IMG/VR virus record: IMGVR_UViG_3300045972_000138
Span: 124,001 to 188,000 of that record
DNA length: 64,000 bases
Strand: one strand, 5' to 3'
Shown: positions 1 to 64,000 of the stretch, in pieces
Layout of the letters: each line of letters opens with the position of its first letter
Numbering within the stretch: the stretch's first letter is position 1
Made by a program: the position numbers and the translations under genes
The notes under the pieces: model-generated
Databases searched by the model: none
What the model was told of the DNA's origin: nothing
The model's input: the letters and a program-made list of their open reading frames with translations, nothing else

Positions 1-2
1 AC

Positions 3-410
3 CTTGGTGCTAATGACTTAACCAACAAGCAATATGTTGATCAAGCTATTGCTTCTGGTGCTTCTGCTGGTGCTATCAAGGCGTTCCAGGTAGTAGTTCC
101 GTTGAATGCTAACGGTACAACAAACATTCCTATGCCAACTGGTTCTATGCCAGCTGGTGCAACAGTTCTTTCTGTTAAGGTTAATGTTACAACAATTGAC
201 TCGGGTGCTACAATGTCCGTTGGTAAGACAGGCGCAGTTGCAGCTTACATGACAACAACAGAAAACGATCCACAAACACAAGGTTTGTATGTTTCTGAAT
301 GCTTCGTAACAGAAGCTACAGCTACACAGTTGACAGCCACAGTTGCTGCATCTTCTGGTATTGGTTCTGGTTCTGCAGTTGTTATTGTTCAGTATCAAGT
401 AGCTCAGTAA
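3..410 (+). CDS. C-terminal part of a virion structural (tail/fibre-like) protein, 5'-truncated by the window edge
   Basis: Frame is open from base 3 (LGANDLTNKQYVDQAIASG...). The xNKxYVD repeat motif and Thr/Ala/Gly/Val-rich beta composition are typical of phage fibre/structural proteins. Confidence 0.6.
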   Translation, partial: LGANDLTNKQYVDQAIASGASAGAIKAFQVVVPLNANGTTNIPMPTGSMPAGATVLSVKVNVTTIDSGATMSVGKTGAVAAYMTTTENDPQTQGLYVSECFVTEATATQLTATVAASSGIGSGSAVVIVQYQVAQ

Positions 411-451
411 GCTAATTAACTAACTTAGAAATAAGTTAGTTTAAAATATGG

Positions 452-479
452 GCCTCTATAGAAATGTAGGGGCTTTTTT
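452..479 (+). terminator. Rho-independent terminator
   Basis: GCCTCTATA-gaaa-TGTAGGGGC followed by T6; preceded by a second GAAA-capped hairpin at 418-441. Confidence 0.8.
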
Positions 480-519
480 AATGGCTATTTTTGATAAATA
501 TTGGAATAGGAGAAATATT

Positions 520-870
520 ATGAATTTTATTAAAAGAGTGATGAATGATTGGTTTACTGGCCCAGATGGTGAAACACACGATCCAGCTAGATTTTTGTGG
601 TTTCTTGGTGTTCTAGCATTATTGGTATATACTGGTTTTGACATAGCAAGACACGATAAACTTAATTTAGAAGAATTTGCATTTGCATATAGTAGTTTGT
701 TAGCAGCAGGTGCGGCAGGTGTTAGAATCAAAGAAACATCTGAACCAAAAGGAGTCGTACCACCGATCCCGGTTGTTCCTGCAGTACCTACTAAACCAGC
801 GTCGGCACCTGCAGTTCCCGTATCGGCAACAGATGACGACGATGATATGCCACGCCCACCAAAAGGTTAA
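520..870 (+). CDS. Two-TM membrane protein, holin-like, with Pro-rich C-terminal tail
   Basis: AGGAG SD before ATG 520; ATAAATA late motif at 494-500; two hydrophobic segments (FLWFLGVLALLVYTG, FAFAYSSLLAAGAAGV). Confidence 0.5.
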   Translation: MNFIKRVMNDWFTGPDGETHDPARFLWFLGVLALLVYTGFDIARHDKLNLEEFAFAYSSLLAAGAAGVRIKETSEPKGVVPPIPVVPAVPTKPASAPAVPVSATDDDDDMPRPPKG

Positions 871-893
871 TTTTTACCGTATTTAACACGGTT

Positions 894-910
894 ATGTTGC
901 AATGCAGCAT
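894..910. promoter_or_regulatory. Palindromic operator ATGTTGC-AAT-GCAGCAT (PhaR-box-like)
   Basis: 7+7 inverted repeat with one mismatch and a TGC-N3-GCA core, upstream of the phasin-like gene. Confidence 0.45.
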
Positions 911-1000
911 AAATAATATTACAATGCAATTAACACTGTGTTCATGGTGAAACAGTGTTAGCATTATAACAAGTGGCCACAATGGCACAAAGGAAATATT

Positions 1001-1363
1001 ATGACAACATTTACACAACCTATCGATTTTTACAACTACGCAGCAAGCTTCTACAAGTCCTTGCCAAAGACCGTAGCAGAAGGTAAAGAAGTACTTGAAA
1101 AAGTACAAGCAGTAATCACTACTGAATCCAACAACGTACAAGCCACAGTGAAGGCATACACTGCCGCAGCTAAGAGCTCTACTCCTCTTAAGGATTTTGA
1201 TACAGCAAATAAAAAGGCCGCAGAATTAGTTAAGACAGCAACATTTGCATCTATAGTTGCTATGCCTGGCGCTCTTTTTGTTCTTCCTCTTGTAGTTGAA
1301 AAAGCAAAAGAATTCAAAATTGATCTTGTTCCTGCATCTGTTGCAGCACAGTTCAGCATCTAA
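1001..1363 (+). CDS. Small alpha-helical, Ala/Lys-rich protein; phasin-like candidate
   Basis: AAGGA SD; 120 aa amphipathic helical composition; upstream TGC-N3-GCA palindrome; own terminator. Confidence 0.4.
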   Translation: MTTFTQPIDFYNYAASFYKSLPKTVAEGKEVLEKVQAVITTESNNVQATVKAYTAAAKSSTPLKDFDTANKKAAELVKTATFASIVAMPGALFVLPLVVEKAKEFKIDLVPASVAAQFSI

Positions 1364-1402
1364 TTAGTGTGTTGATATAACACAATATTAGTGTGATAGT
1401 AT

Positions 1403-1424
1403 AAGGCCCTTCGGGGCCTTTCTT
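1403..1424 (+). terminator. Rho-independent terminator with cUUCGg tetraloop
   Basis: AAGGCCC-ttcg-GGGCCTT followed by TCTT. Confidence 0.85.
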
Positions 1425-1427
1425 GTG

Positions 1428-1434
1428 ATAAATA
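1428..1434 (+). promoter_or_regulatory. Late promoter motif ATAAATA (T4 gp55-type TATAAATA variant)
   Basis: Motif lies 5 nt before ATG 1440 with no SD; the same motif recurs at more than 10 gene starts. Confidence 0.7.
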
Positions 1435-1439
1435 CTTGT

Positions 1440-2666
1440 ATGAAGATACTAGAACTACTATTACCAAAAAATCTTAAAGACAAAGATTTATCCCCGAAGA
1501 CTGTCAAGAAAATTGACAATCTTCAACAAAGAATGAACAAATATGTTGATAAGATTAGTGATCCTACTACATCTAAGCAAGGCAAAGATTTCCTTAAAGC
1601 TAAATTAAAATCTGACTACGAAGAGTTGAAAGGCATTATTGAAGACACCATTAATGAGCACGTAGTCAAGCACGGTAGCGGATATAGACTTGTATCGAAA
1701 AAGGGTAAGAATTTAGGTGATTTTAAATCAAAGAAAGCGGCAGGAAAACACGAAGGCGAAGTAGAATGGTTTAAGGCACATCCTAAGGAAAGTATAAATG
1801 AAGGTGATGTTATTCCGTTTAAGAAACCGACCGCACCAATCTCTGGACAAATTTTCTCCGGCTCTACATATTTTATGGACAAATATGCCATAAAAGCAAT
1901 TCAAAAGGCAGGACTTAAGATATTGAGCGCGGGTGGTCCAAACGACGGAGATACAACGGGTAAAGATATTACGGATTACGGACACGACGAAGATATACGC
2001 GAAATACGAGTCGAAGGCCCGCAAGACAAGATACAGAAAGTAGATGCATATCTATGCCGTGCAGCAGAAATGTCCGGCGACGAGGAGGCGTATGGTGGTT
2101 CGTACCCTGCAAGTGATTTAGGTGAGAGCGACTTACCACCAGTGGAGCCAATACAGCCAACCGAAGCATTTGAAGTATATGATCCTAAAACTAATAAGGT
2201 TGTAGGTGGTCCATATGCTTCGAGGTCTCGTGCTCGCGCAAGAGCAGATAAACTAGATAATGCTTACGGTGCATATCGTTATAGAGTACGTAGAGTAGGA
2301 AGTTCGCTTACAGAATCGGTGAACAAACTTCCACTTACAGATGGTGATTTTGAAATAGTGAAGCAAGTAATGTCGCACCCTATTCCTGCAGTTATTGCCC
2401 CTATATACTTACAAGAAATTTTAGATGATGACGAGTTCTCTGCTATGTTGCAAGAATGGGAAGAAACATCACCTGCAATGGATGTTAGGCCACACGTTGT
2501 AGAATGGTTTAAGCGTGTAATGCCAGATCAAATGCATAGATTTCTAAACAACGAACAAACAATGAAGCAAAAAATGGGTTTGCAATCAGTTATACACGGC
2601 TATGAACCCGACGACTATCACGGCGCAGCCGAAGAGTCCTCTGGAAACGCATATGGTAGATACTAA
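1440..2666 (+). CDS. Modular late protein, probable protease-processed internal head protein
   Basis: MKILEL N-terminus; modules separated by (I/L/T)xE|(G/S/A/H) sites (TINE|H, SINE|G, LGE|S, PTE|A, LTE|S). Confidence 0.5.
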   Translation: MKILELLLPKNLKDKDLSPKTVKKIDNLQQRMNKYVDKISDPTTSKQGKDFLKAKLKSDYEELKGIIEDTINEHVVKHGSGYRLVSKKGKNLGDFKSKKAAGKHEGEVEWFKAHPKESINEGDVIPFKKPTAPISGQIFSGSTYFMDKYAIKAIQKAGLKILSAGGPNDGDTTGKDITDYGHDEDIREIRVEGPQDKIQKVDAYLCRAAEMSGDEEAYGGSYPASDLGESDLPPVEPIQPTEAFEVYDPKTNKVVGGPYASRSRARARADKLDNAYGAYRYRVRRVGSSLTESVNKLPLTDGDFEIVKQVMSHPIPAVIAPIYLQEILDDDEFSAMLQEWEETSPAMDVRPHVVEWFKRVMPDQMHRFLNNEQTMKQKMGLQSVIHGYEPDDYHGAAEESSGNAYGRY

Positions 2667-3153
2667 ATTAATTATTTTATTTGCACCAATTTTGCTAGTA
2701 GGTTGCGCTACAGTCCCTGCACCTACTATGACGAATATACCAGAACCGGTTAAGGAAGTAAAGATATTAGCATCAGCGGCACCTATGTTATCTCCCGAGC
2801 CTGTTTATGAAGAACTAGCATCCGGTAGTTTAGAAATGGTTGGTTCATCGGCGGTAGAAATTACAAGCGTAGAAGCAACCGCCGATCCGGTACCTATAGC
2901 ACCCGCAAAAAAGAAGGTAAGACTAATCGATACGGTAACTAGTTCTATAATGAGTACAGCAGAGGCAGCAGTTTCGGATAAAAAAGAAACAATTATATAT
3001 GATGCCACCGGTAATGTAAAAGAGAAAACAGTTGAAGTCGATAAAGGTTCCTTTGTAGACAATATAACAAAACTCGTCGGATTAATTACAGCAACGCTAG
3101 GATTATATATTGGCGTTAAGAAGTTTAGACAACCAGATCCAAGGAAAGTATGA
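2653..3153 (+). CDS. Lipoprotein with C-terminal TM helix (unimolecular-spanin architecture)
   Basis: [17 protein letters not shown]|C lipobox; C-terminal [15 protein letters not shown] followed by KKFR. Confidence 0.5.
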
Positions 3154-3482
3154 CAGATATTATCAGTTTATCAGACGGTGCAGTAGCTAAAATTAAAGAT
3201 ATTTTGGCAGAAGAAAACAACCCAAGTGCCAAATTAAGAATATTTGTGCAAGGTGGCGGCTGCTCTGGATTTAGTTACGGTTTTACCATAGACACAGAAG
3301 TAGCCGAAGACGACACAACTATTTCTAAAGATGGTGTCGACTTACTAGTTGACTCCATGAGCTATCAATACCTAACTGGTGCCGAAGTTGATTACAAAGA
3401 AGAACTAATGGGTGCAAGTTTTGTTATAAACAACCCTAATGCCCAAACAACCTGCGGTTGCGGGTCTTCGTTCTCTGTTTGA
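3150..3482 (+). CDS. erpA: A-type Fe-S carrier, ErpA/HesB family
   Basis: GGGCSGFSY and TTCGCGSSF motifs (Cys ... CGCG). Confidence 0.9.
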
Positions 3483-3507
3483 CTTTCAATAACTTCCCCG
3501 CTATACT
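3479..3507 (+). promoter_or_regulatory. Sigma70-type promoter
   Basis: TTGACT-N17-TATACT. Confidence 0.75.
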
Positions 3508-3527
3508 AGCACACATAAGGAGTCACT

Positions 3528-3785
3528 ATGGCAAATAAATTATCAGACGCAAATTTAATTAGATTAAAACAACTCGTAAACGATGGTGTTCAAGTCCTAC
3601 AAGAATGTGAAGACCTACGTACAGGACTAAGTGAAACAGTAAAAGCAATTGCTGAGGAACTAGAAGTTAAACCTGCTCAATTAAACAAAGTTATTAAGAT
3701 TGCACATAAGTCTAATCTAAATCAAGTTGAAGCAGACTTCGATGAAGTAAAGAGTATGTTGGATCAATTGGGGCGTGGCATCTAA
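3528..3785 (+). CDS. T4 DsbA-like double-stranded DNA-binding protein
   Basis: 85 aa helical protein with the pattern LKQLV..GV....E.EDL...L.ET.KAIAEEL..KP..LNK.IK.AHK; strong AAGGAG SD. Confidence 0.6.
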   Translation: MANKLSDANLIRLKQLVNDGVQVLQECEDLRTGLSETVKAIAEELEVKPAQLNKVIKIAHKSNLNQVEADFDEVKSMLDQLGRGI

Positions 3786-3792
3786 AATTAAG

Positions 3793-3830
3793 ATAAATAC
3801 ATACAACTAATTCAAGGGGTATGTATTTAT
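3793..3830 (+). promoter_or_regulatory. Late promoter embedded in a 12-bp inverted repeat that covers the start codon
   Basis: ATAAATACATAC (3793-3804) / GTATGTATTTAT (3819-3830); ATG at 3829. Confidence 0.7.
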
Positions 3831-6048
3831 GAGTGGTGTATCATTAAGTGGACTTTCGCTAAGTTCTGTTTCGTTAAACGGCATAGGCCATATAACTCCT
3901 GGTGCACCAGTCGCATCATTTACCGCAGATGTAACATCTGGTGCATTACCGTTTAGTGTATTTTTCACAGATACATCAACAGGTACGCCAACAAGCTGGA
4001 CCTGGAACTTTGGTGATGGTACGACATCTACTCTACAAAATCCGTTACATACCTATAACACGATAGGATCATATAATGTATCTGTAACAGTGCATAATTC
4101 CATCGGTACATCCATGAGTACACAACCAACCACTATTACAACAACTGCGATGACAGCAGTATATAGCGGTCTTTGGAATGCAGCATCAAATATACCTTCC
4201 CTAAATAACAGCACAGGTACCGATAATAGTACATATCAAGTATCGACATCGGGTACGGTAGATTTTGGAGCAGGCCCTGTAACAGCACCGACAGGCTCAT
4301 ATATAAGATATCAATCTGGCGCTTGGTTTGTAGTAACACCGCCTAACGTAGATGCAGGTTATGGTACAGATTACTTAGGTGCATGGAATCCAATAGTTAA
4401 CTATCCACTTTTACAAAATGGCGTTAATACAACTGCAGGGGTAAAATACAGAGTTTCAGTATCAGGCGCAGCAGATTTTGGAGCAGGAAGCATAGATTTT
4501 GCACTGGGAGATTATGTAACATATTCTGGTACAGAATGGGAAAAATTAAACTTCTATGCACCTGCGCCAGACAGTAGCAGCCCTACACCGTTAGCTGCAT
4601 TGGCAATAACAGCGGCATTTGCTACTACTCCGTCTGTAAACTTAGGTGCATCGACTGTGTCACCGGCTGTGTTTGGTAAAATGGGGACAGAGAATCTATT
4701 ATTGAATTTCGCAAGAGCAGTAGATATGCTAGATGCTGCATCGGCAACTGGTGCACCAACAAACGATGGAAACGGTACAGACTGGAACGGCTTAATAGAA
4801 CTTTCGGGTGCAGCAACGCAGGCAATGAGCGACAATACAGTTGGCGCTCCATTAATCCCGGATGATGTTATGTCACAACTTACAATTGAGTGGTTCTTAA
4901 CAGTAGCCGTAAGTACGATACCCGGCGATCTTGACTCTCCAATTGACATACAAAAAACATTTGAAAGGATGTGTATCTCAGATCCGGCAGCAACAAAAGA
5001 ATTATACGATGGATTAACAAATGTGCTTACTAACTTGTTAACTTCTGTAGCTCTCACACCGGATGATTTAAAATATATACCGCAGGACGAACATGCTGGT
5101 ATAGATTATGGCACAACCCTAGATGTATTATTGTCAACTCATACATTGCAAGATCTACTAGGATACTTAACCGGCTGGCGCAATTCATTGCACCAATATG
5201 TTGATGCAGATGCAGGTATACCTACATCTATCTTTACAGCAGATAAAACAATTGTACTTGATCCAAACAATATAAGAACAATTACAATTAACTCTGGTGA
5301 AACAATAGCATTTACTGATATGTCAACTCATAACCCGGATAAATGGAATTGGGATTTTGGTGACGGGACGACATCTATAGAACAAAACCCAACGCATACG
5401 TTTACCGTTGACACACAGCAAGACTTTACAGTTGATATGTATGCCGCTAACTTCTTAAAGAGAAGTGCCAATGTAGATAGCGTTGTAGTTACAGTTAAAC
5501 CAGTTACACCTACAGTAAGTTTCACAATTACCCCAACAACCGGTAATGCACCTATCTATATTAACCTAACTGATACAACACCAGGCAATCCCAATAATTG
5601 GGTATGGGACATGGGTGATGGCAATATATCATACGGAAAAAATACAGCGTATATATATCAGACACCGGGAACATATACGATTACATTAACTGTTACTTAC
5701 GTAGGTGGTGCGACTGCTTCCGGATCTAATCAGTTCGTTGCTACAACGACTATGTACAGACTTACATTTACTGATGATACTGGCACCACATTGCCTATAC
5801 ACTCCGATGGAGCACAGGTATACCCAGTTGTGTCAGGTGATTTCCCAGTTGATCGTTCAGTAGTAGATGCATTATGTTCGCAGTTGAGTGGTTTTGCTTG
5901 GCCGCTTAATAGCGGAGTACCAGGGGTGTTTAACAATCCTCCGCAACCTGAATCAACGGGCCAATTAATTCTTACATATAGAAATTATTTCTTTATGGAT
6001 AATCAAAACTATGGACGTTGGTTATATTTACATATCACCCCACTTTAA
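3829..6048 (+). CDS. PKD-domain virion structural/tail protein
   Basis: Three PKD repeats (FTDTS...W.W.FGDG.TS..QNP.HTY) and two copies of the Y.G.WN....P.L...G.....Y.VS.SG..DFGAG module. Confidence 0.8.
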   Translation: MSGVSLSGLSLSSVSLNGIGHITPGAPVASFTADVTSGALPFSVFFTDTSTGTPTSWTWNFGDGTTSTLQNPLHTYNTIGSYNVSVTVHNSIGTSMSTQPTTITTTAMTAVYSGLWNAASNIPSLNNSTGTDNSTYQVSTSGTVDFGAGPVTAPTGSYIRYQSGAWFVVTPPNVDAGYGTDYLGAWNPIVNYPLLQNGVNTTAGVKYRVSVSGAADFGAGSIDFALGDYVTYSGTEWEKLNFYAPAPDSSSPTPLAALAITAAFATTPSVNLGASTVSPAVFGKMGTENLLLNFARAVDMLDAASATGAPTNDGNGTDWNGLIELSGAATQAMSDNTVGAPLIPDDVMSQLTIEWFLTVAVSTIPGDLDSPIDIQKTFERMCISDPAATKELYDGLTNVLTNLLTSVALTPDDLKYIPQDEHAGIDYGTTLDVLLSTHTLQDLLGYLTGWRNSLHQYVDADAGIPTSIFTADKTIVLDPNNIRTITINSGETIAFTDMSTHNPDKWNWDFGDGTTSIEQNPTHTFTVDTQQDFTVDMYAANFLKRSANVDSVVVTVKPVTPTVSFTITPTTGNAPIYINLTDTTPGNPNNWVWDMGDGNISYGKNTAYIYQTPGTYTITLTVTYVGGATASGSNQFVATTTMYRLTFTDDTGTTLPIHSDGAQVYPVVSGDFPVDRSVVDALCSQLSGFAWPLNSGVPGVFNNPPQPESTGQLILTYRNYFFMDNQNYGRWLYLHITPL

Positions 6049-6124
6049 TAAGAAAACCTTGCTCTTTATAATACAAGGCTGTTAAACTACACAGCTAAGT
6101 ATTATATACGCAAGGAGTTCAAAA

Positions 6125-9070
6125 ATTTACATCGATGCACTATTTAAAAGAGGCGGAGACAGTGAAATTATTAGAGTGGTCGAACGTGTAAACGGTAAAC
6201 GTGTTTACAAAGAATATCCGCCCGACTATCATTTCTATTTAAGCGATCCAAAAGGTACGAGCAAATCTATTTACGGTAATCCTGTAAAGAAAATTGTGCC
6301 ACGTACCTTTGTTGAAAAACAAAAGATACTTAAAACACTATCGCACAACACAACAAAATGGGAGAGCGACGTTGATCCTATTTTTAGATGTTTCGAGCAA
6401 AACTATTCATCAGGTGAAGCACCTGTACTGAACGTAGCGTTCTTCGACATTGAAACCAGCTTTGACAAAGAGAAAGGCTGGTCTGAAGCAAGCGAAGCAA
6501 ACAATTATATAACTTCAATATCTGTTCACTTACAGTGGCTAGACGAAATCATATGTTTGGCCGTACCACCCGATACACTAACCTGGGACGAAGCACAAGC
6601 AATCGCAGCCGAAGTTGGGAACACTGTACTATTTGAAAAAGAATCGGAAATGCTTAATGCGTTTATCGATGTTATCGAAGATGCAGATGCACTAAGCGGC
6701 TGGAATAGCGAAGCATACGATATTCCGTATACAGTAAACAGAATTAAAAAAGTTCTAGGTAAACACGAAGCTAGACGCTTATGTTTGTGGGAACAGGAGC
6801 CTAAAAAGCGCGAATTTGAGCGTGGTGGCAAGACATCTGAGACATACGATCTATTGGGCAGAATACACATAGATTATATGCAAATTTATAAGAAGTATAA
6901 CTATGAAGAACGACACAGTTATGCACTTAACGCAATTGCAGAAGCAGAATTAGGCGAAACTAAGGTTGCGTATGAAGGTACACTTGATGAACTTTATAAT
7001 GATGACTTCAAGACATTCTTAGAATACAACATCCAGGATACACGACTACTTGATCAATTAGACAAGAAGTTGCAGTTTATTGACTTAGCTAATTCTATTG
7101 CGCATTCATCTTGCGTATCTATTCAGACAACAATGGGCGCGGTTGCAGTTACAGACCAAAACGTCTTAATGGAAGCACACGGTAGAAACCTTGTATGCCC
7201 GGATAAGAAGCACAGCAAGGAAAGCGAAGCAAATAGAGCAGCAGGTGCGTGGGTTGCAACACCTAAGAAGGGATTCCACAAATGGATTGGGTCAACTGAC
7301 ATGAAGTCACTGTATCCATCTGTTATTCGTGCGCTGAATATGAGTCCGGAAACTATTGTAGGACAGATTACCCTGACACGAACGAACGATGCAATTAGAG
7401 CGTGGGAAGCTAAAGGCAGCAAATACACATTTGCATCTTGGTGGAACGACAGATTTAATGTGTTAGAAATGGAAGAGTTTTACGCAAATGATATTGGCAC
7501 AAAACTTACATTAGAAATGGAAGATGGTAATGTATTTGAACTTACAGGTGCAGAACTACGTGAGCTAATTTTCAACGGTAACCAGCCTTGGTGCATTAGT
7601 GCGAACGGTACTATATTCAGGACAGACATAGATGGTGTTATTCCGTCGCTGTTGTCGCGTTGGTATAGTGAACGTAAGATACTTCAAGGTATTATGACTA
7701 ACTATCAAGATATTGAAGACAATCCCAAAATCGAAGGTACAAAAGTCCCAGCAGATATGTTTACGGAAGCTGATATACTAGATGCAGAAATTAGAGCAAA
7801 TCCGTACTCCGAACACGATGCTTATAGACCTAAGAAGCTAAAGGAATTAATAGCCGAAGGTAATAATAAGCGTGTAGTGCAATATATGAACCAGCACGGT
7901 CTAACAGTTAAAGACGGCAAGGCAATTGCTAGAGATCAAAAGACATTAAAGAGTATTGTTGGCTTTTGGGATAAACGTCAACTTGTTAAGAAAATTAACT
8001 TGAACTCTGCATATGGTGCGTTGTTGAATGCTGGTAGTCGATTCTTTGATCAACGTTTAGGTCAATCAACAACGTTAACAGGTCGTACTATTACGCGACA
8101 TATGGCATCTAAGACAAACGAAATGATTGATGGTGAGTACAATCATTACGGAAGGACTATTATTTATGGTGATACTGACTCTTGCTATTTTAGTGCATAT
8201 CCTGTTCTAAAGGAAGAAATTGATAGGGGAGATATCTTGTGGACAAAGGAAAGTATTATTGATTTGTATAACGATCTTGCTAAGGCAGTATCTGCAACAT
8301 TCCCGGAATTCTTGTTAACTACATTAAATGTGCCGTTAAAGAAATCTACAGGTGTTATTGCAAGTTCGCGTGAAACAGTTTCCGAAAGTGGTATCTGGAT
8401 GGTTAAGAAGCGTTATGCTTGTTTAATGTACGATAAGGATGGTATTAGATTAGATGCAGCAGGCAAGGTAGGTAAAGTTAAGGCTATGGGCCTAGATTTG
8501 AAGCGTGCTGATACTCCTAAGTTTGTGCAAAAATTCTTATCCGAAATCTTAATGGATGCACTTACAGACAAAGGTGAGAACTTTATTATTGATAAGATTC
8601 GTAAATTCAAACAACAATTTGAAGATATGAAACCGTGGCAACAGGGTACTCCGCGAGCAGTTAATAATTTAACTCGTTACAGAGAGAAAATTGAATTAGC
8701 TGCAATGAAAAAGCTCAAAGGCGAAGATATGGGCAACTTGCACGTTCCTGGTCACGTTAGCGCAAGTTTGGCATGGAATAGATTGCGCGATATAAACAAC
8801 GATCAGCACGCAATGCGTATTATCGACGGTCAGAAAATTATTGTTTGTAAATTAAAAGACACAGTAGAAAACCGTACATCTAGCATTGCATATCCAGTCG
8901 ACGAATTGCACTTACCAGAATGGTTCTTAAGATTACCATTTGATAGCGAAGGTATGCAGGATGGCATTGTCGATAAGAAGATTGAGAACTTATTAGGTGT
9001 TCTAAAATGGGATCTTAGCAGAACCCAAAAAGAGCACGAGCACTTAGAAACATTATTCAGCTTCGCTTGA
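6125..9070 (+). CDS. polB: Family B DNA polymerase (T4 gp43-like); probable AUU start at 6125
   Basis: ExoI FFDIET, motif A DMKSLYPS, motif B KINLNSAYG, motif C YGDTDS, KKRY. AAGGAG at 6112-6117 sits 7 nt before ATT-TAC-ATC-GAT-GCA. Confidence 0.95.
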   Translation: MYIDALFKRGGDSEIIRVVERVNGKRVYKEYPPDYHFYLSDPKGTSKSIYGNPVKKIVPRTFVEKQKILKTLSHNTTKWESDVDPIFRCFEQNYSSGEAPVLNVAFFDIETSFDKEKGWSEASEANNYITSISVHLQWLDEIICLAVPPDTLTWDEAQAIAAEVGNTVLFEKESEMLNAFIDVIEDADALSGWNSEAYDIPYTVNRIKKVLGKHEARRLCLWEQEPKKREFERGGKTSETYDLLGRIHIDYMQIYKKYNYEERHSYALNAIAEAELGETKVAYEGTLDELYNDDFKTFLEYNIQDTRLLDQLDKKLQFIDLANSIAHSSCVSIQTTMGAVAVTDQNVLMEAHGRNLVCPDKKHSKESEANRAAGAWVATPKKGFHKWIGSTDMKSLYPSVIRALNMSPETIVGQITLTRTNDAIRAWEAKGSKYTFASWWNDRFNVLEMEEFYANDIGTKLTLEMEDGNVFELTGAELRELIFNGNQPWCISANGTIFRTDIDGVIPSLLSRWYSERKILQGIMTNYQDIEDNPKIEGTKVPADMFTEADILDAEIRANPYSEHDAYRPKKLKELIAEGNNKRVVQYMNQHGLTVKDGKAIARDQKTLKSIVGFWDKRQLVKKINLNSAYGALLNAGSRFFDQRLGQSTTLTGRTITRHMASKTNEMIDGEYNHYGRTIIYGDTDSCYFSAYPVLKEEIDRGDILWTKESIIDLYNDLAKAVSATFPEFLLTTLNVPLKKSTGVIASSRETVSESGIWMVKKRYACLMYDKDGIRLDAAGKVGKVKAMGLDLKRADTPKFVQKFLSEILMDALTDKGENFIIDKIRKFKQQFEDMKPWQQGTPRAVNNLTRYREKIELAAMKKLKGEDMGNLHVPGHVSASLAWNRLRDINNDQHAMRIIDGQKIIVCKLKDTVENRTSSIAYPVDELHLPEWFLRLPFDSEGMQDGIVDKKIENLLGVLKWDLSRTQKEHEHLETLFSFA

Positions 9071-9075
9071 AGCTG

Positions 9076-9104
9076 TTGACTTTCGGCTGTAATACAGCTA
9101 CACT
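9076..9104 (+). promoter_or_regulatory. Sigma70-type promoter
   Basis: TTGACT-N17-TACACT. Confidence 0.7.
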
Positions 9105-9124
9105 ACTTTATATAGGAGATTTTT

Positions 9125-9862
9125 ATGGAATTATTAGACGCGATTAAAGATATCGTAAAGCACACACATACTCTGGGCTTTATTGAAATGGTTAAAGTTA
9201 CAGGTACCAAGGCAGATTTGAAGATTGAAACAAAAGATGCCGATAATACCGTAATTATCTACGGAACAATGAACGAACCTGTGGTAGGTTTAGAATCCAC
9301 AATTGGTTTGTCCAGAATGGGACTGTTAAAAGGTACAATTGGTATGCACGAGAAGTCTACTGTTACACTTGTTAATGAAACACGTAACAATGCTACAGTA
9401 CCTACAGAAATTAAATTTGACAATGGTTCTAAGTTTATTTCTGCTTATAGACTCATGTCTGATGCAATGGTCACAGAACACGTTAAGGTGCCTGCATTTA
9501 AGGGTGCAGCGTGGGATGTAGTGGCAACGCCATCTGCTGATGCTATTTCTTTGTTAAGTTCTAACATCGGAATCTATAGCAGCTATGAAAAGCGTTTTAT
9601 CGTTAAGGTAGATGCAGGTACACTTATGTTTGATATTGGATCTGGTCCAACAGATCGTACAGAAGTACCGTTTGCAACAGGTGTTACAGGCACATTAAAG
9701 CATAGTTGGACATATCCACTATCGCAAGTGTTGAGTATTCTAAAGTTAACAGAAACAGCAGCAACATCAACAATGAGCTTCTCTGATGCAGGTGCATTGA
9801 AGATTGACATTGATAGCGGCTTAGGTAAGTATTCCTTTATTCTACCAGCAGGTAAGGCATAA
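9125..9862 (+). CDS. Probable sliding clamp / processivity factor (gp45-like)
   Basis: 245 aa, directly after polB, alternating beta/alpha pattern ending YSFILP; assignment rests on size, synteny and pattern. Confidence 0.55.
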   Translation: MELLDAIKDIVKHTHTLGFIEMVKVTGTKADLKIETKDADNTVIIYGTMNEPVVGLESTIGLSRMGLLKGTIGMHEKSTVTLVNETRNNATVPTEIKFDNGSKFISAYRLMSDAMVTEHVKVPAFKGAAWDVVATPSADAISLLSSNIGIYSSYEKRFIVKVDAGTLMFDIGSGPTDRTEVPFATGVTGTLKHSWTYPLSQVLSILKLTETAATSTMSFSDAGALKIDIDSGLGKYSFILPAGKA

Positions 9863-10140
9863 TGAGCGGACAGCTGGAGCCGGGATGCCTGGCTGTAGTC
9901 ATTAAGTCAGTAGAGGGTGCATCTGTGGGTAAGATTGTGCAATGTGTTAAGATACAAGGCGAGCATTCGCTGTATGGTACCATTTGGCGAGTTAGATCGC
10001 AGAGCACAATTGTTACAGAGTACGGCGGCGTGGGTAACGAAGCAGATTGCCCTGCTAAATGGCTTAAAAAGATAGAGCCGGGTTCGGATTTGTTAAACAA
10101 GAAAGTTATAACAAAAAAAGACGACGAGTTAGTAGATTAA
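9862..10140 (+). CDS. Hypothetical protein (SH3/KOW-like start)
   Basis: Coupled ORF (TAATG overlap); LEPGCLAVVI...VGKIVQCV pattern. Confidence 0.6.
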   Translation: MSGQLEPGCLAVVIKSVEGASVGKIVQCVKIQGEHSLYGTIWRVRSQSTIVTEYGGVGNEADCPAKWLKKIEPGSDLLNKKVITKKDDELVD

Positions 10141-10153
10141 ATCTAAATACAAT

Positions 10154-11728
10154 ATGACAAACAACAGAGTAAACTTTACAGAGCGCCATCTTCACGGTGG
10201 TTGGGCAAAATATCTACCAGCTATTAGCGGTTTCTACACTACACACCTAGGTAAGGATCTTGCAGACCCTACCTTTATTCCGCCAGATCGCGTACCTAAG
10301 GGATTTGAATTTGGAATGCAAGGTATTAATTTCTTTAACGAAGAAGATAGTTATTACAATTACAAATTCGGTCTATACTCGGCAGGTCATGCAGAACGCA
10401 ACTTAGCAAAATGCAATGCTAGAGAACCGATGATACATAATAGAGATCGTAACAAAACCATTCTTATTGGTGACTCAGGGGGTTTTCAGATTGCAACAGG
10501 TGTTATTAAGGTAGATTGGAAGACTGTTATGACACCGGCAGGCGACAAGTTACGCGAAGAAATCTTACGCTACTTAGAGCATACGGCAGACTGGTCAATG
10601 ACATTAGACGTACCTGCATTCGCAGCAGTACCGCCACTTAGCGAAAAGACGGGTCTAACAAAGTTCTCTGACTGCTTAGATGTATCCGAGCATAATCTAA
10701 AATACTTTATGGAACACCGTATTCCGGGTAAAACAAAATTCTTGAATGTATTATCGGGCACAGATGAGGCTACTTCTAAAGAGTGGTATGAACGAGTCGT
10801 ACCTTATAGTATGCCAGATGCAGTAGAAGCGATGGGATACACACGCGATCGTACACTAGAAGGGTGGGCCTTTGCCGGTATTAATATGAAGAATATGCCG
10901 TGCGTACTAAACAGACTATTAGACCTGCGCGACGATAATTTACTTGCCGATAAAGATTGGATTCACTTCCTAGGCATTGGTAGACTAGATTGGGCTTGCT
11001 ACCTGACATCAATTGAACGTGCATTGCGTAAGCATTATAATCCTAATATCAACATTAGTTTTGATGCTGCATCACCATTTGTTGCAGCAGGAGGTTATGC
11101 ATTATCTTATAATTACAATAAGTTTAGCGAAACTCAGTTAACATATGCAATGGGCCGTGGCGTAGATAATAAGGATTTGAAAGGCTCGACAGAAGCAATG
11201 CCTTTCCAGGGCCCGATTAATGACCGCTTAACAGTTGGCGATATGTGTGTTATGGGTCCAACTGATTTAAACAAGCACGGCAAAGTCGGTAATACAAGTT
11301 GGGACACCACATCGTATGCATTAGTTATGGCACACAATGTTCATAACCATATTCAGGCTATTCAGGAAGTAAATAGATTAGCAGACTTAGAATACTCAAG
11401 AGTACCGGAATTAGATATTAGTACTTGGAGTATTAAACCCGGTGGTAAAACTAAGGCCAAGCCGAAAAGTGTGCATATACCTAATAAGATAATTTATTTC
11501 AATCATTTTGTAAATCGTGTGTTAGATCCTGCAACAAAAAACCCGCGCCAACTGATAGAAGATAATATAGGATTCTTAGATCATATTAGCTTTAGTAGCA
11601 AAGCCCCTAAGAAAGTAGAAACAACCTTTGGTGATATGTGGGAAGTAATTGATGACGAAGTTGACCTGCCCGACATAGACGATTTAGCTGTTGAAGATAA
11701 CGACACATTAGCAAACGATGCAGGTTGA
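10154..11728 (+). CDS. dpdA: TGT-fold guanine transglycosylase, DpdA-like (7-deazaguanine DNA insertion)
   Basis: GDSGGFQ, SMTLDVP, IHFLG, SFDAASP and HN motifs of the TGT family; QueD-like and QueE genes lie nearby. Confidence 0.75.
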   Translation: MTNNRVNFTERHLHGGWAKYLPAISGFYTTHLGKDLADPTFIPPDRVPKGFEFGMQGINFFNEEDSYYNYKFGLYSAGHAERNLAKCNAREPMIHNRDRNKTILIGDSGGFQIATGVIKVDWKTVMTPAGDKLREEILRYLEHTADWSMTLDVPAFAAVPPLSEKTGLTKFSDCLDVSEHNLKYFMEHRIPGKTKFLNVLSGTDEATSKEWYERVVPYSMPDAVEAMGYTRDRTLEGWAFAGINMKNMPCVLNRLLDLRDDNLLADKDWIHFLGIGRLDWACYLTSIERALRKHYNPNINISFDAASPFVAAGGYALSYNYNKFSETQLTYAMGRGVDNKDLKGSTEAMPFQGPINDRLTVGDMCVMGPTDLNKHGKVGNTSWDTTSYALVMAHNVHNHIQAIQEVNRLADLEYSRVPELDISTWSIKPGGKTKAKPKSVHIPNKIIYFNHFVNRVLDPATKNPRQLIEDNIGFLDHISFSSKAPKKVETTFGDMWEVIDDEVDLPDIDDLAVEDNDTLANDAG

Positions 11729-11930
11729 GTTACAATCTAAACTGTCAACGCTGGACGAACTTATAAAAATCCAGCGTGATAGTTTAGAGCGTGGATACAT
11801 GCACGGCATGCTAAATGGGCTTATAATGGCACATTCAGTATTCTCCGGGCAGAGTCCTGAGTTTACTAAAATGCCTAAAGTGAAGAATAAAGTTAGACAC
11901 TATTTAAGGAACCAAAATGTCAAAAAGTGA
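11718..11930 (+). CDS. Hypothetical protein
   Basis: Coupled ORF; YMHGMLNGLI motif. Confidence 0.6.
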   Translation: MQVELQSKLSTLDELIKIQRDSLERGYMHGMLNGLIMAHSVFSGQSPEFTKMPKVKNKVRHYLRNQNVKK

Positions 11931-12249
11931 AAAGAAATTATTTGTAGTTGAGGCTATTAGTATGTTCCGCCATACATATGTCATTGAAGCAAAATCGTTA
12001 GAACATGCATACGATGAAGTAACAATGCGTGACTCAGGAAGCGAGTTAGACGACTTTGAAGAAGTATCACAACGTTTTCTAGGCGAGACTATATCCAATG
12101 GTCGTCAAATTAAAAGAAAAGAATTCAACGAATTGTTGGAAACATTTAAGAACGATAAAGATGAGTCAACTTCCTGGTGGATGGGCGAACGGCTTATTCG
12201 CAAAATCGATTATAAGCACGACAGAGAAGGCAACACAGTAGAAGAATAA
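11917..12249 (+). CDS. Hypothetical protein
   Basis: AAGGA SD, coupled ORF. Confidence 0.65.
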   Translation: MSKSEKKLFVVEAISMFRHTYVIEAKSLEHAYDEVTMRDSGSELDDFEEVSQRFLGETISNGRQIKRKEFNELLETFKNDKDESTSWWMGERLIRKIDYKHDREGNTVEE

Positions 12250-12491
12250 TGGCCGCAGAGATAACACACAACGATCTCCTGAATCAGGATTTAAATGTAG
12301 GTAACTACGTTGTGGCTTCGCGCAGGGGCCAGTATAGTAGCACAATGACTATATGCCAGATAACAAAAACAACGCCAAAGAAGGTCTTTCTTCAGGAAGT
12401 CAAAACAAAGAGAGAATGGTCGACCTGGCCGCAAGAAACTGTTAAACTTAGCGGTGAAGATGTTTTACATTATATTTTGAAGTATGTCTAA
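12249..12491 (+). CDS. Hypothetical protein
   Basis: TAATG coupling; D.L.Q.L.VG.YVV SH3-like start. Confidence 0.6.
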   Translation: MAAEITHNDLLNQDLNVGNYVVASRRGQYSSTMTICQITKTTPKKVFLQEVKTKREWSTWPQETVKLSGEDVLHYILKYV

Positions 12492-12818
12492 TACATCGGC
12501 ACCGTACATTCATATGGCACAAGTTATTACACCTACCTCTAAAACAACATACCTTGACGGAGTAGAGTCGTATTCTATATCTGCCATATTATCGAGGGAA
12601 GAGGAAGAAGACGAAATTATTCGCCGATTAAAAGGCAATGACGATAGCTTTACATTAGAGATGTGGATAAAATATGCTTGAATTCCCGGAAACAATTAAT
12701 CCAGATAGCGAACAACGGCTAATGGAAAAACTTATGTATGACGACGATAAAATTAAACTGTTAGATTACATACGTGGAGATATGCGTGCATTGTACCTAC
12801 TTGAACAAAAATTTAAAA

Positions 12819-13049
12819 ATGGTCACAAGAATACTAGAGGCTAAGTGGACTATACGTGATCCACTGTTTGTACCTAAGATAGATTATTCTAAACTTAGCG
12901 AAGACGAGCAGGCCGATCTTATTATTGAGAGACTTACTAATGGTGTTAGTAAAGATTTGTTAGAAGATGCTATTTCGTTTGCAATGTCAAAATTAATTGC
13001 AGAAGAAATTGACAACGAAATATTAAATTCACTCAAAGGCACAAAATGA
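12819..13049 (+). CDS. Small protein resembling an isolated segment of T4-type major capsid protein gp23
   Basis: TRILEAKWT ... SKLIAEEIDNEIL matches the gp23 R.LKA.WT ... E...EI.REI segment. Confidence 0.4.
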   Translation: MVTRILEAKWTIRDPLFVPKIDYSKLSEDEQADLIIERLTNGVSKDLLEDAISFAMSKLIAEEIDNEILNSLKGTK

Positions 13050-13390
13050 CCGTCTATACTGAACCCGGAAAAACAGCAAGCAAGATGATGTGGCATGCGT
13101 GTCGCGGTGGTGGGAGTCCGTATGTAAATTGCCAGTGCAATATAGATCATTCTGTCGACGCAACCGAAGATGAATATGATAACGGAGATTACGAAAGCAT
13201 AGGCTTTGTAGAACTAGATGGATTGGTCTTCGTTGATGGATGCGAAGGTTGCGAAAAGAAGTTAGCAAAATACGAACATTTTATATGGGACAATCGTGAT
13301 ATTATTCGCAGATATCTAAAGACAAGAGTGGATCAGGAAAAGGTCTGGGCAGACCAAGAAGCATCGTTAAATGTGTTAGCTGGAATTTAA
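13046..13390 (+). CDS. Hypothetical protein with Cys pairs
   Basis: ATGA coupling; CQC and CEGC. Confidence 0.65.
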   Translation: MTVYTEPGKTASKMMWHACRGGGSPYVNCQCNIDHSVDATEDEYDNGDYESIGFVELDGLVFVDGCEGCEKKLAKYEHFIWDNRDIIRRYLKTRVDQEKVWADQEASLNVLAGI

Positions 13391-13404
13391 ATTAAGGAAA
13401 TGAA

Positions 13405-14583
13405 ATGAGAAAATTGTACTATATGGGTTTAGAGTCTTATGAAGCTCGTTACACTCTACAACTGCAGGATTGGAACGAACGTGTATTCCAGGAGCGTGGC
13501 ATAGAATACGAACTCATCACAGGTTCCGAATTATCAACTGATAAAAAGATTGTAACAGGCAGTGTGCTCGATGCACATGGTCGTACTTATTACAGTATGA
13601 TGCAACATGCGAATCTTATCAAGGCAATGAAAGAAGGTAAGGTAACAAGCAAGGATGTAATCTTCTACGAAGATATGTTTACGCCCGGTATCGAAAGCTT
13701 ACCATACATTTTAGAGCAAGTACCTAAGAAATTTCGTCCAAAGGTGTATGTGCGTTGCCTGGCACAAAGTATTGATCCAGACGACTTTGTTAATCGCGAA
13801 GGTATGGCACACTGGATGCGTAAGTTCGAACAAATGGTTGACGAGTTTGTTGATGGAATTTTAGTCGCAAGCGAAGAAATGGTTGCACACTTGCGTATTG
13901 CAGGAATGAACGCACCTATCTATGTAACAGGATTACCATTTGGTAAAGAAGAAGTTGCAAGTCGTGTTCCGTATGTTAAACCTATTCATCAACGCGAACG
14001 CCGTGTGGGTTTTGCTGCACGCTGGGACGACGAAAAGCAACCGGAATTCTTTATGCAATTGGCACAACGCTTTTATAAGACACGCCCGGATGTCGAATTT
14101 GCAGTGTTCTGTGGTCACCCAGAACTCAAAAGCAATAACAAACAGCACGTCGAAATGGCACGCTATTTGGAAAACAGCGATACAGCAAACTTCAAAGTGT
14201 ACACTGGTTTGAAGAAAAATGATTACTATGAATTGCTTGCAGACAGTACCGTTTTATTTAACTGTGCATTGCAAGACTGGGTAAGTAACACAGTTAGCGA
14301 AGCAGACACATTTGGCACACTTACATTGTATCCAGCATACAGAAGCTTTCCAGAAGTTTTTGCTAACAATGCAAACAATATGTACATTCCGTGGAGCATT
14401 AAAGATGCCGCAGACAGATTAGAAAAGATGTTTGCTAATCCTACAAGTTACACAACAGGCAATGTGAGTGACTGGCAAGATGGTACAATCGGCCGCACAC
14501 TGGATGTATTCGAAGGTAAAGGCGAAGAATGGGCTCGCAATACACATGATTATAGAAAACACGTAGCAAAGGCAAAATATTAA
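13405..14583 (+). CDS. GT-B fold glycosyltransferase (GT4-like)
   Basis: FAARWDDEKQP, K..YY..LA.S.VLFN, and the NTVSEA...G.L.LYP donor-binding region. Confidence 0.8.
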   Translation: MRKLYYMGLESYEARYTLQLQDWNERVFQERGIEYELITGSELSTDKKIVTGSVLDAHGRTYYSMMQHANLIKAMKEGKVTSKDVIFYEDMFTPGIESLPYILEQVPKKFRPKVYVRCLAQSIDPDDFVNREGMAHWMRKFEQMVDEFVDGILVASEEMVAHLRIAGMNAPIYVTGLPFGKEEVASRVPYVKPIHQRERRVGFAARWDDEKQPEFFMQLAQRFYKTRPDVEFAVFCGHPELKSNNKQHVEMARYLENSDTANFKVYTGLKKNDYYELLADSTVLFNCALQDWVSNTVSEADTFGTLTLYPAYRSFPEVFANNANNMYIPWSIKDAADRLEKMFANPTSYTTGNVSDWQDGTIGRTLDVFEGKGEEWARNTHDYRKHVAKAKY

Positions 14584-14585
14584 AA

Positions 14586-14747
14586 ATGAAGAAACAACCA
14601 GATCCAAGATTACATCAACAAATTAGTTTCGCTAAAAGCGGATTGCGTATTTTAGCAGGAATAGGATTCATGACAGGTGAAGTAGTTGCGGCAGGGTTGT
14701 TTCTTATTTTAGCAGAAATACTCGGAATAGCAGAAGAATTAGTATAA
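14586..14747 (+). CDS. Small membrane protein (53 aa)
   Basis: Read manually: MKKQPDPRLHQQISFAKSGLRILAG...AEILGIAEELV. Confidence 0.6.
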   Translation: MKKQPDPRLHQQISFAKSGLRILAGIGFMTGEVVAAGLFLILAEILGIAEELV

Positions 14748-14757
14748 AGGAAATTTT

Positions 14758-15579
14758 ATGAATAGAGACGGACACAACAATGTAGCATTTTTTATTGGAC
14801 CAGAAGTAGAACATACTCCTGCATATTCCAGACGCACACTATTTGTAGTAGGTAGGCAAGGTGTTGCCGATATTATTAAGCAAGCGCAAGATAATAAGGT
14901 GACACATATTTTTATGGGCGCAAACCATTCGTTTGATGTTGATCCAGCACATCCAGACGAAACAGTTAAGGCATATTGGGACAAAACAATCACTGCATTG
15001 CTTGACAAGGGTTTCTGGGTAACATTAGATTACGAAGCACATCTACACGAGATGGTGCTAAAGATGTTGAACCCAGGCATTTGGCAGTCACGCATTTTTG
15101 TTCCATTGCTAAGTGTGCGTATTCCTAAAATTGAAACAACAAGCAATAATTTGACAATTAAAATTGACGATGTTGATTTTAAAGCAACCAACCGCGGCGT
15201 ATGGTGTATGCACTTTCACGAAGTTACAGATAGCAATCGTTTCACTGATTGGCAAGACTACGAATCGGATTCTGTTATTGGTAGTACAGCACAACAACAG
15301 GCAGCATCTATTATGGCTAATTTAGAAGGTATTGTCGAACCAAGAGCAACAAAAACACTAGCTGATACACTAGCTGATATTCCGGCACCAACTGAGCCAC
15401 TTAATCAGACAGAGTTAGGATTGGATGCTAATCCAACAACAGCGTTGAAACCAGAAGAAGATAGCACTGTAGTAATTGTTAAGACACCGGAAGACGCTGC
15501 CGCAGCATACGCCGATGGTACTACGACAGATCCTCTAAGTGCTGAAAACTCTAAGAAACCAAGGGCAGCTAAGAAATGA
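14758..15579 (+). CDS. Hypothetical protein inside the deazaguanine cluster
   Basis: AAGGA SD; coupled to the QueD-like gene; EVEH, HIFMGANHSF, KIDD and W.DY motifs; low-complexity C-terminus. Confidence 0.7.
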   Translation: MNRDGHNNVAFFIGPEVEHTPAYSRRTLFVVGRQGVADIIKQAQDNKVTHIFMGANHSFDVDPAHPDETVKAYWDKTITALLDKGFWVTLDYEAHLHEMVLKMLNPGIWQSRIFVPLLSVRIPKIETTSNNLTIKIDDVDFKATNRGVWCMHFHEVTDSNRFTDWQDYESDSVIGSTAQQQAASIMANLEGIVEPRATKTLADTLADIPAPTEPLNQTELGLDANPTTALKPEEDSTVVIVKTPEDAAAAYADGTTTDPLSAENSKKPRAAKK

Positions 15580-15977
15580 GTGCAACAATGCAAAAAATGA
15601 TATGGGTTACCTTTAAGAAAGAAGGTATACACAGATATCCGGAAGCGTTAACCGATCCTGCTCTTGCAACCAACGATGAGTATGATGTTAGCTTCCTAGG
15701 ATATGCACATAGACATATTTTTCACTTCAAGGTATGGATCGATGTAATGCACGAAAACAGAGACATCGAGTTTATCCAATTTAAACGTTGGTTAGAAAAC
15801 TTGTATGCACAGTCCATACTTGAACTTGATTATAAGTCTTGTGAAATGATGAGTAACGATTTATATGAAACAATTTCTGAAAAATATCCTAACAGGGAAG
15901 TTTGGATCGAAGTCTCAGAAGACGGAGAAAATGGATCATTTACAAGATACACGCCAATTAGATCATCCGATATTTGA
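15576..15977 (+). CDS. QueD-like T-fold protein (LxxxHRHxF; DpdL-type candidate)
   Basis: EGIH, LGYAHRHIF, SCE and EDGEN motifs. Confidence 0.75.
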   Translation: MSATMQKMIWVTFKKEGIHRYPEALTDPALATNDEYDVSFLGYAHRHIFHFKVWIDVMHENRDIEFIQFKRWLENLYAQSILELDYKSCEMMSNDLYETISEKYPNREVWIEVSEDGENGSFTRYTPIRSSDI

Positions 15978-16152
15978 TAAGAAATATAAGGCCACTGTTA
16001 TATTTCCTACAAACACAGATGTGAGTTGGATGGATTGGGTTAATAAAAATACACAGAATAGGGGAGTCGATATTCAACTTCTAAACGACAAAGTATATGT
16101 CGCATTTGAAGACGAAAACGACGCCCTTATCTTTAAGATAAGATATCTATGA
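15931..16152 (+). CDS. Hypothetical protein
   Basis: GGAG SD before ATG 15931; ends in FEDENDALIFKIRY, a recurrent small-phage-protein C-terminus. Confidence 0.55.
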   Translation: MDHLQDTRQLDHPIFDKKYKATVIFPTNTDVSWMDWVNKNTQNRGVDIQLLNDKVYVAFEDENDALIFKIRYL

Positions 16153-17153
16153 AACATAAAATATTAGTAACTGGCGGCAACGGATTTATTGGGTCACAGG
16201 TTGTAACATCCTTAATAGATGCAGGGCACGATGTTACTGTGGTAGACTTGGTAGGTAAAAAAGAAGGTGTACCTGGATTACTAGGTAGATGTGTTGAACA
16301 AGACTACTACGCATTCTTCTCGAATAACACAGTTAAATATGATACAGTAGTGCATTTAGCTGCCGAGCATATAGTGCCCCAGAGCGTTACTGAGCCTGAC
16401 AAATACTACATAAATAACGTAATAAAAATGAAGAGTATGCTTGATTCTATGCGTACTACAGGCATTAAAAATATTATCTTTAGCTCAAGCGGTAATGTAT
16501 ATGGTCGGCAAGGCGCAGCAGGTTTTCCACTTACAGAAGACCTATATTACGATCCGGAGAATCCGTATGCATCAACTAAGGTTGCAGGCGAAATGCTTAT
16601 TAAGGATTACGCAAGAGCATACGGTATTAACTATGTAAATTTTAGATATTTCAACGCAGCAGGAGCCGACCCGGAATGTAGGTTTGGATATACACAACGT
16701 CCTGCCACACATGTCATTCCTATTTTGTGTAACAAGATTTTAAATAAACAGACATTTACTATTTTTGGAACAGACTATCATACACAGGATCATACCTGTG
16801 TTCGAGATTATGTACACGTTGCAGACATTGCATCTGCACACTTAAAAGCATTAGACTTCTTTGATAACGGCGGCAAAAACGAAACATTCAATTTGGGCGG
16901 CGATAGCACAGGTGTCAGCCTTAAGGATTTAGTAAGGTATGCTGCAGAAGTTGTCGGAGTAGAACCAGTAGTCGAATATGGCCCGCGCCGCGAAGGTGAT
17001 CCTGCTATTTTGATTGCTAATATTTCTAAGGCACAAAAGATATTAGGTTGGGAGCCAAAATATGACATTAAAGAAACTATTACGCACGCTTGGAATTGGG
17101 AAAGAAAATTCATCGACTACGATATCGACAGATGGAGCAACGGGGAGCATTAA
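16149..17153 (+). CDS. galE: UDP-glucose 4-epimerase (extended SDR)
   Basis: TGGNGFIG, HLAA, FSSS, Y..TK (NPYASTK), FRYFNAAGA, RDYVHV and RREGD motifs. Confidence 0.92.
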   Translation: MKHKILVTGGNGFIGSQVVTSLIDAGHDVTVVDLVGKKEGVPGLLGRCVEQDYYAFFSNNTVKYDTVVHLAAEHIVPQSVTEPDKYYINNVIKMKSMLDSMRTTGIKNIIFSSSGNVYGRQGAAGFPLTEDLYYDPENPYASTKVAGEMLIKDYARAYGINYVNFRYFNAAGADPECRFGYTQRPATHVIPILCNKILNKQTFTIFGTDYHTQDHTCVRDYVHVADIASAHLKALDFFDNGGKNETFNLGGDSTGVSLKDLVRYAAEVVGVEPVVEYGPRREGDPAILIANISKAQKILGWEPKYDIKETITHAWNWERKFIDYDIDRWSNGEH

Positions 17154-17199
17154 TACAATAGATTATTCTAAGTACCCGGATTATACAGGAATTACAAAA

Positions 17200-17733
17200 A
17201 TGACAACGATAAATTCTCAGGCGGGTGCCTATACACAAAATACAGGAATGACAATTACCGGTGCAATGGCATCTAATATAACAGGTACCGTTGCAGCGAA
17301 TGCTAGTCAGTACTCTATAGTAAATGCCAACTATAACAATATTGGTATTGGACAACCGATTAGTACTACGATACCTGGTTCACAATATAACATTAGTAAC
17401 GGTTATACGGTCGGGTTCGCGCCGCCTGTATCAACAGTTGCATTCCACAATGGTTCAAATCAAGAAGTAGTTCGTCTAAATAAAGATGGTAGTGTTACGT
17501 GGGCAAGCGGTATCAATATAGATGATGCAGCTGATGCATTTGCTAAATCTATACAATTAGGTGCCGAGCGTAGCGCAGGTATAACGGCAGGCGTTAAACA
17601 GCGTATGCGTGATACAATTTTTGAAGAAATGATTGAGATGGCTAAGATAAAAGGAACACTCGATGCAGACGAGTTGACATATATGCTAAGTGCTGCTAAA
17701 ATAATGGATAAGCTAAAAGGCAAATATGAATAG
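17200..17733 (+). CDS. Hypothetical protein
   Basis: AGGA SD before ATG 17200; low-complexity N-half. Confidence 0.6.
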   Translation: MTTINSQAGAYTQNTGMTITGAMASNITGTVAANASQYSIVNANYNNIGIGQPISTTIPGSQYNISNGYTVGFAPPVSTVAFHNGSNQEVVRLNKDGSVTWASGINIDDAADAFAKSIQLGAERSAGITAGVKQRMRDTIFEEMIEMAKIKGTLDADELTYMLSAAKIMDKLKGKYE

Positions 17734-17841
17734 AATTAAACAAGCATTGGTTGTTACCGTTTTGGTATGCCTAGCTGTAGGCGCGGTAACATCAATTATT
17801 GTATTTGGAAATCACTCGGGCTTACCACCTATGGTGCCATA

Positions 17842-18015
17842 ATGAAAAAATATATATTTGAACTAACTGTCACTGAAGGTAATTCCGAATTCTGGGAAGA
17901 GTTGCTCGCAACTAATGCCACAGGCTGCGATGACTTGCTGCAACAAATCGGAGATGCGTTGGCAGAACACGGATTTGATCCAATCGTTAAACTTGTAAAA
18001 TACGAGGACAGATAA
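17842..18015 (+). CDS. Hypothetical protein
   Basis: TAATG-coupled start; sits in a run of contiguous small ORFs. Confidence 0.55.
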   Translation: MKKYIFELTVTEGNSEFWEELLATNATGCDDLLQQIGDALAEHGFDPIVKLVKYEDR

Positions 18016-18219
18016 TGTGGGATCCTTTCGCACAATACAATGTCATGCGCGGCACTGGTTGCGGTGTATTATTTTCGTTGTTTGCTGTATTATTCTTTAT
18101 TGTAACTATGCCGTATATGGCATTTGCACAATGGAGGCATAGTAAACTGAAAAGAGATTTTGGTTCATTTGACGAACTTAAGGCACAACGAGACGAACAC
18201 GGTATAGTAAGGAGAAAAA

Positions 18220-18585
18220 ATGATTAAATGGCACGAAGGCATTACTGAACAAGAGTTTACAGATGCAATAAATGATGCGGTAATTAACGCACTTAAAGAT
18301 GGTGTAAATGCTAAACCGCCAATTGCAGATTATAAAGATTACGTTAAAGCACATCTGAAGTTCTGGGCAGAGTCGGGTGTCGCTGCTCCAGGCAACGAAT
18401 TGCAATCAATACAGGCGTGGCTTAGATATTCATCGAATCATTCTAAAGAAGAAATTCAGGATACCTGGAGGACTAGAATGACTCTGCTAATGAAAGCAGC
18501 ACAGGAAGTATACGATGGTGGCCAGGCCGAAGAAGATAGAATCGGTATTTACGACAACCGTCCAGATATGGATAGAGGCAGATAA
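18220..18585 (+). CDS. Hypothetical protein
   Basis: AAGGAG SD. Confidence 0.6.
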   Translation: MIKWHEGITEQEFTDAINDAVINALKDGVNAKPPIADYKDYVKAHLKFWAESGVAAPGNELQSIQAWLRYSSNHSKEEIQDTWRTRMTLLMKAAQEVYDGGQAEEDRIGIYDNRPDMDRGR

Positions 18586-18788
18586 TGAATGAACGAACTG
18601 AGGAATTAGCAAGGCAGGCGTTTGAGTTTGGATTAGACACTGATCCTATTCTATATTACGAAGTAGGGAAGTTTGCCGAGTCGATTGTTAAGGAATGTGC
18701 ATCACTATTTGACCCGGATTTAACAGTGTTACATGAAGAGCGAATTTTGCGAGAAAGCATTTTGAATCATTTTGGGATTAAGGAATAA
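18585..18788 (+). CDS. Small MNER...HFG family protein, copy 1
   Basis: Similar to 18791-19012 and 47376-47558 (FAE.IV.EC...HFG(I/V)K). Confidence 0.65.
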   Translation: MNERTEELARQAFEFGLDTDPILYYEVGKFAESIVKECASLFDPDLTVLHEERILRESILNHFGIKE

Positions 18789-18790
18789 CG

Positions 18791-19012
18791 ATGAACGAAC
18801 GAATTAACGAACTCGTCGGGCAGGCAAAGTTTATGGCAGAAGAAAGCACAAATAAGAAAATTTCTGCCAACACTGAATTGTATATGTTTGCTGAAAAGTT
18901 CGCTGAGTTGATTATTAGGGAATGTCGTGTTACAATGAGTGAGAACTTTCACGAATGCAGGACTGCATCTCTAATGGATAAAGTAATCAAAGAACACTTT
19001 GGAGTTAAGTAA
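18791..19012 (+). CDS. Small MNER...HFG family protein, copy 2
   Basis: AAGGA SD; paralog of the upstream ORF. Confidence 0.65.
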   Translation: MNERINELVGQAKFMAEESTNKKISANTELYMFAEKFAELIIRECRVTMSENFHECRTASLMDKVIKEHFGVK

Positions 19013-19893
19013 TGTTCGGAACTAATGAAATTATCGGTAAGAAGTATTTTAAGGATGCACCTGCAGACAGCTTGTTTGTAACAAGTATGTTCTTCACACT
19101 CCAAGGAGAAGGCCCGTATGCTGGGCAACCTGCATTGTTCATCCGCCTGGCAAAGTGCAATTTAGATTGCTCATTCTGCGACACATTCTTTGACGATGGC
19201 GATTGGATGACGTTTGACGAGATTGACGAAAAGATTGAAGAAACTATCGAAGCCTACTGGACTAACAAAGGGCAAGAAGTACCTCAGTGGGCAGTTAATA
19301 CCACACCTGGCGTTAAGGCAAATCCTGGTATCGTGCTTGTAATGACCGGCGGCGAGCCGCTATTGCAAGATAACATCTCTGCGTTTATGCAACAGCAACT
19401 TCAGTACTTCAAAGCGGTGCAAGTCGAAAGCAATGGTATTTTAGATACAGAAATTCCGCGTCTTGTTACTCTTGTATGCAGCCCAAAGTGCATGGAGAAA
19501 GACGGCAAAGCTGTAAAGTATTTTAGACCAAGCAAAACTATTCTCGAAGTAGCAGATTGTTTAAAGTTTGTAATGAGTGCAGACGTAGATAGTCCATACA
19601 ATAATGTGCCGGATTGGGCGCACGAATGGAAGCGGAATACAGGCAAAGAAATCTATTGCAGCCCAATGAATATTTATAATAGCCTGCCACAGAAGATTAA
19701 ACTCATTCGTGCCGATAATGGTAAGATCACAATGGCAGAGCGTAGTACAGTCGATGAAGTGATTGACTTCTGGGAGCCAGGCGTTCTTAATTTAAAAGAG
19801 AATGAACTTAACCATAAGTATACAGCACGTTACTGTATGGATCATGGATTCAAACTTAACTTGCAAATGCATTTGTACGCAGGATTATCTTAA
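19012..19893 (+). CDS. queE: 7-carboxy-7-deazaguanine synthase (radical SAM)
   Basis: F.TLQGEGP..G.PA.FIRL..CNL.CSFCDT, TGGEPLLQ, VESNG, CSPK and LQ.H motifs. Confidence 0.9.
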   Translation: MFGTNEIIGKKYFKDAPADSLFVTSMFFTLQGEGPYAGQPALFIRLAKCNLDCSFCDTFFDDGDWMTFDEIDEKIEETIEAYWTNKGQEVPQWAVNTTPGVKANPGIVLVMTGGEPLLQDNISAFMQQQLQYFKAVQVESNGILDTEIPRLVTLVCSPKCMEKDGKAVKYFRPSKTILEVADCLKFVMSADVDSPYNNVPDWAHEWKRNTGKEIYCSPMNIYNSLPQKIKLIRADNGKITMAERSTVDEVIDFWEPGVLNLKENELNHKYTARYCMDHGFKLNLQMHLYAGLS

Positions 19894-20223
19894 TGACAGT
19901 TACTAAACTATCATTAGATAAAGATAACAGAATGCTCCGCGCTGGTTTTGGTAAAAATAACGGAAACTGGTTCTTTAGGATAGACGTATGGTACATAGGT
20001 TTACGGATCACACAATGAAAGTAAGAATCATCGAACGGTATGAGGATAACAAGACTTATCCTATACTTGTTCGAATGGGCGGGGGATATCGCATTGTTGA
20101 AATGCTAGGTAGGGTTGCAAATGCGTGGAACGACGCAATATTTAACCGTTAAGTCCCAGGATAAATAGTTAACCTAGACTCTCTAGTCAAAACATCAATC
20201 ATAAATAACAATCTGAGATTAAC

Positions 20224-20853
20224 ATGTCAAAATTACCATTTGGAATATTGCCGGGCCATTGGGGTCTGAAAGGCAAAACACGCGAAATTGCAAAAGCCGA
20301 ATACGAGCTAGAAGGCTACGAACTTGAAAAGAAATTATTAAGTTTAAAAGAAGATGAATTAGAGTCCAAAGATTATAACAAGCGGATGATTGATTTAGAA
20401 TTTAAGCATGGTAGAATTACTAAGCAAGAGCAATTGCGTTATCTATGTAATCTTATTGAAGACGAGAAGCAACGTACACTAGCATTGCTTGAATTAGACT
20501 TCAAAGAAGGCGCTTTAACTATTACCGAATATCAAAAGCAAACTGCAACACTTAACGGCGAGCCTTGGGTGATTGTGCTTAACTTAGGTATTGGTGGCAA
20601 GACAGCGTTAGAAGGCAGCTTTGAATTAGATTGGAATGAATTCTTTATCGAAGATCTAAGAACCAAGGGATATGTGGGTCCATCAGAAGACCACATTGTT
20701 AATCAATGGTTTATGGAAGTCTGCAGAACGATAGCCCTCGAGGAATTCGATGGCACAGGGGATTTCACAGCGGATTCCGCTGCAAATATGGAAGCCATGA
20801 AACGTTGGAATTCTACGGAATCCTACGCCAACGGCAGAAAAGGTTATCAGTAA
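20224..20853 (+). CDS. Hypothetical late protein
   Basis: Preceded by ATAAATA motifs; 209 aa. Confidence 0.7.
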   Translation: MSKLPFGILPGHWGLKGKTREIAKAEYELEGYELEKKLLSLKEDELESKDYNKRMIDLEFKHGRITKQEQLRYLCNLIEDEKQRTLALLELDFKEGALTITEYQKQTATLNGEPWVIVLNLGIGGKTALEGSFELDWNEFFIEDLRTKGYVGPSEDHIVNQWFMEVCRTIALEEFDGTGDFTADSAANMEAMKRWNSTESYANGRKGYQ

Positions 20854-21114
20854 ATGTCGGATATCTATAGAACTTTCTATGCGATGAAAGGGCGACGTGG
20901 AGGCGAGCACCTAACTGTGCGCGACAAACTATTAGCCCACAGACTACACACTTGCCCGGGAAATGTCTACCACAACCATCCGCGTCGTGGAATCCTTTTT
21001 GACCGTCGCGTACAATTTGGTCACCACTGCTATGTAATGTACTGGCGAGCACATCCGCAAGAATATAAAGAAACCCAACAGAACTGTAGACAAGGTTGTA
21101 CTTTTAACGTATAA
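20854..21114 (+). CDS. Hypothetical basic protein
   Basis: Starts immediately after the upstream stop. Confidence 0.45.
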   Translation: MSDIYRTFYAMKGRRGGEHLTVRDKLLAHRLHTCPGNVYHNHPRRGILFDRRVQFGHHCYVMYWRAHPQEYKETQQNCRQGCTFNV

Positions 21115-21120
21115 TACACT

Positions 21121-21663
21121 ATGAGAACGAATAAATCAAAATTAAAAGTAAGAGCAATTAATCTTGCATCCTTACGAGAGCCAGCTGATTTATATGCTTT
21201 TTTTAAAAGTTTCAAGGCGACACATTATGTATATGCATTTATATGTCGTGGAACCGTTATAAAGTATGGCGAATCAACAAGTCAATCTAGAGATACTATA
21301 TTTGGCGAACGTGTAGTTAGGCAGGCATCTAATATAACAACTGGATGGGGCGATGATTATACATTACGCAAGAGCAGCAACGGTATTACAATGCGAGATT
21401 TGTGTGAAGCATATGAAGCTAAGTATGGATTAGTCGTTAATAGAAAAGACGTAGATATAATAGTGTATGATATGTCTGAATATCCGTTCGACGATCCGGA
21501 TAATCCTGCTGCCGAAGTTAAGAAGTTAGAGGCCGAAATGCTTGATGATTTTAAATTACAGCACGGTAGTCTGCCTATAGGAAACGTAAAGCCAGAGCGT
21601 GCTAACCTTCACATTAAGAAAACACCTCCAGCAATTATTAAAAAATTGTTTAACGGAACATAA
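21121..21663 (+). CDS. Degenerate GIY-YIG family endonuclease (free-standing)
   Basis: HYVY...VIKYGES...ER..RQ and a C-terminal LE..ML..F....G.LP.GN; leaderless start after TAGACA-N17-TATAAT. Confidence 0.55.
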   Translation: MRTNKSKLKVRAINLASLREPADLYAFFKSFKATHYVYAFICRGTVIKYGESTSQSRDTIFGERVVRQASNITTGWGDDYTLRKSSNGITMRDLCEAYEAKYGLVVNRKDVDIIVYDMSEYPFDDPDNPAAEVKKLEAEMLDDFKLQHGSLPIGNVKPERANLHIKKTPPAIIKKLFNGT

Positions 21664-22697
21664 TGCATACATTTATTCACACAGACGGACAAAATCTTTT
21701 TCATCGTCAAATCAATATGACTAATCCTGCGATGGGATTAGATAGTGCAATTGGTATGGCTCTTCATATGATATTATATTCGATGAGGAAAGAATGGAAC
21801 ACATTCAACGGAACCCACTGTGTTTTCTATATGGAAGGTCACAGCTGGCGTAAGAAAGTGTATCCTAAATACAAGGCCAACCGCCTTGTTGCACAGCAAG
21901 CACTAACAGAGCGCGAACAAGAAGATCGCGAAATCCTACAAGGCGCATTCGACGACTTAGTCGATCTTATCGATACCCATACAAATATTACTGTGCTAAA
22001 GAACCCACGCGCAGAAGCAGATGATATGATTGCTATTTTCATTGAGGCACACCCCAATGATAATCACGTACTTATTAGTTCTGACTCGGACTTCTATCAA
22101 TTGTTACGTCATCCTAATCTAACTATCTATGATCCCGTTAAAGATATCAAGATTACGCGAGAAGGCATCTGTAACGATAAAAATGAAAGGCTTGCATTTT
22201 CTGTAACTAGCACTGCTAAGATTAAGGTGGGTAAGCCAGATCCCAACTTTGTGGTAGATCCAGATTGGTATAATTACGCATTGTTCCTGAAGTGTGTGCG
22301 TGGCGACAAAACTGACTTTATCTTTAGTGCATATCCTGGTGTTCGCGAAAAAGGTACAAAGACATCAGTAGGTGTACGCGAAGCATACGAAGATAAGGCT
22401 AAGGGCTATGCGTGGAACAACTTCATGAACCAGAAATGGGTAGATGAAAATAAACAGGAACGCATAGTTAAAACAGAGTTTGAAATGAACAAACTTCTAA
22501 TTGATCTATCTCAAATTCCTACCGATGTCAGGGAAGAATGTCTTACAGTTATTGCCGACGCAGTAGGTCGCAAAAATGTGCCAGCAGTAGATATTGGTGT
22601 ACGATTTATGAAGTTTGCAGGTCGTTGGGCATTAACTAAAATTGGAAACAACTCAGCGCAGTTTATGCCAATGCTTAAATCAAAATATTCAGAATAA
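21663..22697 (+). CDS. rnh: T4 RNase H-like 5'-3' exonuclease (FEN family)
   Basis: HTDG.NLF, SWRK..YP.YKANR, AEADDMIA, ISSDSDF.QL and GDKTD.I motifs. Confidence 0.85.
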   Translation: MHTFIHTDGQNLFHRQINMTNPAMGLDSAIGMALHMILYSMRKEWNTFNGTHCVFYMEGHSWRKKVYPKYKANRLVAQQALTEREQEDREILQGAFDDLVDLIDTHTNITVLKNPRAEADDMIAIFIEAHPNDNHVLISSDSDFYQLLRHPNLTIYDPVKDIKITREGICNDKNERLAFSVTSTAKIKVGKPDPNFVVDPDWYNYALFLKCVRGDKTDFIFSAYPGVREKGTKTSVGVREAYEDKAKGYAWNNFMNQKWVDENKQERIVKTEFEMNKLLIDLSQIPTDVREECLTVIADAVGRKNVPAVDIGVRFMKFAGRWALTKIGNNSAQFMPMLKSKYSE

Positions 22698-22706
22698 GGA
22701 GAAACT

Positions 22707-23201
22707 ATGTCATATAAACTAAAACCAATCACAGAAAAATCTTGGCTCGTACTTGGAGACACAGAGGATACACGAATTGGCCTATTAACTGAAATTCGTG
22801 ATCAGTATACACTTATGCTGCAAGGTGCTAAGAAGCAATTCCTTAATCGCAAGGAAGTAAACAAATATTTTAATGAAGATATCTTTGGGAATATTACAGA
22901 GCCAGTTGTTGAAGCAGAAACAAAGAAAGATTATTTTATTAATGGCTATCCTGTTGAATTTGATAGTCCTAACGAAGTGTTGATTAAAGGTAGTAAGTTG
23001 CCATTGTTTAGCAAAAAAGCAACAAGCGATGTATATTACAGTGCCGGATATTACTGCCTAAACTTTCCTAAAAACTGGATGCCTGCATACTGCCCTAAGT
23101 TGGCTACATTAGAGACATACGAATATGTTGGCCCGTTTAAGACGGAAACAGAAATGCGTCTACAGTTGACAAAGATGCGTAAGGAAAAGAACTCTAAATA
23201 A
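22707..23201 (+). CDS. Hypothetical protein
   Basis: AAGGAG SD; CPKL.TL..Y.Y.GPFKT motif. Confidence 0.75.
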   Translation: MSYKLKPITEKSWLVLGDTEDTRIGLLTEIRDQYTLMLQGAKKQFLNRKEVNKYFNEDIFGNITEPVVEAETKKDYFINGYPVEFDSPNEVLIKGSKLPLFSKKATSDVYYSAGYYCLNFPKNWMPAYCPKLATLETYEYVGPFKTETEMRLQLTKMRKEKNSK

Positions 23202-23435
23202 TTAGATAGGAACAACATCCACGCGCCTGCGTGGATTCCTATTATACACATTATTGGCAATTTTCATTGCCTCTTCTTTTGTCGCAAACTTCTTCCACGG
23301 TTTGTGTTCAATGGTTATCATATAATTCATTTTTACTTCACGTGGTGTCGGTGTTACAACCGCAGGTTGTTTGTCAAAATCAGCATCAATTGCTTTATTT
23401 TTCCAATAACCTTCTAATAGTTCTTGTAGTTTCAT
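23202..23435 (-). CDS. Small late protein with capsid-targeting-like leader (MKLQELLE|G)
   Basis: ATAAATA (23441-23447, minus strand) 5 nt before ATG. Confidence 0.65.
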   Translation of the reverse strand: MKLQELLEGYWKNKAIDADFDKQPAVVTPTPREVKMNYMITIEHKPWKKFATKEEAMKIANNVYNRNPRRRVDVVPI

Positions 23436-23507
23436 AGTGATATTTATCTTCTAAAAATAAATACGCATATTTGATAAATATATGTATACTTATTGGAGAA
23501 AGTAATT

Positions 23508-23804
23508 ATGGCAAGGCCAAAACCCACAATTATACTTGAACACGTAAATCCTAAGAGCTATAAGGCTGAACAAGTTTTAGAAGCAGAATCTATTTACGCA
23601 GTGTTCTATCAAGGCAAACCTATCAATCTCAGAACATTAAGTCATCTTGTTTCGTACCCTGGACCTAAATATAAGAAAGTAAGCTTTTCAAATTCAGGAC
23701 ACGCTTTTAATCTTGCAGAAAGGATGAATAAACTATTCAAAACTACAGACTTCACAGTACATAGATTAGACGGCGGAACATTGATTACTGAGATTGAAGA
23801 CTAA
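23508..23804 (+). CDS. Hypothetical protein
   Basis: GGAG SD; ATAAATA upstream; MARPKP start. Confidence 0.75.
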   Translation: MARPKPTIILEHVNPKSYKAEQVLEAESIYAVFYQGKPINLRTLSHLVSYPGPKYKKVSFSNSGHAFNLAERMNKLFKTTDFTVHRLDGGTLITEIED

Positions 23805-23808
23805 CCTA

Positions 23809-23837
23809 TTGACTAACTAGCAGACCTATATTACACT
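23809..23837 (+). promoter_or_regulatory. Sigma70-type promoter
   Basis: TTGACT-N17-TACACT. Confidence 0.7.
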
Positions 23838-23861
23838 ACGCTTTTAACTAAGGAGTGTGTA

Positions 23862-24836
23862 ATGGGCTGTTGGAACAAAACCTGCGGATTATCTAATCTG
23901 CATATCACTGCAGGCGACGAAGTCTATGTATTCGTAATTGAAGAAGGTACAGACAAGACCGACCGTTGCTATTCGACTGCATTCTGGAAACCTGTTCTCC
24001 TCCCTTTTATGAGCAAGTACAATGACTACGGTGGTGGCGAAGAAAGTTCTGGCCCTGGCTTCCAAATCATTATGGACAGTGTTGCAAAGCAACTTGTTGA
24101 GATGGAACTCGGCGAAAACGAATACCACGACATTCCTGTAAAGAAAGAAGGCTTTGGCGAAGAGCAGTTCTTTGATGCTGTACACGAAAATCGATTATTC
24201 AAATCAGATCGCCAATTTAGGACCGGCGAAAAAATTATGGTTCCTATCGATTTTGTCATGATGCGTAAAGACATTGTTGACTACATTATCGACAATCGTG
24301 TAATCAAAGACTATGTCGGTGAAGGTAAAGGAACTAGTGGTTGGGGCAACAGCTATATCAATTATAAATTTGAAGACATTCTGAAAGACCTTCCCGAATT
24401 TATGGACAAGCTGGCAGCAGCAGTGGACCCAGCAAACTTTGACAGCAAAGATCCAGAGTTGCAGGAAGCACTAATGGAAGTACGATTTATGCGCGGGCTT
24501 GGCATATTTGGGTATGAACACCCTAACAAGGTTAGCAAATGGCTGCGCGGCGATGGATATCGTTTTAGTTCCATTGTTCGCGTACAAGATGTACTGATGT
24601 CTTTACTGAAAGAAGGAAAGCGCGAAGAAGCAGACCTGCTGGTAGTTGATCTGTTAAAAGGCCATTACATTAATATGTTTATGGAACTTACTCGCAAGAA
24701 TTGGGCACCTGGTGGACACGAAGGAAGTCAGAGTCAGGAAGCCGATGAATATCGTTTGTTGATTAAGGCAACGACTAATGCGTTAGATGTTGAAAAAGCG
24801 TATTACGCAGAAGTAAACGGCGAAGACGAAGACTAA
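23862..24836 (+). CDS. Hypothetical early protein
   Basis: AAGGAG SD; MGCWN.TC..SNL.I and YNDYG motifs. Confidence 0.8.
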   Translation: MGCWNKTCGLSNLHITAGDEVYVFVIEEGTDKTDRCYSTAFWKPVLLPFMSKYNDYGGGEESSGPGFQIIMDSVAKQLVEMELGENEYHDIPVKKEGFGEEQFFDAVHENRLFKSDRQFRTGEKIMVPIDFVMMRKDIVDYIIDNRVIKDYVGEGKGTSGWGNSYINYKFEDILKDLPEFMDKLAAAVDPANFDSKDPELQEALMEVRFMRGLGIFGYEHPNKVSKWLRGDGYRFSSIVRVQDVLMSLLKEGKREEADLLVVDLLKGHYINMFMELTRKNWAPGGHEGSQSQEADEYRLLIKATTNALDVEKAYYAEVNGEDED

Positions 24837-25192
24837 AACGTAAAGCACTCGGGGTAGGTTTTACCAAAACGACGCATAATAACACCAGCAATGGCGTTAG
24901 CGTCGTTTTCAGTTGTGCTGCCATCTGCGCCATCCATTTCTTCGCCAGCCATCCGTTGTTTGTAATGTACCAACTCGTGTGCAATAGTTCGCATAACATC
25001 CATCGGATGTCTATTAGCAGTAATTACGTCTATACCATCATCTGTAAATTCGCCGAATGATGAGCCACCGCCTACAGTAGGTTTATCTTTTATAAGGCGA
25101 ATTTTAGGTAATTGAGAAAGACCCAATTCTTTCTTGCACATTTTTAACAAATGTGTTACCATTGTTTCTAATAATATTTCTGATGGTTTCAT
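24833..25192 (-). CDS. Small HExxH zinc metallopeptidase-like late protein
   Basis: RTIAHELVHYKQ plus a downstream E (ENDANA); MKPSEILLE leader; leaderless late promoter at 25198-25204. Confidence 0.65.
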   Translation of the reverse strand: MKPSEILLETMVTHLLKMCKKELGLSQLPKIRLIKDKPTVGGGSSFGEFTDDGIDVITANRHPMDVMRTIAHELVHYKQRMAGEEMDGADGSTTENDANAIAGVIMRRFGKTYPECFTF

Positions 25193-25231
25193 GTAGCTAT
25201 TTATCATTATTTGTGTTAGACTAAATAATCT

Positions 25232-25591
25232 ATGGTACCCCTAAAAATTGCAATTTTTAACGAAGTTAGGAGCAAGCACGAAAAGTCTGCTACGCTAACC
25301 GATGAGCAATTAAACCAAATAATATTTAGAAGTCCAACAGGGCTTAGATTAAACTTCCAAGGATTTTTAATACTAAAGAATATATTTACGGTGTACAGTT
25401 TCGAAATGGATATATCATTAACCGCCAAGCACCATATTGGTATGGATAAAATGGAATACCCGTATTACTATACAACAAGAAGATTGATATTATTTTCCGA
25501 AATGGATGCTATGGTAATAAAATTGCATGGCGGTATTAAAGGATTTTTAGATAACTGTTTTACACATAGCAGAGAAGAATGTAATGAATGA
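25232..25591 (+). CDS. Hypothetical protein
   Basis: CTAAATA 4 nt before ATG; divergent from the metallopeptidase gene. Confidence 0.7.
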   Translation: MVPLKIAIFNEVRSKHEKSATLTDEQLNQIIFRSPTGLRLNFQGFLILKNIFTVYSFEMDISLTAKHHIGMDKMEYPYYYTTRRLILFSEMDAMVIKLHGGIKGFLDNCFTHSREECNE

Positions 25592-26024
25592 AGATGAATC
25601 GATGGACAGGCTCTATGAAAGCCTAATCCTCGACCCTGTAAAAGTTTCAGCAGCTATGCCACCGGAATATGTTCGCGGGAATATATGGCCGACATGGTGG
25701 GGAAGACCAGCGACAAAAGAAGATATAGCATACTACGATACAGATAAACGTTTACATCGTGTATACGGCCCTGCGTATGTGAGCCCTCACTACAAATACG
25801 AAATATGGTACCTCCACGGGGAATTGCATCATGAAGGAGGACCTGCTATAATATTAAAGAACGCAGAGCTTTGGTTCCTAAATGGTCGACCACATAGGTT
25901 AGATGGTCCTGCAATAAGCGGTACAGGTCGTAAAAGAGAATATTGGATTAGTGGTCAACAGCTATCTCCAAAATTCTACAAACTAGAAATCGAGCGCAGA
26001 AAGCGTAAAGGTTTATTGAAATGA
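25584..26024 (+). CDS. H(R/H)xxGPA beta-repeat protein
   Basis: Three repeats: LHRVYGPA, LHHEGGPA, PHRLDGPA. Confidence 0.75.
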   Translation: MNEDESMDRLYESLILDPVKVSAAMPPEYVRGNIWPTWWGRPATKEDIAYYDTDKRLHRVYGPAYVSPHYKYEIWYLHGELHHEGGPAIILKNAELWFLNGRPHRLDGPAISGTGRKREYWISGQQLSPKFYKLEIERRKRKGLLK

Positions 26025-26275
26025 TAACTGAAGAAATGACTGTAATGGCATTACAATATAATGCAAAACAGTATCCTCTTGGTTATACATTTTTTCGAAA
26101 TCATCCACAGATGAGATCAGACGGCGCAATGACATTTGGTGCTATTGTTGCAATATATGATAAGGACGGTAATCCGTGCCCTAAAGGCGAATTTGTAAAA
26201 ATTCAGATGACAGTGTTACGGGAAAGACAACGACTATATAGAGAACGTAATAATATAAATGAAATATCCATCTAA
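26021..26275 (+). CDS. Hypothetical protein
   Basis: ATGA-coupled. Confidence 0.55.
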   Translation: MITEEMTVMALQYNAKQYPLGYTFFRNHPQMRSDGAMTFGAIVAIYDKDGNPCPKGEFVKIQMTVLRERQRLYRERNNINEISI

Positions 26276-27200
26276 ATATTTAGAAGTGAATACTAAAGGC
26301 AGAGACTTTGTCATTGGGGATCTGCACGGATCGTTGTCTTGCCTCCAAAACTTACTTACAAATATTAACTTCGATAAAGAGGTTGACCGTTTAATTTCCG
26401 TAGGTGATATCATGGACCGTGGCCCACACAGTTTGCAGTGCTTAGAATTGCTGTACGAATCATGGTTCCACTCGGTGTTAGGTAATCACGAAAAGATGAT
26501 GTTAAACGCATTCGCTGATCCTAGTAATTCATATATGTGGATGCATAACGGCGGTGAGTGGGCATATGAGCATCTTAACGATTGGAACAACCGTAATAAC
26601 AAAGCACGTATACCGGACGATGCTAGTGTACGCCTGTTTGATTTGATTCCGATAGTTGAAGATCTGCCGTACGTTATTACAGTAGACACTAAGTCTGGTA
26701 AGAAATTTCACATTATACACGCCGAATTACCGGCTGGTGCTGCAACTGCTACAGACGATCTTATGGATGATCCTGTTGCATTGCACCGACTAGTAACTAT
26801 TAAGCGTGGCGAGGGAGAAGCAGTATTATGGTCGCGTGCAGTGTACGGAACACTATACGAGGCTAACCTGCAGAATAAGGATAAACTTGTTCGCAGCATT
26901 GCTTACTCAAATAGGCAAATGGTATTCAACGATAAGCTATCGCATATTATTTCCGGGCATACTATTGTGCAGGCACCTGTTACAGTAATTGGGCAAACCT
27001 GCATCGATACTGGTGCGTTTGATTCATATTGGAAAATAGTTCAACCATACCAGGGAGGCAATGTTGCTCCTGTAAAATGGGCAGGGCTTACCTGTGTGGA
27101 TTTAGATAGTTGGAGATTCTACAAAGCAACTACGCAAACATTTGAAGAAGTTGAACCTGTTGTTATTACACAAAAGGAGATTAACAATGCAAGAACTTGA
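26259..27200 (+). CDS. Ser/Thr protein phosphatase (lambda NinI / PphA family metallophosphoesterase)
   Basis: GDLHG, VGDIMDRG, LGNHE, IIHA, GHT and IDTG motifs. Confidence 0.9.
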   Translation: MKYPSKYLEVNTKGRDFVIGDLHGSLSCLQNLLTNINFDKEVDRLISVGDIMDRGPHSLQCLELLYESWFHSVLGNHEKMMLNAFADPSNSYMWMHNGGEWAYEHLNDWNNRNNKARIPDDASVRLFDLIPIVEDLPYVITVDTKSGKKFHIIHAELPAGAATATDDLMDDPVALHRLVTIKRGEGEAVLWSRAVYGTLYEANLQNKDKLVRSIAYSNRQMVFNDKLSHIISGHTIVQAPVTVIGQTCIDTGAFDSYWKIVQPYQGGNVAPVKWAGLTCVDLDSWRFYKATTQTFEEVEPVVITQKEINNART

Positions 27201-27387
27201 TCTCGAAAATGTAATAGTCGAATATGCATATACCGGAATCACCGGGCAGATATATCACCCAACTATTAAAAACGGTAAGTGGTATATTAATCCGTTGAAT
27301 GGACCTGTTACATTCTATGATGTTGTATATTTGTGCAGGATTCCCGACGACGATGCTCTTATGTTACGATTGAAGTACGGCGGTTGA
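27187..27387 (+). CDS. Hypothetical protein
   Basis: AAGGAG SD before ATG 27187. Confidence 0.6.
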   Translation: MQELDLENVIVEYAYTGITGQIYHPTIKNGKWYINPLNGPVTFYDVVYLCRIPDDDALMLRLKYGG

Positions 27388-27483
27388 CTGTGTTTGTCCT
27401 TTACTTTATACTACCGTTGCAGGCTACATTTATGTGTATTGCCTTTTACGAATTATTTGATTCAATTAGAAAGTTAGAGCAAA

Positions 27484-27843
27484 ATGACAGGCTACGCCAC
27501 AATTCGGAAACTTCGCAGAATTGAAGAAGAATGCGCTGCTATAGGTATGAAGCTTGCGTGCCCTAAATACGGATGGGGCAATCAGGAACCGGGTACCAGA
27601 TTAGCTGTTATTCCGATGGATGATGCATTGCCTATTTTTTGCAGAGATGCAGAATTGTTTACAGGTACGCTTGAAGAATTAAACGAGTGGCTGCTTGGTG
27701 TGCAGTGGATGCATAATTACTATCTTATGCTCAGACTAGTCGATGAGAAGAAAATCAAGAAGAAAGAAGACGAAATCCGCCACGCCGCGTTGATACGCAA
27801 ATTGAAAGAACAACCCAAAGAAGAAAAGGTAGCAGTATTATGA
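27484..27843 (+). CDS. Hypothetical protein
   Basis: Downstream of a TTGACT-N17-TATACT promoter; coupled to the next ORF. Confidence 0.7.
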   Translation: MTGYATIRKLRRIEEECAAIGMKLACPKYGWGNQEPGTRLAVIPMDDALPIFCRDAELFTGTLEELNEWLLGVQWMHNYYLMLRLVDEKKIKKKEDEIRHAALIRKLKEQPKEEKVAVL

Positions 27844-28349
27844 TTACGATTAAAGAATGGATGGAGTTAGTAGGCTTCCGCATTACTGAAGGCACCGAGT
27901 TTGGCTGGCAGTGTTTTGGATCTTATGCTTATGCACTCGATAGCTGGAACGGCGACAACCAAAAAGGTTATTCGTTGACTATGGTTTTTGACACACGTAC
28001 ACAGGTTGTCTACCAAGTCGAAGTTCACGACTACAAGCGCGAACGTGCATACAGTTTCACTAACCCAGATTTTATTGAAGCATACAATGATGAAGAACAG
28101 GCACGTGGTGCAATCGATTACGATTATAAAATGATCGAACTCGAAGTTCTCGAAGATTGGGTCGAAAAGGCAACTGCCATTGTTGCTGGAAAGAAATACG
28201 ACAAGCGTGTGCAGATTCCGTTGAACCTACCTAACGATGTAATGATTGAACTAATGACATTGGCGCATGCCGAAGATATTACGCTAAACAAAATGGTAGA
28301 AAAAGTTCTTAAGGTGGCAATTGAAAGGGCAGAAAATGATTGCAGTTAA
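27840..28349 (+). CDS. Hypothetical protein with C-terminal ribbon-helix-helix-like segment
   Basis: IPLNLP.DV..ELM.LAH..DITLN.MVE..L C-terminus. Confidence 0.7.
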   Translation: MITIKEWMELVGFRITEGTEFGWQCFGSYAYALDSWNGDNQKGYSLTMVFDTRTQVVYQVEVHDYKRERAYSFTNPDFIEAYNDEEQARGAIDYDYKMIELEVLEDWVEKATAIVAGKKYDKRVQIPLNLPNDVMIELMTLAHAEDITLNKMVEKVLKVAIERAENDCS

Positions 28350-28427
28350 TGTTATTCTTTTAGCATTCTTTGTTGGCTGGACCTACTTGGTTGCGCGTAT
28401 TGCATATGCAGCAGGAAAGTCTACAAA

Positions 28428-29033
28428 ATGATACACCCTGACTATAAAGAATATGCAGACGGGCTTGATGCATTTAAAGCAAGATTGCAGGCAGCAGCAA
28501 AAGACAAAATGTCGTTCTTTAATAAAATGATGGAAGAAAAACGTATGAGCAATAGTAAACTGAAACATACCAAGGGTAATCTGCTTGACTTAGCCGAAGC
28601 AGGCAAGTTTGATATTGTGGTACAAGGCTGCAATTGCTTTAATGCAATGGGCGGTGGCATCGCACGCGAAATTCGCGAACGCTATCCACATGTCTCTGAA
28701 GTTGATAGCAAGACAGACCGCGGCGATTATAATAAGCTGGGAGACTGGACTTCTGAAGTTGTTATTATAAAAAATGGCACAATTGTATTCGACATTATTA
28801 ATGCCTACACTCAGTACAACATGAGCACCGGTGAGGATGTATTTGAATATGTTGCATTCCAGCTTATTTTGCAAAAACTTGCTCACCGGTATCCTAACGG
28901 TAAATTTGGTTTTCCTTATATTGGTATGGGCCTTGCGAATGGTGACAAAAATATTATTTTGGAGATGCTTGACGACTTTGCTACTAAGGTGCATAATACG
29001 GGAGGTAGTGTAACTTTAGTGGAGTTTGCATAA
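28428..29033 (+). CDS. Macrodomain protein (ADP-ribose processing, Poa1p/DarG-like)
   Basis: KGNLL, IVVQGCNC...MGGGIA..I, INAYTQ and FPYIGMGLA.G motifs; alternative start at 28545. Confidence 0.85.
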   Translation: MIHPDYKEYADGLDAFKARLQAAAKDKMSFFNKMMEEKRMSNSKLKHTKGNLLDLAEAGKFDIVVQGCNCFNAMGGGIAREIRERYPHVSEVDSKTDRGDYNKLGDWTSEVVIIKNGTIVFDIINAYTQYNMSTGEDVFEYVAFQLILQKLAHRYPNGKFGFPYIGMGLANGDKNIILEMLDDFATKVHNTGGSVTLVEFA

Positions 29034-29272
29034 TGACAGATACAAAGATTCTTGCAGAATTGAAAGCACGTAAGGCAAAGTTTGGATTCAAACTCGAAGG
29101 CGGACTTTATACTGCAATTTTTATTCCGCTAGGCAGGATACTGGAATCGCTGAACAATAACAAGTTCACATACTCGGCAGAACTAGCAGGAATGCACGGT
29201 ACAGATTTTAGATTGTATACTGACGATAGTAGTGCTGCAGATTTTATTCGCGTAAATTTTGTTAAGTCTTAG
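29033..29272 (+). CDS. Hypothetical protein
   Basis: TAATG-coupled. Confidence 0.55.
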   Translation: MTDTKILAELKARKAKFGFKLEGGLYTAIFIPLGRILESLNNNKFTYSAELAGMHGTDFRLYTDDSSAADFIRVNFVKS

Positions 29273-29281
29273 AAAGTTTGT

Positions 29282-29629
29282 ATGGCAGTCAAATATCATT
29301 TTATTGGTTGGTGCAAAGAAGGCAATCACGATAAGGTGTGGGGCATCATTCAGCTTACTGAAAACGATGCTACTAACAATCGAGGTTGGACGGCCTGGCA
29401 CTCCAATGATTATGTAGTTGTTTGGGGTCGGCGTGGTAAGACATTGCAAACTAAGATTCACAAAGATAGCACGCAGTATGCTATGAATCAGCTTGCTGAT
29501 AAAAAGAAACACAAGCCCAAACCAGAAGAGTGCTACAAGGAAGTCGACAAGACCAAACTTGACGAAGTGTATCCCGAGTTTGAACAGGATTTGAAAGAGA
29601 CAGCGTTTTGGTCTAAGCTGAAGCTGTAA
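29282..29629 (+). CDS. WGR-domain-like protein
   Basis: VVVWGRRG.TLQ ... KKK..K....Y.EV pattern. Confidence 0.6.
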   Translation: MAVKYHFIGWCKEGNHDKVWGIIQLTENDATNNRGWTAWHSNDYVVVWGRRGKTLQTKIHKDSTQYAMNQLADKKKHKPKPEECYKEVDKTKLDEVYPEFEQDLKETAFWSKLKL

Positions 29630-30027
29630 TGGTTCAACCCACGCGGCCATGGCCTACTGCACCACCGCACCCTGGTTCATCAAGGGCGATATTAGAAACG
29701 TACAGGCAAAAGGTAAAAATTCAATTGGCCAAATCGGAAATACATAAGCGTACTTTAAATATACTTTCCAATCTATGGTGGAAATATATGCCTGGCACTA
29801 TTATTGAAGTTAAGTGGCCAATTGGTAAAGATTCGGCAGATCCAAATCATTACTATAGGCCCGATTTGGAAAAGTACGCAGGCAAGCAAGGATGGCACTG
29901 GGATTGGCGCATAGGTGGTGTTGCAGCTGAAAATCAGGATGGTACAAAAGGATATGACACGCTGCTGATTAAGTTTTGCAGGAGTAGAGAAGATTACGCA
30001 ATTGTTGCAAAGTTAAAATGGATGTAA
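29629..30027 (+). CDS. Hypothetical protein
   Basis: TAATG-coupled. Confidence 0.6.
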   Translation: MVQPTRPWPTAPPHPGSSRAILETYRQKVKIQLAKSEIHKRTLNILSNLWWKYMPGTIIEVKWPIGKDSADPNHYYRPDLEKYAGKQGWHWDWRIGGVAAENQDGTKGYDTLLIKFCRSREDYAIVAKLKWM

Positions 30028-30038
30028 GAAAGTAAATT

Positions 30039-30677
30039 ATGCCCCAAATTATGGTATGGCAATGCCCGTCAACAAAGAAATTGTTCATTGAGCAGGCAGA
30101 GTATAAAACTCACCTTGCTAAACTTGCACGCGAACGTCGCAAGGTAAAGCACCACAATTATATTAAGTCTACATTCTTTGAATGGCTCGACGAAGAACGG
30201 TTGAAGATGGATAGCATTGGCGATATGTCACAATGGTTGTTGGACAATCAACAGACTATTATGGATGCGGCCAATCTTATTCCTTGCGGAAATTGGTCCG
30301 ACGATAAATTTCACGATACTGATCGATTTCTTAAAATTGATTTTACTAGTCTACGTTGGAATCCAAGTATCTCCAATACCCATTCTTGCCCCAAAGGTGG
30401 AGTAACAAATTGGGCAGGTAAAGAACTGTTTGCCAATGGTTTACCAAAACCAAATGGATACCCCGGATGGGGTGGGCGGCTCGAAGGTAGTCTGAAACGC
30501 CTTAAGAAGCATGACAATAACTATCCCTCAAGTGGATTTTTTAAGCTGGTGGGTCTTCATACTGGTACAGGTGGTGGTGGCAATACGAACTTTGGTTGGG
30601 ACGTTAAAATCTTTGCCGAAGAATGGCCGGGCCCTGCAGCAGAGATGACTTTTAACAAGCTGAAAGCAACCGTTTGA
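30039..30677 (+). CDS. Hypothetical protein
   Basis: 212 aa; SNTHSCP.GGVTNW and YPGW.GR motifs. Confidence 0.7.
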   Translation: MPQIMVWQCPSTKKLFIEQAEYKTHLAKLARERRKVKHHNYIKSTFFEWLDEERLKMDSIGDMSQWLLDNQQTIMDAANLIPCGNWSDDKFHDTDRFLKIDFTSLRWNPSISNTHSCPKGGVTNWAGKELFANGLPKPNGYPGWGGRLEGSLKRLKKHDNNYPSSGFFKLVGLHTGTGGGGNTNFGWDVKIFAEEWPGPAAEMTFNKLKATV

Positions 30678-30702
30678 CATATCAGCGATAGCACTACATA
30701 AT
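30674..30702 (+). promoter_or_regulatory. Sigma70-type promoter
   Basis: TTGACA-N17-CATAAT. Confidence 0.75.
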
Positions 30703-30738
30703 ACAAACATATTAACTTTTTACACAGAAGGACTTAAA

Positions 30739-31842
30739 ATGGCAGCAGCAATTGATACAACCCGCACAGAACGCCCGCGCGACATTCGTACACTCGTTAT
30801 TCGTTGTATGAAGGTTGGTCGTCCTCCGATGATCTGGGGACCTCCTGGCATCGGCAAGAGTGAACTGATTGCAGAAATTGGTGTGGAAATGAATCGCCCT
30901 GTTATCGATATGCGTTTGCTGTTGCTGGAACCTACTGACATCAAGGGTATTCCGTATTTCGATCCCGAAACCAAAACAATGAAGTGGGCACAACCTGCAG
31001 ACTTGCCTACTGAGTTGAGCCTGAACAACGCAATTTTGTTCTTGGACGAAATCAATGCTGCACCTCCTAGCGTGCAGGCAGCAGCATATCAACTTATCCT
31101 TAACCGTCGCGTTGGTGAATATCGTTTGCCCGCAGGTGTTAGCATGATTTGCGCTGGTAACCGTGAAAGCGATAAGGGTGTTACTTACCGTATGCCAAGT
31201 CCGCTTGCTAATCGTTTGGTCCACTTTGAAATGGCTTGCAACTTCGAAGACTGGCAAAAATGGGCTATTGCAAACCACGAACATGCTGACGTTGTTGGTT
31301 TCCTGAGCCACCACAAGCACAAGCTCTTCAACTTTGATAGCAAGTCTCCCGACAAGGCATTCGCTACACCACGTAGCTGGCACTTTGTTAGCGAACTTAT
31401 CGTCGATGATGGCTCGCTTACTGAATCGCTCAACACTACATTGGTGGCAGGTTCGGTTGGTGATGGCCTTGCAACAGAGTTCAGCCAACACCGTAAGGTT
31501 GCTTCCAAGATGCCTAAATCCGAAGATGTGCTGTTGGGCAAGGAAACTCAACTCAATGTCAAAGACTTGAGCGCAATGTACTCGCTTACCATCTCTATGT
31601 GCTACACACTCCAAGAATGGGTTGCACGCTCCAAGACTAAGGAAGATGGTTTTGATGTTGCTAAGTGGCATGAATGTGTTGATCACTTCTTCAAGTTCAT
31701 GATGGCTAACTTCCAAACTGAAATGATCGTGCTTGGTGCTAAGACTGCACTGCGTGATTACCAACTGCCAATCAATCACCGTCAACTCAAAGAGTTCAAG
31801 GGCTTCCATGACAAGTACGGTAAGTACATTCTGGAAGATTAA
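30739..31842 (+). CDS. MoxR-family AAA+ ATPase
   Basis: Walker A GPPGIGKS, Walker B LFLDEIN, AGN, and PSPLANR arginine finger. Confidence 0.9.
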   Translation: MAAAIDTTRTERPRDIRTLVIRCMKVGRPPMIWGPPGIGKSELIAEIGVEMNRPVIDMRLLLLEPTDIKGIPYFDPETKTMKWAQPADLPTELSLNNAILFLDEINAAPPSVQAAAYQLILNRRVGEYRLPAGVSMICAGNRESDKGVTYRMPSPLANRLVHFEMACNFEDWQKWAIANHEHADVVGFLSHHKHKLFNFDSKSPDKAFATPRSWHFVSELIVDDGSLTESLNTTLVAGSVGDGLATEFSQHRKVASKMPKSEDVLLGKETQLNVKDLSAMYSLTISMCYTLQEWVARSKTKEDGFDVAKWHECVDHFFKFMMANFQTEMIVLGAKTALRDYQLPINHRQLKEFKGFHDKYGKYILED

Positions 31843-31858
31843 TAGCAGGTGATACAGT

Positions 31859-31885
31859 GTAAGGGGCTACGGCCCCTTACCTTTT
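31859..31885 (+). terminator. Rho-independent terminator
   Basis: GTAAGGGGC-tacg-GCCCCTTAC followed by CTTTT. Confidence 0.85.
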
Positions 31886-31940
31886 GACATAAAATTAAAT
31901 ATAGTTTATAATTAGATATCACTTAACTTTTAAGGATTAT

Positions 31941-32267
31941 ATGAAAGACGGTTTAATTTTTGGATTCAATGCAATAGTTGCTGTTATTGCACTGGTCTTC
32001 GGTATTGGTGCGTTGTCGTACGGTATGTACGCATATTTTGCACCAAAGTACACAGCAGTTGACAATCAGGTGTTCCACGAGTCGCAGCAATACAATGACG
32101 GAATGATCCGTGATTTGGAAAACTTGCAAATGGAATATCTTAGCGCAGATGCTGACAAGAAGGATGCAATCCGCGCAATAGTGTTGCATCGCTTTAGTGT
32201 GTATCCGGAAGATAAGATGCCGCCAAATCTCCGTAACTTTTACAATCAACTTAAATCTGGAAAGTAA
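31941..32267 (+). CDS. N-terminally anchored membrane protein
   Basis: Hydrophobic segment at residues 5-33, then a helical domain. Confidence 0.75.
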   Translation: MKDGLIFGFNAIVAVIALVFGIGALSYGMYAYFAPKYTAVDNQVFHESQQYNDGMIRDLENLQMEYLSADADKKDAIRAIVLHRFSVYPEDKMPPNLRNFYNQLKSGK

Positions 32268-32270
32268 ACA

Positions 32271-32777
32271 ATGAAATCTCTACTCAAACTCGCGGCACTT
32301 CTTAGCGTAGCAGCACTGGCGCTGTCTGGTTGTTACGAAGATAACAGCAGCCATGCCAAAGAAGCAGCACAGCAAGAACAGTTAAATCTGCAAGCAGTGC
32401 AGGCAGTCGGTATGCCAGCTATTACTAATTTTGCCGAACGCCGTATGATGAAAGACATCCTGGAACTGCGCGATAAGGATGTGGCCACCACAACATACAC
32501 TCGCGATATGAATGGCCGTCTGCACAAGATTTGCGATAGCGTAGGATATGGATTGCCATACGCAACGCAATTCACCAATCCGCAGACTGAACACTATGTA
32601 CCCGGATCGGCAGGTCATTGGTCAATCCTACCACAAGCTGACCCAAACGGTTTGTACAGCCCTGCGGCAGCAGAAGGCACGTGGGTGATGTGTGTTAATC
32701 ATAAGACTGGCAAACCAGCACCTGTGTATATTGAAGATCGCGTAACTGTGTCTCCAATGGAACTTGAATCTAATTAA
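32271..32777 (+). CDS. Lipoprotein
   Basis: MKSLLKLAALLSVAALALSG|C lipobox. Confidence 0.75.
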   Translation: MKSLLKLAALLSVAALALSGCYEDNSSHAKEAAQQEQLNLQAVQAVGMPAITNFAERRMMKDILELRDKDVATTTYTRDMNGRLHKICDSVGYGLPYATQFTNPQTEHYVPGSAGHWSILPQADPNGLYSPAAAEGTWVMCVNHKTGKPAPVYIEDRVTVSPMELESN

Positions 32778-32795
32778 TTTAACTGAAAGATTATT

Positions 32796-33650
32796 ATGTC
32801 AGAACTCGTAGTACAATCATCTGTTGATGAACAAAAGAAGCAGCAATTTATTACATACGCAAAATGGGGTGTGATTGTTGCGGCCTGTGCGGTAGCACTA
32901 CCCGTGGTAGTGTTTGGTGCGCTGGGAATGGTAGGCATTATGATTGCCGGCGGCATCGGATTGGTTGGTATCAATGCAGCACCTGTTGTTGCGCTGAAGC
33001 TTGCTAATATGAAGTACCGCCTAATGGATGCTGAAAAAGTGCAGCACATTGAAAAAGTGCAGCAAGCGGCAGCAGAAAATCCGATTGAAACTGCGGTAAC
33101 ACAGTCGCAAGCGTTTAAGGCACGTGGGGTGAAACAACTCGAAGCTATTACTGCATACGGTACTGAAGTTAACAACTTCGAAACTATGGTTGCCGGATTT
33201 GCAAAGAAGTACCCTGAGCAGGTAAATCGCTATAAACAGCAACTTGATGTAATGAAGCAAGCACTTCAATTCAAGCAAGACAAGTATTCTGAACTACAGA
33301 AGAATATTAAGAAGATGGACGAAGAAATCGAATTCTTGCGTGCCAACTGGAAGATGAGTCAAGCATTGCAAAAGGCTAATGCATTGGCTGGCATGGATAC
33401 TGAAGATCCAATGGCACAACTGAAAACTGACGCAGCAATTGACGCTGTGGTGAATTCAATCAACCGTGCGTTTGCTGAAATGGATTCTGCAGTGTTGTCT
33501 GATGCTGCACAATCCGGTAAAGGTACTATCACAGGTCGTGCTACAATGCTTAACGATGCCCCTGGTATGCAAGCATTGGAAAACAATCCGTCACAGACAT
33601 TGGGTCTTGTGACAATGGAAACTGTATCACAAAAGAAAGTAGGTGCGTAA
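32796..33650 (+). CDS. Two-TM coiled-coil protein, PspA/IM30-like
   Basis: TM hairpin followed by about 170 aa of heptad-rich helix (NPIET...KQQLDVMKQAL...). Confidence 0.45.
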   Translation: MSELVVQSSVDEQKKQQFITYAKWGVIVAACAVALPVVVFGALGMVGIMIAGGIGLVGINAAPVVALKLANMKYRLMDAEKVQHIEKVQQAAAENPIETAVTQSQAFKARGVKQLEAITAYGTEVNNFETMVAGFAKKYPEQVNRYKQQLDVMKQALQFKQDKYSELQKNIKKMDEEIEFLRANWKMSQALQKANALAGMDTEDPMAQLKTDAAIDAVVNSINRAFAEMDSAVLSDAAQSGKGTITGRATMLNDAPGMQALENNPSQTLGLVTMETVSQKKVGA

Positions 33651-34667
33651 ATGAAAAAGATTCTAGTAGCATTGGCTCTGTTTGCTGTAGCAGCATTCGC
33701 AGAACCATCATTTGAACAAATGCAAGAACTGATTGGCCAGAAGAACTATGCGGCTGCAGAACAGGGATTGGAAGTTATTCTCCAAGCACACCCAACTTCT
33801 GCCAAAGCATTCTACTCGATGTCGCAAGCACAGGCTGGACTTGGCCACCTGGATAAGGCACAGCTTGCACTAAACAAGGCACGCGGACTCGATCCTTCGC
33901 TGAAGTTTGCAAGCGAAGATAATATCAAGGCACTGGAGCAAGCAATTACTCCACAAGCGGCAAAGATTGAAGCAGTTGAGCCAAGTCACTTTTGGCGCAA
34001 TTTGATTTTGGTGCTGATTGGTGTGATTGCAGGTGTTGCATTCTACTTCTATCGCAAGAAAGACAGGCCCGCTGATGAAAAGGTAATCTTCCCAACACCG
34101 CCTGATGCACAACCAGCATATGACAGCCCTAGCGATAAGGCTTATATGGAAGAGCACAACTTGAATGATGCTATCAAAGAAAGCTACACACCAAAGAAGC
34201 GTGGTCGCCCTGCTAAGGTTACGCCAGCCCCTGTAGCAACACCGTCACCGTCTGCATATGTTCGTACATACACACCGGCACCTACTCCGGTGTATCAGGC
34301 GCCACCCCAGCCAGTTATTGTTAACAATAACAGTGGTAGCGATATGTTGACAGGTGTAATGATTGGCAGTATGATGAATAACAATCATCACGATCGCACA
34401 ACGGTTATTGAACGTGAAGTGATTGTGGAACGTCCGAGCCGCAGCACGTATGTGGCACCCGAGCCAGCATATGAAGCACCTGCACCGAGCCGTAGCAGTT
34501 CCTGGGATGATACTCCTGCAAAGAGTTCAAGCTGGAACGATGATAGCTCTAGCAAGTCTAGCAGCTGGGGCAGTAGCTCAAGCAGCGATAGCAGCAGTAG
34601 CTGGTCTAGCAGCGATAGCAGCTCGTCGAGCAGCAGCGACAGCGGATCTTCTAGTAGCTGGGATTAA
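33651..34667 (+). CDS. Signal peptide + TPR + TM + disordered Pro/Ser-rich tail protein
   Basis: Cleavable signal (..AAFA|E); TPR-like helices (YAAAEQGL...AKAFYSMSQAQAGLG); TM at LILVLIGVIAGVAFYFY; Ser-rich tail ending SSSWD. Confidence 0.7.
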   Translation: MKKILVALALFAVAAFAEPSFEQMQELIGQKNYAAAEQGLEVILQAHPTSAKAFYSMSQAQAGLGHLDKAQLALNKARGLDPSLKFASEDNIKALEQAITPQAAKIEAVEPSHFWRNLILVLIGVIAGVAFYFYRKKDRPADEKVIFPTPPDAQPAYDSPSDKAYMEEHNLNDAIKESYTPKKRGRPAKVTPAPVATPSPSAYVRTYTPAPTPVYQAPPQPVIVNNNSGSDMLTGVMIGSMMNNNHHDRTTVIEREVIVERPSRSTYVAPEPAYEAPAPSRSSSWDDTPAKSSSWNDDSSSKSSSWGSSSSSDSSSSWSSSDSSSSSSSDSGSSSSWD

Positions 34668-34668
34668 T

Positions 34669-34926
34669 ATGGTATTCTTAGACTTGGTCGTAGCAGTATT
34701 AGTATTGTGCATAATGATACTATTACTGACACAGGTAATAACACCTGTACTATTTGGAACACCGTTTTTCCCATTGTTCCGAAAATCCACAGAACTTAAA
34801 AAGGAAGTGGATGCATTAGAGCTAACTCTCGAAGAAAAGGAAGAGTTAGTATTGTTGAAGATGAAACTTAGTAAATTAAAGGCTCGTGAAGCCGAACTTG
34901 AAAGTAAAGAAAATGGCACAACTTAG
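34669..34926 (+). CDS. Small membrane protein
   Basis: N-terminal TM followed by a short coiled coil. Confidence 0.65.
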   Translation: MVFLDLVVAVLVLCIMILLLTQVITPVLFGTPFFPLFRKSTELKKEVDALELTLEEKEELVLLKMKLSKLKAREAELESKENGTT

Positions 34927-36148
34927 TATCTCCCCTAAACGCACTATTATCGCAGCAGCGTCTGCAATTGGTGCATTGTTTCTAATCATCTTTGTGGTGT
35001 TCTTGTTCAAGAATGTCGATGCAAAGGATTATGTGGTTATCCAGGCACCAATCAGCGGTGAGCTGTCAGTTCATACAGACGGTGGATGGAAGTGGCAAGG
35101 TATGGGCAAGTCCCAAACTTATCACCGACGTGACCAGTTCAGCTTTAGCAATAAAGTTGATCAAGGTAAAGCAGGTGACGAATCCATTAGCACACGGTTT
35201 AACGATGGCGGCCACGGTAACATTTCTGGTACAGTGAATTGGCAAATGCCCGCAAGTCCAGACTTGATTATCAAGTTGCACAAAGACTTCGGTAGCATGG
35301 ATGCAATTGAACAACAATTGATTCGTCCTGCAATGCAAAAGGTTATCTACAATGTAGGCCCAACAATGTCCTCAACAGAATCTAGTGCTGAAAAGCGTCC
35401 TGAGATTCCAAAGTATATCGACGACCAACTTGTTAACGGTCCTTACTTGACTAAGACTGTTAATGTTACGCAAAAGGATGCAATCTCCGGGCAAGACAAA
35501 GTTGTTCCGGTAGTGCAAATTGCGTTGAATGACAAAGGTCAACCGATGCGTGAAAGCAAGTCGCAGATCACCGAATACGGCATTGTTTTGCAACCTGTAG
35601 CAATCAATGCAATCGTGTACGACACTGTAGTTGAAGATCAGATTAAACAGCGTCAAACTGCAACTACGCAAGTACAGATTTCTATTGCTAATGCACGTAA
35701 GGCTGAACAGGAAGCAATTACTACAGAACAGCAAGGTAAGGCCAATGCCGCTAAAGCTAAGTGGGAACAGGAAACAGTGAATGCAAAGGATGTTGCATTG
35801 GCTGAAAAGGAACTGCAAGTTGCTACATTGGCCGCAAAGACTGCTGAACAATCAAAACGTGAAAACATCTTGATTGGTGAAGGTGAAGCTGCTCGTAAGC
35901 GTCTGGTAATGGAAGCTAACGGTGCGTTGGATGCTAAGTTAGCTGCATATGTGGATGTAAACAAGGCCTATGCCGAAGCTATCTCCAAAGCACAACCTGG
36001 CGCATGGTCTCCACAAGTTGTAATGGGTGGCGGAGCAAGCGGTGCTAACACATCTAACTCGCTTATCGAAATGCTGACTGCTAAGACAGCTCGCGAACTC
36101 GGAGTTGATATGTCAGTTATCAAGGGCAATACCGCTAAAACTAAGTAA
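34913..36148 (+). CDS. SPFH/Band-7 (prohibitin/flotillin-like) membrane protein
   Basis: N-terminal TM, SPFH domain (TRFNDGG.G.ISG...), AE-rich coiled coil and P.VV.GG tail. Confidence 0.8.
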   Translation: MAQLSISPKRTIIAAASAIGALFLIIFVVFLFKNVDAKDYVVIQAPISGELSVHTDGGWKWQGMGKSQTYHRRDQFSFSNKVDQGKAGDESISTRFNDGGHGNISGTVNWQMPASPDLIIKLHKDFGSMDAIEQQLIRPAMQKVIYNVGPTMSSTESSAEKRPEIPKYIDDQLVNGPYLTKTVNVTQKDAISGQDKVVPVVQIALNDKGQPMRESKSQITEYGIVLQPVAINAIVYDTVVEDQIKQRQTATTQVQISIANARKAEQEAITTEQQGKANAAKAKWEQETVNAKDVALAEKELQVATLAAKTAEQSKRENILIGEGEAARKRLVMEANGALDAKLAAYVDVNKAYAEAISKAQPGAWSPQVVMGGGASGANTSNSLIEMLTAKTARELGVDMSVIKGNTAKTK

Positions 36149-36160
36149 GACTATTATCGG

Positions 36161-36205
36161 TAGACATTAAAGCCCATACTGCTATAATACGCATATGGGC
36201 TTTTT
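36161..36205 (+). promoter_or_regulatory. Sigma70 promoter overlapping a terminator-like hairpin
   Basis: TAGACA-N16-TATAAT; AAGCCCATA/TATGGGCTT stem followed by a T run. Confidence 0.65.
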
Positions 36206-36228
36206 AACACACAGAAACGGAGTTATAT

Positions 36229-37326
36229 ATGGGTAAGATTATTGGTTCGGTAGCATTCCTTATTGCTATTATTGTTGGTGGTTACTTTGCTGATCCGGGG
36301 TTCCACGAAAAGGTTAACGGTATGCTGGGCAAAGGTGGTGCACAGGTTTCTGCCGTGCGTACTACGCAAACAGAACCAACTGCGTGGGAAGCAAAGAAAG
36401 GTTCTACACTGTCTAACATCATCGATAGCGGTGTGGTACATGCAAGCGTACAGGATCCTAGCAAGCCGTTCTACTACAAAGAAGGCGCACGTGCCAAAGG
36501 TTTCAATGTTGACTTTATGAACATCTTGTTCGCTCAAAACGAATTCAGAACCAAGGTGGGAATTAAAGTTGAAGCAAGTGCAGTGGATTCGTATCCCGAT
36601 GTACCGAAGCAATTGCTTGATGGTAAGAAGGTTGATATTGCAATTGACGGCCTTACATTCAATGATGAAGACTTGAAGGGTGTGAAGTACACAATTCCTT
36701 ATGTGAAGGACTTTGGTTACGCACTAATTACTCCTAAAGGTGTAAATGTAAACAATGTTGCTGACTTGGCTGGTGCAAAGGTTGGTATCATTAAAGGCGA
36801 TCCGGATGTAAAATCCTTTGTCGAAGGTGCTTTTCCTGGTGCTACTATTGTTGAAGTGTCTGACAAAGCAGACGAATCCGGCAAGTTTATTGCAGGCCAC
36901 TTTAAAGCACATCGTATCGACGCAATGGTTTATGACTATCCGTTTGCTGTAGCAGAAGTTGAAGGCACTAACCTGCAGTTTGCAATGACAAAGATCAAAG
37001 GTAGCGACATCCAGTATCGCATTGGTGTACGTGACGAAGATAAGGACTTGTTGGCAGCATTGAACGGTGCTATCCGTAAGGCAATGGATACGCCCGAATA
37101 TACAGAAATGCTGAAACAATACTTTATGAGCAACAGTGTTGCGGCTGTACGCCGTGCAAGTTCCGGTGAAGTTAGCTATGTAGTGGTTAAGGGCGACACA
37201 CTGAGCACTATTGCAGCATCGCAACTTGGTGACTTGAAGCGTTATCCGGATATCCAGGCACGTAATAACTTGGCCAACCCCAACTTTATTGCAGTTGGAC
37301 AAAAGTTGATTATTCCTAGCAAGTAA
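36229..37326 (+). CDS. Family-3 solute-binding (PBP2) domain fused to a C-terminal LysM
   Basis: N-terminal TM; GFNVDF, VDIAIDGLT, LAGAKVG, IDAMVYD and L...LNGAI SBP motifs; LysM YVVVKGDTLSTIA...NP..I.VGQKL.IP. Confidence 0.8.
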   Translation: MGKIIGSVAFLIAIIVGGYFADPGFHEKVNGMLGKGGAQVSAVRTTQTEPTAWEAKKGSTLSNIIDSGVVHASVQDPSKPFYYKEGARAKGFNVDFMNILFAQNEFRTKVGIKVEASAVDSYPDVPKQLLDGKKVDIAIDGLTFNDEDLKGVKYTIPYVKDFGYALITPKGVNVNNVADLAGAKVGIIKGDPDVKSFVEGAFPGATIVEVSDKADESGKFIAGHFKAHRIDAMVYDYPFAVAEVEGTNLQFAMTKIKGSDIQYRIGVRDEDKDLLAALNGAIRKAMDTPEYTEMLKQYFMSNSVAAVRRASSGEVSYVVVKGDTLSTIAASQLGDLKRYPDIQARNNLANPNFIAVGQKLIIPSK

Positions 37327-37329
37327 TTG

Positions 37330-37377
37330 TTGACTGCCCCTAAGGCCCGTGTTACAATAATATGTAACGCGGGCTTT
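37330..37377 (+). promoter_or_regulatory. Sigma70 promoter inside a 12-bp hairpin
   Basis: TTGACT-N17-TACAAT; GCCCGTGTTACA/TGTAACGCGGGC. Confidence 0.7.
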
Positions 37378-37395
37378 ATTCTATTTAAGGTATAT

Positions 37396-38589
37396 ATGGA
37401 AATCAATAATGTAAAAATGTGGGTAGGTGATATGGAAGTTGAAGAAGCTGCTATTCAGCAGATTATGAATATTTCCCAATTGCCTATTCTTGCCGGACAT
37501 ATGGCTATTATGCCAGACGTTCATATGGGCAAGGGTGCAACAGTTGGTTCTGTTATTCCTACACGTTCCGCTATTATTCCTGCCGCAGTAGGTGTGGATA
37601 TTGGTTGCGGTATGATTGCTGCAATGACAAACCTTAAGGCAGAAGATCTTCCAACATCATTGTTCTCCTTGCGTAATGCAATTGAACGTGATGTACCTGT
37701 AGGCTTCAACGAGCACGACAAGGGTATCCCTTCTGTGTCGGGTCCTTATGCAGATATCCTGCGTAAGAATCTACGCAAGACAATGGATGACTTCGATACA
37801 CTAACATTGAAGAAGAATTTGGGTCGTGCTGACGAAAAGAAGATTGCACGCCAGATTGGTACGCTAGGTGGCGGTAACCACTTTATCGAAATTTGTCTTG
37901 ATACACAAAATCGTGTGTGGATTATGCTGCACTCTGGATCACGTGGCATCGGTAACCAAATTGGTACAGTTGCAATTGAACTGGCAAAGGAACAGGCTGC
38001 AAAGCGTGCATGGGGTCTCCCAGATCAGGATCTTGCTTGGTTGGATGAAGGCACACCGGAATTCGAAGCCTACATTGAAGCTATGCATTGGGCGCAGGAT
38101 TATGCACGTTTCAATCGCGACACAATGATGAACTTGGTTGTGGCAGCAATGCTGCGTAAGTTTCCTACAATGAAGATTTTGGGCGAAGTGGTAAACTGCC
38201 ATCACAACTTTACAAGCCTGGAAGAACACTTTGGTACAAAGATGTGGATTACTCGTAAGGGTGCTGTATCTGCTAAACAAGGGCAAATGGGTATTATTCC
38301 TGGTTCGATGGGTGCTAAGTCGTTTATTGTGCAAGGCAAGGGTAATCACGATTCGTACTGCTCTTGCTCACACGGCGCAGGCCGCAAAATGAGCCGTAAT
38401 CAGGCGAAAAAACTGTTCGACGTTGCAGCTATGGAAGCGCAGACGCAAGGCATCGAGTGCCGCAAGGACTCGGGTGTTATTGACGAGATTCCTGCAGCAT
38501 ACAAAGACATCGATCAAGTTATGGCAGCACAATCTGAATTGGTTGATGTAGTGCATACGCTGAAGCAGGTGCTCTGCGTTAAAGGTTAA
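37396..38589 (+). CDS. rtcB: RtcB 3'-phosphate/5'-OH RNA ligase
   Basis: MPDVH.G.G..VG, GVDIGCG, GTLGGGNHFIE, LHSGSRG, HHN, RKGA, PGSMG, HGAGR and E.P.AYK motifs; ATG 37396. Confidence 0.95.
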   Translation: MEINNVKMWVGDMEVEEAAIQQIMNISQLPILAGHMAIMPDVHMGKGATVGSVIPTRSAIIPAAVGVDIGCGMIAAMTNLKAEDLPTSLFSLRNAIERDVPVGFNEHDKGIPSVSGPYADILRKNLRKTMDDFDTLTLKKNLGRADEKKIARQIGTLGGGNHFIEICLDTQNRVWIMLHSGSRGIGNQIGTVAIELAKEQAAKRAWGLPDQDLAWLDEGTPEFEAYIEAMHWAQDYARFNRDTMMNLVVAAMLRKFPTMKILGEVVNCHHNFTSLEEHFGTKMWITRKGAVSAKQGQMGIIPGSMGAKSFIVQGKGNHDSYCSCSHGAGRKMSRNQAKKLFDVAAMEAQTQGIECRKDSGVIDEIPAAYKDIDQVMAAQSELVDVVHTLKQVLCVKG

Positions 38590-38590
38590 T

Positions 38591-38809
38591 ATGCAACGCT
38601 GGGGACCTACCTTGTGGTTGTTTAGCAAAGAAGAGTTTGATAAACTACCTAACGGATTTGTACTGACATCAATAAATGGTACGAAGAAGACCAAAGGTGT
38701 CGATAGTATAGATACAGATGTAAGGTGGGGCCATATTGCATGGGGTGTAGAAGATCCAATGAATCACCCCGAAGCTGAATTATTCACAGTGTTTAGATTG
38801 GAAGCATAA
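38591..38809 (+). CDS. Hypothetical protein
   Basis: D.DTRxG-type motif (IDTDVRWGHIAWG). Confidence 0.65.
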   Translation: MQRWGPTLWLFSKEEFDKLPNGFVLTSINGTKKTKGVDSIDTDVRWGHIAWGVEDPMNHPEAELFTVFRLEA

Positions 38810-38985
38810 TGGAAGATATTGATAAGACACACGCCACCCTTGTTTATGGATTGTGCGAAAAGTGCAACATAAATACTGGTACAGAAGGCCATACCTGCCC
38901 CTATGCAGAAGATATTAACGGAGACTATCTGTCGGAATGCAATTGCTGCGATAGTTGCTGCAAAGATTGTGCAGACGACATTTAA
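38809..38985 (+). CDS. Small Cys-rich protein (58 aa)
   Basis: Read manually: ...CEKC...HTCPYAEDING...CNCCDSCCKDCADDI. Confidence 0.6.
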   Translation: MEDIDKTHATLVYGLCEKCNINTGTEGHTCPYAEDINGDYLSECNCCDSCCKDCADDI

Positions 38986-39044
38986 TCAGTTGACTAGACA
39001 AAAGTTTAGTCATATAATAAACAAATAAACAAAAGAGGTTTTTA

Positions 39045-40244
39045 ATGGCCATTGATACATCGCCCGAAGCAGTGCTAGAACAACTAACTCGCGCACGAAT
39101 TTCTTTGTTGTTGCAACAACCTTTCTGGGGCACACTTGCAACACGTCTTATTTTGAAAGACGCCACTGAAGAAGATTGGTGCCCAACAGCGGCAACAAAC
39201 GGCAGATACTTTTACTACAATCGTAATTTTATCTCCAAACTCAACAAGCAAGAATGCATCTTCCTTGTAGCGCACGAAGTTGAACACTGTGTTTACGATC
39301 ACATGGATCGTCGTGGTGGTCGTGCAGCAAAACGCTGGAATGCAGCAGCAGACTACGTTATCAATTATGAACTGCATGAATACAACATTGGTAAGATTCC
39401 AGATCCAAAGACATCTGGTGTACAGGCCTGCTTTGATCCAAAGTACAAAGGAATGTTTGCTGAAGAAGTATACGAACAACTTACAGACGATCAAAAGTTT
39501 CCAGAGTTCGATGTTCACCTGGAGCCAGGTGATGGCAAGGGTGATCCGATGTCGGAAGACGAACAGCGCGAATTGAGCGATGAAATCCGTAATGCCGTTA
39601 TGCAGGCAGCAAAGAGCGCAGGTGCTGGCAAGGTTCCTGCAGGTGTGCGTCGTATGCTCAAGGATCTTACCGAACCACAAATGGATTGGCGTGAAATCTT
39701 GAATATGAAGATTCAATCTATGGTTAAGAGCGACTTTACCTGGGATCGTTGCTCGCGTAAGATGCAGAGCACTGGTATCTATTTGCCATCAACAAAGAAT
39801 GACTTCAAGGCTCGTGCAGCAGTAGCAATCGATGCATCCGGATCTATGGGCGATAATATGTTGCGTGATTTGCTTGGCGAAACCAAAGGCATCATGGAAC
39901 AGTTCAACGATTTTGAACTTGATGTGTGGACATTTGATACAAAGGTATACAACCCTGTACGTTTCACACCCGACAATATTGATGAAATCGATACATACGA
40001 TATTAAGGGCGGCGGTGGTACTGACTTTGATGTCAACTTTGCTTACATGAAGGAAGCTGGGTTGGAACCAGAACGCTTTATTATGATGACAGACGGATAC
40101 CCTTGCGGTAGCTGGGGCGACGAATTTTACTGCGATACATTGTTCCTTATCCACGGTGACCCACATCACAAGTTAGTTGCACCGTTTGGTATGACAGCAT
40201 GGTACGAACCAGATAGTCATTCACCGCAAAACAAGAAGAAATAA
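39045..40244 (+). CDS. Metallopeptidase + vWA domain protein (DUF2201-type), likely MoxR partner
   Basis: TAATNG, HEVEH zinc motif, MIDAS DASGS, GGGGTDF and MTDGY motifs. Confidence 0.88.
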   Translation: MAIDTSPEAVLEQLTRARISLLLQQPFWGTLATRLILKDATEEDWCPTAATNGRYFYYNRNFISKLNKQECIFLVAHEVEHCVYDHMDRRGGRAAKRWNAAADYVINYELHEYNIGKIPDPKTSGVQACFDPKYKGMFAEEVYEQLTDDQKFPEFDVHLEPGDGKGDPMSEDEQRELSDEIRNAVMQAAKSAGAGKVPAGVRRMLKDLTEPQMDWREILNMKIQSMVKSDFTWDRCSRKMQSTGIYLPSTKNDFKARAAVAIDASGSMGDNMLRDLLGETKGIMEQFNDFELDVWTFDTKVYNPVRFTPDNIDEIDTYDIKGGGGTDFDVNFAYMKEAGLEPERFIMMTDGYPCGSWGDEFYCDTLFLIHGDPHHKLVAPFGMTAWYEPDSHSPQNKKK

Positions 40245-40245
40245 T

Positions 40246-40524
40246 ATGAGTTTTCTACTACCAACCAACGAAGAGTTTGTTGAAGAAGTAGCCAAAGCAT
40301 TAGGCAGAGACAGGCTATTCAGGGATGCCTCTGACCTAATGAAATCTAAGCTAGGTGTTACACTCAAAGAAACCGAGTCACTTGATGCACGGTTTGATGG
40401 TGTGTTCGAACAGCTTTGGGCCGGTGATGACGAAGAAGCCGAATGGAATAGAGAAAACTATAAGGCAGATGCCCTTACAGCTATCAACAAGATTAATCTT
40501 CTATTACTCACAATGGTAAATTAA
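40246..40524 (+). CDS. Hypothetical protein
   Basis: Coupled ORF. Confidence 0.65.
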   Translation: MSFLLPTNEEFVEEVAKALGRDRLFRDASDLMKSKLGVTLKETESLDARFDGVFEQLWAGDDEEAEWNRENYKADALTAINKINLLLLTMVN

Positions 40525-40549
40525 AGGTAAATACATTAAGGGCAACTTA

Positions 40550-40822
40550 ATGTATCAAACCTCATTATTTTTTAGAATAAAAAACAGTAGCACGGCATTT
40601 GAAAAGTACCGTATTATTGAGTACTTCTTTAAATATTGGGTAGACGATACCTGCAACAATGAAGTTGATTACAGTGTAGAATCTGTATCAACTGCCAGCA
40701 TAGATTCACGTAAGCTAGAAGAATTAGTTAGAGTGGATTTCGAACACATTGAAGATGCAGTCGCTATAAAGCTAAAAGGTGTCCCACGAGAATACCAACC
40801 ATATATTGAAATAGTAGGTTGA
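40550..40822 (+). CDS. Hypothetical protein
   Basis: Late-type AAATA motif upstream; F...EDA.A.KL motif. Confidence 0.6.
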   Translation: MYQTSLFFRIKNSSTAFEKYRIIEYFFKYWVDDTCNNEVDYSVESVSTASIDSRKLEELVRVDFEHIEDAVAIKLKGVPREYQPYIEIVG

Positions 40823-40878
40823 CCTACTATGTCTATGGTTATATAATAACAACAAATAGACTTAACCAATAAATTATT

Positions 40879-41499
40879 ATGTCAGATGTACTACTATTAA
40901 ACGCAGATGGAATGCCATTGTCGTCGATCCCACTTTCAGTGGTGAATTGGCAAGTGGCTGTACGACTTCTTGTAACTGACAAGGTTAAAATCTTGAAAGA
41001 ATACGATGACTGGGTTGTAAGATCTCAACACCTAGAAATGAAGGTGCCGTCTATCGTCATTATGTCTGAGCAAGTAAAGTGGGCAAAGACACTAAAATAT
41101 AGCCGAAATAACGTCTATTTACGTGATGATTTTACGTGTCAGCTACAAAGTACGAACCGTTGTGCCGACGCACACGGAAAAGGTCATCCTGTTGCTGAAT
41201 TGACATTAGACCACGTTGTTCCTAAGTCCCATGGTGGTAAGACATCCTGGACAAACGTTGTTACCTGCTGCAAGTCTTGTAACAGCGAAAAGGGTAACGA
41301 CCATACTATTGTTCCTAAGAAGGTTCCAGTGAAGCCAACGTACTACCAGATACTGGCCAAACGTAAGACATTACCAATTAGTGTTAAAGACCCGGATTGG
41401 AAGTTTTACATACAGTGGCCAGAACATCTTGTTACGGTAGTAGATCACCGAGCAGGTGCTCAGCCAAGTCTACTTGATGACGAATCAATAGACATTTAA
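40879..41499 (+). CDS. HNH endonuclease (McrA-like)
   Basis: VLLLNADG.P, RD...CQ, LTLDHVVP.S.GG..SW.N.VT.C..CN..KG. Confidence 0.9.
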   Translation: MSDVLLLNADGMPLSSIPLSVVNWQVAVRLLVTDKVKILKEYDDWVVRSQHLEMKVPSIVIMSEQVKWAKTLKYSRNNVYLRDDFTCQLQSTNRCADAHGKGHPVAELTLDHVVPKSHGGKTSWTNVVTCCKSCNSEKGNDHTIVPKKVPVKPTYYQILAKRKTLPISVKDPDWKFYIQWPEHLVTVVDHRAGAQPSLLDDESIDI

Positions 41500-41524
41500 A
41501 AAAAGCCCCGCAAGGGGCTTTTTT
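41498..41524. terminator. Bidirectional terminator
   Basis: A7-GCCCC-gcaa-GGGGC-T6 between convergent genes. Confidence 0.9.
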
Positions 41525-41843
41525 ATATCCGGAAACTTTCTCCACACCCACATCGGTCGCGCTCATTAGGATTATTGAATTTAAATCCTTCATTCAACCC
41601 TTCGCGTACATAGTCTATCTCCATTCCCTGTAGGTATGCACAGCTCTTTGGATCAACAAATAGTTTACATTCTTTGCAATCTATACACAGATCTTCATCT
41701 TGTGCTGCATCTACATATTCTAGTACATATGCGAGCCCACTACATCCTGTAGTTTTAACACCCAATCTTATACCTGTCCCTTTGCCACGCTTTACAATTA
41801 CCTGCTGAATTTTCCTTGCTGCCTTATCAGTTAGTGTCAGCAT
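41523..41843 (-). CDS. iscA: Fe-S cluster assembly protein IscA
   Basis: GIRLGVKTTGCSGLAY and NPNE..RCGCGESF motifs. Confidence 0.93.
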   Translation of the reverse strand: MLTLTDKAARKIQQVIVKRGKGTGIRLGVKTTGCSGLAYVLEYVDAAQDEDLCIDCKECKLFVDPKSCAYLQGMEIDYVREGLNEGFKFNNPNERDRCGCGESFRI

Positions 41844-42213
41844 GTTTTGCCCTATAATCCGCTACAGCAGCCTTGATAGCATCTTCTGCCAAAATCGAGC
41901 AATGAATCTTAACGGGTGGAAGTGCAAGTTCTTCGGCAATTTCACTGTTCTTAAGACTTCCTGCTTGATCAAGTGTTTTTCCTTTAACCCATTCTGTGAC
42001 GAGCGATGAACTAGCAATAGCGGATCCGCATCCGTATGTTTTGAATTTTGCATCTTGAATTACTCCATTAACTACTTTAATTTGTAGTTTCATTACGTCG
42101 CCACACGCAGGCGCGCCGACCATGCCTGTGCCTACGTCTTCATCTCCCTTATCAAAGGAGCCCACGTTACGTGGATTTTCATAGTGATCTATAACTTGTT
42201 GTGAATATGCCAT
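41827..42213 (-). CDS. iscU: Fe-S scaffold IscU
   Basis: DHYENPRNVG, GAPACGDVMKLQI, TYGCGSAIASSS and LPPVKIHCSILAEDA motifs. Confidence 0.97.
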   Translation of the reverse strand: MAYSQQVIDHYENPRNVGSFDKGDEDVGTGMVGAPACGDVMKLQIKVVNGVIQDAKFKTYGCGSAIASSSLVTEWVKGKTLDQAGSLKNSEIAEELALPPVKIHCSILAEDAIKAAVADYRAKHADTN

Positions 42214-42283
42214 AATAGTTTACCTTTTTACTCTACTATTTATCACAAATTTTTATAGTTAACTACAGTTTTATAAATATTTG

Positions 42284-42751
42284 ATGGACTATACAAAAAT
42301 ATACAATAATATTATACATCGTGCTCAGAATAGAATCTTAGAAGGGTATATTGAGAAACACCATATTATACCAAAGTGCCTTGGTGGCAACAACGATATA
42401 ATTAACCTGGTTGCACTTACACCGGAAGAGCATTATCTCTGCCATCTTATATTAGTAAAAATTCATCCTTCTAACCGTAAAATATTACACGCGGCTAAAA
42501 TGATGAGTGGCCAAGGTAATAATAAAAAATACGGCTGGATTAAGAGGCGAATTTCTAAATTAGGATTTAGCGATGAACATAAAGCAAATATGTCCAAAGC
42601 ACAATTCGAAAGAGCAAAAATCTATAAAAGAGAAACAACCTTAGAACAAATGCAAGAAAGATGGGCCAAGAATGCAATAAAAAGGGAAGAGAAGAAAACA
42701 AATGCTATTATAACAGCACTTATATATGCAGTTTCTGTAAAATCGTTGTAA
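42284..42751 (+). CDS. HNH homing endonuclease
   Basis: YIEKHHIIPKCLGG.N...NLV.LT.EEH...H; TATAAATA 4 nt before ATG. Confidence 0.85.
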   Translation: MDYTKIYNNIIHRAQNRILEGYIEKHHIIPKCLGGNNDIINLVALTPEEHYLCHLILVKIHPSNRKILHAAKMMSGQGNNKKYGWIKRRISKLGFSDEHKANMSKAQFERAKIYKRETTLEQMQERWAKNAIKREEKKTNAIITALIYAVSVKSL

Positions 42752-42844
42752 AAAATGACCAATATTATGGGCGAAAATCTATATAAGATATAAATATGTG
42801 CGTATAGAATCACTCTTACACCATTTAACAAAACGGAGATTATA

Positions 42845-43129
42845 ATGGCAAAAGCAAAGAAGACCCCAGCAGCAGAAGCAGTAGTTACACCAGAAGCTGA
42901 AGCGCAAACAACAACATCTATTGAGCCAGTGCAATTAACTATTGCCGACTTGCAACTATTGGGTCGTATTATCGACTTGGCATCGCGCCGTGGTGCATTC
43001 CAGGCTAATGAATTGTCACAAGTTGGTGATGCATTTAACAAGCTATCAGGCTTTTTAGCATATGTCGAAAGTGTCCAGTCCAAGGAAGCAGAAGCAGTAG
43101 CTGAAGAAGAAACAGCAGACGCAGAATAA
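42845..43129 (+). CDS. Hypothetical protein
   Basis: GGAG SD; LTI.DL...IID.ASRRGAF.A.E motif. Confidence 0.8.
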   Translation: MAKAKKTPAAEAVVTPEAEAQTTTSIEPVQLTIADLQLLGRIIDLASRRGAFQANELSQVGDAFNKLSGFLAYVESVQSKEAEAVAEEETADAE

Positions 43130-43154
43130 ACAAAGGGGATAATCCCCTTTGTTT
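43129..43154 (+). terminator. Hairpin/terminator
   Basis: AACAAAGGGGA-taa-TCCCCTTTGTT. Confidence 0.6.
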
Positions 43155-43172
43155 CCTTAAGGAGACACTAAC

Positions 43173-43982
43173 GTGGCAATTGAAAATTTAAAGAAGCATG
43201 CCGGAGTGCTAAAAAATACCGGAGTGCGAGTCGCAGTTGTTTTTAGAAAACTTCCTAACGATGATAAGAATTGTCTTATTGTTGAAACAGAACGTTTGCC
43301 AGACAGCTATCACGACTACGTAATTCAAACTCTAAACTCTAGGGAAGCAGCAGAGACAAATGAGTTTTATGAAGTATTAAATCGCAGGACATTTCCGGAT
43401 GGAACAAACTGTTTAACATCGTTGCATCAACGCGGTTTCCTACGTAGGGAACCAGTTACAAATGTAACAATGATGCCGTTACCGGGCCAGGCAGTTCCTC
43501 TTGAGCTTATCAATGCTACTATTGATAATAAGGTAGCAGAGTACAAAGCAAGGCAAGCAGATCAAGCAACATCTGACTCTGTTGCAGAAACTGTAGCAGC
43601 AGCACGCGAAGCATTAGCCAATGATCCATCGGCTATTGCCAAGGGTTTAATTGCTCAAGCCGAACTACTTGAAGCAGATGCAGCAGCAAAACGCGAGCAG
43701 GCATATACTCTTGATCCCGAGTCACGCCCAGGTCGTGGTCGTCCTTCATTACCTGTTGATATCAAGGCACAGAAACTTGAAGAACAGAAAGCAAAACGTC
43801 GTGAGCGTGACCAACGCAAAGCGGCAGATGCTAAGGTAGAGAAGAAGGTATCTGCAATTGATGCTAAGGTGCAGGCCAAGTTAGAAAGAGATGCTGCCCG
43901 CAGCGAATCTGCAACAACTATCACTATCAAAGAGAAACCTGCAGCTAAGTCTAGAGCAAAAACACCTGTCACAGCTAAATAA
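43173..43982 (+). CDS. Hypothetical protein with basic coiled-coil/AT-hook-like tail
   Basis: AAGGAG SD with GTG start; GRGRP motif. Confidence 0.8.
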   Translation: MAIENLKKHAGVLKNTGVRVAVVFRKLPNDDKNCLIVETERLPDSYHDYVIQTLNSREAAETNEFYEVLNRRTFPDGTNCLTSLHQRGFLRREPVTNVTMMPLPGQAVPLELINATIDNKVAEYKARQADQATSDSVAETVAAAREALANDPSAIAKGLIAQAELLEADAAAKREQAYTLDPESRPGRGRPSLPVDIKAQKLEEQKAKRRERDQRKAADAKVEKKVSAIDAKVQAKLERDAARSESATTITIKEKPAAKSRAKTPVTAK

Positions 43983-44053
43983 TTCTCCCATTAAAGCAGC
44001 TGGTTATACACCAGCTGCCTTCTTATAAATACTTATAACAGGGAGATGCAAGG

Positions 44054-44386
44054 ATGACTAAGAAAGTAACAAACATTAGTGTCGATAAGGCGTTGAGTAG
44101 AATTGCGAAGCCATCAGTCTTTGATCGAATAGTAAAAGAGATTGATGCTAAGGAAATTCCCGCAAAATATGTTCAGCAGATTTTAGTTCAATACTACGAC
44201 GGTAATATTGTTGAGTTACATGGTAATGAAATAACGCACCCTATTCCAATGAATAAGGATGCACCGTGGGATAAGATATCAGAATCATTTAAGAAAATGA
44301 GAGATGTTAAAGTTTTTATTAACGTTGATGTGCTCGAAGAAGATATAAATGAACTAGTTGAAAAATACCTTGGTGCTTATTGTTAA
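44054..44386 (+). CDS. Hypothetical protein
   Basis: TATAAATA upstream, SD present. Confidence 0.75.
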   Translation: MTKKVTNISVDKALSRIAKPSVFDRIVKEIDAKEIPAKYVQQILVQYYDGNIVELHGNEITHPIPMNKDAPWDKISESFKKMRDVKVFINVDVLEEDINELVEKYLGAYC

Positions 44387-45444
44387 CTACTAAATTTTAA
44401 TTCTAACCAATTATAATCATTGATCAACCCGAGCATATCGGGTTGATCCTTATGTGCTCGGCCAAATTTGGCACCTGCAATAGCACCCTCGATTGCAAAT
44501 TCTCCAAACTCTCTATCTGCACCTTTTGTGCACCAGGTATTCAATCTTTCTTCTGTTTCGGTATCTACGCCATTTGTTATAATTTTAGAAGCCAGTTTAG
44601 CACATTCCCTAAATCCACTACGCCATGCAGAAAACGGATCTGTATTGAATTTGGTTATATTGCTTACTTCGGGCATCACTTTAAAGTGTTTAGAAACACT
44701 TGTTGTAAAGTCAATAGGTGAGCCGTTGTATTCTAGTAACATCTTACGCGGAAATAACTTAACACCACCATATCCGTATATTAAGTCGTTAATGGGATTC
44801 TTTGAATTCCATACATGTACTGTGTTTATATTGTAGGCATCGGGGTAGTAATCGAAGTTGAATAGTAGTTCTATTTCAGCATCGGCATCTACTACATAAA
44901 ACACATCTGTTTCTGCTTTAGATGCTGCAACCTTATGAGCCTCGTAAATTCCATTCACACCATTCACACGCTTGGCCTGTGGAAATTTATTTTTAAGTTT
45001 GCCAAAATTATAGTCAGCAAATGCTTCGTTATAACTTAGAAATACAATATCAATTTTAGGATATGCAAATATAGATTCAGATATTACCTTAAGTTTTACG
45101 TTACCGGCTGCAACATTATCGTCACTATATAAATTAGGATTCTCTAACACTAATTCTTTATTGTATAATCTTACAGATAAGTCGTTGTTCCATATATGTA
45201 GATATTCTTTATCCCACACTGGTGGCTTAAAGCTAAAATTAAAGGAAGTAAATAATAACTCTCTATCGGCGTTTATAACATAAAAGAAATCTGTTGTAGA
45301 TTTCTTAGCAAGATTATATAAATCACTGCCCGTAAGATTAGATTGCTCAACCTTAATAATCGAATTAACAAACATGTTCTTGTTCATTGATTCAGCCATA
45401 GGTTTAGTAATTTCGGTATATGTAATAAAGATATGTTGTGCCAT
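44383..45444 (-). CDS. Glycosyltransferase-like protein (GT-A, DxD), two related repeats
   Basis: DIVFLSY.E..AD.NF, AH..AA..A.TD.FYVVDAD and YG.GGVKL motifs; leaderless late promoter at 45449-45455 supports start 45444. Confidence 0.65.
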   Translation of the reverse strand: MAQHIFITYTEITKPMAESMNKNMFVNSIIKVEQSNLTGSDLYNLAKKSTTDFFYVINADRELLFTSFNFSFKPPVWDKEYLHIWNNDLSVRLYNKELVLENPNLYSDDNVAAGNVKLKVISESIFAYPKIDIVFLSYNEAFADYNFGKLKNKFPQAKRVNGVNGIYEAHKVAASKAETDVFYVVDADAEIELLFNFDYYPDAYNINTVHVWNSKNPINDLIYGYGGVKLFPRKMLLEYNGSPIDFTTSVSKHFKVMPEVSNITKFNTDPFSAWRSGFRECAKLASKIITNGVDTETEERLNTWCTKGADREFGEFAIEGAIAGAKFGRAHKDQPDMLGLINDYNWLELKFSS

Positions 45445-45500
45445 ACTGTATTTATGCAGGGTTATTTGACAAAAATAATTATTGGTTGTATACTGGTGAT

Positions 45501-45776
45501 ATGAATGAGTACGTTTATGTTGAGTTCCTTTTCGATATGCCCGATTCACTAATAGGGTCTGTTGAATTGCGAAAGCTTGGCGATGATTTTCAGTTGATAG
45601 ATACGAGCGAGGAATTCGATCACGGTGGTGCATACCACACCGGCCAACGATATTGCGGGAAGATAAGTGCTGAAGCAGCAACAATGATTAAACTTAGTAA
45701 TCCATTCTTGGCCGAACATATGCATATTTCTTATATCTCCACACAGTTGAAAGACAAATACAGAACTGATAAATAG
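45501..45776 (+). CDS. Hypothetical protein, leaderless
   Basis: TTGACA(45466)-N17-TATACT, then 6 nt to ATG. Confidence 0.65.
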   Translation: MNEYVYVEFLFDMPDSLIGSVELRKLGDDFQLIDTSEEFDHGGAYHTGQRYCGKISAEAATMIKLSNPFLAEHMHISYISTQLKDKYRTDK

Positions 45777-45779
45777 TGG

Positions 45780-46166
45780 ATGACAATCACTATATCTAAC
45801 ATAATTGCACTACCTACAAGTCCTTTCCAGGGATCTGGATTAGTAGGTATTGTAATAACCTCGGGTGTTCCTAGTTACTTTAAACTAGAGGGCACTGAAC
45901 TAAACAGAATAACTGATGTAAATTGGTACCCAAATAACCCGGCTTCGGTTGCATTTATAACAAGGCAACTTATACTTGTTGATCAGACTATGGGCACGTT
46001 TATGATAAAGGTTACAGACAACTATTTGTCTGTAACGGATAGAGGCGGCAGGTTAAGTTTTAGAATAGACACAGGCGAAACAATAACGTTTCCAGTAAAG
46101 ACATATGGTCCTGTATCCTATCAGCCATTATGGACAAGCCCGTACGAAGGTTTAAATACAGGTTAA
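45780..46166 (+). CDS. Late beta-rich (Ig-like) protein
   Basis: ATAAATA 4 nt before ATG. Confidence 0.7.
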   Translation: MTITISNIIALPTSPFQGSGLVGIVITSGVPSYFKLEGTELNRITDVNWYPNNPASVAFITRQLILVDQTMGTFMIKVTDNYLSVTDRGGRLSFRIDTGETITFPVKTYGPVSYQPLWTSPYEGLNTG

Positions 46167-46168
46167 CA

Positions 46169-46945
46169 ATGAAATATATTATCGCCATATGTGCTATGTC
46201 TATATGCTTTACCGCATCTGCTAGGTCGGGTCATAGCCATAAGGCGCCTGCACATCCTTCTGTGCCTTTTACTTCAACACCAGAGAGTTATCTTATTGCC
46301 GATAGCAATGGTGTCACAATCAAAGAACAAGATAGTGAGCTTCAACGCCCTATTGCATCTATATCAAAGTTGATGGTTGGCTTACTAGCGTCTGCACAGG
46401 ATCTAAAAGAAGAATTATTGATTCCTTCTAAGCGTGCGGTAAGCAGCAGCATACCGAATAAGCAAAAAACATTGCCGCGAATAGAATTGCTGACATTAGC
46501 ATTAGTTAAGTCCGATAACTTTGCAGCACAAATCCTTTGCGAAAATATCCCTAACTGCATAAGTGCAATGAATACACGAGCACAGGAGCTAGGAATGTTG
46601 CGCACGTACTATGAAGAGCCAACTGGCCTAAGTAAAAACAATGTGAGTACAGCAAACGATCTACTAAAATTGTTGATGGTAGCAGCATCAAATACAACAA
46701 TAACATCGGTATCTAGTTTATCCACAGCAAGTGTAGATACTGGTAATAAATCAATCACTATAAAGAACACAAACCCGTTAACGGCTAAAATGGATATAGT
46801 ATTATCTAAGACAGGATTCACTAATCCTGCTGGCCAATGTTTGATTATGGGTGTTAGGTCGCCAGTCGGAGTGAAGTATTTTATACTTTTAGGAAGTAAA
46901 CATCGTATTCCGGAGATGGAAAGACTATACAAAGATGTATCTTAG
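46169..46945 (+). CDS. Peptidase S11 D,D-peptidase (PBP7/PbpG-like)
   Basis: Signal peptide; catalytic triad motifs SxxK (ASISKL), SxN (KSDN) and KTG (SKTGF); EPTGL..N.STA.DL. Confidence 0.88.
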   Translation: MKYIIAICAMSICFTASARSGHSHKAPAHPSVPFTSTPESYLIADSNGVTIKEQDSELQRPIASISKLMVGLLASAQDLKEELLIPSKRAVSSSIPNKQKTLPRIELLTLALVKSDNFAAQILCENIPNCISAMNTRAQELGMLRTYYEEPTGLSKNNVSTANDLLKLLMVAASNTTITSVSSLSTASVDTGNKSITIKNTNPLTAKMDIVLSKTGFTNPAGQCLIMGVRSPVGVKYFILLGSKHRIPEMERLYKDVS

Positions 46946-46960
46946 CTGTATAATGTATGC

Positions 46961-47176
46961 ATGATCAAGCTAATCTACACAGTCGAACCTAAGGAAGCAC
47001 CTGCTGAAAAGGAATGGCTTCGCAGTTTAAAAGTCTATCCTACCTTTGAAAATTATACAGATTGGATACAGAATAAACTATATGTACGATTTGGAATGAT
47101 AGTTGCACCCGATGTTGCACTAATGATTAAGCTGCGCCATCCTTTACAATTTCAATCAGAATACAAACAACGATAA
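46961..47176 (+). CDS. Hypothetical protein
   Basis: TATAAT 6 nt before ATG; A...KLRHP ending. Confidence 0.6.
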   Translation: MIKLIYTVEPKEAPAEKEWLRSLKVYPTFENYTDWIQNKLYVRFGMIVAPDVALMIKLRHPLQFQSEYKQR

Positions 47177-47379
47177 TGAAATACTTTATTCGTGTTAGCG
47201 AAGGCGCCGAAGATACGTGTTTTATTGATTTCTGCAAACGCAATAAGTTGACACCTACATATATCGATTGTGCCTGGGGAACAGAAACATTAACATATCT
47301 ATATACGTTGATGGTATCGCCTAAAGCTATAACAGCATTAAAACTTTCTATGTCACTTCAAATAGCAGAATCTATATGA
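47176..47379 (+). CDS. Hypothetical protein
   Basis: Coupled; similar A..LKL ending. Confidence 0.55.
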   Translation: MKYFIRVSEGAEDTCFIDFCKRNKLTPTYIDCAWGTETLTYLYTLMVSPKAITALKLSMSLQIAESI

Positions 47380-47558
47380 ATGATAATATAAAAGATGTAG
47401 TGGTCGGATTAATGATCGATGCAAGTGTCGAAGACATTGAAAAGTTATCTATTGCTATCATAAAAGAATGTGCAGAATTAAATGACGAGTGGGATGATTC
47501 GGGTAAGTATCATACATTCGGTGAAAGACTTAGACAACACTTTGGGATAAAAGAATGA
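47376..47558 (+). CDS. Small MN...HFGIKE family protein, copy 3
   Basis: IIKECAEL...HFGIKE. Confidence 0.6.
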   Translation: MNDNIKDVVVGLMIDASVEDIEKLSIAIIKECAELNDEWDDSGKYHTFGERLRQHFGIKE

Positions 47559-47869
47559 ACGAAGAATACACATTTACTTTCGAAAAAGAAGAAGAAGCAC
47601 GGTTCCGTAATATCCTATCGCGGCTAGATCCAGATGAATATGTTATTACCGAAGACTTCCATCTTGTTGATCCTGAGCATCCACGAACATCGGATGTTGC
47701 TGTAAAAATCCAAATGGAACCAGAGGCTGCATCCACATTCCGCTTCGGTATGAAGCGTCTTGTTATTCGCCGTACACGTACAGAAGAAGAACTTGCTGCT
47801 GAAAAAGAACGCGACGAAAAGTCCAAAGTGTCTATTACTGTCAGAGTAAACGGATTACCTACCCCATAA
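47555..47869 (+). CDS. Hypothetical protein
   Basis: ATGA-coupled. Confidence 0.7.
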   Translation: MNEEYTFTFEKEEEARFRNILSRLDPDEYVITEDFHLVDPEHPRTSDVAVKIQMEPEAASTFRFGMKRLVIRRTRTEEELAAEKERDEKSKVSITVRVNGLPTP

Positions 47870-47893
47870 TTAACACTATGCATAAATACCATT

Positions 47894-48349
47894 ATGCGCT
47901 ACTTCATTCTGCTTATTGCAATCCTAACGGTTATGGGCGTATTAGCGGACGACAATAAGAAGCCGCGTGAGATAGAGTGGAAGAAAATTTATGGATGGAA
48001 GGGCAGGAATACAACAGCATATGTTGATACCAAATCCGTAAAAGTTCATAAAGAAGATGGTGTGGACTACAAAATGGGAATGATATTATTCTATAGGAAA
48101 GAACCTAAGGAAGTTAACATACCTGGTACAAAACCGTTTGAAGCAAACATATTCGCTAGTTATTATGTTGCTGATTGCGAAAACTACAAAGTAGCAACAG
48201 TAACAGATTTTTATTTTAATTTAGATAGATTGCCGTTACCTTCGGATAAACCATTTAAAATATTTGATTACTCTGACAATGTAACAAAGGTTGAGGAAGT
48301 ATCAAAAGATGATCCACTCTTTGCCGAACTTTGCCCCGTATACATTTGA
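47894..48349 (+). CDS. Secreted/periplasmic protein (surface-adhesin-E-like)
   Basis: Signal peptide; YVD..SV, Y..DC and terminal C motifs; leaderless late promoter at 47882-47888. Confidence 0.6.
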   Translation: MRYFILLIAILTVMGVLADDNKKPREIEWKKIYGWKGRNTTAYVDTKSVKVHKEDGVDYKMGMILFYRKEPKEVNIPGTKPFEANIFASYYVADCENYKVATVTDFYFNLDRLPLPSDKPFKIFDYSDNVTKVEEVSKDDPLFAELCPVYI

Positions 48350-48399
48350 TTTAAAATCCTAGATTTTAATCTCAGATTTTAATCTCAGATTCATAATTC
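48347..48399. repeat. 13-bp-period tandem palindromic boxes (AGATTTTAATCTC x2 plus two degenerate flanks)
   Basis: Exact copies at 48361-48373 and 48374-48386; each contains AGATT-tt-AATCT. Confidence 0.8.
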
Positions 48400-48470
48400 T
48401 AAATATAAATCCTGCATCGAAAACGTGCGTATAGGTTGACATACATATATACATAATACATAATAGCACT

Positions 48471-49004
48471 ATGACAAACGATTCAGAACAAACATTTGAA
48501 GACCTAGCAAAGATGTGTCCAGAACTAATGGAAAAATCTAGAATAGGCGAGAGCATGGGCGTCGGCGAAGGCTGGTTTACCATTGTATCAGTACTATGCC
48601 AAACTATCTACGAACCGGTCCGACAAGCAAGGTATAGGCTGCAAGCAGCAATCGAATACCCACGCGATGATGCTGGTGCATATCTTGCAGAATGCGAAAA
48701 AGAAGTAGCAGATGCACTAGAAGCATTACCGGAAATAGTACAGGTTAAAGAGAAGTTTGGTACACTACGCTTCTATTACTACGGTGGCGATGATAGAGTT
48801 TCTGCATTAGTCGATTTTGCAGAAGCAATGTCCGGAGTCACCTGTGAAGAATGTGGTGCACCCGGCACCCAGACAGGCGGCGGCTGGATTAAAACTCTTT
48901 GTGCCGAGCATCGCAGAAAATCTGCGCCCGATGAAGACCAAGAGGATATCGAAGAGGGTACCATTTCGGCGAAAATCGAAGACGACGATCCGGCTTCCTG
49001 GTGA
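48471..49004 (+). CDS. Hypothetical protein (QVKEKFGTLRFY family with C-terminal zinc ribbon)
   Basis: VGEGW, KEKFG.LRFY and TCEECG...C..H motifs; leaderless after TTGACA-N17-CATAAT. Confidence 0.8.
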   Translation: MTNDSEQTFEDLAKMCPELMEKSRIGESMGVGEGWFTIVSVLCQTIYEPVRQARYRLQAAIEYPRDDAGAYLAECEKEVADALEALPEIVQVKEKFGTLRFYYYGGDDRVSALVDFAEAMSGVTCEECGAPGTQTGGGWIKTLCAEHRRKSAPDEDQEDIEEGTISAKIEDDDPASW

Positions 49005-49557
49005 AATGATTTTCGTATGCCCATTTCGGTCAACGTTTCAGTCTCTACGAAGATCGTATTCCATCCAGTCCCATTGTTGTCCTAATGCAACACCGATTAT
49101 AACTTGAACTTTGACCCATCCGTGATCTTCAAAAAGTGTTGACATACCTCGCTATGTAGTTTACAATCGTGCAAAGGAGAATTCTATGCTAGAAGAAATT
49201 TTTGATGATGAAACCCAAGACGAATGGTATGATGCAGACGGTAACAGCGACGAAAACGGGTTTTACGATGCGGGTGGGCATTTCTATATGGAACGTGCTC
49301 ATTATGTCGTAGATGCATATCGCGAACGTATGCGCGAATTGGAATCCTAAAATGGTATTAGAAACACTTATTATTTGTGTAACTATCTTCATTCTGTTTT
49401 TGCCGCTGGTTTCTGCAAAGGCTGAAGAAATACGCGAGCGTGCCCGAAAGTTGGAGCTCGAAAATAGCCAAGCAGAGTTTAACGAACTTTAATTAAGTAT
49501 TCGTAATCGACGCTTGTTATATTGATAAATACATCAATATAACAAGGATCGTCTTCT

Positions 49558-50742
49558 ATGCCAATCAATATCTCTGGTGATACATATCTAAGCTTCGTTA
49601 AAGTAGGTACTGTATCGATACCTCCGGTTGCAAGTTTCACTAGTACACCGGTATCCGGGAATGTCCCATTTAATGTAACATTTACTGATACATCAACCAA
49701 CTATCCTACAAGTTGGTTGTGGCATTTTGGCGATGGAACAACATCAACAGCAAGAAATCCTACACATACCTATACTACACAAGGTACATACAGCCCAACA
49801 TTAACAGCTACAAATTCGTCAGGTAGCGGTACAGGCGGCGGTGGGTCTATTACAGCAAACCCTGCTGTGTTTGCTGCCAGCGCAACTATTCTTACTGGTT
49901 ACATACTTGGAAACTGGTTCTCTAGTAGCTACACAAATGGCAAATTTGTTATAGTTGACTATGGTAGTGCGAATAGTTATTATTCATCCGATAACGGATC
50001 ATCGTGGACATTAGGTAATACAGGTGCGTTACACGGTATTCGTGGACTATCACATGGTGCATATTATATGGCCGGTGTCCAGGCGAATAATGGGAATACA
50101 AATGTTGGATACTACAGTGGTGATGGCACAAACTGGTATACATTGACATTACCATCCGTACAACAATGGTGGGGTGCAGTATATGGCAATGGTGGATATG
50201 TATTTTATGGATCTGTTACGGGTGGGCAAATTGCGCTATCGGGCGATTTAGGCAGTTTTTCAATGATATCAACAGGTGTTTCATCGGCATATACTAATGC
50301 ATACTTCGGTAATGGTATATATATGTTATGCACTTATGTTGGTGCTCTTGTCATGACTAGTAATGATGGTGGACAAACCTGGACAAGGCATAATACACCA
50401 GTCCCATTCTATAGTGTGGCATACGGTAATGGCGTATGGGTAGGTACAACGGGCGGCATATCTGCTACTGTGTATACCAGCACTGATAATGGTGTGACAT
50501 GGACAACACACATAAATGCAATGCCGACCAACTCCGGATGGCGCGCAACAACATACGGCAATGGGGTCTTTGTATCAGTAGCAGACAACGGTGGCGGTTT
50601 AGGTAATGCTGCATACAGTACCAATGGCGTAAGTTGGACACTGATTGGCAATATGGATAGATCAGGTTGGGCAAGTCTAATATATGCAAATGGTACATTT
50701 ATTACAACGTGCGGCGGTACAGAGCTTGCTAAGGTAATTTAA
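49558..50742 (+). CDS. PKD domain + beta-propeller (BNR-like) virion protein
   Basis: One PKD repeat, then repeated (YG)NG.(F/Y)V...S.DG..W blades; ATAAATA upstream. Confidence 0.75.
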   Translation: MPINISGDTYLSFVKVGTVSIPPVASFTSTPVSGNVPFNVTFTDTSTNYPTSWLWHFGDGTTSTARNPTHTYTTQGTYSPTLTATNSSGSGTGGGGSITANPAVFAASATILTGYILGNWFSSSYTNGKFVIVDYGSANSYYSSDNGSSWTLGNTGALHGIRGLSHGAYYMAGVQANNGNTNVGYYSGDGTNWYTLTLPSVQQWWGAVYGNGGYVFYGSVTGGQIALSGDLGSFSMISTGVSSAYTNAYFGNGIYMLCTYVGALVMTSNDGGQTWTRHNTPVPFYSVAYGNGVWVGTTGGISATVYTSTDNGVTWTTHINAMPTNSGWRATTYGNGVFVSVADNGGGLGNAAYSTNGVSWTLIGNMDRSGWASLIYANGTFITTCGGTELAKVI

Positions 50743-50807
50743 TAGGTTGACTAGAGCATAATTGCTCTGTATAATAAAGGCAAGTCCACTAACTATACAG
50801 AGTGATT

Positions 50808-51188
50808 ATGGAAACTAAAGATTTACACACCAAAGAAGACGCACTGGAGTTTGCAGAGAAGATGCACAATGACGATAATGCTGTTGACATTGCAAAAACT
50901 GCTGATGGTCTGTTTCGTGTGCGTTGGATTAAGAACAAAAAGTACACAACGTACGACGGCAAAGAATTCACTGATGAAGTTTGGATGACAGAGAAAGAAG
51001 AACTTATTTGCATCCAAGATCTAACCGAAGCGCACGCCAAAAATATCATTCGTATGATGTTGCGTAATAGCCGTGAAACAAATCAGGCAGCGACAGCAAT
51101 GCTCGAAAGCTTGTCTGCACTTGCAGATGTGTTTGCTACTAGCAACGAAGTTGAGATTCCCGAATCCAGTAATCACGTGTTGCATTGA
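50808..51188 (+). CDS. Hypothetical protein
   Basis: Sigma70 promoter TTGACT...TATAAT upstream. Confidence 0.7.
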   Translation: METKDLHTKEDALEFAEKMHNDDNAVDIAKTADGLFRVRWIKNKKYTTYDGKEFTDEVWMTEKEELICIQDLTEAHAKNIIRMMLRNSRETNQAATAMLESLSALADVFATSNEVEIPESSNHVLH

Positions 51189-51337
51189 CGTGATAAATAA
51201 TAGTGCGTATAATGCATTAAAAGGATAAATATGGACACAATTGAACACATACAACTTTTGATTGCAGAATTATGGACCAATTGGGATTTTGTGGCACCCG
51301 TGCTAGTCCCTATTGCATATTTTCTTAACTAATAACC

Positions 51338-51412
51338 CTGGCGTTCGTTCAACGGATAGGACATCTTTCTTCTAAAGAGATAATAGTGGTTCGATTCCAC
51401 TACGCCGGACCA
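51338..51412 (+). tRNA. tRNA-Arg(UCU)
   Basis: Acceptor CTGGCGT/ACGCCGG, anticodon loop CT-TCT-AA, T-loop TTCGATT, encoded CCA. Confidence 0.92.
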
Positions 51413-51437
51413 ATTTTTAAACCACCAAGGACTTAAA

Positions 51438-51662
51438 ATGGAAATGACTAAAGTGTATGCCGCTCCCATTCTTGCAGAAGAAATGATTGCTTTGCGTGCA
51501 ATCGACGCGTCTAACGCAGAACTTCGCGCACGGAATGAGGCACGCCTTTTTGAATTCAAGGAGTCGATGGGTATCAAGTATCTGTTGCATCCCGACAACG
51601 CACCAAAGCGTCAAGAATATGTTCACGTGCTGACGCACAAAAAAGAAACTATCAACGAGTAA
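51438..51662 (+). CDS. Hypothetical protein
   Basis: AAGGA SD; MG.KYLLHP motif. Confidence 0.7.
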   Translation: MEMTKVYAAPILAEEMIALRAIDASNAELRARNEARLFEFKESMGIKYLLHPDNAPKRQEYVHVLTHKKETINE

Positions 51663-51665
51663 TAC

Positions 51666-51866
51666 GTGAACGACTTAGTTACGCTGAAAAACATTCTAGC
51701 CGTTTTAATTGAAAACGGCGTACACAACGAAGTAACACAGCTCGATAATGCTGTGCTCTTCGAGGGTGTTCCGCAGAATGTAATATACAAGGATGATTTG
51801 GTTGCAGCAGGTGCAACTTATGATTCAAACTTCGAAGCCTGGATGTTTTGGGGCAACGAAGAGTAA
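51666..51866 (+). CDS. Hypothetical protein
   Basis: GTG start, GAG SD. Confidence 0.5.
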   Translation: MNDLVTLKNILAVLIENGVHNEVTQLDNAVLFEGVPQNVIYKDDLVAAGATYDSNFEAWMFWGNEE

Positions 51867-51910
51867 AGCACGCAACTCTGATAAATAACATTATTGGAGT
51901 CGAATGCTTT

Positions 51911-52468
51911 ATGATATGTGAACATTGTTTAAAAGAATATACAAATAAATCCGGATATTCTAACCACATCAGGCGCTGCCCATCTAACCCGAATCGGGTA
52001 ATGGAGACAATGTCCCCCGAAGGTCGACTTAAAATAAGTAAGTCATCAACCGATTACAATAAGATAAAGTGGGCAGATCCTGTTATACGAGCAAAACACA
52101 AGCAGTCAATGAAAGATGCCGTAAAGAATAATCCAGATTCTTACACATCATCTAATCGTGGAAGAACTAAACAAATAATTGTTGATGGTATTAAATTACA
52201 AGGGCAATGGGAAGTAGATTTTTATAATTGGGCAAAAGAAAAAGGATTGAGCCCAGAAAGACCAACTATAGCATTTAAGTATGAGTGGAATGGTGAAAGA
52301 TTTTATCATCCAGATTTTTATATACCATCACTAGATTTATACGTAGAAGTGAAGGGTTATGAAACAGATAGGGATAGAGCAAAATGGTCGCAATTTCCGG
52401 GTAAGTTGCGTATAATAAAAGCTGCAGAGATAAAACAGATTAGGCAAGGGTGCTTTGAGCGAGTTTAG
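51911..52468 (+). CDS. PD-(D/E)xK endonuclease with N-terminal zinc finger (homing-type)
   Basis: CEHC...H...C zinc finger; WE, Y.PDFY and YVEVKG motifs; last codons overlap the tRNA. Confidence 0.75.
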   Translation: MICEHCLKEYTNKSGYSNHIRRCPSNPNRVMETMSPEGRLKISKSSTDYNKIKWADPVIRAKHKQSMKDAVKNNPDSYTSSNRGRTKQIIVDGIKLQGQWEVDFYNWAKEKGLSPERPTIAFKYEWNGERFYHPDFYIPSLDLYVEVKGYETDRDRAKWSQFPGKLRIIKAAEIKQIRQGCFERV

Positions 52469-52533
52469 CATAAAGGTAGTGCCGAGAACTCATAATTCTT
52501 AAGGTCCGGGTTCGATCCCCGGGGCTCGCACCA
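52459..52533 (+). tRNA. tRNA with CAU anticodon (elongator Met, or Ile2 if lysidine-modified)
   Basis: Acceptor GCGAGTT/GGCTCGC, loop CT-CAT-AA, T-loop TTCGATC, CCA. Confidence 0.9.
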
Positions 52534-52565
52534 AAGCATCTTTCCCTAATCTTAGAAAGACACAC

Positions 52566-52772
52566 ATGGCAGAAATCAAACTAACAAGCGTATGGGCAGT
52601 TGACATTATTGAATCTGAGCGCGGTTGGGGTTCTAAGGTCGACGAAACAAAACTTTTCGAAACACAGGAAGAAGCTGTGAAGTTTTCGAAAGATTACAAC
52701 GCAAAGTACAATACCGCTACAGAAGTACCGGATTGGTATATGTCTGCTCAGACTCCGTACAAGGTTAAATAA
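52566..52772 (+). CDS. Hypothetical protein
   Basis: IIESERGWG.K.DE motif. Confidence 0.7.
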   Translation: MAEIKLTSVWAVDIIESERGWGSKVDETKLFETQEEAVKFSKDYNAKYNTATEVPDWYMSAQTPYKVK

Positions 52773-52773
52773 T

Positions 52774-53006
52774 CAACTAAGGGCCGTGCTCTAACATTCC
52801 AACGATTCGCCTACTTCGGTATATTCCAATGGTACGCGGCTGTAAATATATGTTGGTTGATAAAGGTGGCTACCGCGGTAGAATACGAAGGTAGTTACAG
52901 GCAGTAGCATATCTTGATGACTGAGAATGTATTCTACCGAAAGGTCCCTATACAAAAGCTTTCATTCACCTCTATGCGTGACTGCCACCTATTCAAATAG
53001 TAGTTG
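52774..53006 (+). ncRNA. Unassigned structured intergenic RNA candidate
   Basis: About 230 nt without a long ORF, with several complementary segments (11-bp 52876-86/52929-39; 7-bp 52864-70/52984-90; 6-bp 52840-45/52895-900; 6-bp 52774-79/53001-06). Confidence 0.45.
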
Positions 53007-53038
53007 CTCTACTTCCTATTTAATGTATAATAGGAAGC

Positions 53039-53542
53039 ATGAAGCAAATACTTATACTCCTAGCAATGGTGCCTACAACGCTGTATAACACAGTATGCCC
53101 TAAAATGCCAAAGATGGATGCCGCACAAGAAAAGTGCTTGGCTACTACCATTTACGGAGAAGCACGTAGCGAACCCGAACAAGGGCAGGTTGCAGTGGCT
53201 TATACACTACTAAATCGCGCTAAAAATAAGACCATATGCGATGTTGCACTAGCACGCAAGCAATATAGTGTATTCAACAATAATCCTACATTACGAGCAA
53301 TAGCGACATCCTTGCACCTGTTACCAGAACAGAAAAATACAATTGACCAAAAGAGTTGGGAAATGGCTGTTCGTGTTTCAAGGATAGTTATGTATGGATT
53401 AACACCAGACCCAACTAACGGTGCTACTCATTACATTGCTGACAAGGTCATGAAAGTAAAAGGATACAAATATCCTAAGTGGTCAAAAGAATATAAGGTT
53501 GTGGCAACCATCAGCAACCATAAATTTTATAAAATCGGTTGA
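53039..53542 (+). CDS. Cell wall hydrolase, SleB/Hydrolase_2 family
   Basis: CLA..IYGEAR.EP..GQ.AVA...LNR, QYS, DPT.GATHY and HKFY motifs. Confidence 0.88.
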   Translation: MKQILILLAMVPTTLYNTVCPKMPKMDAAQEKCLATTIYGEARSEPEQGQVAVAYTLLNRAKNKTICDVALARKQYSVFNNNPTLRAIATSLHLLPEQKNTIDQKSWEMAVRVSRIVMYGLTPDPTNGATHYIADKVMKVKGYKYPKWSKEYKVVATISNHKFYKIG

Positions 53543-53586
53543 CTGGTACAGGTCGAACTCATACAATAAATAGATCTAAGGATTAT

Positions 53587-54468
53587 ATGTCTATTAAGTA
53601 CACCTTGTCGGTAATTATGTTGGCCTCACTGGTTGCTTGTGGAGGTGGGGGCGGAGGTAGCCCAGGCAGCGATGTTGCATCACCTACCAGATTACCAGTT
53701 AACGGTATTGTCTTATCTGCAGATCTGGCACCGGCCAATCTTAGTTGCACCGATTATGTAGAATACGATACAGGTAATGGCAGACTAACCAATAATGTCT
53801 GGAATAAACAAGCAGCAGGAACATTTCCGTACGCACAATGCATCACAGCTAAAGGACCACTATCAGCAAAGGTGTATGGATGGTCGTGGAATTGGCCTGC
53901 GAACTCTGGCAGTGTATTTGCCTATCCAGAAATAGTGTACGGATGGAAACCGTGGAACGGCGGATCGAGTAATGTACCTACATTGCCTATACGTGTTTCG
54001 GCAATTACCACTTTACGTTTCTCCTATGATCTTACTGTGACAACAAACGGTAAACACAATGTTTCTACATCTATGTGGTTAACAAGCAACGGTGCGACGA
54101 GTAATAAACCGGACTCGTCGCATATCACAACCGAGTTTATGATATGGACAGATGGATATGATTTTCATCCTGCTGGTAATTTGGCAGCAATATATACAAC
54201 CCAAACGGGAACACAATACGAGGTATGGTTTGATCCATATCAAACCGATGCATCGGGGCAGAATGCAAATGTATGGAAATATGTTGCGTACCGTGCAGTA
54301 GTTCCTAGTCTTACGCCAACTATCGATTTGAAATTAATACTGCAAGATGCAGTAACAAGAGGATATGTTTCGGCTACCGATTATGTATCTAATGTTGAAC
54401 TTGGAAACGAAATTATGTCCAGTTCAGGTCAAACGTGGATTAACTCTATTTCGTTAGTAGCACAATGA
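53587..54468 (+). CDS. GH12 endoglucanase-like lipoprotein
   Basis: LVA|CGGGG lipobox; NNVWN, AYP.IV.GW.PW, EFMIW (nucleophile) and ELGNEI (acid/base) motifs. Confidence 0.82.
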   Translation: MSIKYTLSVIMLASLVACGGGGGGSPGSDVASPTRLPVNGIVLSADLAPANLSCTDYVEYDTGNGRLTNNVWNKQAAGTFPYAQCITAKGPLSAKVYGWSWNWPANSGSVFAYPEIVYGWKPWNGGSSNVPTLPIRVSAITTLRFSYDLTVTTNGKHNVSTSMWLTSNGATSNKPDSSHITTEFMIWTDGYDFHPAGNLAAIYTTQTGTQYEVWFDPYQTDASGQNANVWKYVAYRAVVPSLTPTIDLKLILQDAVTRGYVSATDYVSNVELGNEIMSSSGQTWINSISLVAQ

Positions 54469-54771
54469 AACTTACAACATATCAAAAACACCTATTCTCC
54501 AGATTCAAACTTCGCGGTGACTATGTCACTTGGTGTTTTAATTCTAAAGGGTGGTTGCGTATTCATCGATTCATTATCCGCTGGCGTCTAGTTGACATCA
54601 ACGCCGTAAGCTGTGCTATAATACACTCAGCAGTGTGAGTGCAGTCCTATATAGTAGGCATACAAATAAGTCCTACTATATTTTATGCAGATAATGCTTG
54701 CTAGAGTCATAAATAAGTGCTACAATAAGCACTTAGCAAAACAAATAGTTGATCGCAACTGTTTGTGGTAA

Positions 54772-54782
54772 GTTCTTTAACA
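54772..54782 (+). promoter_or_regulatory. boxA-like antitermination element in the tRNA-array leader
   Basis: GTTCTTTAACA versus the rrn boxA consensus TGCTCTTTAACA, 6 nt before tRNA-Leu. Confidence 0.45.
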
Positions 54783-54788
54783 AAATAT

Positions 54789-54875
54789 GCGAGTGTGGCG
54801 AAATAGGTAGACGCAACAGACTTAAAATCTGTCGGGGGCAACTTCATGCCGGTTCGATTCCGGCCACTCGCACCA
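54789..54875 (+). tRNA. tRNA-Leu(UAA)
   Basis: GCGAGTG/CACTCGC acceptor, CT-TAA-AA loop, long variable arm, T-loop, CCA. Confidence 0.95.
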
Positions 54876-54883
54876 TAGTTTAT

Positions 54884-54965
54884 GTCCCTGTCGGTGGAGA
54901 GCGACACCTCCGCGCTTAACGGCAATGCAGAAATGCAAAGGATACGAAAGTATCAAGGGACTCCA
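54884..54965 (+). ncRNA. tRNA-sized, CCA-ending structured RNA with probable pseudoknot
   Basis: GTCCCT/AGGGAC closing stem plus T-CCA; GTCG/CGAC hairpin; two GAAA-tetraloop hairpins. Confidence 0.55.
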
Positions 54966-54972
54966 ATTTTAA

Positions 54973-55026
54973 GGGATACTTACAGCAATTTTAATTCACC
55001 GTAAATGAAACCAAAAAGGTATCCTG
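54973..55026 (+). ncRNA. Mini-RNA carrying an isolated anticodon-like stem-loop (GUA)
   Basis: GGATAC/GTATCC outer stem, TTACAGCAA linker, TTCA-ccGTAaa-TGAA inner hairpin. Confidence 0.45.
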
Positions 55027-55030
55027 TTTA

Positions 55031-55105
55031 GCCCTTGTAGCAGAGTGGTAATGCACGCGCCTTGTAAGCGCGGGATCTGGTGTTCGATTCACCACGAGGG
55101 CACCA
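55031..55105 (+). tRNA. tRNA-Thr(UGU)
   Basis: GCCCTTG/CGAGGGC acceptor, CGCGC-ctTGTaa-GCGCG, T-loop, CCA. Confidence 0.93.
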
Positions 55106-55195
55106 TATTAGAATGCACTAACTGAGTACAAGGCTCAGCGTGCGAATTCAGTAACTAAGCCTCAAGAGGAAGCTATAGTGCATTCTAATATGGTG
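55101..55195. repeat. ACCATAT...ATATGGT hairpin 1 (20-bp perfect inverted repeat)
   Basis: CACCATATTAGAATGCACTA (55101-20) / TAGTGCATTCTAATATGGTG (55176-95). Confidence 0.95.
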
Positions 55196-55302
55196 TGTTG
55201 ATCGTTAAATCAAAAAGTAAAGCGAAGTACAAGCTAGCCAATAGACCCGCGAACGTACTTAGAATCGTTCATGACAGTGAAAGCCTGTAAGGGGAGATTA
55301 AC

Positions 55303-55371
55303 ATACCATATTAGAACACACTACGACTCTAACGAGGGCTGGTTCACCGGTAGTGTGTTCTAATATGGTAT
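55303..55371. repeat. ACCATAT...ATATGGT hairpin 2 (22-bp perfect inverted repeat)
   Basis: ATACCATATTAGAACACACTAC / GTAGTGTGTTCTAATATGGTAT. Confidence 0.95.
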
Positions 55372-55444
55372 ACCGATAGCCCAAAGATAAGAGGCAAGTA
55401 TAATTACTGACAGTGCAGGTTAGATTCCTGTTCGGATACTACCA
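55367..55444 (+). pseudogene. Degenerate tRNA-like unit
   Basis: GGTAT(A)CCGA/TCGGATACT-ACCA stem, GCC/GGC D-like arm, CAGG-TTAGATT-CCTG T-like arm; no canonical anticodon arm. Confidence 0.55.
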
Positions 55445-55585
55445 TATTAAACTACATTCGTTGATCGGTGAGCCCAGGGCAGATCCGCAAATGTCGAAGT
55501 GTTGTTACACACAGTTTCGGTCCTTGCCATATAGTGCTTGGTATCGGGTAAGACGGTTTAATTCCGCAGTGTAGTTTAATATGGT
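55441..55585. repeat. ACCATAT...ATATGGT hairpin 3 (18 bp, one G-U)
   Basis: ACCATATTAAACTACATT / AGTGTAGTTTAATATGGT. Confidence 0.92.
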
Positions 55586-55702
55586 GATGTAATGTCCTCG
55601 CAAGGGACTGTGGCAGAGCAACGCGGATCGTTATACGGCAATGCTCAAGAGAATGCAACCACATGGGGCAAGAGTAAGTGAACGTGAGTAACCGATTACC
55701 TC

Positions 55703-55829
55703 TACCATATCAATCCGCAAAGCTCTTGCGACGGGGCTTTACAGGACGGGAATTGACCCGAAACGTGTCGCAGCGTTGGCATCTGGTAAGGATGCATAGC
55801 CTGAATTAACAGGGCGGATTGATATGGTG
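55703..55829. repeat. ACCATAT...ATATGGT hairpin 4 (16 bp)
   Basis: TACCATATCAATCCGC / GCGGATTGATATGGTG. Confidence 0.92.
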
Positions 55830-56240
55830 TGCTAAGTTAAGTGCCTTAAACTGAAAGAGAATGAAAAGTAGAATTGCAGCTAATGTAGCCTGGCCAGGTA
55901 CGGCATTAGACGTTCTAGTTAGTAGATTTCTGGAGGGGTAGTTTAGTGTAATAGGAGCACGCAACCTTTATGGCGCCGAAGAACGGTGCGATACCGTGGC
56001 TATTAAAGGTGCTTAACTTAGATTTCCGAAGCTTGTAATCAAGCCTGACACGACAGCATAACGTGGGTTGGACCTTAGCCAAGTAAAAATATTAAGGTGC
56101 AGTATTGCCATGCATAGAAGTGTGATAGTTTACGGGGCGGAGTTCTTAAAACTACCCTGGTATGGTCCTAATCATTAGGCCAAAGAAAGTGTTGTTAACG
56201 ACACCAAAGTCATCCTAGACTGGAAAAACTAGGGTGCATA
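55826..56240 (+). ncRNA. About 415-nt multi-domain structured RNA candidate
   Basis: 16-bp long-range stem 55832-47/56006-21 enclosing a tRNA-like module; several short hairpins downstream; no ORF. Confidence 0.55.
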
Positions 56241-56254
56241 TATTTTAAAGATTT

Positions 56255-56443
56255 GCCTCAGTACCTCAGTGGATTTGTGATTGTACTACTTTAAAGGAAC
56301 GTTTAGTAGGGATTGCACTTTAAAGACGAATGCTTCTTCTTGCACAGATGCGCGATCTGGAATGGTTTTAGTTGAAGTCAATACTGTAGAGGGCCGGATT
56401 TCTAATCCGAAAGTCGGGGGTTCGATTCCTTCCTGCGGCACCA
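56255..56443 (+). tRNA. tRNA-Arg(UCU) interrupted by a ~112-nt insertion in the D-loop
   Basis: 5' part GCCTCAG-TA-CCTC-AGTGGAT (56255-74); 3' part (T)A-GAGG-G-CCGGA-TT TCT AA-TCCGA-AAGTC-GGGGG-TTCGATT-CCTTC-CTGCGGC-A-CCA (56387-443). Confidence 0.75.
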
Positions 56444-56513
56444 TATAGAAACACATTTCCGACAGTAGGCGGAGGTGACAATGTCCATTCGGGTGAATGT
56501 GTTTCTATATGGT
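56440..56513. repeat. ACCATAT...ATATGGT hairpin 5 (19 bp)
   Basis: ACCATATAGAAACACATTT / GAATGTGTTTCTATATGGT. Confidence 0.92.
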
Positions 56514-56620
56514 ATGAAGCGTACTGTAACACTTAGTGGGAAAGCGCCTTCTGTTGTATATGATTTAGCAACTCACCTCTGGTAAATCACGACAGGAGAA
56601 AGTTACAGCCATTTTTATTA

Positions 56621-56800
56621 TGGTAAATGCGGAGACTGATCCGCGAGTTAGGTTGCGTCACCGGGTGGCTTATTTTGCCAAGATCACATCAGATTGAGGC
56701 TACACTCCTACCGCGGAAATTGGGTGATGTCCGAGGGTCTGAAGCGTAAGATGAGTAGTAGGAAAATCTAAATAATGCAGGAGATCAGTACCTGTTACCA
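56621..56800 (+). ncRNA. Closed structured unit TGGTAA...TTACCA
   Basis: Nested stems ACTGATC/GATCAGT, AGATT/AATCT and TCCTAC/GTAGGA; CCATTTTTAT direct repeat at 56609 and 56798. Confidence 0.55.
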
Positions 56801-56804
56801 TTTT

Positions 56805-56943
56805 TATAGAAAGCTTCCTGAGTAGCTACACTGGAACAACTGAAATACTAATGCCAGCCCCGAAAAAAGTGGGAAAGTTTCTTAGGACCAGCCAGGAAGA
56901 GTAGGGCTACCACGAATTCGAGCGTCACAGGAAGCTTTCTATA
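56805..56943. repeat. Terminal 16-bp inverted repeat of the array
   Basis: TATAGAAAGCTTCCTG / CAGGAAGCTTTCTATA enclosing a GTAGC/GCTAC branched interior. Confidence 0.9.
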
Positions 56944-56955
56944 GATAAATACTGT

Positions 56956-57171
56956 ATGGCCACAATCAAGCGAAAATCTAAAATGACAGATGATGATTTC
57001 AGACGCGATTTCGAAGACAGTGTCATTATGGAAGAACTTGATTTTGATACCATACCAATGGAACTATTAGCAGAATTTGAAGCAATGTCTATACAGTCAA
57101 AAGGTATAGACCAGGATGTACAAGAACATATAGAAACTGAATTTGATCAATTACGTGACACCTATCTATAA
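56956..57171 (+). CDS. Small acidic late protein, leaderless
   Basis: ATAAATA (56945-51) 4 nt before ATG. Confidence 0.65.
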   Translation: MATIKRKSKMTDDDFRRDFEDSVIMEELDFDTIPMELLAEFEAMSIQSKGIDQDVQEHIETEFDQLRDTYL

Positions 57172-57386
57172 TGCTATTAAACATATTAAAACTCCTAGTG
57201 GTGGGCAAGCCAAAGGCCGCAACTAAAACGCCAAAGTACGAATCCTGGTACAATTCCGATATACGACTGTGGACTGCACAATTTAAAAATGATTCTGGTG
57301 ATCAGATTGGTAGTGCAGGATTTGGTGCCAACAAATCTTCAGCAATTGAAGATCTATTCTACCAAAACATAGACATACTAGAATAA
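57171..57386 (+). CDS. Hypothetical protein
   Basis: TAATG-coupled. Confidence 0.6.
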   Translation: MLLNILKLLVVGKPKAATKTPKYESWYNSDIRLWTAQFKNDSGDQIGSAGFGANKSSAIEDLFYQNIDILE

Positions 57387-57421
57387 TTGTGTTATACTAA
57401 CCACAACTAAGAAAGATTGCT

Positions 57422-57928
57422 ATGGACATTGTATACAAAGCGCGGGTATTTGCTACTGCTGCACACTACGCGGTTAAACAGGTGCGGAAGTACACTGGTG
57501 AACCTTACATCGTGCATCCAGCAGAAGTAGTTAACATTCTGTACAAATATGGTGCAACAGACGAAATGGCTGCTGCAGGATGGTTACACGACACAGTGGA
57601 AGACACTGGTGTCACAATCGATGTCATTTACTACGAATTTGGGCAAACCATCGGCGAATATGTGAATTGGTTGACTGACCAAACCAAGCCCGAAGATGGT
57701 AACCGTGCCGTACGAAAGAAGATGGATGCTGATCGTTTAGCACTGGCACCAGCCGAAGTGCAGACTGTAAAGTATGCTGACCTGATCTCCAATACCAGGT
57801 CCATTACTGAATATGATGCAGGTTTCGCTAAAACATATTTGGTTGAAAAGGCTTACCTGTTAAGCGTAATGACAAAGGGTAATCCGCACCTTTACGAACT
57901 TGCGATGAAGAATATTGTATCAGTCTAA
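57422..57928 (+). CDS. HD-domain (p)ppGpp hydrolase-like protein (small alarmone hydrolase, SpoT-HD/Mesh1 family)
   Basis: AH..Q.RK..GEPYI.HP..V, A.WLHDTVEDT and VK.AD..SN motifs. Confidence 0.88.
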   Translation: MDIVYKARVFATAAHYAVKQVRKYTGEPYIVHPAEVVNILYKYGATDEMAAAGWLHDTVEDTGVTIDVIYYEFGQTIGEYVNWLTDQTKPEDGNRAVRKKMDADRLALAPAEVQTVKYADLISNTRSITEYDAGFAKTYLVEKAYLLSVMTKGNPHLYELAMKNIVSV

Positions 57929-58108
57929 GGTACTCTATGAAATACGCTAAAATTGCGGTTGGAATCCTATTTGTGTTAGTGCTAGTCAAAGGTCTTCTGT
58001 TTATCTCTAGTGAAGAGAACAGTATTAGACTGAATACTGACTGGGGCATCGCAAAAGATCATCCAATAAAATAATTGACTTTGTTTAAATTACTGCTATA
58101 ATACATAT

Positions 58109-59527
58109 ATGACATACCAACTTATTAAAGAAATCGCATCTGATAACTCCAAGCTTCACAAGGAAGCAGTTATCAAGCGCGAAGCACTTGCAAACAATAG
58201 CGATTTCTTTGCAGGCCTGCGCTATGCACTGGACAATATCGACACCTTCGGTGTTAAGAAGGTTCCAGAACGCAGTGGGCCCGACGGCCCTGGGTTGCCG
58301 TTTATTGGATTTGCTGCATTAGCGAACCAACTCATTGAACGCAATATTACTGGCGGCGCTGCATTGGATGCAATTGAAAAAGGTATGCGTCTTGCAACCA
58401 ACGATGAGTGGAATGGCTGGTATCGTCTCATTCTGATTAAAGATTTGAAGGCAGGCTTCTCCGAGAGTACTGTTAACAAGGCAATCAAAGATACCCACCC
58501 GCAATGGGTAATTCCAACTACGCCGTATATGCGCTGCACATTGCCAGCCAAGTCCAACATGGAAGACTGGGATTGGAGCAAAGGTATTTACAGCCAAACC
58601 AAGGCCGATGGTATGTTTGCTAATGTGAACATCCGTCAAGATGGTTACTTGTGGGTTACTAGCCGTGGTGGTACATTGTTTCCACCCGGTAGCCTGGGCA
58701 TCGAAGATCAGCTTGTCGCAGTGTTCGATAAGGGCACACAGACGCACGGCGAACTTACTGTCTATATCGATGGTGTGTTGCAAGCTCGCGAAATCGGCAA
58801 TGGTATCTTCAACAGTCTGCTTAAAGGCGGATCGTTGGAAGCAAACCAGAAGGTGCATTACGATTGCTGGGATCAGATTCCAATTGCCAAAGCACTACCT
58901 AAGGGCAAGTACGAGATTGGATACGAAAAGCGGTTTACTGTTTTAAAGATTCAGGTTGATACTGCAAAGAAAGATTCAGTAACTGCACACTTGGATCCAA
59001 TTGAGCTTACCGAAACGCGCATTGTGTTCTCTATGTCTGAAGCTGTAGTGCATTACAAGGAACACCGTGCTCGCAAGTTGGAAGGCACAATCCTTAAGGC
59101 ACCTACTACAATTTGGAAGGATGGCACATCCAAAGACCAAGTTAAGATGAAGGAAGAGATTGACGTTGAGTTGAAGGTAATTGGCTTCAATCCTGGCAAG
59201 GGCAAGAATGCAAACACATTTGGTTCTATCCAGTGTGCAAGCGAATGCGACTTGCTGGAAGTAAATGTGTCTGGTATGAGCGATGATATGCGTGCTGCTA
59301 TCCACGCAGACCGTCTGAACTGGCCCGGTAAGATTATTACTGGTCGTTCCAACTCGCTGCTGGCTCCAAGCAAAGGTAAGAAGAATGGTAAGTGGTCTCT
59401 GTTCCTCCCGCGCTTGATTGAAGAGCGTATGGACAAGACTGTTGCCGATACATTGGAACAGATCCAAGCTCAGTTTGCTGCTGCTGAAGCTGCTGTTAAA
59501 TCTACCGAAGAGGATAGCGAAGAATGA
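58109..59527 (+). CDS. ATP-dependent DNA ligase (T4 gp30-like)
   Basis: Adenylation motif QTKADG, HGEL, EG.ILK, W..G.S....K.K and SLFLP motifs; leaderless after TTGACT-N16-TATAAT. Confidence 0.9.
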   Translation: MTYQLIKEIASDNSKLHKEAVIKREALANNSDFFAGLRYALDNIDTFGVKKVPERSGPDGPGLPFIGFAALANQLIERNITGGAALDAIEKGMRLATNDEWNGWYRLILIKDLKAGFSESTVNKAIKDTHPQWVIPTTPYMRCTLPAKSNMEDWDWSKGIYSQTKADGMFANVNIRQDGYLWVTSRGGTLFPPGSLGIEDQLVAVFDKGTQTHGELTVYIDGVLQAREIGNGIFNSLLKGGSLEANQKVHYDCWDQIPIAKALPKGKYEIGYEKRFTVLKIQVDTAKKDSVTAHLDPIELTETRIVFSMSEAVVHYKEHRARKLEGTILKAPTTIWKDGTSKDQVKMKEEIDVELKVIGFNPGKGKNANTFGSIQCASECDLLEVNVSGMSDDMRAAIHADRLNWPGKIITGRSNSLLAPSKGKKNGKWSLFLPRLIEERMDKTVADTLEQIQAQFAAAEAAVKSTEEDSEE

Positions 59528-59676
59528 ACGAAGAAATGGTAACCATCACTAAAGCAGAATACGATCAACTCTGTAAGGACTCTGAGTGGCTTGGCTATCT
59601 CGAAGCGGCTGGTGTTGACAACTGGCAAGGTATCGACGAAGCAATACAGATGCGACGAGAGGACAACGAAGAATGA
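59524..59676 (+). CDS. Small protein (L.YLEAAGVDNW family, 50 aa)
   Basis: Read manually; ATGA-coupled. Confidence 0.6.
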   Translation: MNEEMVTITKAEYDQLCKDSEWLGYLEAAGVDNWQGIDEAIQMRREDNEE

Positions 59677-59790
59677 AAGACTGCCCTGATTGCTGGCAAG
59701 AAGTAATCGATGCAGACACAACTGAGTGCGAAAGCTGTGGCTTTAAATTTGTTGAGTTGATTGCTAATGAACACGATTGGGAAGAAATAA

Positions 59791-60003
59791 GTGAAACAGT
59801 ATAAAATTTTAGATACTATCTATTTGGGATTCTTAACTCATAATGATTCTTACGAATTGTTTATTGATCCGGGGTTTGGGCATTTGAAATTTGACGGTAG
59901 CGATATTGTGTATATTGATGCACACGGCGGCGAACACGTTTCGCACACTACAAACAACGCGATCGATATTTGGTTAGAACAAGGAAAGATTGAGGTGATG
60001 TAA
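59791..60003 (+). CDS. Hypothetical protein
   Basis: GTG start within a coupled run of ORFs. Confidence 0.55.
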   Translation: MKQYKILDTIYLGFLTHNDSYELFIDPGFGHLKFDGSDIVYIDAHGGEHVSHTTNNAIDIWLEQGKIEVM

Positions 60004-60154
60004 TGAAAGAAGAATTGTTAAAACTTCTTTACAGTCAACGCAGTCAAGTAATAGCAGACAGCGAACCCGACGAATTCGATTGTCTAGTTGGCCTTGTCGA
60101 AGATGGTACAATTAGTACCTTTGAAGAACTTGCAGAATATGGCGTTGAGAAATA

Positions 60155-60257
60155 ACTTTCGAAATGGGGATGCGTTAGGTCAAGATTATAAACCTGGAAG
60201 AACCCTATATATGTTTAACTAGGGTCCTAATGTTCGGTTCGAGACCGAAGCGAAAGT
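60155..60257 (+). ncRNA. Cloverleaf-like element with canonical T-arm
   Basis: ACTTTCG/CGAAAGT closing stem; TTCGG-TTCGAGA-CCGAA; ACCCTA/TAGGGT; AGGT/ACCT. Confidence 0.4.
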
Positions 60258-60274
60258 ATCTATAAGGAGATGAA

Positions 60275-60451
60275 ATGTTTGCTACATTGGTATTCTGTAT
60301 TGTGATGTCGTTATTTGCAGTGGGATGTGTTGTTAAACCGCACTCAGATGCAAGGCGCGGAGATGTTCTTAAAACGTGGCTTGTTATGTTTTCGTCTTGC
60401 TGCATTGTATCGTTTCCAGTGCATTGGGCATTTGTTGCGCTTTTTTGGTAA
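60275..60451 (+). CDS. 58-aa two-TM membrane protein
   Basis: AAGGAG SD; read manually (MFATLVFCIVMSLFAVGC...WAFVALFW). Confidence 0.65.
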   Translation: MFATLVFCIVMSLFAVGCVVKPHSDARRGDVLKTWLVMFSSCCIVSFPVHWAFVALFW

Positions 60452-60457
60452 TAAATA
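60451..60457 (+). promoter_or_regulatory. Late promoter ATAAATA in front of the hammerhead
   Basis: 4-5 nt spacing to the first paired base of stem I, the same spacing as to ATG in the leaderless genes. Confidence 0.65.
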
Positions 60458-60461
60458 CTTT

Positions 60462-60541
60462 ACACAACTGATGAGTCCTTAAGGACGAAATTACAGAAGT
60501 AGTAGGATAAGGGATGGGATTCTCCTTCTGTAATATTGTGT
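60462..60541 (+). ncRNA. Type I hammerhead ribozyme
   Basis: ACACAA-CTGATGA-GTCC ttaa GGAC-GAAA-TTACAGAAG...CTTCTGTAA-TA-TTGTGT: complete core and three stems; predicted cleavage after AUA (60535). Confidence 0.9.
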
Positions 60542-60838
60542 TATAAACATTTATATCGGTAGATAATACAACCACTATGGCATTACAAGCATCATAAGAG
60601 GTGAATGGTGCTTAACGCTATATGCATTTAAACTAAGATATTAAAGGTAACTATGCGCTCATCCACACGCAGGGAGAATATATCCAAAGGATTCTAATTT
60701 TTGCCAAACAGACCTGTTGGCGGTCTAGTCCATCATATGACTTTAAGGTGCCTATGAATAATATAATTATCGGATGAAAAATCCAAACCGCTCTCGTCAC
60801 TGCTCATCGGGCGAGATGTAATATGTAAGCAGATTGGA

Positions 60839-60864
60839 GGGCCCACTTCGGTGGGCTTTCTTTT
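60839..60864 (+). terminator. Rho-independent terminator (cUUCGg)
   Basis: GCCCAC-ttcg-GTGGGC followed by TTTCTTTT. Confidence 0.88.
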
Positions 60865-60879
60865 GACCACAAATAGTTG

Positions 60880-60908
60880 TTGACTGGTAGTGCTTCCTGC
60901 GTTATAAT
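60880..60908 (+). promoter_or_regulatory. Sigma70-type promoter
   Basis: TTGACT-N17-TATAAT. Confidence 0.8.
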
Positions 60909-60937
60909 AAAGACATACACAGCAACCAGGATACACA

Positions 60938-61321
60938 ATGTATACCAAGTATATTGAAGCACTGCGAATGATGGACGAAGTTATTGCAGTAGGCAAGGAC
61001 GAGAAACAGACACTTACCAAGTGGGACGAGTTGTTTACTTACATCCACGCTAACTTCGAATCCCCACATATCGGCAAGGCGGCTGAAGGATATGATGTAC
61101 GTGTAGATTACAACTATTGCCGGCCTGTAATCGACGGATCCTTTCGTGAAAATATGGAGGAAGTTATCCGCAGCATTCCGCCTATATTGCTCGACATTGT
61201 GTGGCCAATTGGTATTGCACGTTTCCTGCTACGCGAAAATCGTGTGAAGTTTAACCATCGCTGGTCTACTACATTTGGCGAATTCCACGACCGTTACGGC
61301 TATATGATTTTGGAGTGCTAA
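60938..61321 (+). CDS. Hypothetical protein, paralog of 62694-63041
   Basis: AGGA SD; shared IH..FE.P and F..FH.RYG motifs. Confidence 0.7.
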   Translation: MYTKYIEALRMMDEVIAVGKDEKQTLTKWDELFTYIHANFESPHIGKAAEGYDVRVDYNYCRPVIDGSFRENMEEVIRSIPPILLDIVWPIGIARFLLRENRVKFNHRWSTTFGEFHDRYGYMILEC

Positions 61322-61325
61322 TACT

Positions 61326-61814
61326 ATGTCACTAATCAGTCAACTCAACAAACTTGGTAAGGCCGTGAATTGGGAATACCCCAATATCAACTACGGTGGT
61401 TGCTGTGTGTATGCTGCATTAGTTGCCGAAGCCTTGCTGTTGCATAAGGTTAATGTGCGCGGCATTGTAGCATCGCGTGAGGCGTGGGACTTCAATCGAT
61501 ATAATTCTATTGATGATATTCGCCCGCATATCAAACATCACACAATCAACCGTTGGCAAGATAACGGTGTTGATTTTAGCCACATTGGGTTGGAATTCGA
61601 GATAAATGGTAAGCTTCGTCATTATGATTCCACTGGTGTAAAGAGGCCGGCGCGGGTCTTTAGCAACATGCCAATTTATAAAGGTCGCTTACAAGTGTAT
61701 GAGCTTGTAAAATTAGCAGGCAAGGCACAGGGTTGGAATACAGCATTCAATCGTCGCCACATACCAAAAATCCGTGCAATGGTGCAGGATTATTTGGCAA
61801 TTGATAAAGTTTAA
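61326..61814 (+). CDS. Hypothetical protein, possible papain/transglutaminase-like fold
   Basis: INYGGCC..A, downstream HI and YDS (Cys-His-Asp arrangement). Confidence 0.5.
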   Translation: MSLISQLNKLGKAVNWEYPNINYGGCCVYAALVAEALLLHKVNVRGIVASREAWDFNRYNSIDDIRPHIKHHTINRWQDNGVDFSHIGLEFEINGKLRHYDSTGVKRPARVFSNMPIYKGRLQVYELVKLAGKAQGWNTAFNRRHIPKIRAMVQDYLAIDKV

Positions 61815-61823
61815 GGAATAGAA

Positions 61824-62225
61824 ATGGTAAAAGAAACTGCCGCTGCACGTCGTGAGCGTGAAGCAAAAGAATTCGATAAGGCCAAGGAATTGGAATGGGC
61901 AGAATTCACTGCTGCTTATCCTGCTAACTTTGCCAATCTCATTTTTGAATATATGGGTTTGTATTACGCAGGCTTCCGTGTTAGAAAAATAGACAGCGAC
62001 ACCTACAACTTCAACCGTGAAGACTATTCTTGGAAAGAATTTACGTTGCAGGTGGTTCCTCCTAAATCCTACACGTGGGAATATATAAACGATTTCGATA
62101 ACGCATACAAAACCTTAGCAGATTATGCGGCCGAAAAGGCAGAAGAGCGTCGTAGGGAATCTGTGCGAATGGCAGCACTGGCCAAGTTGAGCAAGGAAGA
62201 ACGCGAACTGTTGGGGGTAAAATGA
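61824..62225 (+). CDS. Hypothetical protein
   Basis: AAGGA SD; ALAKLS.EERELLG tail. Confidence 0.75.
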   Translation: MVKETAAARREREAKEFDKAKELEWAEFTAAYPANFANLIFEYMGLYYAGFRVRKIDSDTYNFNREDYSWKEFTLQVVPPKSYTWEYINDFDNAYKTLADYAAEKAEERRRESVRMAALAKLSKEERELLGVK

Positions 62226-62689
62226 AACAACTTTACGCTATCCGTGCATTTGGTGGTTCTTACGAAGATGCGTGGGAACGGACAGAATATGTAACCGATG
62301 ATTTGGTCAAGGGTGAAGCATACTGTGCAGAGATGAATGCCTTCCGTGATGAAGTAATTACTGCCAAGAAGAAATGTCAAGAGTTCAGCCAACAATGGAT
62401 AGCACAAAATCCACGCCTTCCACATCCAGAACCAAAACAAATAGTGGTTCCACGGTGGGATAGCAAGACAAAGGTTACACAAGAAATGCGCGACGAACGT
62501 AAGCGACTAGAAGAAATAAACACCAATGCCAGAATGGTTGCATATGAACCTATGCGTCAATGGGGATTGGATTATAATGCCGCTATGAAAGCGTTCGACG
62601 CTACCTTCTCTGCTGAAATACAAGAAGGTCTTCAGAAGAATTGCGATGACACATATTGGGATATCGAACCCGTTGAATGGCTGGAGTAA
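62222..62689 (+). CDS. Hypothetical protein
   Basis: ATGA-coupled; GGSYEDAW start. Confidence 0.7.
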   Translation: MKQLYAIRAFGGSYEDAWERTEYVTDDLVKGEAYCAEMNAFRDEVITAKKKCQEFSQQWIAQNPRLPHPEPKQIVVPRWDSKTKVTQEMRDERKRLEEINTNARMVAYEPMRQWGLDYNAAMKAFDATFSAEIQEGLQKNCDDTYWDIEPVEWLE

Positions 62690-62693
62690 CAAA

Positions 62694-63041
62694 ATGGACA
62701 AATACACAAAAGCGATTGAATTGTTTAATACCTGTACATTATCGGCGCCCGATAATGTAAATGAGTGCGTAGATAATTTCCTGCTGCATATACACACAAC
62801 GTTTGAAGCCCCACGTTCTTCTCCTGAAAATATTGTAGAATGCAAAAACATATTGTTAAGGAAGATATCTAAGGAAGATATACTACGCATTCCTACTGTT
62901 GTTTCGGACGATATGTATCCTGTTGCGTTAATGAAGTTGTTGCTCACCGAATATCAACTTCCTATCATTGCGTCTAAGATTATGCATTTTAATGCATTCC
63001 ATAGTCGCTATGGTAGCATCATAATTCAATCAATGATGTAA
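62694..63041 (+). CDS. Hypothetical protein, paralog of 60938-61321
   Basis: GGAG SD before ATG 62694. Confidence 0.7.
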   Translation: MDKYTKAIELFNTCTLSAPDNVNECVDNFLLHIHTTFEAPRSSPENIVECKNILLRKISKEDILRIPTVVSDDMYPVALMKLLLTEYQLPIIASKIMHFNAFHSRYGSIIIQSMM

Positions 63042-63046
63042 TAGTA

Positions 63047-63074
63047 TTGACAAGGCTCCTATCTGTGCTATAAT
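63047..63074 (+). promoter_or_regulatory. Sigma70-type promoter
   Basis: TTGACA-N16-TATAAT. Confidence 0.8.
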
Positions 63075-63104
63075 AAAGGCATAGAGTAACAAAAGGACCA
63101 TACA

Positions 63105-63398
63105 ATGTCTTACATACTATTTGACCCAAACACAACGAAGATCGTTCGCATTATGCGTAACGGTTACTGGCAAGATGCTAAGTTTGCCACAATGGCTGCT
63201 GCTAAGGCTGCTGCTACTCGTATGTTCAAGGCAGGCACGCTGGCAAACGATGCTTGTGCAATCTTGGAAGCAAGCGAGTTTGCCAAGATTGAAAAGACCG
63301 AGATTGTGCAGAATTTGATGACTGGCAAGGATGTTGTGCAAAGTGTCAACACTCCGCTTTGCTGCGATGTATCTTCCGAAACTTATTGGAGCACCTGA
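63105..63398 (+). CDS. Hypothetical early protein
   Basis: AAGGA SD; AAAKAA.TR and TP.CC..SSETYWS motifs. Confidence 0.75.
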   Translation: MSYILFDPNTTKIVRIMRNGYWQDAKFATMAAAKAAATRMFKAGTLANDACAILEASEFAKIEKTEIVQNLMTGKDVVQSVNTPLCCDVSSETYWST

Positions 63399-63545
63399 AA
63401 TGAAATACCTTGTGATTAGCCTGTATGATGGTACGCACCGTGTCGAGACCGAACTCGATGCCGATGCTTTCTTCGATATGGATTGTATTGAAAGCGAAGA
63501 AGCTATTGTGTGGCGCGGCGAAGAAACAATGATTGTCCGCTTCAA

Positions 63546-63746
63546 ATGACTAAACAAGAAGAACAAATTCGGACTCGTATTGCCCGCAAAGGTATCTACT
63601 CCGAAGATATCAAACACGCAGGACGGTTAACCGATGATGAGATTGCCGACCTGGCTATCGATAAGGTGTATTCCTGGGTGCGGCAGGGTGCGTGGAAAAC
63701 AAAAGACTTCAACAAGTGGCTGAAGGTAATGAGGGTAATAGAATGA
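63546..63746 (+). CDS. Hypothetical protein
   Basis: ATGA-coupled; VY.WV..G.W...DFNKW motif. Confidence 0.65.
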   Translation: MTKQEEQIRTRIARKGIYSEDIKHAGRLTDDEIADLAIDKVYSWVRQGAWKTKDFNKWLKVMRVIE

Positions 63747-63928
63747 ACGAGATGATAAACACAGCAATGAAAGTTATGAAGATGGCCGATTTGGAGAAAG
63801 AAGAAAAACTTGCTCCGTTTGAAAAGGAAGAGCTGGCACGGTTGCGGCAAAAGCTAATGGGTACTGTACTCGAAGCCCCATTGCGTGTTTCTGATCCATT
63901 TGGGCTACTTAATGAGGACACAGAATGA
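63743..63928 (+). CDS. Hypothetical protein
   Basis: ATGA-coupled. Confidence 0.5.
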   Translation: MNEMINTAMKVMKMADLEKEEKLAPFEKEELARLRQKLMGTVLEAPLRVSDPFGLLNEDTE

Positions 63929-64000
63929 CACTACACGAACGTTGGCTGGCATTCTGCAAGAAGTATCTCGACAAGTGGATGCTTGCATTCCAACGCTCGC

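Follow-up and report, generated by a model that had tools for sequence, protein, structure and literature searches.

We find that a PA5oct-related jumbo phage carries a gene set for replacing guanine in its DNA with a 7-deazaguanine, and that a GT4-type glycosyltransferase (GT) is an integral part of this module in the phages that share its long type of DpdA. A glycosylated deazaguanine is therefore the best-supported reading of the cluster, although the attachment of a sugar is inferred from gene linkage only and is chemically unproven. The region was examined within a window of 64,000 nucleotides (positions 124,001 to 188,000 of IMG/VR record IMGVR_UViG_3300045972_000138), which lies in a 237.6 kb contig. 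The genes of the cluster (10154-19893) and the two preceding replication genes are as follows, in window positions.

6176..9070 (+), family-B DNA polymerase
9125..9862 (+), sliding-clamp-like protein
10154..11728 (+), long-form DpdA-like DNA (deaza)guanine transglycosylase, predicted TGT fold, 524 aa
11718..13390 (+), seven small ORFs (56-114 aa), a lineage-specific insert between DpdA and the rest of the module
13405..14583 (+), GT4-type GT-B glycosyltransferase
14758..15579 (+), o273, a conserved alpha/beta protein of unknown function (N-terminal ~175 aa) with a disordered C-terminal tail
15576..15977 (+), DpdL, a QueD paralog proposed as a 7-carboxy-7-deazaguanine decarboxylase
16149..17153 (+), UDP-glucose 4-epimerase GalE, the likely supplier of the sugar donor
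17200..17733 (+), o223, unknown protein; the longest ORF starts at 17062 inside galE, and 17200 is a candidate start downstream of the galE stop
17767..19012 (+), five small ORFs (67-121 aa) of unknown function
19012..19893 (+), QueE-like radical-SAM 7-carboxy-7-deazaguanine synthase

To address whether the cluster described in the first-pass annotation is real, we re-examined each of its genes. The observation was confirmed: all named genes are present at the stated coordinates and in the order that it had given (a DpdA/TGT-like gene, small ORFs, a GT-B glycosyltransferase, an orphan, a QueD-like gene, galE, small ORFs and queE), all on the + strand and tightly packed, with gaps of -92 to +171 nt and many overlaps of 1-14 nt. 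The module sits in the replication gene block. The polymerase was identified by Pfam DNA_pol_B and exo1 and is 54% identical to the polymerase of the PA5oct-like phage PAC2, where the gene is split by a homing endonuclease, while the clamp-like protein matches phrog_12062 and is 41% identical to the PAC2 protein annotated PCNA.

The DpdA-like protein belongs to a long, very divergent subfamily that no library HMM detects, as it gave no Pfam, PHROG or NCBIfam hit. However, its AlphaFold2 model (pLDDT 77.5, pTM 0.83) matched only tRNA-guanine transglycosylases and DpdA 7ui4 among the top 50 Foldseek hits. Five TGT active-site motifs, DSGGFQ(107), LDVP(151), GWAFAG(237), HFLGIG(271) and FDAA(303), are collinear with those of E. 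coli Tgt and invariant in the family, whereas the CxCxxC zinc motif is lacking. In profile-profile alignment with hhalign, the protein matched the ACP17/X1/ZZ01/BCSR5 DpdA group with 94% probability, but the short DpdA3 group with only 11%.

The glycosyltransferase scored 28.8 bits against Glycos_transf_1 (PF00534; cut-off 26.4), 17 of 18 members of its family hit PF00534, and a profile of the family hit GT4 enzymes in the PDB, including GlgM and PglH. It is 57% identical to the GT inside the QueE-PRTase-QueD-FolE-DpdA-DpdL cluster of phage BUCT-ZZ01. The epimerase scored 303.6 bits against TIGR01179 (cut-off 262.3), and its GxxGxxG NAD motif and catalytic S...YxxxK motif are intact. QueE was identified by phrog_2076 (5e-50); its five best NCBIfam hits are all QueE models, at 40-70 bits, but lie below their cut-offs. 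It has the CX3CX2C motif (C49xxxC53xxC56) and a GGEP motif and is 43% identical over the full length to ACP17 QueE.

The gene that had been called QueD-like is DpdL. It gave no PTPS hit but matched phrog_17812 and carries the DpdL signature LxxxHRHxF (L41GYAHRHIF49, with H45 and H47) as defined in PMC10516641, and it is 49% identical to ACP17 DpdL and 31% to that of phiST. Its start overlaps the stop of o273 by 4 nt. The o273 protein was found next to DpdA in 77 of 80 IMG/VR loci and in ACP17 (34% identity), and it contains invariant GVWC and TLFVV motifs. Its model has a pLDDT above 85 over residues 10-120, but a structure search returned no significant PDB fold match and only one unnamed AFDB cluster. 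No family hit was obtained for o223, which is conserved in the close relatives L016 and L017, or for the five small ORFs that follow it, which are weakly conserved in close relatives only. Likewise, the seven ORFs after DpdA gave no informative family hits; they are partly conserved only in the closest relatives and are absent from the more distant clade, where DpdA-o273-DpdL-GT are contiguous.

The first-pass annotation had stated that no folE or queC appears in the window, which is correct. When we searched the rest of the contig, as it had proposed, the true FolE (genome 79052-79729) and QueD (80027-80524) were found about 44 kb upstream of the window start, about 54 kb from the cluster. 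In contrast, QueC, Pfam TGT and a phosphoribosyltransferase (PRTase) were not found in the 237.6 kb, although the contig is about 62% complete and the absences of QueC and PRTase are provisional. The complete 364.6 kb relative G001 also lacks a PRTase but has a weak QueC-like PP-loop protein. This gene content places the pathway on the CDG branch known from phage phiST, whose DNA carries 7-deazaguanine (dDG), rather than on the preQ0 branch.

Since a GT and an epimerase within the cluster had been taken to suggest a sugar on the deazapurine or a second co-regulated hypermodification, we went on to test whether the GT is linked to the module in other phages. Among 11 GenBank phage lineages with DpdL, all 7 with a long DpdA have the GT next to DpdA or DpdL, often with overlapping stop and start codons, while all 4 with the short DpdA3, including phiST, have none anywhere in their genomes (Fisher p = 0.003; the lineages are few and not fully independent). 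This pattern was obtained by clustering and was confirmed by whole-genome checks. The GT abuts DpdA in the PA5oct-like phages, ACP17, X1 and BCSR5, with a stop/start overlap in PAC2 and ACP17 and gaps of 1 and 12 nt in X1 and BCSR5, and it abuts DpdL in ACP17 and ZZ01 and overlaps it by 4 nt in Phosso. In the present phage the GT is separated from DpdA by 1.7 kb of small ORFs. As a second test, we examined IMG/VR loci, and all 63 with more than 2.3 kb downstream of DpdL have the GT. The order PolB-clamp-DpdA is conserved in all relatives, and the order PolB-clamp-DpdA-o273-DpdL-GT(-GalE-like) is also conserved. GalE, however, is only a lineage-specific accessory: it accompanies the 392-aa GT subtype, which is directly followed by a GalE-like SDR in the distant clade, but it was found in only 11 of 80 DpdL loci and is a fragment in PA5oct. 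A structure prediction of the DpdA and GT complex gave no answer.

Comparison with described systems shows what is known and what is new. The phiST-type dDG system (Cui et al. 2023, PMC10516641) has the same CDG-branch logic, with FolE, QueD and QueE without QueC, DpdL with the LxxxHRHxF motif, and a TGT-fold enzyme beside the replication genes. Its DpdA3 has 259 aa against 524 aa here, and phiST-type genomes carry a MazG/dUTPase-like gene and, in phiST, a small kinase-like gene, whereas the present module adds a GT, GalE and o273. The clusters of Acidovorax phage ACP17 and of Pseudomonas phage PA5oct, a cultured relative, lie in the same replication-module context and share orthologous DpdL (49-57% identity), QueE (43% to ACP17), the GT family, the long DpdA (50% to the PA5oct group) and, in ACP17, an o273 homolog. 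Their GT is the 342-365 aa subtype, 21-23% identical to this one; PA5oct has only a 170-aa epimerase fragment plus a PRTase, and ACP17 keeps FolE and QueD in the same block. In neither phage has the literature assigned the GT to the pathway. The T-even glucosyltransferases AGT and BGT and other hmC/hmU DNA glycosyltransferases are likewise phage-encoded GT-B enzymes that use UDP-sugar to decorate an already non-canonical base for anti-restriction, but they show no detectable sequence relationship and their acceptor is a hydroxymethyl group on a pyrimidine, whereas the presumed acceptor here is a deazapurine with no hydroxyl. HuiG of the huimycin pathway is a GT4-type enzyme encoded beside FolE, QueD and QueE genes that places a hexosamine, from UDP-GlcNAc, at N2 of a 7-deazaguanine-type base. 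It acts in an actinomycete secondary-metabolite pathway on a free, O-methylated preQ0 base, with no DpdA and no DNA, and offers an analogy based on the shared GT4 fold.

Taken together, these results partly support the interpretation in the first-pass annotation: its identification of the cluster is right, the identity of the QueD-like gene, the location of folE and queD and the nature of the DpdA needed correction, and its central inference that the GT (plus GalE) belongs to the pathway and adds a sugar is considerably strengthened by comparative genomics but remains a well-founded hypothesis. What the analysis establishes is the gene content, the sequence motifs and the linkage of the GT to the module, while every enzymatic step is inferred. 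By homology, FolE, QueD and QueE would convert GTP to 7-carboxy-7-deazaguanine. DpdL would process it, probably by decarboxylation to 7-deazaguanine, as proposed by Cui et al. 2023 but never shown in vitro. From its predicted fold and motifs, the long-form DpdA would exchange guanine in phage DNA for the deazapurine. We hypothesize, with moderate confidence, that the GT then uses a UDP-hexose whose pool GalE interconverts to add a sugar to the deazapurine, either on DNA after insertion or on the free base before insertion, with o273 as a further conserved component. Because 7-deazaguanine has no hydroxyl group, an unusual C-, N- or acyl-glycoside would be required, with C7, N2 or the CDG carboxyl as conceivable acceptor atoms, and there are no chemical data for any GT-carrying phage. 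Published observations fit this view: PA5oct DNA, reported to carry a modified G of unknown structure, resists five G-containing restriction enzymes and is targeted by END nucleases that sense hypermodified bases (PMC12191111), the GT4-type enzyme HuiG glycosylates a free 7-deazapurine at N2, phiST, which has no GT, carries plain dDG, and ACP17 dpdA plus dpdL alone gave no dDG in E. coli, for which the authors suggested that other enzymes may be needed (PMC10516641).

The alternatives appear less likely, though two of them remain possible. The phage may make plain 2'-deoxy-7-deazaguanine or dCDG, with the GT, GalE and o273 merely co-transcribed and serving, for example, to remodel host surface glycans for superinfection exclusion or to glycosylate a protein. 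Indeed, phiST reaches 100% dDG without a GT, the base lacks an obvious acceptor, jumbo phages often carry GT clusters interpreted as surface-polysaccharide modifiers (PMC7824862) and GalE is a common auxiliary gene. We consider this reading doubtful, since the GT adjoins DpdA or DpdL in both gene orders across the seven lineages, is perfectly absent from the DpdA3 lineages and is present in all 63 informative IMG/VR loci, no other polysaccharide genes (flippase, polymerase, further GTs) occur in the block, and PA5oct DNA is recognised by sensors of hypermodified bases. A similarly tentative possibility is that the GT acts before DNA, on the free deazapurine or a nucleotide as HuiG does, so that the sugar either rides into DNA through a long-form DpdA adapted to a bulky substrate or is a transient handle removed later. 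The GT co-varies with the long DpdA type rather than with DpdL as such, it is contiguous or coupled with DpdL in ACP17, ZZ01 and Phosso, and a PRTase in the PA5oct and ZZ01 clusters points to small-molecule chemistry, but no PRTase was found here or in the complete relative and an N2-glycosylated base would still need to fit a TGT-type pocket. The present data do not distinguish this ordering from glycosylation after insertion.

Two further readings are improbable. The TGT-fold enzyme could act on phage or host tRNA so that the module tunes translation, as the fold is shared with tRNA transglycosylases, the window encodes 4 tRNAs and RtcB, and an Atlas feature search placed a tRNA-queuosine mannosyltransferase cluster among the neighbours of the GT (a lead only). 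This is very unlikely given the position of the gene between the clamp and other replication genes in all relatives, its homology to the ACP17 DpdA group, the G modification of PA5oct DNA itself and the lack of a QTMAN_N Pfam hit in any of the 18 GTs. Least likely is that the GT glycosylates a hydroxymethyl-pyrimidine and lies in the deazaguanine block by coincidence, for which there is only the precedent of the GT-B enzymes T4 AGT and BGT: the contig has ThyX but no ThyA-family hydroxymethylase, the PDB profile search returned no T4 glucosyltransferase at E <= 1, and the linkage statistics point to DpdA and DpdL.

In our favored view, the region is the core of a DpdL-type 7-deazaguanine DNA-modification system embedded in the replication module of the phage, and its product would be a hexosylated 7-deazaguanine in virion DNA that blocks restriction, which would be the first glycosylated purine-type base known in DNA.

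The 237.6 kb linear IMG/VR phage contig that carries the deazaguanine cluster is rated by CheckV as about 62% complete, and in the window, bases 124001-188000 of this contig, nearly all genes are on the + strand with a GC content of about 0.40. The cluster lies directly downstream of a family-B DNA polymerase and a clamp-like gene, and from the polymerase to QueE the genes are packed with small gaps or overlapping stop and start codons, suggesting one transcription unit. A megablast of the region against GenBank phages found no match. The observation made in the first-pass annotation held, as every gene that it named was present at the place where it had been put. The following features are referred to below, in window coordinates:

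6176-9070, DNA polymerase
11718-13390, small ORFs, lineage-specific fillers
13405-14583, GT4-type GT-B glycosyltransferase (GT)
14758-15579, o273, a conserved protein with an N-terminal alpha/beta domain
16149-17153, GalE (UDP-glucose 4-epimerase)
17767-19012, small ORFs, lineage-specific fillers
19012-19893, QueE-like protein with a radical-SAM motif

To determine whether the assigned functions are supported, we tested each protein against family models, motifs and structures. The GT passed the Pfam Glycos_transf_1 gathering score (PF00534, 28.8 bits against 26.4), 17 of 18 members of its family hit this model, and the family profile hit GlgM, PglH and other GT4 enzymes of known structure. 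An Atlas model of the top feature-search cluster (score 1.00), rather than of this protein itself, aligned to GT4 families with TM 0.71-0.79. In contrast, no phage DNA glucosyltransferase of the T4 AGT/BGT type was returned by the GT-family profile against all PDB sequences at E <= 1. GalE passed the NCBIfam equivalog cut-off (TIGR01179, 303.6 bits against 262.3) and has an intact NAD motif (G9xxGxxG) and catalytic triad (S112...Y140xxxK144). For QueE, the radical-SAM CX3CX2C motif and GGEP are present and the phage PHROG phrog_2076 "QueE-like" matched at 5e-50, while the five top NCBIfam hits are all QueE models but scored only 40-70 bits against cut-offs of 200-300. Two labels of the first-pass annotation, "dpdA/TGT-like" for a 524-aa protein and "QueD-like" for a 133-aa protein, could not be confirmed with libraries, as neither protein had a Pfam or NCBIfam hit.

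To address the identity of the 524-aa protein, for which PHROGs also gave no hit, we aligned its homologs and found an invariant GDSGGFQ motif and further conserved aspartates, with D107, D152 and D304 invariant across 29 homologs. An AlphaFold2 model (pLDDT 77.5, pTM 0.83) matched only tRNA-guanine transglycosylases, archaeosine TGT and the DNA preQ0 insertase DpdA (7ui4) among its 50 best Foldseek hits in the PDB, with probability 1.00 and TM by target about 0.5. When the protein was compared with E. coli Tgt, the motifs DSGGFQ, (F/L)D(E/V)(C/P), G(Y/W)A(V/F)(G/A)G, (Y/H)(L/F)(M/L)G(V/I)G and FD(C/A), which include the two catalytic aspartates (DSGGFQ ... FDxxxP), were found in the same order and with similar spacing (89/143/209/242/263 in E. 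coli Tgt against 107/151/237/271/303). A profile of the 524-aa family against PDB sequences gave only chance saposin hits, and hhalign against single-sequence E. coli Tgt gave 13% probability, although the alignment was in register at the GYAVGG motif; the assignment rests instead on the fold search and motif collinearity. The protein did not match the Pfam TGT model PF01702, but neither did the transglycosylase candidates of ACP17, X1, BCSR5 and phiST (DpdA3), so that this shows divergence and does not exclude membership. The structural zinc site (CxCxxC...H) is missing, as there is no CxCxxC in the window protein or in ACP17 DpdA, while it is present in E. coli Tgt at residue 302.

Profile-profile comparison linked the 524-aa family to the DpdA group of phages ACP17, X1, BUCT-ZZ01 and BCSR5 at 94% probability, while it did not link convincingly to the short DpdA3 of the phiST/Ahp1/D479/RHph group (11%). 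The label "dpdA/TGT-like" is therefore right at superfamily level, and the protein is a long, divergent DpdA-type enzyme. The family is very large: 5182 clusters (90% identity) scored E <= 0.001 among the 8000 candidates examined, with 899 representatives at 50% identity, all of them unnamed. A search for contigs encoding two distant DpdA-family representatives returned only short or unrelated contexts. The long DpdA family also occurs with a preQ1-type pathway, since in Vibrio phage 2.275.O (MG592671: 330216-337242) a 596-aa partial homolog lies beside QueF, a YhhQ-like transporter, a queuosine-biosynthesis gene, an amidohydrolase and FolE.

The 133-aa protein carries L41-G-Y-A-H-R-H-I-F49, which is exactly the LxxxHRHxF signature, replacing the QueD motif CxxxHGH, that Cui et al. 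2023 (PMC10516641) give for DpdL, the QueD paralog they propose as a 7-carboxy-7-deazaguanine (CDG) decarboxylase. L41, H45, H47 and F49 are invariant in 16 family members, and the Arg between the two His is in all but two. The protein is 49% identical to the ACP17 protein that carries the same motif and position and 31% identical (E = 1e-6) to the phiST one. "QueD-like" is thus correct but imprecise, as the protein is DpdL.

The true QueD and FolE are at genome positions 80027-80524 and 79052-79729, beside ThyX, whereas QueC, Pfam TGT and a phosphoribosyltransferase were not found in the 237.6 kb of this incomplete contig. The genomic context expected for DpdL, with FolE, QueD, QueE and DpdA present and QueC absent, is thus seen in this contig, within the limit of its about 62% completeness. 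The pathway therefore stops at, or branches from, CDG. This is the situation in phiST, whose guanines are fully replaced by 2'-deoxy-7-deazaguanine (dDG; PMC10516641). In relatives, the QueC-like hits are a weak PP-loop protein with no homolog in this contig; in G001, a complete 364.6 kb relative, it is a 202-aa protein (QueC 30.9 bits, C-terminal part only) at 1090-1698 of locus L034, genome ~38.5-39.1 kb. A small phosphoribosyltransferase sits next to QueE in the PA5oct-like cluster of PAC2 (L004:12922-13356) and in that of the cyanophage BUCT-ZZ01 (L005:3093-3554), which hints at nucleotide-level chemistry on the deazapurine, but none was found in this genome or in the complete relative, and the nucleotide-route idea therefore does not generalise. 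Genome positions 77971-78657, 82667-83890 and 84151-85731, outside the window, hold ThyX next to FolE and QueD, a ClpX-like AAA+ ATPase with a zinc finger and, on the minus strand, a CSS-motif/EAL c-di-GMP phosphodiesterase-like gene. At genome positions 73552-76315 (3552-6315 of L003, a stretch of the same genome), DUF444 (YeaH-like) and SpoVR-like genes lie side by side, and the 646-aa ORF just upstream (genome 71642-73582) may be the PrkA partner.

We next asked whether the glycosyltransferase is part of the system, and related sequences settle much of this question. The closest cultured relatives are the PA5oct-like Pseudomonas jumbo phages (DpdA 50% and polymerase 54% identical), in which the order is PolB, clamp, DpdA, GT, DpdL, an epimerase fragment, a phosphoribosyltransferase and QueE. 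In these phages the polymerase gene is split by a homing endonuclease (L004:2581-7807 in PAC2), while the ortholog in the window (6176-9070) is uninterrupted. The best GenBank match to the GT (57%) is in the unrelated cyanophage BUCT-ZZ01, where it sits inside QueE-PRTase-QueD-FolE-GT-DpdA-DpdL-GT. ACP17 has DpdA-GT-DpdL-QueE in direct succession, with DpdA and GT overlapping by 4 nt, X1 and BCSR5 have GT directly before DpdA, and Phosso has DpdL overlapping GT. The GT-type clusters of BCSR5 (L014:9375-12123) and X1 (L013:4843-6455) add a PAPS-reductase-like PP-loop protein, an AAA_28 kinase-like protein and, weakly, a PIG-L-type de-N-acetylase, suggesting lineage-specific elaboration, possibly a GlcNAc-derived sugar or an amide.

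Clustering of ORFs from 11 GenBank phage lineages that carry DpdL gave a clean split. Seven have a long DpdA and the GT, whereas four (phiST, Ahp1, D479 and RHph_I1_18) have the short DpdA3 and no GT and instead carry a dUTPase/MazG-like gene (a separate MazG-like gene in phiST). A whole-genome search with the GT profile found no GT in those four and found the ACP17 control. The 7/0 against 0/4 table gives Fisher p = 0.003, although the lineages are not strictly independent and the co-occurrence counts are not phylogenetically corrected. In IMG/VR, 17 contigs found through DpdA, including the complete 364.6 kb relative, show the order PolB-clamp-DpdA-o273-DpdL-GT-(GalE-like). Of the best 80 contigs found through DpdL, out of at least 599 matching stretches, 63 carry the GT, and the 17 without it all end less than 2.3 kb downstream of DpdL. 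Two GT subtypes exist. A GalE-like SDR follows the 392-aa subtype in the loci examined, with BUCT-ZZ01 as an exception, while the 342-365-aa PA5oct/ACP17 subtype is not followed by one. GalE is thus an accessory tied to one GT subtype, as expected if it tailors the donor sugar. A complex prediction for DpdA plus GT gave no answer and was not used as evidence.

o273 has a conserved N-terminal alpha/beta domain of about 175 aa with an invariant GVWC motif, and lies next to DpdA in 77 of the 80 loci and in ACP17, but not in PA5oct, X1, BCSR5 or ZZ01. Pfam, PHROGs and NCBIfam gave no hit for it, fold searches of its model against the PDB and AFDB clusters found no significant named match, and the Atlas feature search gave only weak glycoside-hydrolase-like leads below 0.8. 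Elsewhere in the window, a GC-richer block at 30739-40244 (0.44-0.46 against about 0.40) holds a MoxR-like AAA ATPase, an SPFH/Band-7 protein, an RtcB RNA ligase (37327-38589) and a DUF2201 metallopeptidase/VWA protein. Four tRNA genes (Arg-TCT, Met-CAT, Leu-TAA and Thr-TGT) are found at 51338-55105, and two PKD-domain proteins, probably virion surface or adhesin-like, at 3829-6048 and 49558-50742.

Previously, Iyer et al. 2021 noted a deazaguanine synthesis/incorporation system in PA5oct. This phage is reported to carry a modified G of undetermined structure and is restricted by END nucleases that sense hypermodified bases, including one specific for modified G; as PA5oct has a 50% identical DpdA ortholog, this is indirect evidence only for base exchange on DNA. 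Cui et al. could not reconstitute dDG in E. coli from ACP17 or phiST dpdA plus dpdL, and suggested that further enzymes may be needed (PMC10516641). A literature search on DpdL alone returned mostly unrelated acronyms, and no paper in the searchable literature was found to link a glycosyltransferase to phage DpdA clusters. A chemical precedent exists outside phages, since HuiG, a GT4-type enzyme, N-glycosylates a free 7-deazapurine in huimycin biosynthesis.

We propose that GTP is converted to CDG by FolE, QueD and QueE, that DpdL acts on CDG, probably by decarboxylation, that the long DpdA swaps guanine in DNA for the deazapurine, and that the GT adds a hexose from a UDP-sugar pool adjusted by GalE, either on DNA or on the base before insertion. 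While the presence and order of the genes, the motifs, the matches of the predicted fold and the linkage of the GT come from the analysis itself, the activities are inferred: the first step from homology, the second from a proposal in the literature that is unproven even for phiST or ACP17 DpdL, the third from fold and motifs, and the fourth from linkage only. In this view the sugar might be carried at C7 (as a C-glycoside), at N2 or, if the carboxyl is retained, as an acyl glycoside. We consider it very likely that the region is a deazaguanine DNA-modification module and more likely than not that the GT functionally belongs to it, while glycosylation of the virion base remains tentative, at best an even chance. 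The interpretation in the first-pass annotation, that a GT and GalE inside the cluster suggest a sugar added to a deazapurine base, is partly supported.

The alternatives considered are that the phage makes plain dDG with an unrelated GT, that the GT acts on a free precursor, that the module has a tRNA target, or that the GT has a hydroxymethyl-pyrimidine target. The sequenced part of the genome has ThyX and no ThyA-type enzyme, which argues against the last of these. The complete relative G001 has a ThyA-family gene where this phage has ThyX.

All known DNA glycosylations decorate hydroxymethyl-pyrimidines, and all known DNA deazaguanines are sugar-free. A GT hard-wired into a deazaguanine module would join the two strategies and would require new glycosyl-transfer chemistry on a deazapurine. 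It is possible, though somewhat less likely than not, that a widespread family of phages makes a glycosylated 7-deazaguanine in DNA, for example a C7- or N2-hexosyl-dDG, by means of a long-form DpdA, DpdL and a dedicated GT4 enzyme. The family includes the therapy candidate PA5oct, ACP17, Xanthomonas, Burkholderia and Sinorhizobium phages, a cyanophage and hundreds of environmental jumbo-phage contigs. If so, this would be the first sugar-decorated purine-type base in any genome, it would identify the G hypermodification of PA5oct, and it may also explain why ACP17 dpdA plus dpdL alone failed to produce dDG in E. coli. The hypothesis is directly testable, and PA5oct, ACP17, X1 and BCSR5 are cultured. 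Given the abundance of the DpdA family and of DpdL-like stretches in IMG/VR, the modification could be common in environmental phage DNA and could affect sequencing, restriction and defence-system studies.

What the first reader, a model, noticed from the sequence alone, without database searches (positions are those of the whole stretch)
55101..56943. Array of alternating ACCATAT...ATATGGT long hairpins and closed RNA cassettes: candidate undescribed RNA cassette/processing system
Seen: five 16-22-bp near-perfect inverted repeats, all opening with ACCATAT and closing with ATATGGT (55101-195, 55303-371, 55441-585, 55703-829, 56440-513), plus a related 16-bp one (56805-943). The outer 7 bp are invariant, while the inner arms differ between copies yet stay complementary, which indicates selection on structure. 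Each left arm begins inside the 3' ACCA of the preceding tRNA or unit, and each right arm ends in the GGT that starts the next unit. The intervening units (55192-308, 55367-444, 55583-707, 55826-~56240, 56511-611, 56622-800) mostly fold back on themselves GGT...(A/G)CCA, so neighbouring stems compete for the same junction bases. This is not CRISPR: the repeats alternate in orientation and vary internally. Inference A: RNase III-type processing stems, like those flanking rRNAs, release a polycistron of diverse small RNAs (decoys or sponges). Inference B: attC-like single-strand recombination sites allow RNA-gene cassettes to be gained and shuffled at tRNA 3' ends.
Basis: partly seen in the sequence, partly recalled or inferred. 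Interest (0 to 1): 0.86.

Follow-up and report, generated by a model that had tools for sequence, protein, structure and literature searches.

The report
Conserved long hairpins in phage tRNA arrays
Five long, perfect RNA hairpins that start at the CCA end of a phage tRNA belong to an undescribed hairpin family found in the tRNA gene clusters of dozens of large environmental phages; each hairpin encloses a different small RNA, and they probably mark where the long tRNA transcript is cut.

Summary
Five perfect 15-22 bp inverted repeats (ACCATAT...ATATGGT) lie at 55102-56513, downstream of tRNA-Leu and tRNA-Thr, in about 2.2 kb with no ORF longer than 72 aa. They are not peculiar to this phage. 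A pattern scan and a covariance model found about 170 sites in 53 loci, nearly all inside tRNA arrays of large phage contigs, some of which also carry T4-type genes or GOLLD RNA.

The arm consensus is (A)CCAUAUUGAAGCACAUU / AGUGUGYUUCAAUAUGGU. Stems are about 20 bp, and the interiors (25-150 nt) are unrelated to one another. Pairing holds in 98% of cells, with compensatory changes at 11 of 12 variable pairs. G.U pairs favour the tRNA strand, so this is an RNA structure. Where a tRNA lies directly upstream, its CCA pairs with the hairpin's 3' UGG.

Whole hairpins recur in unrelated flanks, so they behave as modules. Rfam 15 and the literature search have no match.

My best reading is that they are co-transcribed, stem-closed RNA modules that act as dsRNA-nuclease (RNase III-type) processing sites and release tRNAs plus stem-capped small RNAs. 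That step is unproven. The attC-like reading fails its defining features. The sixth hairpin (56805-56943) is not a member.

The parts
54698..54726 (+). Promoter-like site (TTGCTA-17-TACAAT with TG) upstream of the RNA array
   Evidence: This is a consensus match only.
54789..54875 (+). tRNA-Leu(UAA), first gene of the array
   Evidence: 62.7 bits.
54970..55028 (+). Second conserved spacer RNA motif (GGAUAC...UUACAGCAAUUUU...GUAUCC)
   Evidence: Homologs lie between tRNAs in L050, L085 and L067, with a compensatory GGAUCC/GGAUCC change. Weak Dicty_Class_I_RNA hits recur at this element.
55031..55105 (+). tRNA-Thr(UGU); its ACCA forms the first 4 nt of hairpin 1
   Evidence: 65.4 bits.
55102..55194 (+). 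Hairpin 1: 19-21 bp stem, 55-nt interior with three small hairpins
   Evidence: z -7.5; 55.9 bits.
55195..55304 (+). Unit 1: non-tRNA RNA closed by a 12-bp stem (55192-55203 with 55297-55308)
   Evidence: z -2.7. No homolog among the fetched loci.
55305..55369 (+). Hairpin 2: 20-22 bp stem, 25-nt interior
   Evidence: z -7.7; 53.3 bits.
55370..55440 (+). Unit 2: about 75 nt with a T-arm-like hairpin (GCAGGUUAGAUUCCUGU); not called as a tRNA
   Evidence: Absent from the tRNA hits.
55441..55585 (+). Hairpin 3: 18-19 bp stem including a U.G pair, 109-nt interior
   Evidence: z -3.2. One search gives 46.2 bits although this hairpin was not in the model's training set.
55586..55703 (+). Unit 3: 118 nt, with no significant fold of its own
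   Evidence: z +1.0.
55704..55828 (+). Hairpin 4: 15-16 bp stem with the most divergent arms; 95-nt interior forming four hairpins
   Evidence: z -6.1; 35.4 bits.
55829..56370 (+). Unit 4: about 540 nt of non-coding sequence, including a 16-19 bp inverted repeat (55832-55850 with 56003-56021)
   Evidence: (z -0.7). No Rfam hit except a 16.7-bit tRNA-like match at 55937-56005.
56371..56443 (+). Decayed tRNA-Thr-like element whose ACCA opens hairpin 5
   Evidence: 26.5 bits against a 29-bit threshold. (84% identity to the 3' half of the L018 tRNA-Thr).
56440..56513 (+). Hairpin 5: 18-19 bp stem, closest to the family consensus
   Evidence: z -6.6; 54.2 bits.
56514..56802 (+).
   Evidence: z -1.4 for the first. 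Only a 40-aa ORF lies here.
56803..56945 (+). Terminal 18-bp hairpin just before the ORF at 56956; not a demonstrable family member
   Evidence: z -3.7; 7.3 bits, E=7.4.

Best explanation
The five hairpins are RNA-level modules transcribed together with the phage tRNAs. Each is a perfect duplex of about 20 bp, with a conserved arm sequence, that closes off a different small structured RNA.

The 5' arm begins at the CCA of the tRNA, or tRNA-like unit, in front of it. In the precursor, that 3' end is therefore held in a helix with the UGG at the 3' end of the hairpin.

I infer that a double-strand-specific endonuclease of the RNase III class, from the host or the phage, cuts the duplex. I further infer that the AU-rich outer half (CCAUAUUGAA/UUCAAUAUGG) then melts, freeing the upstream 3' trailer for trimming back to CCA and the downstream leader for RNase P. 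The inner half would stay as a cap on the released small RNA.

Shown here: the structure, the strand, the conservation, the link to CCA and the modular behaviour. Inferred: the cleavage, the enzyme and any function of the enclosed RNAs.
For: Structure and conservation:
- The structure is real and conserved. Across 48 distinct hairpins from about 30 loci, 98.1% of cells pair against 87.6% in shuffles (0 of 500 shuffles reach it). Of the 12 variable pairs, 11 show compensatory changes, and register slides drop pairing to 30-49%.
- Stem length is tightly set, with a mode of 20 bp; 55 of 70 stems are 18-21 bp.

RNA level, on the tRNA strand:
- U17.G is the commonest pair at one position (31 of 48).
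- In a strand-neutral count, G.U outnumbers A.C 204 to 82, and 77 sites against 18 favour the tRNA sense.
- The family model scores the + strand higher than the - strand for all five window copies.

Position:
- Members lie in tRNA arrays.
- At 17 non-redundant tRNA-to-hairpin junctions, CCA pairs with UGG in 16 and N73 pairs in 14.
- Fifteen of 70 hairpins have a tRNA starting within 8 nt downstream.

Supporting context:
- The same window encloses tRNA-Met in a 20-bp leader/trailer duplex.
- All five stems form in the global fold of the array.
Against: - No transcript ends or cleavage data exist for these contigs.
- RNase III does not need a conserved sequence. Yet the arms are conserved across distant phages and homogenised within each genome, which points to a sequence-specific partner or to gene conversion.
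- A pure processing signal would not need interiors of 25-150 nt. Some interiors are conserved between phages, so the cargo probably matters in its own right.
- No RNase III or dsRNA-binding gene turned up among 60 window ORFs or 128 ORF families next to arrays. Host RNase III would suffice, however.
- 49 of 70 hairpins have no recognised tRNA directly upstream.
Confidence: 0.42

Rival explanations
1. These are stem-clamped small-RNA genes, and the interiors are the functional products (tRNA mimics, decoys or aptamer-like RNAs). The standard 20-bp stem then serves only as a scaffold. It protects against exonucleases and insulates folding from neighbouring tRNAs. The ends are made by the ordinary tRNA machinery (RNase P and 3' trimming), not by a cut within the stem.
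For: - Interiors are structured and differ from one another.
- Several interiors are conserved between different phages while their flanks are not.
- About 10% of hairpins have a T-arm immediately before the 3' arm. One of these interiors scores as a tRNA (L085, 31.4 bits).
- T4's tRNA cluster is known to hold two extra stable RNAs of unknown function (my own knowledge).
Against: - Some interiors are very short (25 nt in hairpin 2).
- The model does not explain why the stem must include the upstream CCA, nor why stem length is fixed near 20 bp.
- A stem that starts exactly at the CCA would block 3' exonucleolytic trimming of the upstream tRNA unless something cuts it.
Confidence: 0.25
2. The hairpins are DNA-level recombination or mobility modules. 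On this view the inverted arms are sites for a recombinase, transposase or homing enzyme, or simply shared microhomology. They would let RNA-gene cassettes be duplicated and exchanged between co-infecting phages, in the manner of attC sites, REPINs or the T4-type PeSL shuffling cassettes.
For: - Whole hairpins recur in unrelated flanks, with homology ending at the hairpin ends: L085 4647-4723 and 5338-5418; L050 1518-1591 and 3017-3094; L006 1656-1727 and L014 6651-6722; L012 and L067; L085 and L119 (script-oriented coordinates).
- Arms are homogenised within a genome and differ between genomes.
- HNH and GIY-YIG endonuclease genes sit inside the arrays.
Against: - G.U pairs favour one strand, the strand of the tRNAs.
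- Stems are perfect, without the extrahelical bases of attC sites, and the ends do not match the attC core sites.
- No integrase or RAYT-type gene was seen in the scanned ORFs.
- In the window the family is confined to 1.4 kb and is not dispersed.
- No presence/absence polymorphism appeared among syntenic loci, though all syntenic pairs were near-identical.
- Interiors differ between copies, unlike amplified MITEs or REPINs.
Confidence: 0.13
3. The hairpin is a mask for the CCA end. Its 3' UGGU, in cis or after release as a 3' overhang in trans, pairs with tRNA NCCA ends. This is the same pairing used by the T-box UGGN bulge and by the GGU of RNase P loop L15. It could delay aminoacylation or shield phage tRNA ends from host nucleases that attack tRNAs.
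For: - CCA:UGG pairing is kept at 16 of 17 junctions, and N73 is paired in 14 of 17.
- The 3' arm ...AUAUGGU is more constant than the 5' arm; for example GCUAUAU pairs with AUAUGGU through two wobbles.
- In a scan that did not require the first two bases, 11 of 14 hairpins still began with NCCA.
Against: - Most hairpins have no recognised tRNA in front of them.
- Four base pairs are too few to act in trans without a protein.
- The model explains neither the 20-bp stem nor the cargo.
- The ascertainment pattern itself demanded ACCATAT.
Confidence: 0.08

Closest known systems
RNase III processing stems of rRNA operons and the conserved RNase III hairpins between phage T7 early genes (my own knowledge)
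   Same: They are long RNA duplexes placed between the mature products of a polycistronic transcript. The T7 sites also resemble one another in sequence within one genome. Like the rRNA stems, these hairpins enclose an RNA.
   Different: - These stems are perfect, whereas the T7 sites have internal loops.
- They share an arm sequence across many distantly related phages.
- They start at a tRNA CCA.
- Each encloses a different small RNA.
- Cleavage has not been shown.
Stable RNAs C and D (species 1 and 2) of the phage T4 tRNA cluster (my own knowledge)
   Same: They are extra small stable RNAs of unknown function, co-transcribed with tRNAs in a T4-type phage. Some loci carrying the hairpins also have T4-type genes (RegA, SegE).
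   Different: No sequence or structure match was tested or seen. The T4 RNAs are not known to be closed by a shared 20-bp stem.
GOLLD and ROOL RNAs of phage tRNA islands
   Same: They share the genomic niche. A GOLLD RNA lies in the same array as family hairpins in L037 (219.9 bits). These RNAs are reported 'often near tRNA islands' (bioRxiv 10.1101/2024.12.08.627333).
   Different: The hairpins are small and simple, and are defined by the stem rather than by an ornate core. No GOLLD or ROOL hit lies in the window.
Integron attC sites
   Same: Both are imperfectly conserved hairpin-forming sites with short conserved ends and variable centres, lying between cassettes.
   Different: - The ends do not match the RYYYAAC/GTTRRRY core sites.
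- There are no extrahelical bases.
- No integrase was seen.
- The cassettes are RNAs, not ORFs.
- G.U pairs favour the transcribed strand.
REPINs / BIMEs (paired inverted REP sequences moved by RAYT transposases; my own knowledge)
   Same: Both consist of two inverted 18-25-nt repeats around a spacer, giving a hairpin of about 100 nt that is present in many copies.
   Different: - REPINs are scattered through bacterial intergenic regions and have similar spacers.
- These hairpins are confined to phage tRNA arrays and have unrelated interiors.
- No RAYT gene was seen.
T-box UGGN bulge and RNase P L15 GGU pairing with the tRNA NCCA end (my own knowledge)
   Same: A UGG(U) element base-pairs with the (A)CCA 3' end of a tRNA.
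   Different: Here the pairing is in cis, within the primary transcript, and continues into a 20-bp helix.

Membership tests
RNase III-type processing stem | Continuous RNA duplex of about two helical turns within a transcript | tested here: met
   Stem mode is 20 bp, with 55 of 70 stems at 18-21 bp. Pairing holds in 98.1% of cells. G.U pairs favour the tRNA strand.
RNase III-type processing stem | Lies between mature RNAs of a polycistronic precursor | tested here: met
   Members lie in tRNA arrays. Seventeen non-redundant junctions start in the upstream CCA. Fifteen of 70 have a tRNA within 8 nt downstream.
RNase III-type processing stem | Staggered double-strand cleavage by RNase III | not testable with these tools
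   No RNA end data or enzymology is available.
Integron attC site | Core sites R''/R' matching RYYYAAC ... GTTRRRY | tested here: not met
   The ends are (A)CCAUAU ... AUAUGG(U) in every member.
Integron attC site | Imperfect stem with extrahelical bases and an unpaired central spacer | tested here: not met
   Stems are gap-free and 98% paired.
Integron attC site | Adjacent integron integrase (tyrosine recombinase) | tested here: inconclusive
   No integrase family appeared in the Pfam results shown for 60 window ORFs (one search listed 25 of 28 families) or 128 array-flanking ORF families (one search listed 25 of 71). The remaining 174 kb of the contig were not seen.
REPIN / BIME | Copies dispersed through intergenic regions of the genome | tested here: not met
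   A full-sensitivity model search of the 64-kb window finds only the five copies, all within 1.4 kb.
REPIN / BIME | Spacer between the inverted repeats is similar among copies | tested here: not met
   Interiors are unrelated apart from a few duplicated modules.
CRISPR array | Direct repeats separated by unique spacers | tested here: not met
   The repeats alternate in orientation. No CRISPR-DR Rfam hit was found.
Any Rfam 15 family (GOLLD, ROOL, HDV-like/theta, hammerhead, twister, YrlA and others) | Covariance-model score at or near the family threshold | tested here: not met
   Only tRNAs reach threshold in the window. At E up to 10, the hairpins draw only spurious miRNA-precursor hits of 17-25 bits against thresholds of 57-90. 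The result is the same in 16 related loci.
tRNA (RF00005) | Score of at least 29 bits for the units or hairpin interiors | tested here: not met
   In the window, 56371-56440 scores 26.5 bits, 55937-56005 scores 16.7 bits, and nothing else hits. One hairpin interior elsewhere does pass (L085:2619-2713, 31.4 bits).
The new hairpin family itself (model R1) | Significant score against a model built from 44 hairpins of other phages plus four of the window's own | tested here: met
   Window scores are 55.9, 54.2, 53.3, 46.2 and 35.4 bits (E from 4e-13 to 2e-7). The 46.2-bit copy was not in the training set. The sixth hairpin fails at 7.3 bits.

The most novel reading that the evidence does not exclude
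The hairpins are the address tags of a phage RNA-cassette system. A genome-specific 20-bp stem would be recognised by a dedicated sequence-specific dsRNA-binding or dsRNA-cutting factor that co-evolves with it. This would allow tRNA operons to carry, release and exchange a changing set of small RNAs (tRNA mimics, decoys against tRNA-targeting defences). The CCA:UGG pairing would couple release of these RNAs to tRNA maturation.
Probability: 0.2. Interest if true: 0.85.

Novelty: new variant of a known kind. Interest (0 to 1): 0.68.

Why it matters
Phage tRNA islands are now seen as counter-defence and translation tool-kits. They also hold large RNAs of unknown function, such as GOLLD and ROOL.

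It links tRNA 3' ends to a set of diverse small RNAs.

The family gives a direct experimental handle on how long phage tRNA transcripts are punctuated. It also points to a possible reservoir of unexplored small phage RNAs. If the arms prove to have a specific protein partner, the pair could become a new orthogonal RNA-processing tool.

Tried and rejected
- **Known RNA families.** Rfam at gathering and at permissive thresholds, on the window and on 16 related loci, found no family for the hairpins.
- **Literature.** Searches by topic and by arm sequence found nothing relevant; the sequence hits were primers only.
- **Isolate phages.** BLAST of the array matched only the tRNAs. One search was wasted: I gave coordinates from my re-oriented copy of L014, so a wrong stretch was searched.
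- **Close relatives of this phage.** Flanking proteins found only the window's own contig, IMGVR_UViG_3300045972_000138. A window-specific arm pattern in the metagenomes found only two unrelated long palindromes. Cassette gain and loss in this lineage therefore could not be examined.
- **Presence/absence test.** All syntenic pairs among the fetched loci were near-identical and kept every hairpin, so the test was uninformative.
- **Bacterial genomes.** A strict pattern found nothing. A loose pattern found the family only on short MAG contigs rich in tRNAs, and on no finished isolate genome.
- **Co-located protein partner.** No gene family is shared by most arrays. Pfam on array-flanking ORFs showed no RNase III, dsRBD, integrase or RAYT among the families listed.
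- **Unit 4 as a large structured RNA.** The fold is no better than shuffles (z -0.7), and there is no GOLLD or ROOL hit.
- **Loose arm-consensus scan.** Allowing 3 mismatches in a 13-nt arm consensus was too noisy to use.
Full report
**1. Observation.**
The window comes from a 237.6-kb IMG/VR contig, IMGVR_UViG_3300045972_000138. It encodes a family-B DNA polymerase, DNA ligase, RtcB and tail genes.

Between the ORF ending at 54638 and the ORF starting at 56956 there is no ORF longer than 72 aa. tRNA-Leu (54789-54875) and tRNA-Thr (55031-55105) open this stretch.

Each is 100% complementary over 15-22 nt.
- All ten ACCATAT/ATATGGT motifs of this stretch lie within 55102-56513.
- Each hairpin folds far better than shuffled sequence, with z from -3.2 to -7.7.
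- All five stems persist in the minimum-energy fold of the whole 1.5-kb stretch.

The sixth repeat (56805-56943) is a real stem but not a demonstrable relative (7.3 bits).

**2. The hairpins are a family, not a local oddity.**
I scanned IMG/VR for ACCATAT-N(50-80)-ATATGGT-N(70-100)-ACCATAT. About 70 of them have no tRNA and look like chance matches. The other 40-odd carry 4-27 tRNAs each.

In those tRNA-rich loci the motif extends into 12-25 bp stems. The stems share a consensus that my pattern did not ask for: ACCAUAU[U/A][G/A]AA[G/A]CACAUU paired with AGUGUG[C/U]UUC[A/U]AUAUGGU.

A structure-only search of the same loci found further copies whose outer ends differ (GCUAUAU, CAUUUUAU, UACGCAAUAU). 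It also found long runs of hairpins with no tRNA between them, for example about ten in L085.

I built a covariance model from 48 hairpins.
- In the window it finds exactly the five copies, including the one left out of training.
- It gives 325 strand-hits in 53 loci. Most sites hit on both strands, so this is about 170 sites.

**3. It is an RNA structure on the tRNA strand.**
On the 48-sequence alignment, 98.1% of cells pair, against 87.6% after shuffling (0 of 500 shuffles reach the observed value). Of the 12 variable pairs, 11 show changes on both sides. Sliding the register drops pairing to 30-49%.

At pair 17 the commonest pair is U.G (31 of 48 sequences). In a count that treats both strands alike, G.U pairs outnumber A.C pairs 204 to 82 in the tRNA sense. 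Seventy-seven sites lean to the tRNA sense and 18 lean the other way (an earlier, slightly biased count is).

Stem length is narrowly set, with a mode of 20 bp and 55 of 70 stems at 18-21 bp.

**4. Relation to tRNAs.**
At 17 non-redundant junctions where a tRNA lies directly upstream, the hairpin starts inside its NCCA. CCA pairs with UGG in 16 of these, and the discriminator base is paired in 14.

A scan of bacterial genome records did not require the first two bases, yet 11 of 14 family hairpins still began with NCCA.

Fifteen of 70 hairpins have a tRNA starting within 8 nt after the stem. Forty-nine of 70 have no recognised tRNA in front. What precedes those is non-tRNA or decayed tRNA-like sequence, as in the window (units 1-4).

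The GGU...ACC 'closure' of the units follows automatically from the hairpin ends on either side. Only unit 1 (12 bp) and unit 2 add real pairing.

**5. Modular behaviour.**
Interiors are unrelated to one another, but some recur.
- The same interior appears twice in L085 and twice in L050, with different flanks.
- L006 and L014 share an identical 33-nt interior. Their flanks are unrelated and their arms differ by compensatory changes.
- L012/L067 and L085/L119 share interiors at about 80% identity.

In every case the homology ends at the hairpin ends. Arms are alike within a genome and differ between genomes, for example GUACA in L034, UUUGAGCAC in L067 and UUAGAAYRCAC in the window.

About 10% of hairpins have a T-arm directly before the 3' arm, and in at least one case a D-arm directly after the 5' arm. 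One interior passes the tRNA threshold.

**6. Context.**
The arrays also hold:
- a GOLLD RNA (L037), group I introns and a permuted tmRNA;
- HNH and GIY-YIG endonuclease genes and a T4-type RegA.

Proteins of several of these loci match window proteins at 40-69% identity. No closer relative of the window phage was found.

No finished isolate bacterial genome carries the family. The only genome-record hits are short, tRNA-rich MAG contigs binned to freshwater and other taxa, which are most simply phage DNA.

In the window itself, tRNA-Met is enclosed by a 20-bp leader/trailer duplex. This shows that the phage uses long duplexes around stable RNAs elsewhere too.

**7. Mechanism.**
Shown: a conserved RNA duplex of about 20 bp, on the tRNA strand, that begins at a CCA end and closes a variable RNA.

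Inferred: the duplex is a double-strand nuclease site of the RNase III type. Cutting it would separate the upstream tRNA, the enclosed RNA and the downstream unit. The AU-rich outer half would then melt so that normal trimming and RNase P can finish the tRNA ends.

The fixed stem length, the position in the arrays and the tRNA-Met duplex support this reading. Two findings argue against it as the whole story:
- The arm sequence is conserved across phages and homogenised within genomes.
- The interiors are sizeable and sometimes conserved.

Either the cargo RNAs are products in their own right, or a sequence-specific partner exists, or both. I recall that Mini-III-class RNases can prefer an ACC-containing duplex sequence. 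That is a lead from memory, not a test.

The attC reading fails its defining features. A looser DNA-level role for the arms in shuffling modules is not excluded.

**8. Novelty.**
No Rfam 15 family and no paper in the searchable library describes this element.

In kind it is closest to RNA processing stems and to the extra stable RNAs of T4-type tRNA clusters. I therefore file it as a new variant of a known kind, with about a one-in-five chance that it is a distinct cassette system with its own recognition factor.

Noticed in passing
window 52437-52552: tRNA-Met (52459-52533) is enclosed by a 20-bp leader/trailer duplex (52437-52457 with 52532-52552). The duplex abuts the acceptor stem and includes the last bases of the CCA. 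The left arm overlaps the 3' end of ORF 51848-52468.
   Followed up: partly
window 54970-55028; L050:2730-2815; L085:353-431(-); L067:5325-5403(-): A second conserved spacer RNA of about 55 nt lies between tRNAs (GGAUAC-UUACAGCAAUUUU...-GUAUCC, with a compensatory GGAUCC/GGAUCC change in L067). It repeatedly draws sub-threshold Dicty_Class_I_RNA hits (25-35 bits) and has no Rfam family of its own.
   Followed up: partly
window 37327-38589: This ORF is an RtcB RNA ligase (E 7e-128), encoded 16 kb upstream of the array. PHROGs labels the neighbouring ORF 39045-40244 'HNH endonuclease', but by Pfam it is a DUF2201 metallopeptidase/VWA protein.
   Followed up: partly
window 56371-56443: This is a decayed tRNA-Thr. 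Its 3' half is 84% identical to a tRNA-Thr of L018, its 5' half has diverged, and it scores 26.5 bits, just under the tRNA threshold.
   Followed up: yes
window 55832-56021: A further 16-19 bp inverted repeat (55832-55850 with 56003-56021) lies immediately after hairpin 4. It encloses 152 nt that include a very weak tRNA-like match (55937-56005, 16.7 bits). Its arms are unrelated to the family.
   Followed up: no
L037:407-872(-); L003:926-1123(-); L067:5544-5735(-); L067:160-391(-): The related arrays also carry a GOLLD RNA (219.9 bits), two group I introns (56.9 and 69.3 bits) and a permuted tmRNA (82.7 bits).
   Followed up: no
window 51848-52468: This 206-aa ORF gives only a weak DUF7487 match. 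It has 59-69% identical homologs inside the tRNA arrays of L003, L069 and L077, so it may be an array-resident (homing?) gene.
   Followed up: no
L121, L123, L124, L127, L128, L133, L137/L143, L155: Short MAG contigs binned as Planktophila, Crocinitomicaceae, Aquiluna, Planctomycetia, Polynucleobacter and a gammaproteobacterium carry family hairpins together with 3-21 tRNAs. They look like phage DNA placed in bacterial bins.
   Followed up: partly
window 57422-57928 and 58109-59527: Directly downstream of the array lie an HD_4-domain phosphohydrolase (the SpoT/Mesh1-type HD family) and an ATP-dependent DNA ligase. The ligase's best match among isolate phages is about 42% identity, to Pseudomonas phage Nican01 and its relatives.
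   Followed up: no
window 54876-54950 and 55586-55660: The spacer after tRNA-Leu and unit 3 share short stretches (AUGUCC..., ACGGCAAUGC...GAAUGCAA). These were seen by eye and in repeat family D12. MAFFT did not give a convincing alignment.
   Followed up: partly

What the first reader, a model, noticed from the sequence alone, without database searches (positions are those of the whole stretch)
55826..56240. About 415-nt multi-domain RNA containing a nested tRNA-like module
Seen: 16-bp stem (55832-47/56006-21) encloses about 160 nt including GGTAGTT-TA-GTGT aatagga GCAC ... ACGG-TGCGATA-CCGT-GGCTATT (D- and T-arm-like). It is followed by hairpins at 56031-44, 56167-79, 56189-204 and 56214-33. 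Known: large ornate RNAs such as GOLLD occur in phage tRNA arrays. I could not find group I P7, group II domain V or RNase P signatures. Inference: a GOLLD-like or new large ncRNA class.
Basis: partly seen in the sequence, partly recalled or inferred. Interest (0 to 1): 0.6.

Follow-up and report, generated by a model that had tools for sequence, protein, structure and literature searches.

The report
Modular structured RNAs in phage tRNA operon
The flagged stretch is not one giant RNA. It is two separate folded RNA modules forming the leader of an odd tRNA-like gene, inside a 1.9-kb hairpin-punctuated array of small structured RNAs in a freshwater giant phage; the modules are swapped between related phages and match no catalogued RNA family.

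Summary
The window has 11 stems of 16 bp or more, 9 of them within 55100-56945, against 0-1 in shuffled sequence. The interval is not one conserved 415-nt RNA, and it matches no Rfam family, GOLLD and ROOL included.

It consists of two modules:
- D1 (55832-56021) is closed by a 16-bp stem. It has one known relative (97% identical). In an otherwise identical relative a different stem-closed module takes its place.
- M2 (56021-56253) is conserved in three lineages, with 11 compensatory base pairs.

The "nested tRNA" inside D1 is not supported by tRNA models or by the minimum-energy fold. A genuine tRNA-like gene lies just downstream (56255-56443). It has a complete cloverleaf core, but a conserved, structured 114-nt insertion splits its D-loop.

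All of this sits in the longest ORF-poor stretch of a 237-kb phage record. There, units ending in ACCA alternate with long perfect hairpins whose bases read ACCATAT...ATATGGT. I read this as a polycistronic tRNA-like operon with structured spacers and exchangeable modules. Expression and function were not tested. The phage also encodes RtcB and a Ro60-like protein.

The parts
54789..54875 (+). tRNA-Leu(UAA), first gene of the array. A promoter-like site lies at 54698-54726.
   Evidence: ARAGORN and Rfam, 62.7 bits. Promoter scan, 9/12 with TG. The whole stretch 54603-54877 is 83.5% conserved in L023.
55031..55105 (+). tRNA-Thr(UGU). Its 3' ACCA is the first part of hairpin HP1.
55101..55195 (+). 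HP1: spacer hairpin with a 20-bp perfect stem and base ACCATAT...ATATGGT.
   Evidence: the repeat finder I5; stem count against shuffles.
55196..55305 (+). Unit A: a 110-nt RNA. Its ends can form a 9-bp acceptor-like stem followed by ACCA.
   Evidence: Read from the sequence; the repeat finder I3. Inference only.
55303..55371 (+). HP2: spacer hairpin with a 22-bp perfect stem.
   Evidence: the repeat finder I4.
55372..55444 (+). Unit B: a 73-nt decayed tRNA-like unit with a T-arm-like hairpin, ending in ACCA.
   Evidence: Sequence. 83% conserved in L023 843-946, with a compensatory change in the end stem. Not detected by the tRNA models.
55441..55585 (+). HP3: module closed by a 16-bp stem, 113 nt inside.
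   Evidence: the repeat finder I9. Its 5' part follows tRNA-Leu in L014 at 97% identity. Present in runs X3 and X8.
55586..55707 (+). Unit C: a 122-nt unit ending in ACCA.
   Evidence: Sequence; present in X3 contigs.
55704..55828 (+). HP4: module closed by a 15-16-bp stem, with four internal hairpins.
   Evidence: 85% identical to L017 241-368, with 3 compensatory pairs, 2 of them in the closing stem. Present in all four other freshwater runs laid.
55832..56021 (+). D1: module closed by a 16-bp stem, the first half of the finding. It behaves as an optional, exchangeable cassette.
   Evidence: z = -2.90. The only homolog is L024, at 97% identity. L023 and L025 are identical to L024 downstream but carry an HP6-like module at the same junction.
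56021..56253 (+). M2: conserved structured leader, the second half of the finding. A long-range helix encloses 56021-56150, followed by hairpins at 56189-204 and 56214-33 and a U-rich tail.
   Evidence: RNAalifold on window, L024 and L017: 56 pairs, 11 of them with compensatory change. 81.5% identical to L017.
56255..56443 (+). tRNA-like gene (anticodon UCU in the window) whose D-loop is split by a 114-nt structured insertion (56273-56386). Acceptor 56255-61/56433-39; D stem 56264-67/56389-92; anticodon arm 56394-56410; T arm 56416-32; ACCA 56440-43.
   Evidence: RNAalifold on 4 lineages recovers all four cloverleaf helices plus the insertion hairpins. 95% of cells are paired against 36-50% when the partners are slid, and 6 pairs show compensatory change. 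The Rfam tRNA model gives only 26.5 bits for the 3' 70 nt. The base before the 5' end is U in all 4 lineages.
56440..56513 (+). HP5: spacer hairpin with an 18-bp perfect stem, starting in the ACCA of the tRNA-like gene.
   Evidence: the repeat finder I7. Homologous hairpins in L017, L015, L023 and L024 have stems of different sequence that are still paired.
56514..56620 (+). Unit E: a conserved ~105-nt segment after HP5.
   Evidence: 87-88% identical to L015 and L017, 74% to L006 and L029. Present in X3 and X8.
56805..56943 (+). HP6: a ~140-nt stem-closed module that follows another ACCA (56798-56801).
   Evidence: RNAalifold on 5 sequences: 45 pairs, 19 with compensatory change. Homologs sit inside or directly upstream of permuted tmRNA genes in L041 and L042.

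Best explanation
The finding covers the structured 5' leader of an atypical tRNA-like gene, inside a polycistronic array of tRNA and tRNA-like genes. The array spans about 54789-56945 on the + strand in a freshwater giant phage.

The leader is made of two independently evolving modules. D1 is a stem-closed cassette that relatives lack or replace with a different stem-closed module. M2 is a conserved multi-hairpin domain.

Throughout the array, units that end in ACCA alternate with long perfect hairpins. Each hairpin runs from the ACCA of one unit to the first base of the next. I infer that these hairpins are structured spacers. On this view they keep neighbouring units from misfolding and mark the sites where host RNase P, RNase III or E and 3' trimming enzymes cut the precursor into separate stable small RNAs. 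This would resemble the tRNA-region stable RNAs of phage T4 and the excised intervening segment of two-piece tmRNA genes.

Shown here: the stems, the covariation, the module swapping, the cloverleaf with its D-loop insertion, and the absence of known-family matches.

Inferred: transcription as one precursor, the processing enzymes, and any downstream role such as tRNA mimicry or decoy for host tRNA-targeting defences.
For: - Non-coding setting: window 54469-57421 is the longest stretch of the 237-kb record without an ORF of 80 aa or more.
- Stems: 9 of the window's 11 stems of 16 bp or more lie here, against 0-1 in shuffles. The five ACCATAT...ATATGGT hairpins occur nowhere else in the genome, and each starts in an ACCA.
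- Structure under selection: M2 has 11 compensatory pairs, the tRNA-like gene 6, HP6 19 and HP4 3.
- Modularity: L024 is identical to L023 and L025 over 426 nt downstream of the junction but has D1 where they have an HP6-like module. The order of modules differs in L017, L023, L014 and L006.
- Spacer role: an HP6-like module fills the intervening segment between the CCA and the next 5' end of a permuted tmRNA gene in L041.
- RNase P context: U at position -1 and a 7-bp acceptor followed by ACCA in all four lineages.
- Known families: none match.
Against: - No expression data: no RNA run holds the stretch, so transcription and processing are unproven.
- Only 3-5 lineages are available per module, and they are related, so the covariation statistics are weak in the formal sense.
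- D1 has only one near-identical homolog, so its internal fold is unsupported by covariation.
- Perfect 15-22-bp stems that bury the CCA could hinder tRNA-type 3' maturation rather than help it.
- Units B and C have poor acceptor stems.
- The swapping of modules could equally reflect selfish DNA.
Confidence: 0.6

Rival explanations
1. Selfish or decaying DNA. On this reading the array is a graveyard of degenerate tRNA genes interspersed with palindromic, MITE-like elements. These elements would insert at or recombine through the ACCATAT/ATATGGT ends, and the RNAs would have no function of their own.
For: - The hairpin arms share a consensus resembling terminal inverted repeats.
- Module order and content differ between close relatives, with swaps at exact borders.
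- Units B and C look like decayed tRNAs that the tRNA models miss.
- Homing-endonuclease-like genes and group I introns populate the same regions in relatives.
Against: - Internal helices and loops of HP6, HP4, M2 and the D-loop insertion are kept by compensatory changes, and some unpaired loops are invariant.
- The interiors of the hairpins are unrelated to each other, unlike copies of a single MITE.
- The modules persist across several freshwater samples.
Confidence: 0.15
2. Y-RNA-like partners. The stem-closed modules (D1, HP4, HP6 and others) would be ligands of the phage's Ro60-like protein, acting with RtcB in RNA repair or in recruiting host exonucleases.
For: - The genome encodes a DUF2828+DUF7788 protein whose model matches only Ro60/TROVE structures in the top 9 PDB hits (E 1e-5 to 9e-4). 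After excluding DUF2828/DUF7788 clusters, 27 of its 30 nearest named Atlas clusters are TROVE.
- RtcB lies at window 37459-38586.
- Y RNAs are stem-closed RNAs with tRNA-like parts and occur in phages (PMC4201824, PMC12135203).
- M2 begins with a CGAA-containing motif in the window and L017.
Against: - The Ro60-like gene is about 169 kb away, whereas known Y RNAs lie within 4 kb on the same strand (PMC4201824).
- That gene has its own 1.2-kb promoter-bearing non-coding stretch upstream, which contains a perfect GNCGAAN0-1G motif.
- The hairpin stems here are perfect, without the bulged helix that Ro60 binds.
- The CGAA of M2 is not kept in L024.
- No family, YrlA included, reached E 10 in this region.
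Confidence: 0.1
3. One large multi-domain RNA of a GOLLD-like or new ornate class spanning 55826-56240.
For: - If RNase P cuts at 56254/56255 and the HP4 border is also cut, a ~425-nt leader (55829-56254) containing D1 and M2 would exist as one molecule.
- It is structured and lies beside tRNAs, as GOLLD often does.
Against: - No GOLLD, ROOL or HEARO match at E up to 10.
- D1 and M2 do not co-occur in L017, L023 or L025.
- They show very different divergence from L024.
- No long-range pairing between D1 and M2 appears in the centroid fold.
- The whole-interval z-score is only -1.54.
Confidence: 0.05
4. The 114-nt D-loop insertion, and perhaps the other modules, are introns. They would be removed by cleavage and sealed by the phage RtcB ligase, giving a normal tRNA-Arg(UCU).
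For: - The phage encodes RtcB, the tRNA-splicing-type ligase.
- A relative carries a group I intron at the same D-loop site of tRNA-Leu (48.4 bits).
- In the window and L024 the insertion borders can be drawn as helix, 3-nt bulge, 4-bp helix, 3-nt bulge, helix (read).
- The insertion ends in G and follows a U in three of the four lineages.
Against: - No group I match in the window at E up to 10, and 114 nt is too short for a group I core.
- The central 4-bp helix of the bulge-helix-bulge drawing has a G-A mismatch in L017 and L015.
- No tRNA-intron endonuclease gene is in the record, and as far as I know bacteria lack one.
- The insertion's own hairpins and a 14-nt loop are conserved, which suggests it is retained and functional.
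Confidence: 0.08

Closest known systems
Stable RNAs of the phage T4 tRNA region (species 1 and 2, rnaC/rnaD). This comparison rests on my own knowledge; I could not retrieve the literature here.
   Same: Small non-tRNA RNAs encoded among phage tRNA genes. They are co-transcribed with the tRNAs, have acceptor-like paired ends and CCA-type 3' ends, are released by tRNA-processing enzymes, and have no known function.
   Different: Here there are many more units. Long perfect spacer hairpins with a shared ACCATAT/ATATGGT base separate them. Whole modules are exchanged between relatives. No sequence similarity to the T4 RNAs was tested.
Intervening segment of permuted (two-piece) tmRNA genes (Rfam RF04321, RF01850)
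   Same: A segment lying between a 3' CCA end and the 5' end of the next acceptor strand, which has to be excised. In L041 this segment is an HP6-like module homologous to window 56805-56943.
   Different: The window has no tmRNA: no ARAGORN or Rfam hit and no tag-like reading frame. D1 and M2 themselves have no homolog in the tmRNA loci.
Bacterial and phage Y RNAs (YrlA, Yrl1/2)
   Same: Stem-closed non-coding RNAs with tRNA-like hairpins. They occur in genomes that also encode Ro60 and RtcB.
   Different: The arm order differs (YrlA runs T, AS, D). There is no bulged Ro-binding helix. The array is not adjacent to the Ro60-like gene. No family, YrlA included, reached E 10 in this region.
GOLLD and ROOL large ornate RNAs
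   Same: Found in phages and next to tRNAs, large and structured.
   Different: No covariance-model match. The interval is modular rather than a single conserved architecture.
tRNA genes with D-loop introns (archaeal bulge-helix-bulge introns; the group I intron in tRNA-Leu of L014)
   Same: The D-loop of a tRNA-like gene is interrupted at the G19/A21 region.
   Different: No catalytic-intron signature, no conserved bulge-helix-bulge motif and no endonuclease gene. The insertion is conserved as a structured domain.

Membership tests
GOLLD / ROOL / HEARO (Rfam) | Match to the family covariance model | tested here: not met
   cmscan at gathering thresholds on the window, and at E up to 10 on 50500-58500. 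No such hit.
tRNA (RF00005): nested module in D1, 55935-56006 | Cloverleaf detectable by the tRNA covariance model or ARAGORN | tested here: not met
   No hit at E up to 10. ARAGORN finds none. The T-arm-like hairpin is not in the MFE or centroid fold.
tRNA: 56255-56443 | 7-bp acceptor stem, discriminator and CCA | tested here: met
   RNAalifold helix 1: 6 of 7 pairs in the window and L015, 7 of 7 in L017. ACCA is invariant.
tRNA: 56255-56443 | D stem with U8, A14, G18G19 and A21; T arm with a TTCGATT loop; 5-bp anticodon stem with a 7-nt loop | tested here: met
   D stem CCTC/GAGG and the T arm are invariant in 4 lineages. The anticodon arm is kept with one compensatory pair. The named bases were read from the alignment.
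tRNA: 56255-56443 | Contiguous ~75-90-nt cloverleaf scoring above the Rfam gathering score (29 bits) | tested here: not met
A 114-nt insertion sits in the D-loop. The model aligns only 56371-56440, using a weaker local 5' strand, at 26.5 bits.
Group I intron (RF00028) | Match to the catalytic core model | tested here: not met
   No hit in the window at E up to 10. The same model does hit L014 (48.4 bits) and L003 (50.4 bits).
Y RNA / YrlA | Encoded within about 4 kb of the Ro60 gene on the same strand | tested here: not met
   The Ro60-like gene is at G000 9689-11116 and the finding at G000 179826-180240.
Y RNA / YrlA | GNCGAAN0-1G motif next to the closing stem, and T, AS, D arm order | tested here: not met
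   M2 starts with UCCGAAG in the window and L017, which fits only NCGAAG, and with CCUAAG in L024. The arm order does not match (PMC4201824).
tmRNA (standard or permuted) | tRNA-like domain plus a tag reading frame ending in a hydrophobic AA-type tail; a model match | tested here: not met
   ARAGORN on the window and the whole genome. Rfam gives only a 22.8-bit chance-level match, at 54818-55048. No tag-like frame in 54870-57000.
Polycistronic tRNA-type operon with processed spacers | Discrete 5' and 3' ends at the unit borders in RNA from infected cells | not testable with these tools
   No RNA run holds the stretch, and contigs cannot show RNA ends.

The most novel reading that the evidence does not exclude
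The stem-closed modules (D1, HP3, HP4, HP6 and their relatives) would be a new class of autonomous, exchangeable RNA cassettes. They would occupy the junction between a 3' CCA and the next RNA's 5' end in the tRNA-like and tmRNA genes of freshwater phages. They would also have an activity of their own, such as self-processing, guiding the host processing enzymes, or binding the widespread phage Ro60-like protein. Alongside this, the downstream gene would be a working tRNA that carries a 114-nt accessory domain grafted onto its D-loop elbow.
Probability: 0.2. Interest if true: 0.8.

Novelty: new variant of a known kind. Interest (0 to 1): 0.55.

Why it matters
Giant phages carry large tRNA islands whose non-tRNA content is almost unstudied. 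This locus shows three things:
- Such an island can hold a dense, conserved and rapidly reshuffled set of structured RNA modules.
- These modules are invisible to Rfam, ARAGORN and the tRNA models.
- One of them is a tRNA-like gene with a large structured domain inserted in the D-loop, and another is a module shared with phage two-piece tmRNA genes.

If the modules are functional, they would add new RNA families and a new way of organising and processing phage small RNAs. They may also bear on the contest between phage tRNAs and host tRNA-cleaving defences, and on what the very common phage Ro60-like proteins bind. If they are only spacers and debris, the result is still useful as a caution against reading every stem-rich stretch near tRNAs as one 'ornate' RNA.

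Tried and rejected
- Rfam at gathering thresholds and at E up to 10: only tRNAs and chance-level hits.
- INPHARED phages, blastn on 55000-56700: only an 80-nt tRNA match.
- IMG/VR pattern scans for the tRNA-like gene's invariant blocks, its T-arm plus hairpin start, and a D1 20-mer: all zero.
- GTDB genome scan for a D1 pattern: zero.
- nhmmer of D1 against the genome and all loci: only L024.
- nhmmer of the D-loop insertion: a single copy per genome.
- More distant HD_4 neighbours (L019, L021, L033-36): synteny with the array is lost, or only HP6 remains.
- tmRNA reading of the window array: no tag frame.
- Archaeal-type splicing: no endonuclease gene in the record, and the bulge-helix-bulge drawing is not conserved.
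- TROVE Pfam model on the genome: no hit. The Ro60 likeness came only from DUF2828, the Atlas search and the fold search.
- Sequencing runs: only DNA contigs, so nothing on expression.
The cloverleaf was assessed on the unjoined alignment instead.

Full report
SETTING. The window is bases 124001-188000 of a 237.6-kb IMG/VR virus record that CheckV estimates to be 62% complete. The source is a pond or freshwater metagenome. No cultured phage is close. The T4-type DNA ligase at 58109-59527 is at most 42% identical to any GenBank phage protein. The window carries four canonical tRNAs: Arg 51338, Met 52459, Leu 54789-54875 and Thr 55031-55105. Downstream of tRNA-Leu lies the longest stretch of the whole record without an ORF of 80 aa or more, 54469-57421. 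The finding (55826-56240) lies inside it.

THE OBSERVATION. The 16-bp closing stem (55832-47 with 56006-21; 2 G-U pairs) is real. I counted stems of at least 16 pairs, with at most 2 G-U and a loop of at most 250 nt, across the window. There are 11, and 9 of them lie in 55100-56945. Ten dinucleotide shuffles gave 0 or 1. The domain 55829-56024 folds with z = -2.90, and 0 of 200 shuffles fold as well. The whole 415-nt interval gives only z = -1.54 on the + strand and -0.52 on the - strand.

The one at 56167-79 is not conserved. The proposed nested tRNA-like module is not detected by ARAGORN or by the Rfam tRNA model at E up to 10. Its T-arm-like hairpin is replaced by a competing hairpin in the MFE and centroid folds. 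Rfam gives no GOLLD, ROOL, HEARO, group I, group II, RNase P or ribozyme hit in the region.

THE SURROUNDING ARRAY. Five long perfect hairpins share the base ACCATAT...ATATGGT:
- HP1, 55101-55195, 20 bp
- HP2, 55303-55371, 22 bp
- HP3, 55441-55585, 16 bp
- HP4, 55704-55828, 15 bp
- HP5, 56440-56513, 18 bp

Such hairpins occur nowhere else in the 237 kb. Each begins inside an ACCA that ends the preceding unit: tRNA-Thr, then units A to C, then the tRNA-like gene described below. A sixth stem-closed module, HP6 (56805-56943), also follows an ACCA. Each spacer between one 3' ACCA and the first base of the next unit is therefore a hairpin. Unit A can close a 9-bp acceptor-like stem. Unit B is a decayed tRNA-like unit whose end stem shows a compensatory change in L023.

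HOMOLOGS. The ligase and the HD_4 protein (57422-57928) led to related metagenomic contigs. BLAST of 54600-57000 against them gave these matches:
- L024 is collinear with window 55842-56801 (81%).
- L017 matches HP4 (85%), 56021-56457 (81.5%), unit E and HP6.
- L023, L025, L026 and L027 match from 56122 or later, up to 56453.
- L015 matches 56259-56447.
- L006, L029, L019 and L021 match HP6.

The order of modules differs in every lineage. In four other freshwater runs laid at 80% likeness or more, HP3, unit C, HP4, the tRNA-like gene, unit E and HP6 are present. The bins covering 55906-56153 are empty in all four.

THE FINDING IS TWO MODULES.

D1 (55832-56021) has one homolog, L024, at about 97% identity: 6 substitutions. 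L024, L023 and L025 are identical over the 426 nt from the junction motif GATTTCC to the ACCA. Upstream of that junction L024 has D1, while L023 and L025 have an HP6-like module. L017 has yet another sequence there. D1 is therefore an optional cassette, exchanged exactly at a module border.

M2 (56021-56253) is shared by the window, the L024 group and L017. RNAalifold predicts 56 pairs, 11 of them with compensatory change. They include a long-range helix enclosing about 56021-56150 and the two 3' hairpins. M2 is much more diverged between the window and L024 than D1 is, so the region is a recombination mosaic.

THE REAL tRNA-LIKE ELEMENT. Immediately after M2, 56255-56443 is conserved in four lineages. 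RNAalifold, run without any constraint, recovers:
- a 7-bp acceptor stem (56255-61 with 56433-39);
- a D stem, CCTC/GAGG (56264-67 with 56389-92);
- an anticodon arm;
- a T arm with a TTCGATT loop and a 3' ACCA;
- two hairpin systems inside a 114-nt insertion (56273-56386) placed between G18G19 and A21 of the D-loop.

With the named structure, 95% of cells pair, against 36-50% when the partners are slid by 1-3 columns. Six pairs show double changes. One insertion hairpin keeps an invariant 14-nt loop while its stem covaries in two independent ways. U8, A14, G15/C48, G18G19 and A21 are all present, and the base before the 5' end is U in all four lineages (read). The anticodon differs between lineages: UCU in the window and L024, UUU in L015, AUU in L017.

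The Rfam model sees only the 3' 70 nt, at 26.5 bits where the gathering score is 29. The insertion occurs once per genome.

In relative L014 the same D-loop site of tRNA-Leu holds a group I intron (48.4 bits, E 1.9e-11). The 114-nt insertion itself has no group I signature. A bulge-helix-bulge drawing of its borders is perfect only in the window and L024, and the record has no tRNA-intron endonuclease gene.

OTHER MODULES ARE STRUCTURED RNAS TOO. HP6 has 45 predicted pairs, 19 with compensatory change, in five sequences. HP4 has 3 compensatory pairs in two sequences, two of them in the closing stem. A pattern taken from HP6 found two IMG/VR contigs. In L041 the HP6-like module is the intervening segment of a permuted tmRNA gene: it lies between the CCA of the acceptor piece and the 5' end of the coding piece. 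That gene scores 114.6 bits on RF04321 and 106.8 bits on RF01850, with tag ANDSTFAMAA. In L042 the module lies directly upstream of another permuted tmRNA (84.4 bits). The window itself has no tmRNA and no tag-like frame. This independently shows that these modules occupy the junction between a CCA and the next 5' end.

GENOME CONTEXT. RtcB is encoded at window 37459-38586 (428 bits). A 475-aa DUF2828+DUF7788 protein at G000 9689-11116 is Ro60-like:
- After excluding DUF2828/DUF7788 clusters, 27 of the 30 nearest named Atlas clusters are TROVE plus vWA_Ro60.
- The AlphaFold model (pLDDT 67.7) has Ro60/TROVE structures as its top nine PDB matches, at E 1e-5 to 9e-4. One of them is a phage Ro60.

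That gene lies 169 kb from the finding. It has its own roughly 1.2-kb promoter-bearing, apparently non-coding stretch upstream, which contains a motif fitting the YrlA GNCGAAN0-1G consensus (PMC4201824). That stretch is the likelier place for Y-like RNAs.

INTERPRETATION. The best-supported reading is a polycistronic tRNA-like operon. The finding would be the two-module leader of a tRNA-like gene with an expanded D-loop. The long hairpins and stem-closed modules would be structured spacers or cassettes at the unit borders.

Shown: the structure, the covariation, the modular exchange and the absence of family matches.

Inferred: co-transcription from the promoter-like site upstream of tRNA-Leu, cutting by RNase P and RNase III or E, and any role as tRNA mimic or decoy.

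The rivals, scored in the Rival explanations section, are selfish palindromic elements among decayed tRNAs, Y-RNA-like ligands of the Ro60-like protein, a single ornate RNA, and RtcB-sealed introns. The closest known analogues are the T4 tRNA-region stable RNAs (from my own knowledge; the literature search found nothing) and the excised segment of two-piece tmRNA genes.

VERDICT. The locus is a new variant of a known kind: phage tRNA-island small RNAs. It contains several uncatalogued, covariation-supported modules and an unusual tRNA-like gene. The main limits are the few lineages available, the lack of any expression data, and a host that remains unknown.

Noticed in passing
window 37459-38586 (+); hairpin 37341-37378: A full-length RtcB RNA ligase gene (Pfam 428 bits). 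A 16-bp hairpin lies about 80 nt upstream of it, one of only two long stems in the window outside the RNA array.
   Followed up: partly
G000:C1:9689-11116 (L037 1024-2451), outside the window: A 475-aa DUF2828+DUF7788 protein that is Ro60-like by fold: its top 9 PDB hits are all Ro60/TROVE. The word search scored 7981 related proteins at E 1e-5 or better, the listed ones all carrying the same two domains. The TROVE Pfam model itself does not hit it.
   Followed up: yes
G000:C1:8449-9688 (L040): A roughly 1.2-kb stretch upstream of the Ro60-like gene with two TTGACA-type promoter-like sites, terminator-like nested hairpins and a GCCGAAAG motif that fits the YrlA consensus. These are candidate Y-like RNAs. 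No Rfam hit.
   Followed up: partly
L014 841-1058 (tRNA-Leu split at 832-851 / 1086-1152): In a relative, tRNA-Leu(UAA) is interrupted in the D-loop, not the anticodon loop, by a group I intron of about 234 nt (RF00028 48.4 bits, just under the gathering score of 50). As far as I recall, group I introns in tRNA genes sit in the anticodon loop, so this site looks unusual.
   Followed up: partly
L041 3880-4204; L042 1887-2104: Two IMG/VR phage contigs encode permuted (two-piece) tmRNAs of the betaproteobacterial type. An HP6-like structured module sits inside the intervening segment in L041 and just upstream of the gene in L042.
   Followed up: partly
L003 322-532: A group I intron (50.4 bits) in the more distant relative. 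L003 also has several non-coding stretches ending in CCACCA, with T-arm-like hairpins that the tRNA finders miss.
   Followed up: no
window 51848-52468 (+): A 206-aa ORF with a cysteine/histidine motif, lying between tRNA-Arg and tRNA-Met. It has only a weak DUF7487 hit and is possibly a homing-type endonuclease. L014 has a GIY-YIG-like ORF (my reading of its N-terminal sequence, not scanned) in its own tRNA region.
   Followed up: partly
window 57422-57928 (+) and loci L033-L036: The HD_4 phosphohydrolase-like gene next to the array is very widespread: 3532 homologs at E 1e-10 or better. In other phages it sits beside AAA_33 kinase-like, Rnl1 ligase, metallophosphatase, RF-1-domain and DUF2828 genes. 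That neighbourhood suggests RNA repair.
   Followed up: partly
window 55194 joined to 55832 in run X3: One contig joins the end of HP1 directly to the start of D1, skipping 637 nt. This would be a variant lacking units A-C and HP2-HP4. Only 20 nt lie on the shorter side and both ends share ATATGGTG, so the evidence is weak.
   Followed up: no
window 56464-56525: Very high contig depth (about 590-1200) in runs X3 and X8 over the loop and 3' arm of HP5. A similar hairpin appears to exist in a much more abundant freshwater entity.
   Followed up: no
window 56394-56410 and homologs: The anticodon of the conserved tRNA-like gene differs between lineages (UCU, UUU, AUU) while the rest of the body is nearly invariant. 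The window already has a canonical tRNA-Arg(UCU) at 51338.
   Followed up: partly
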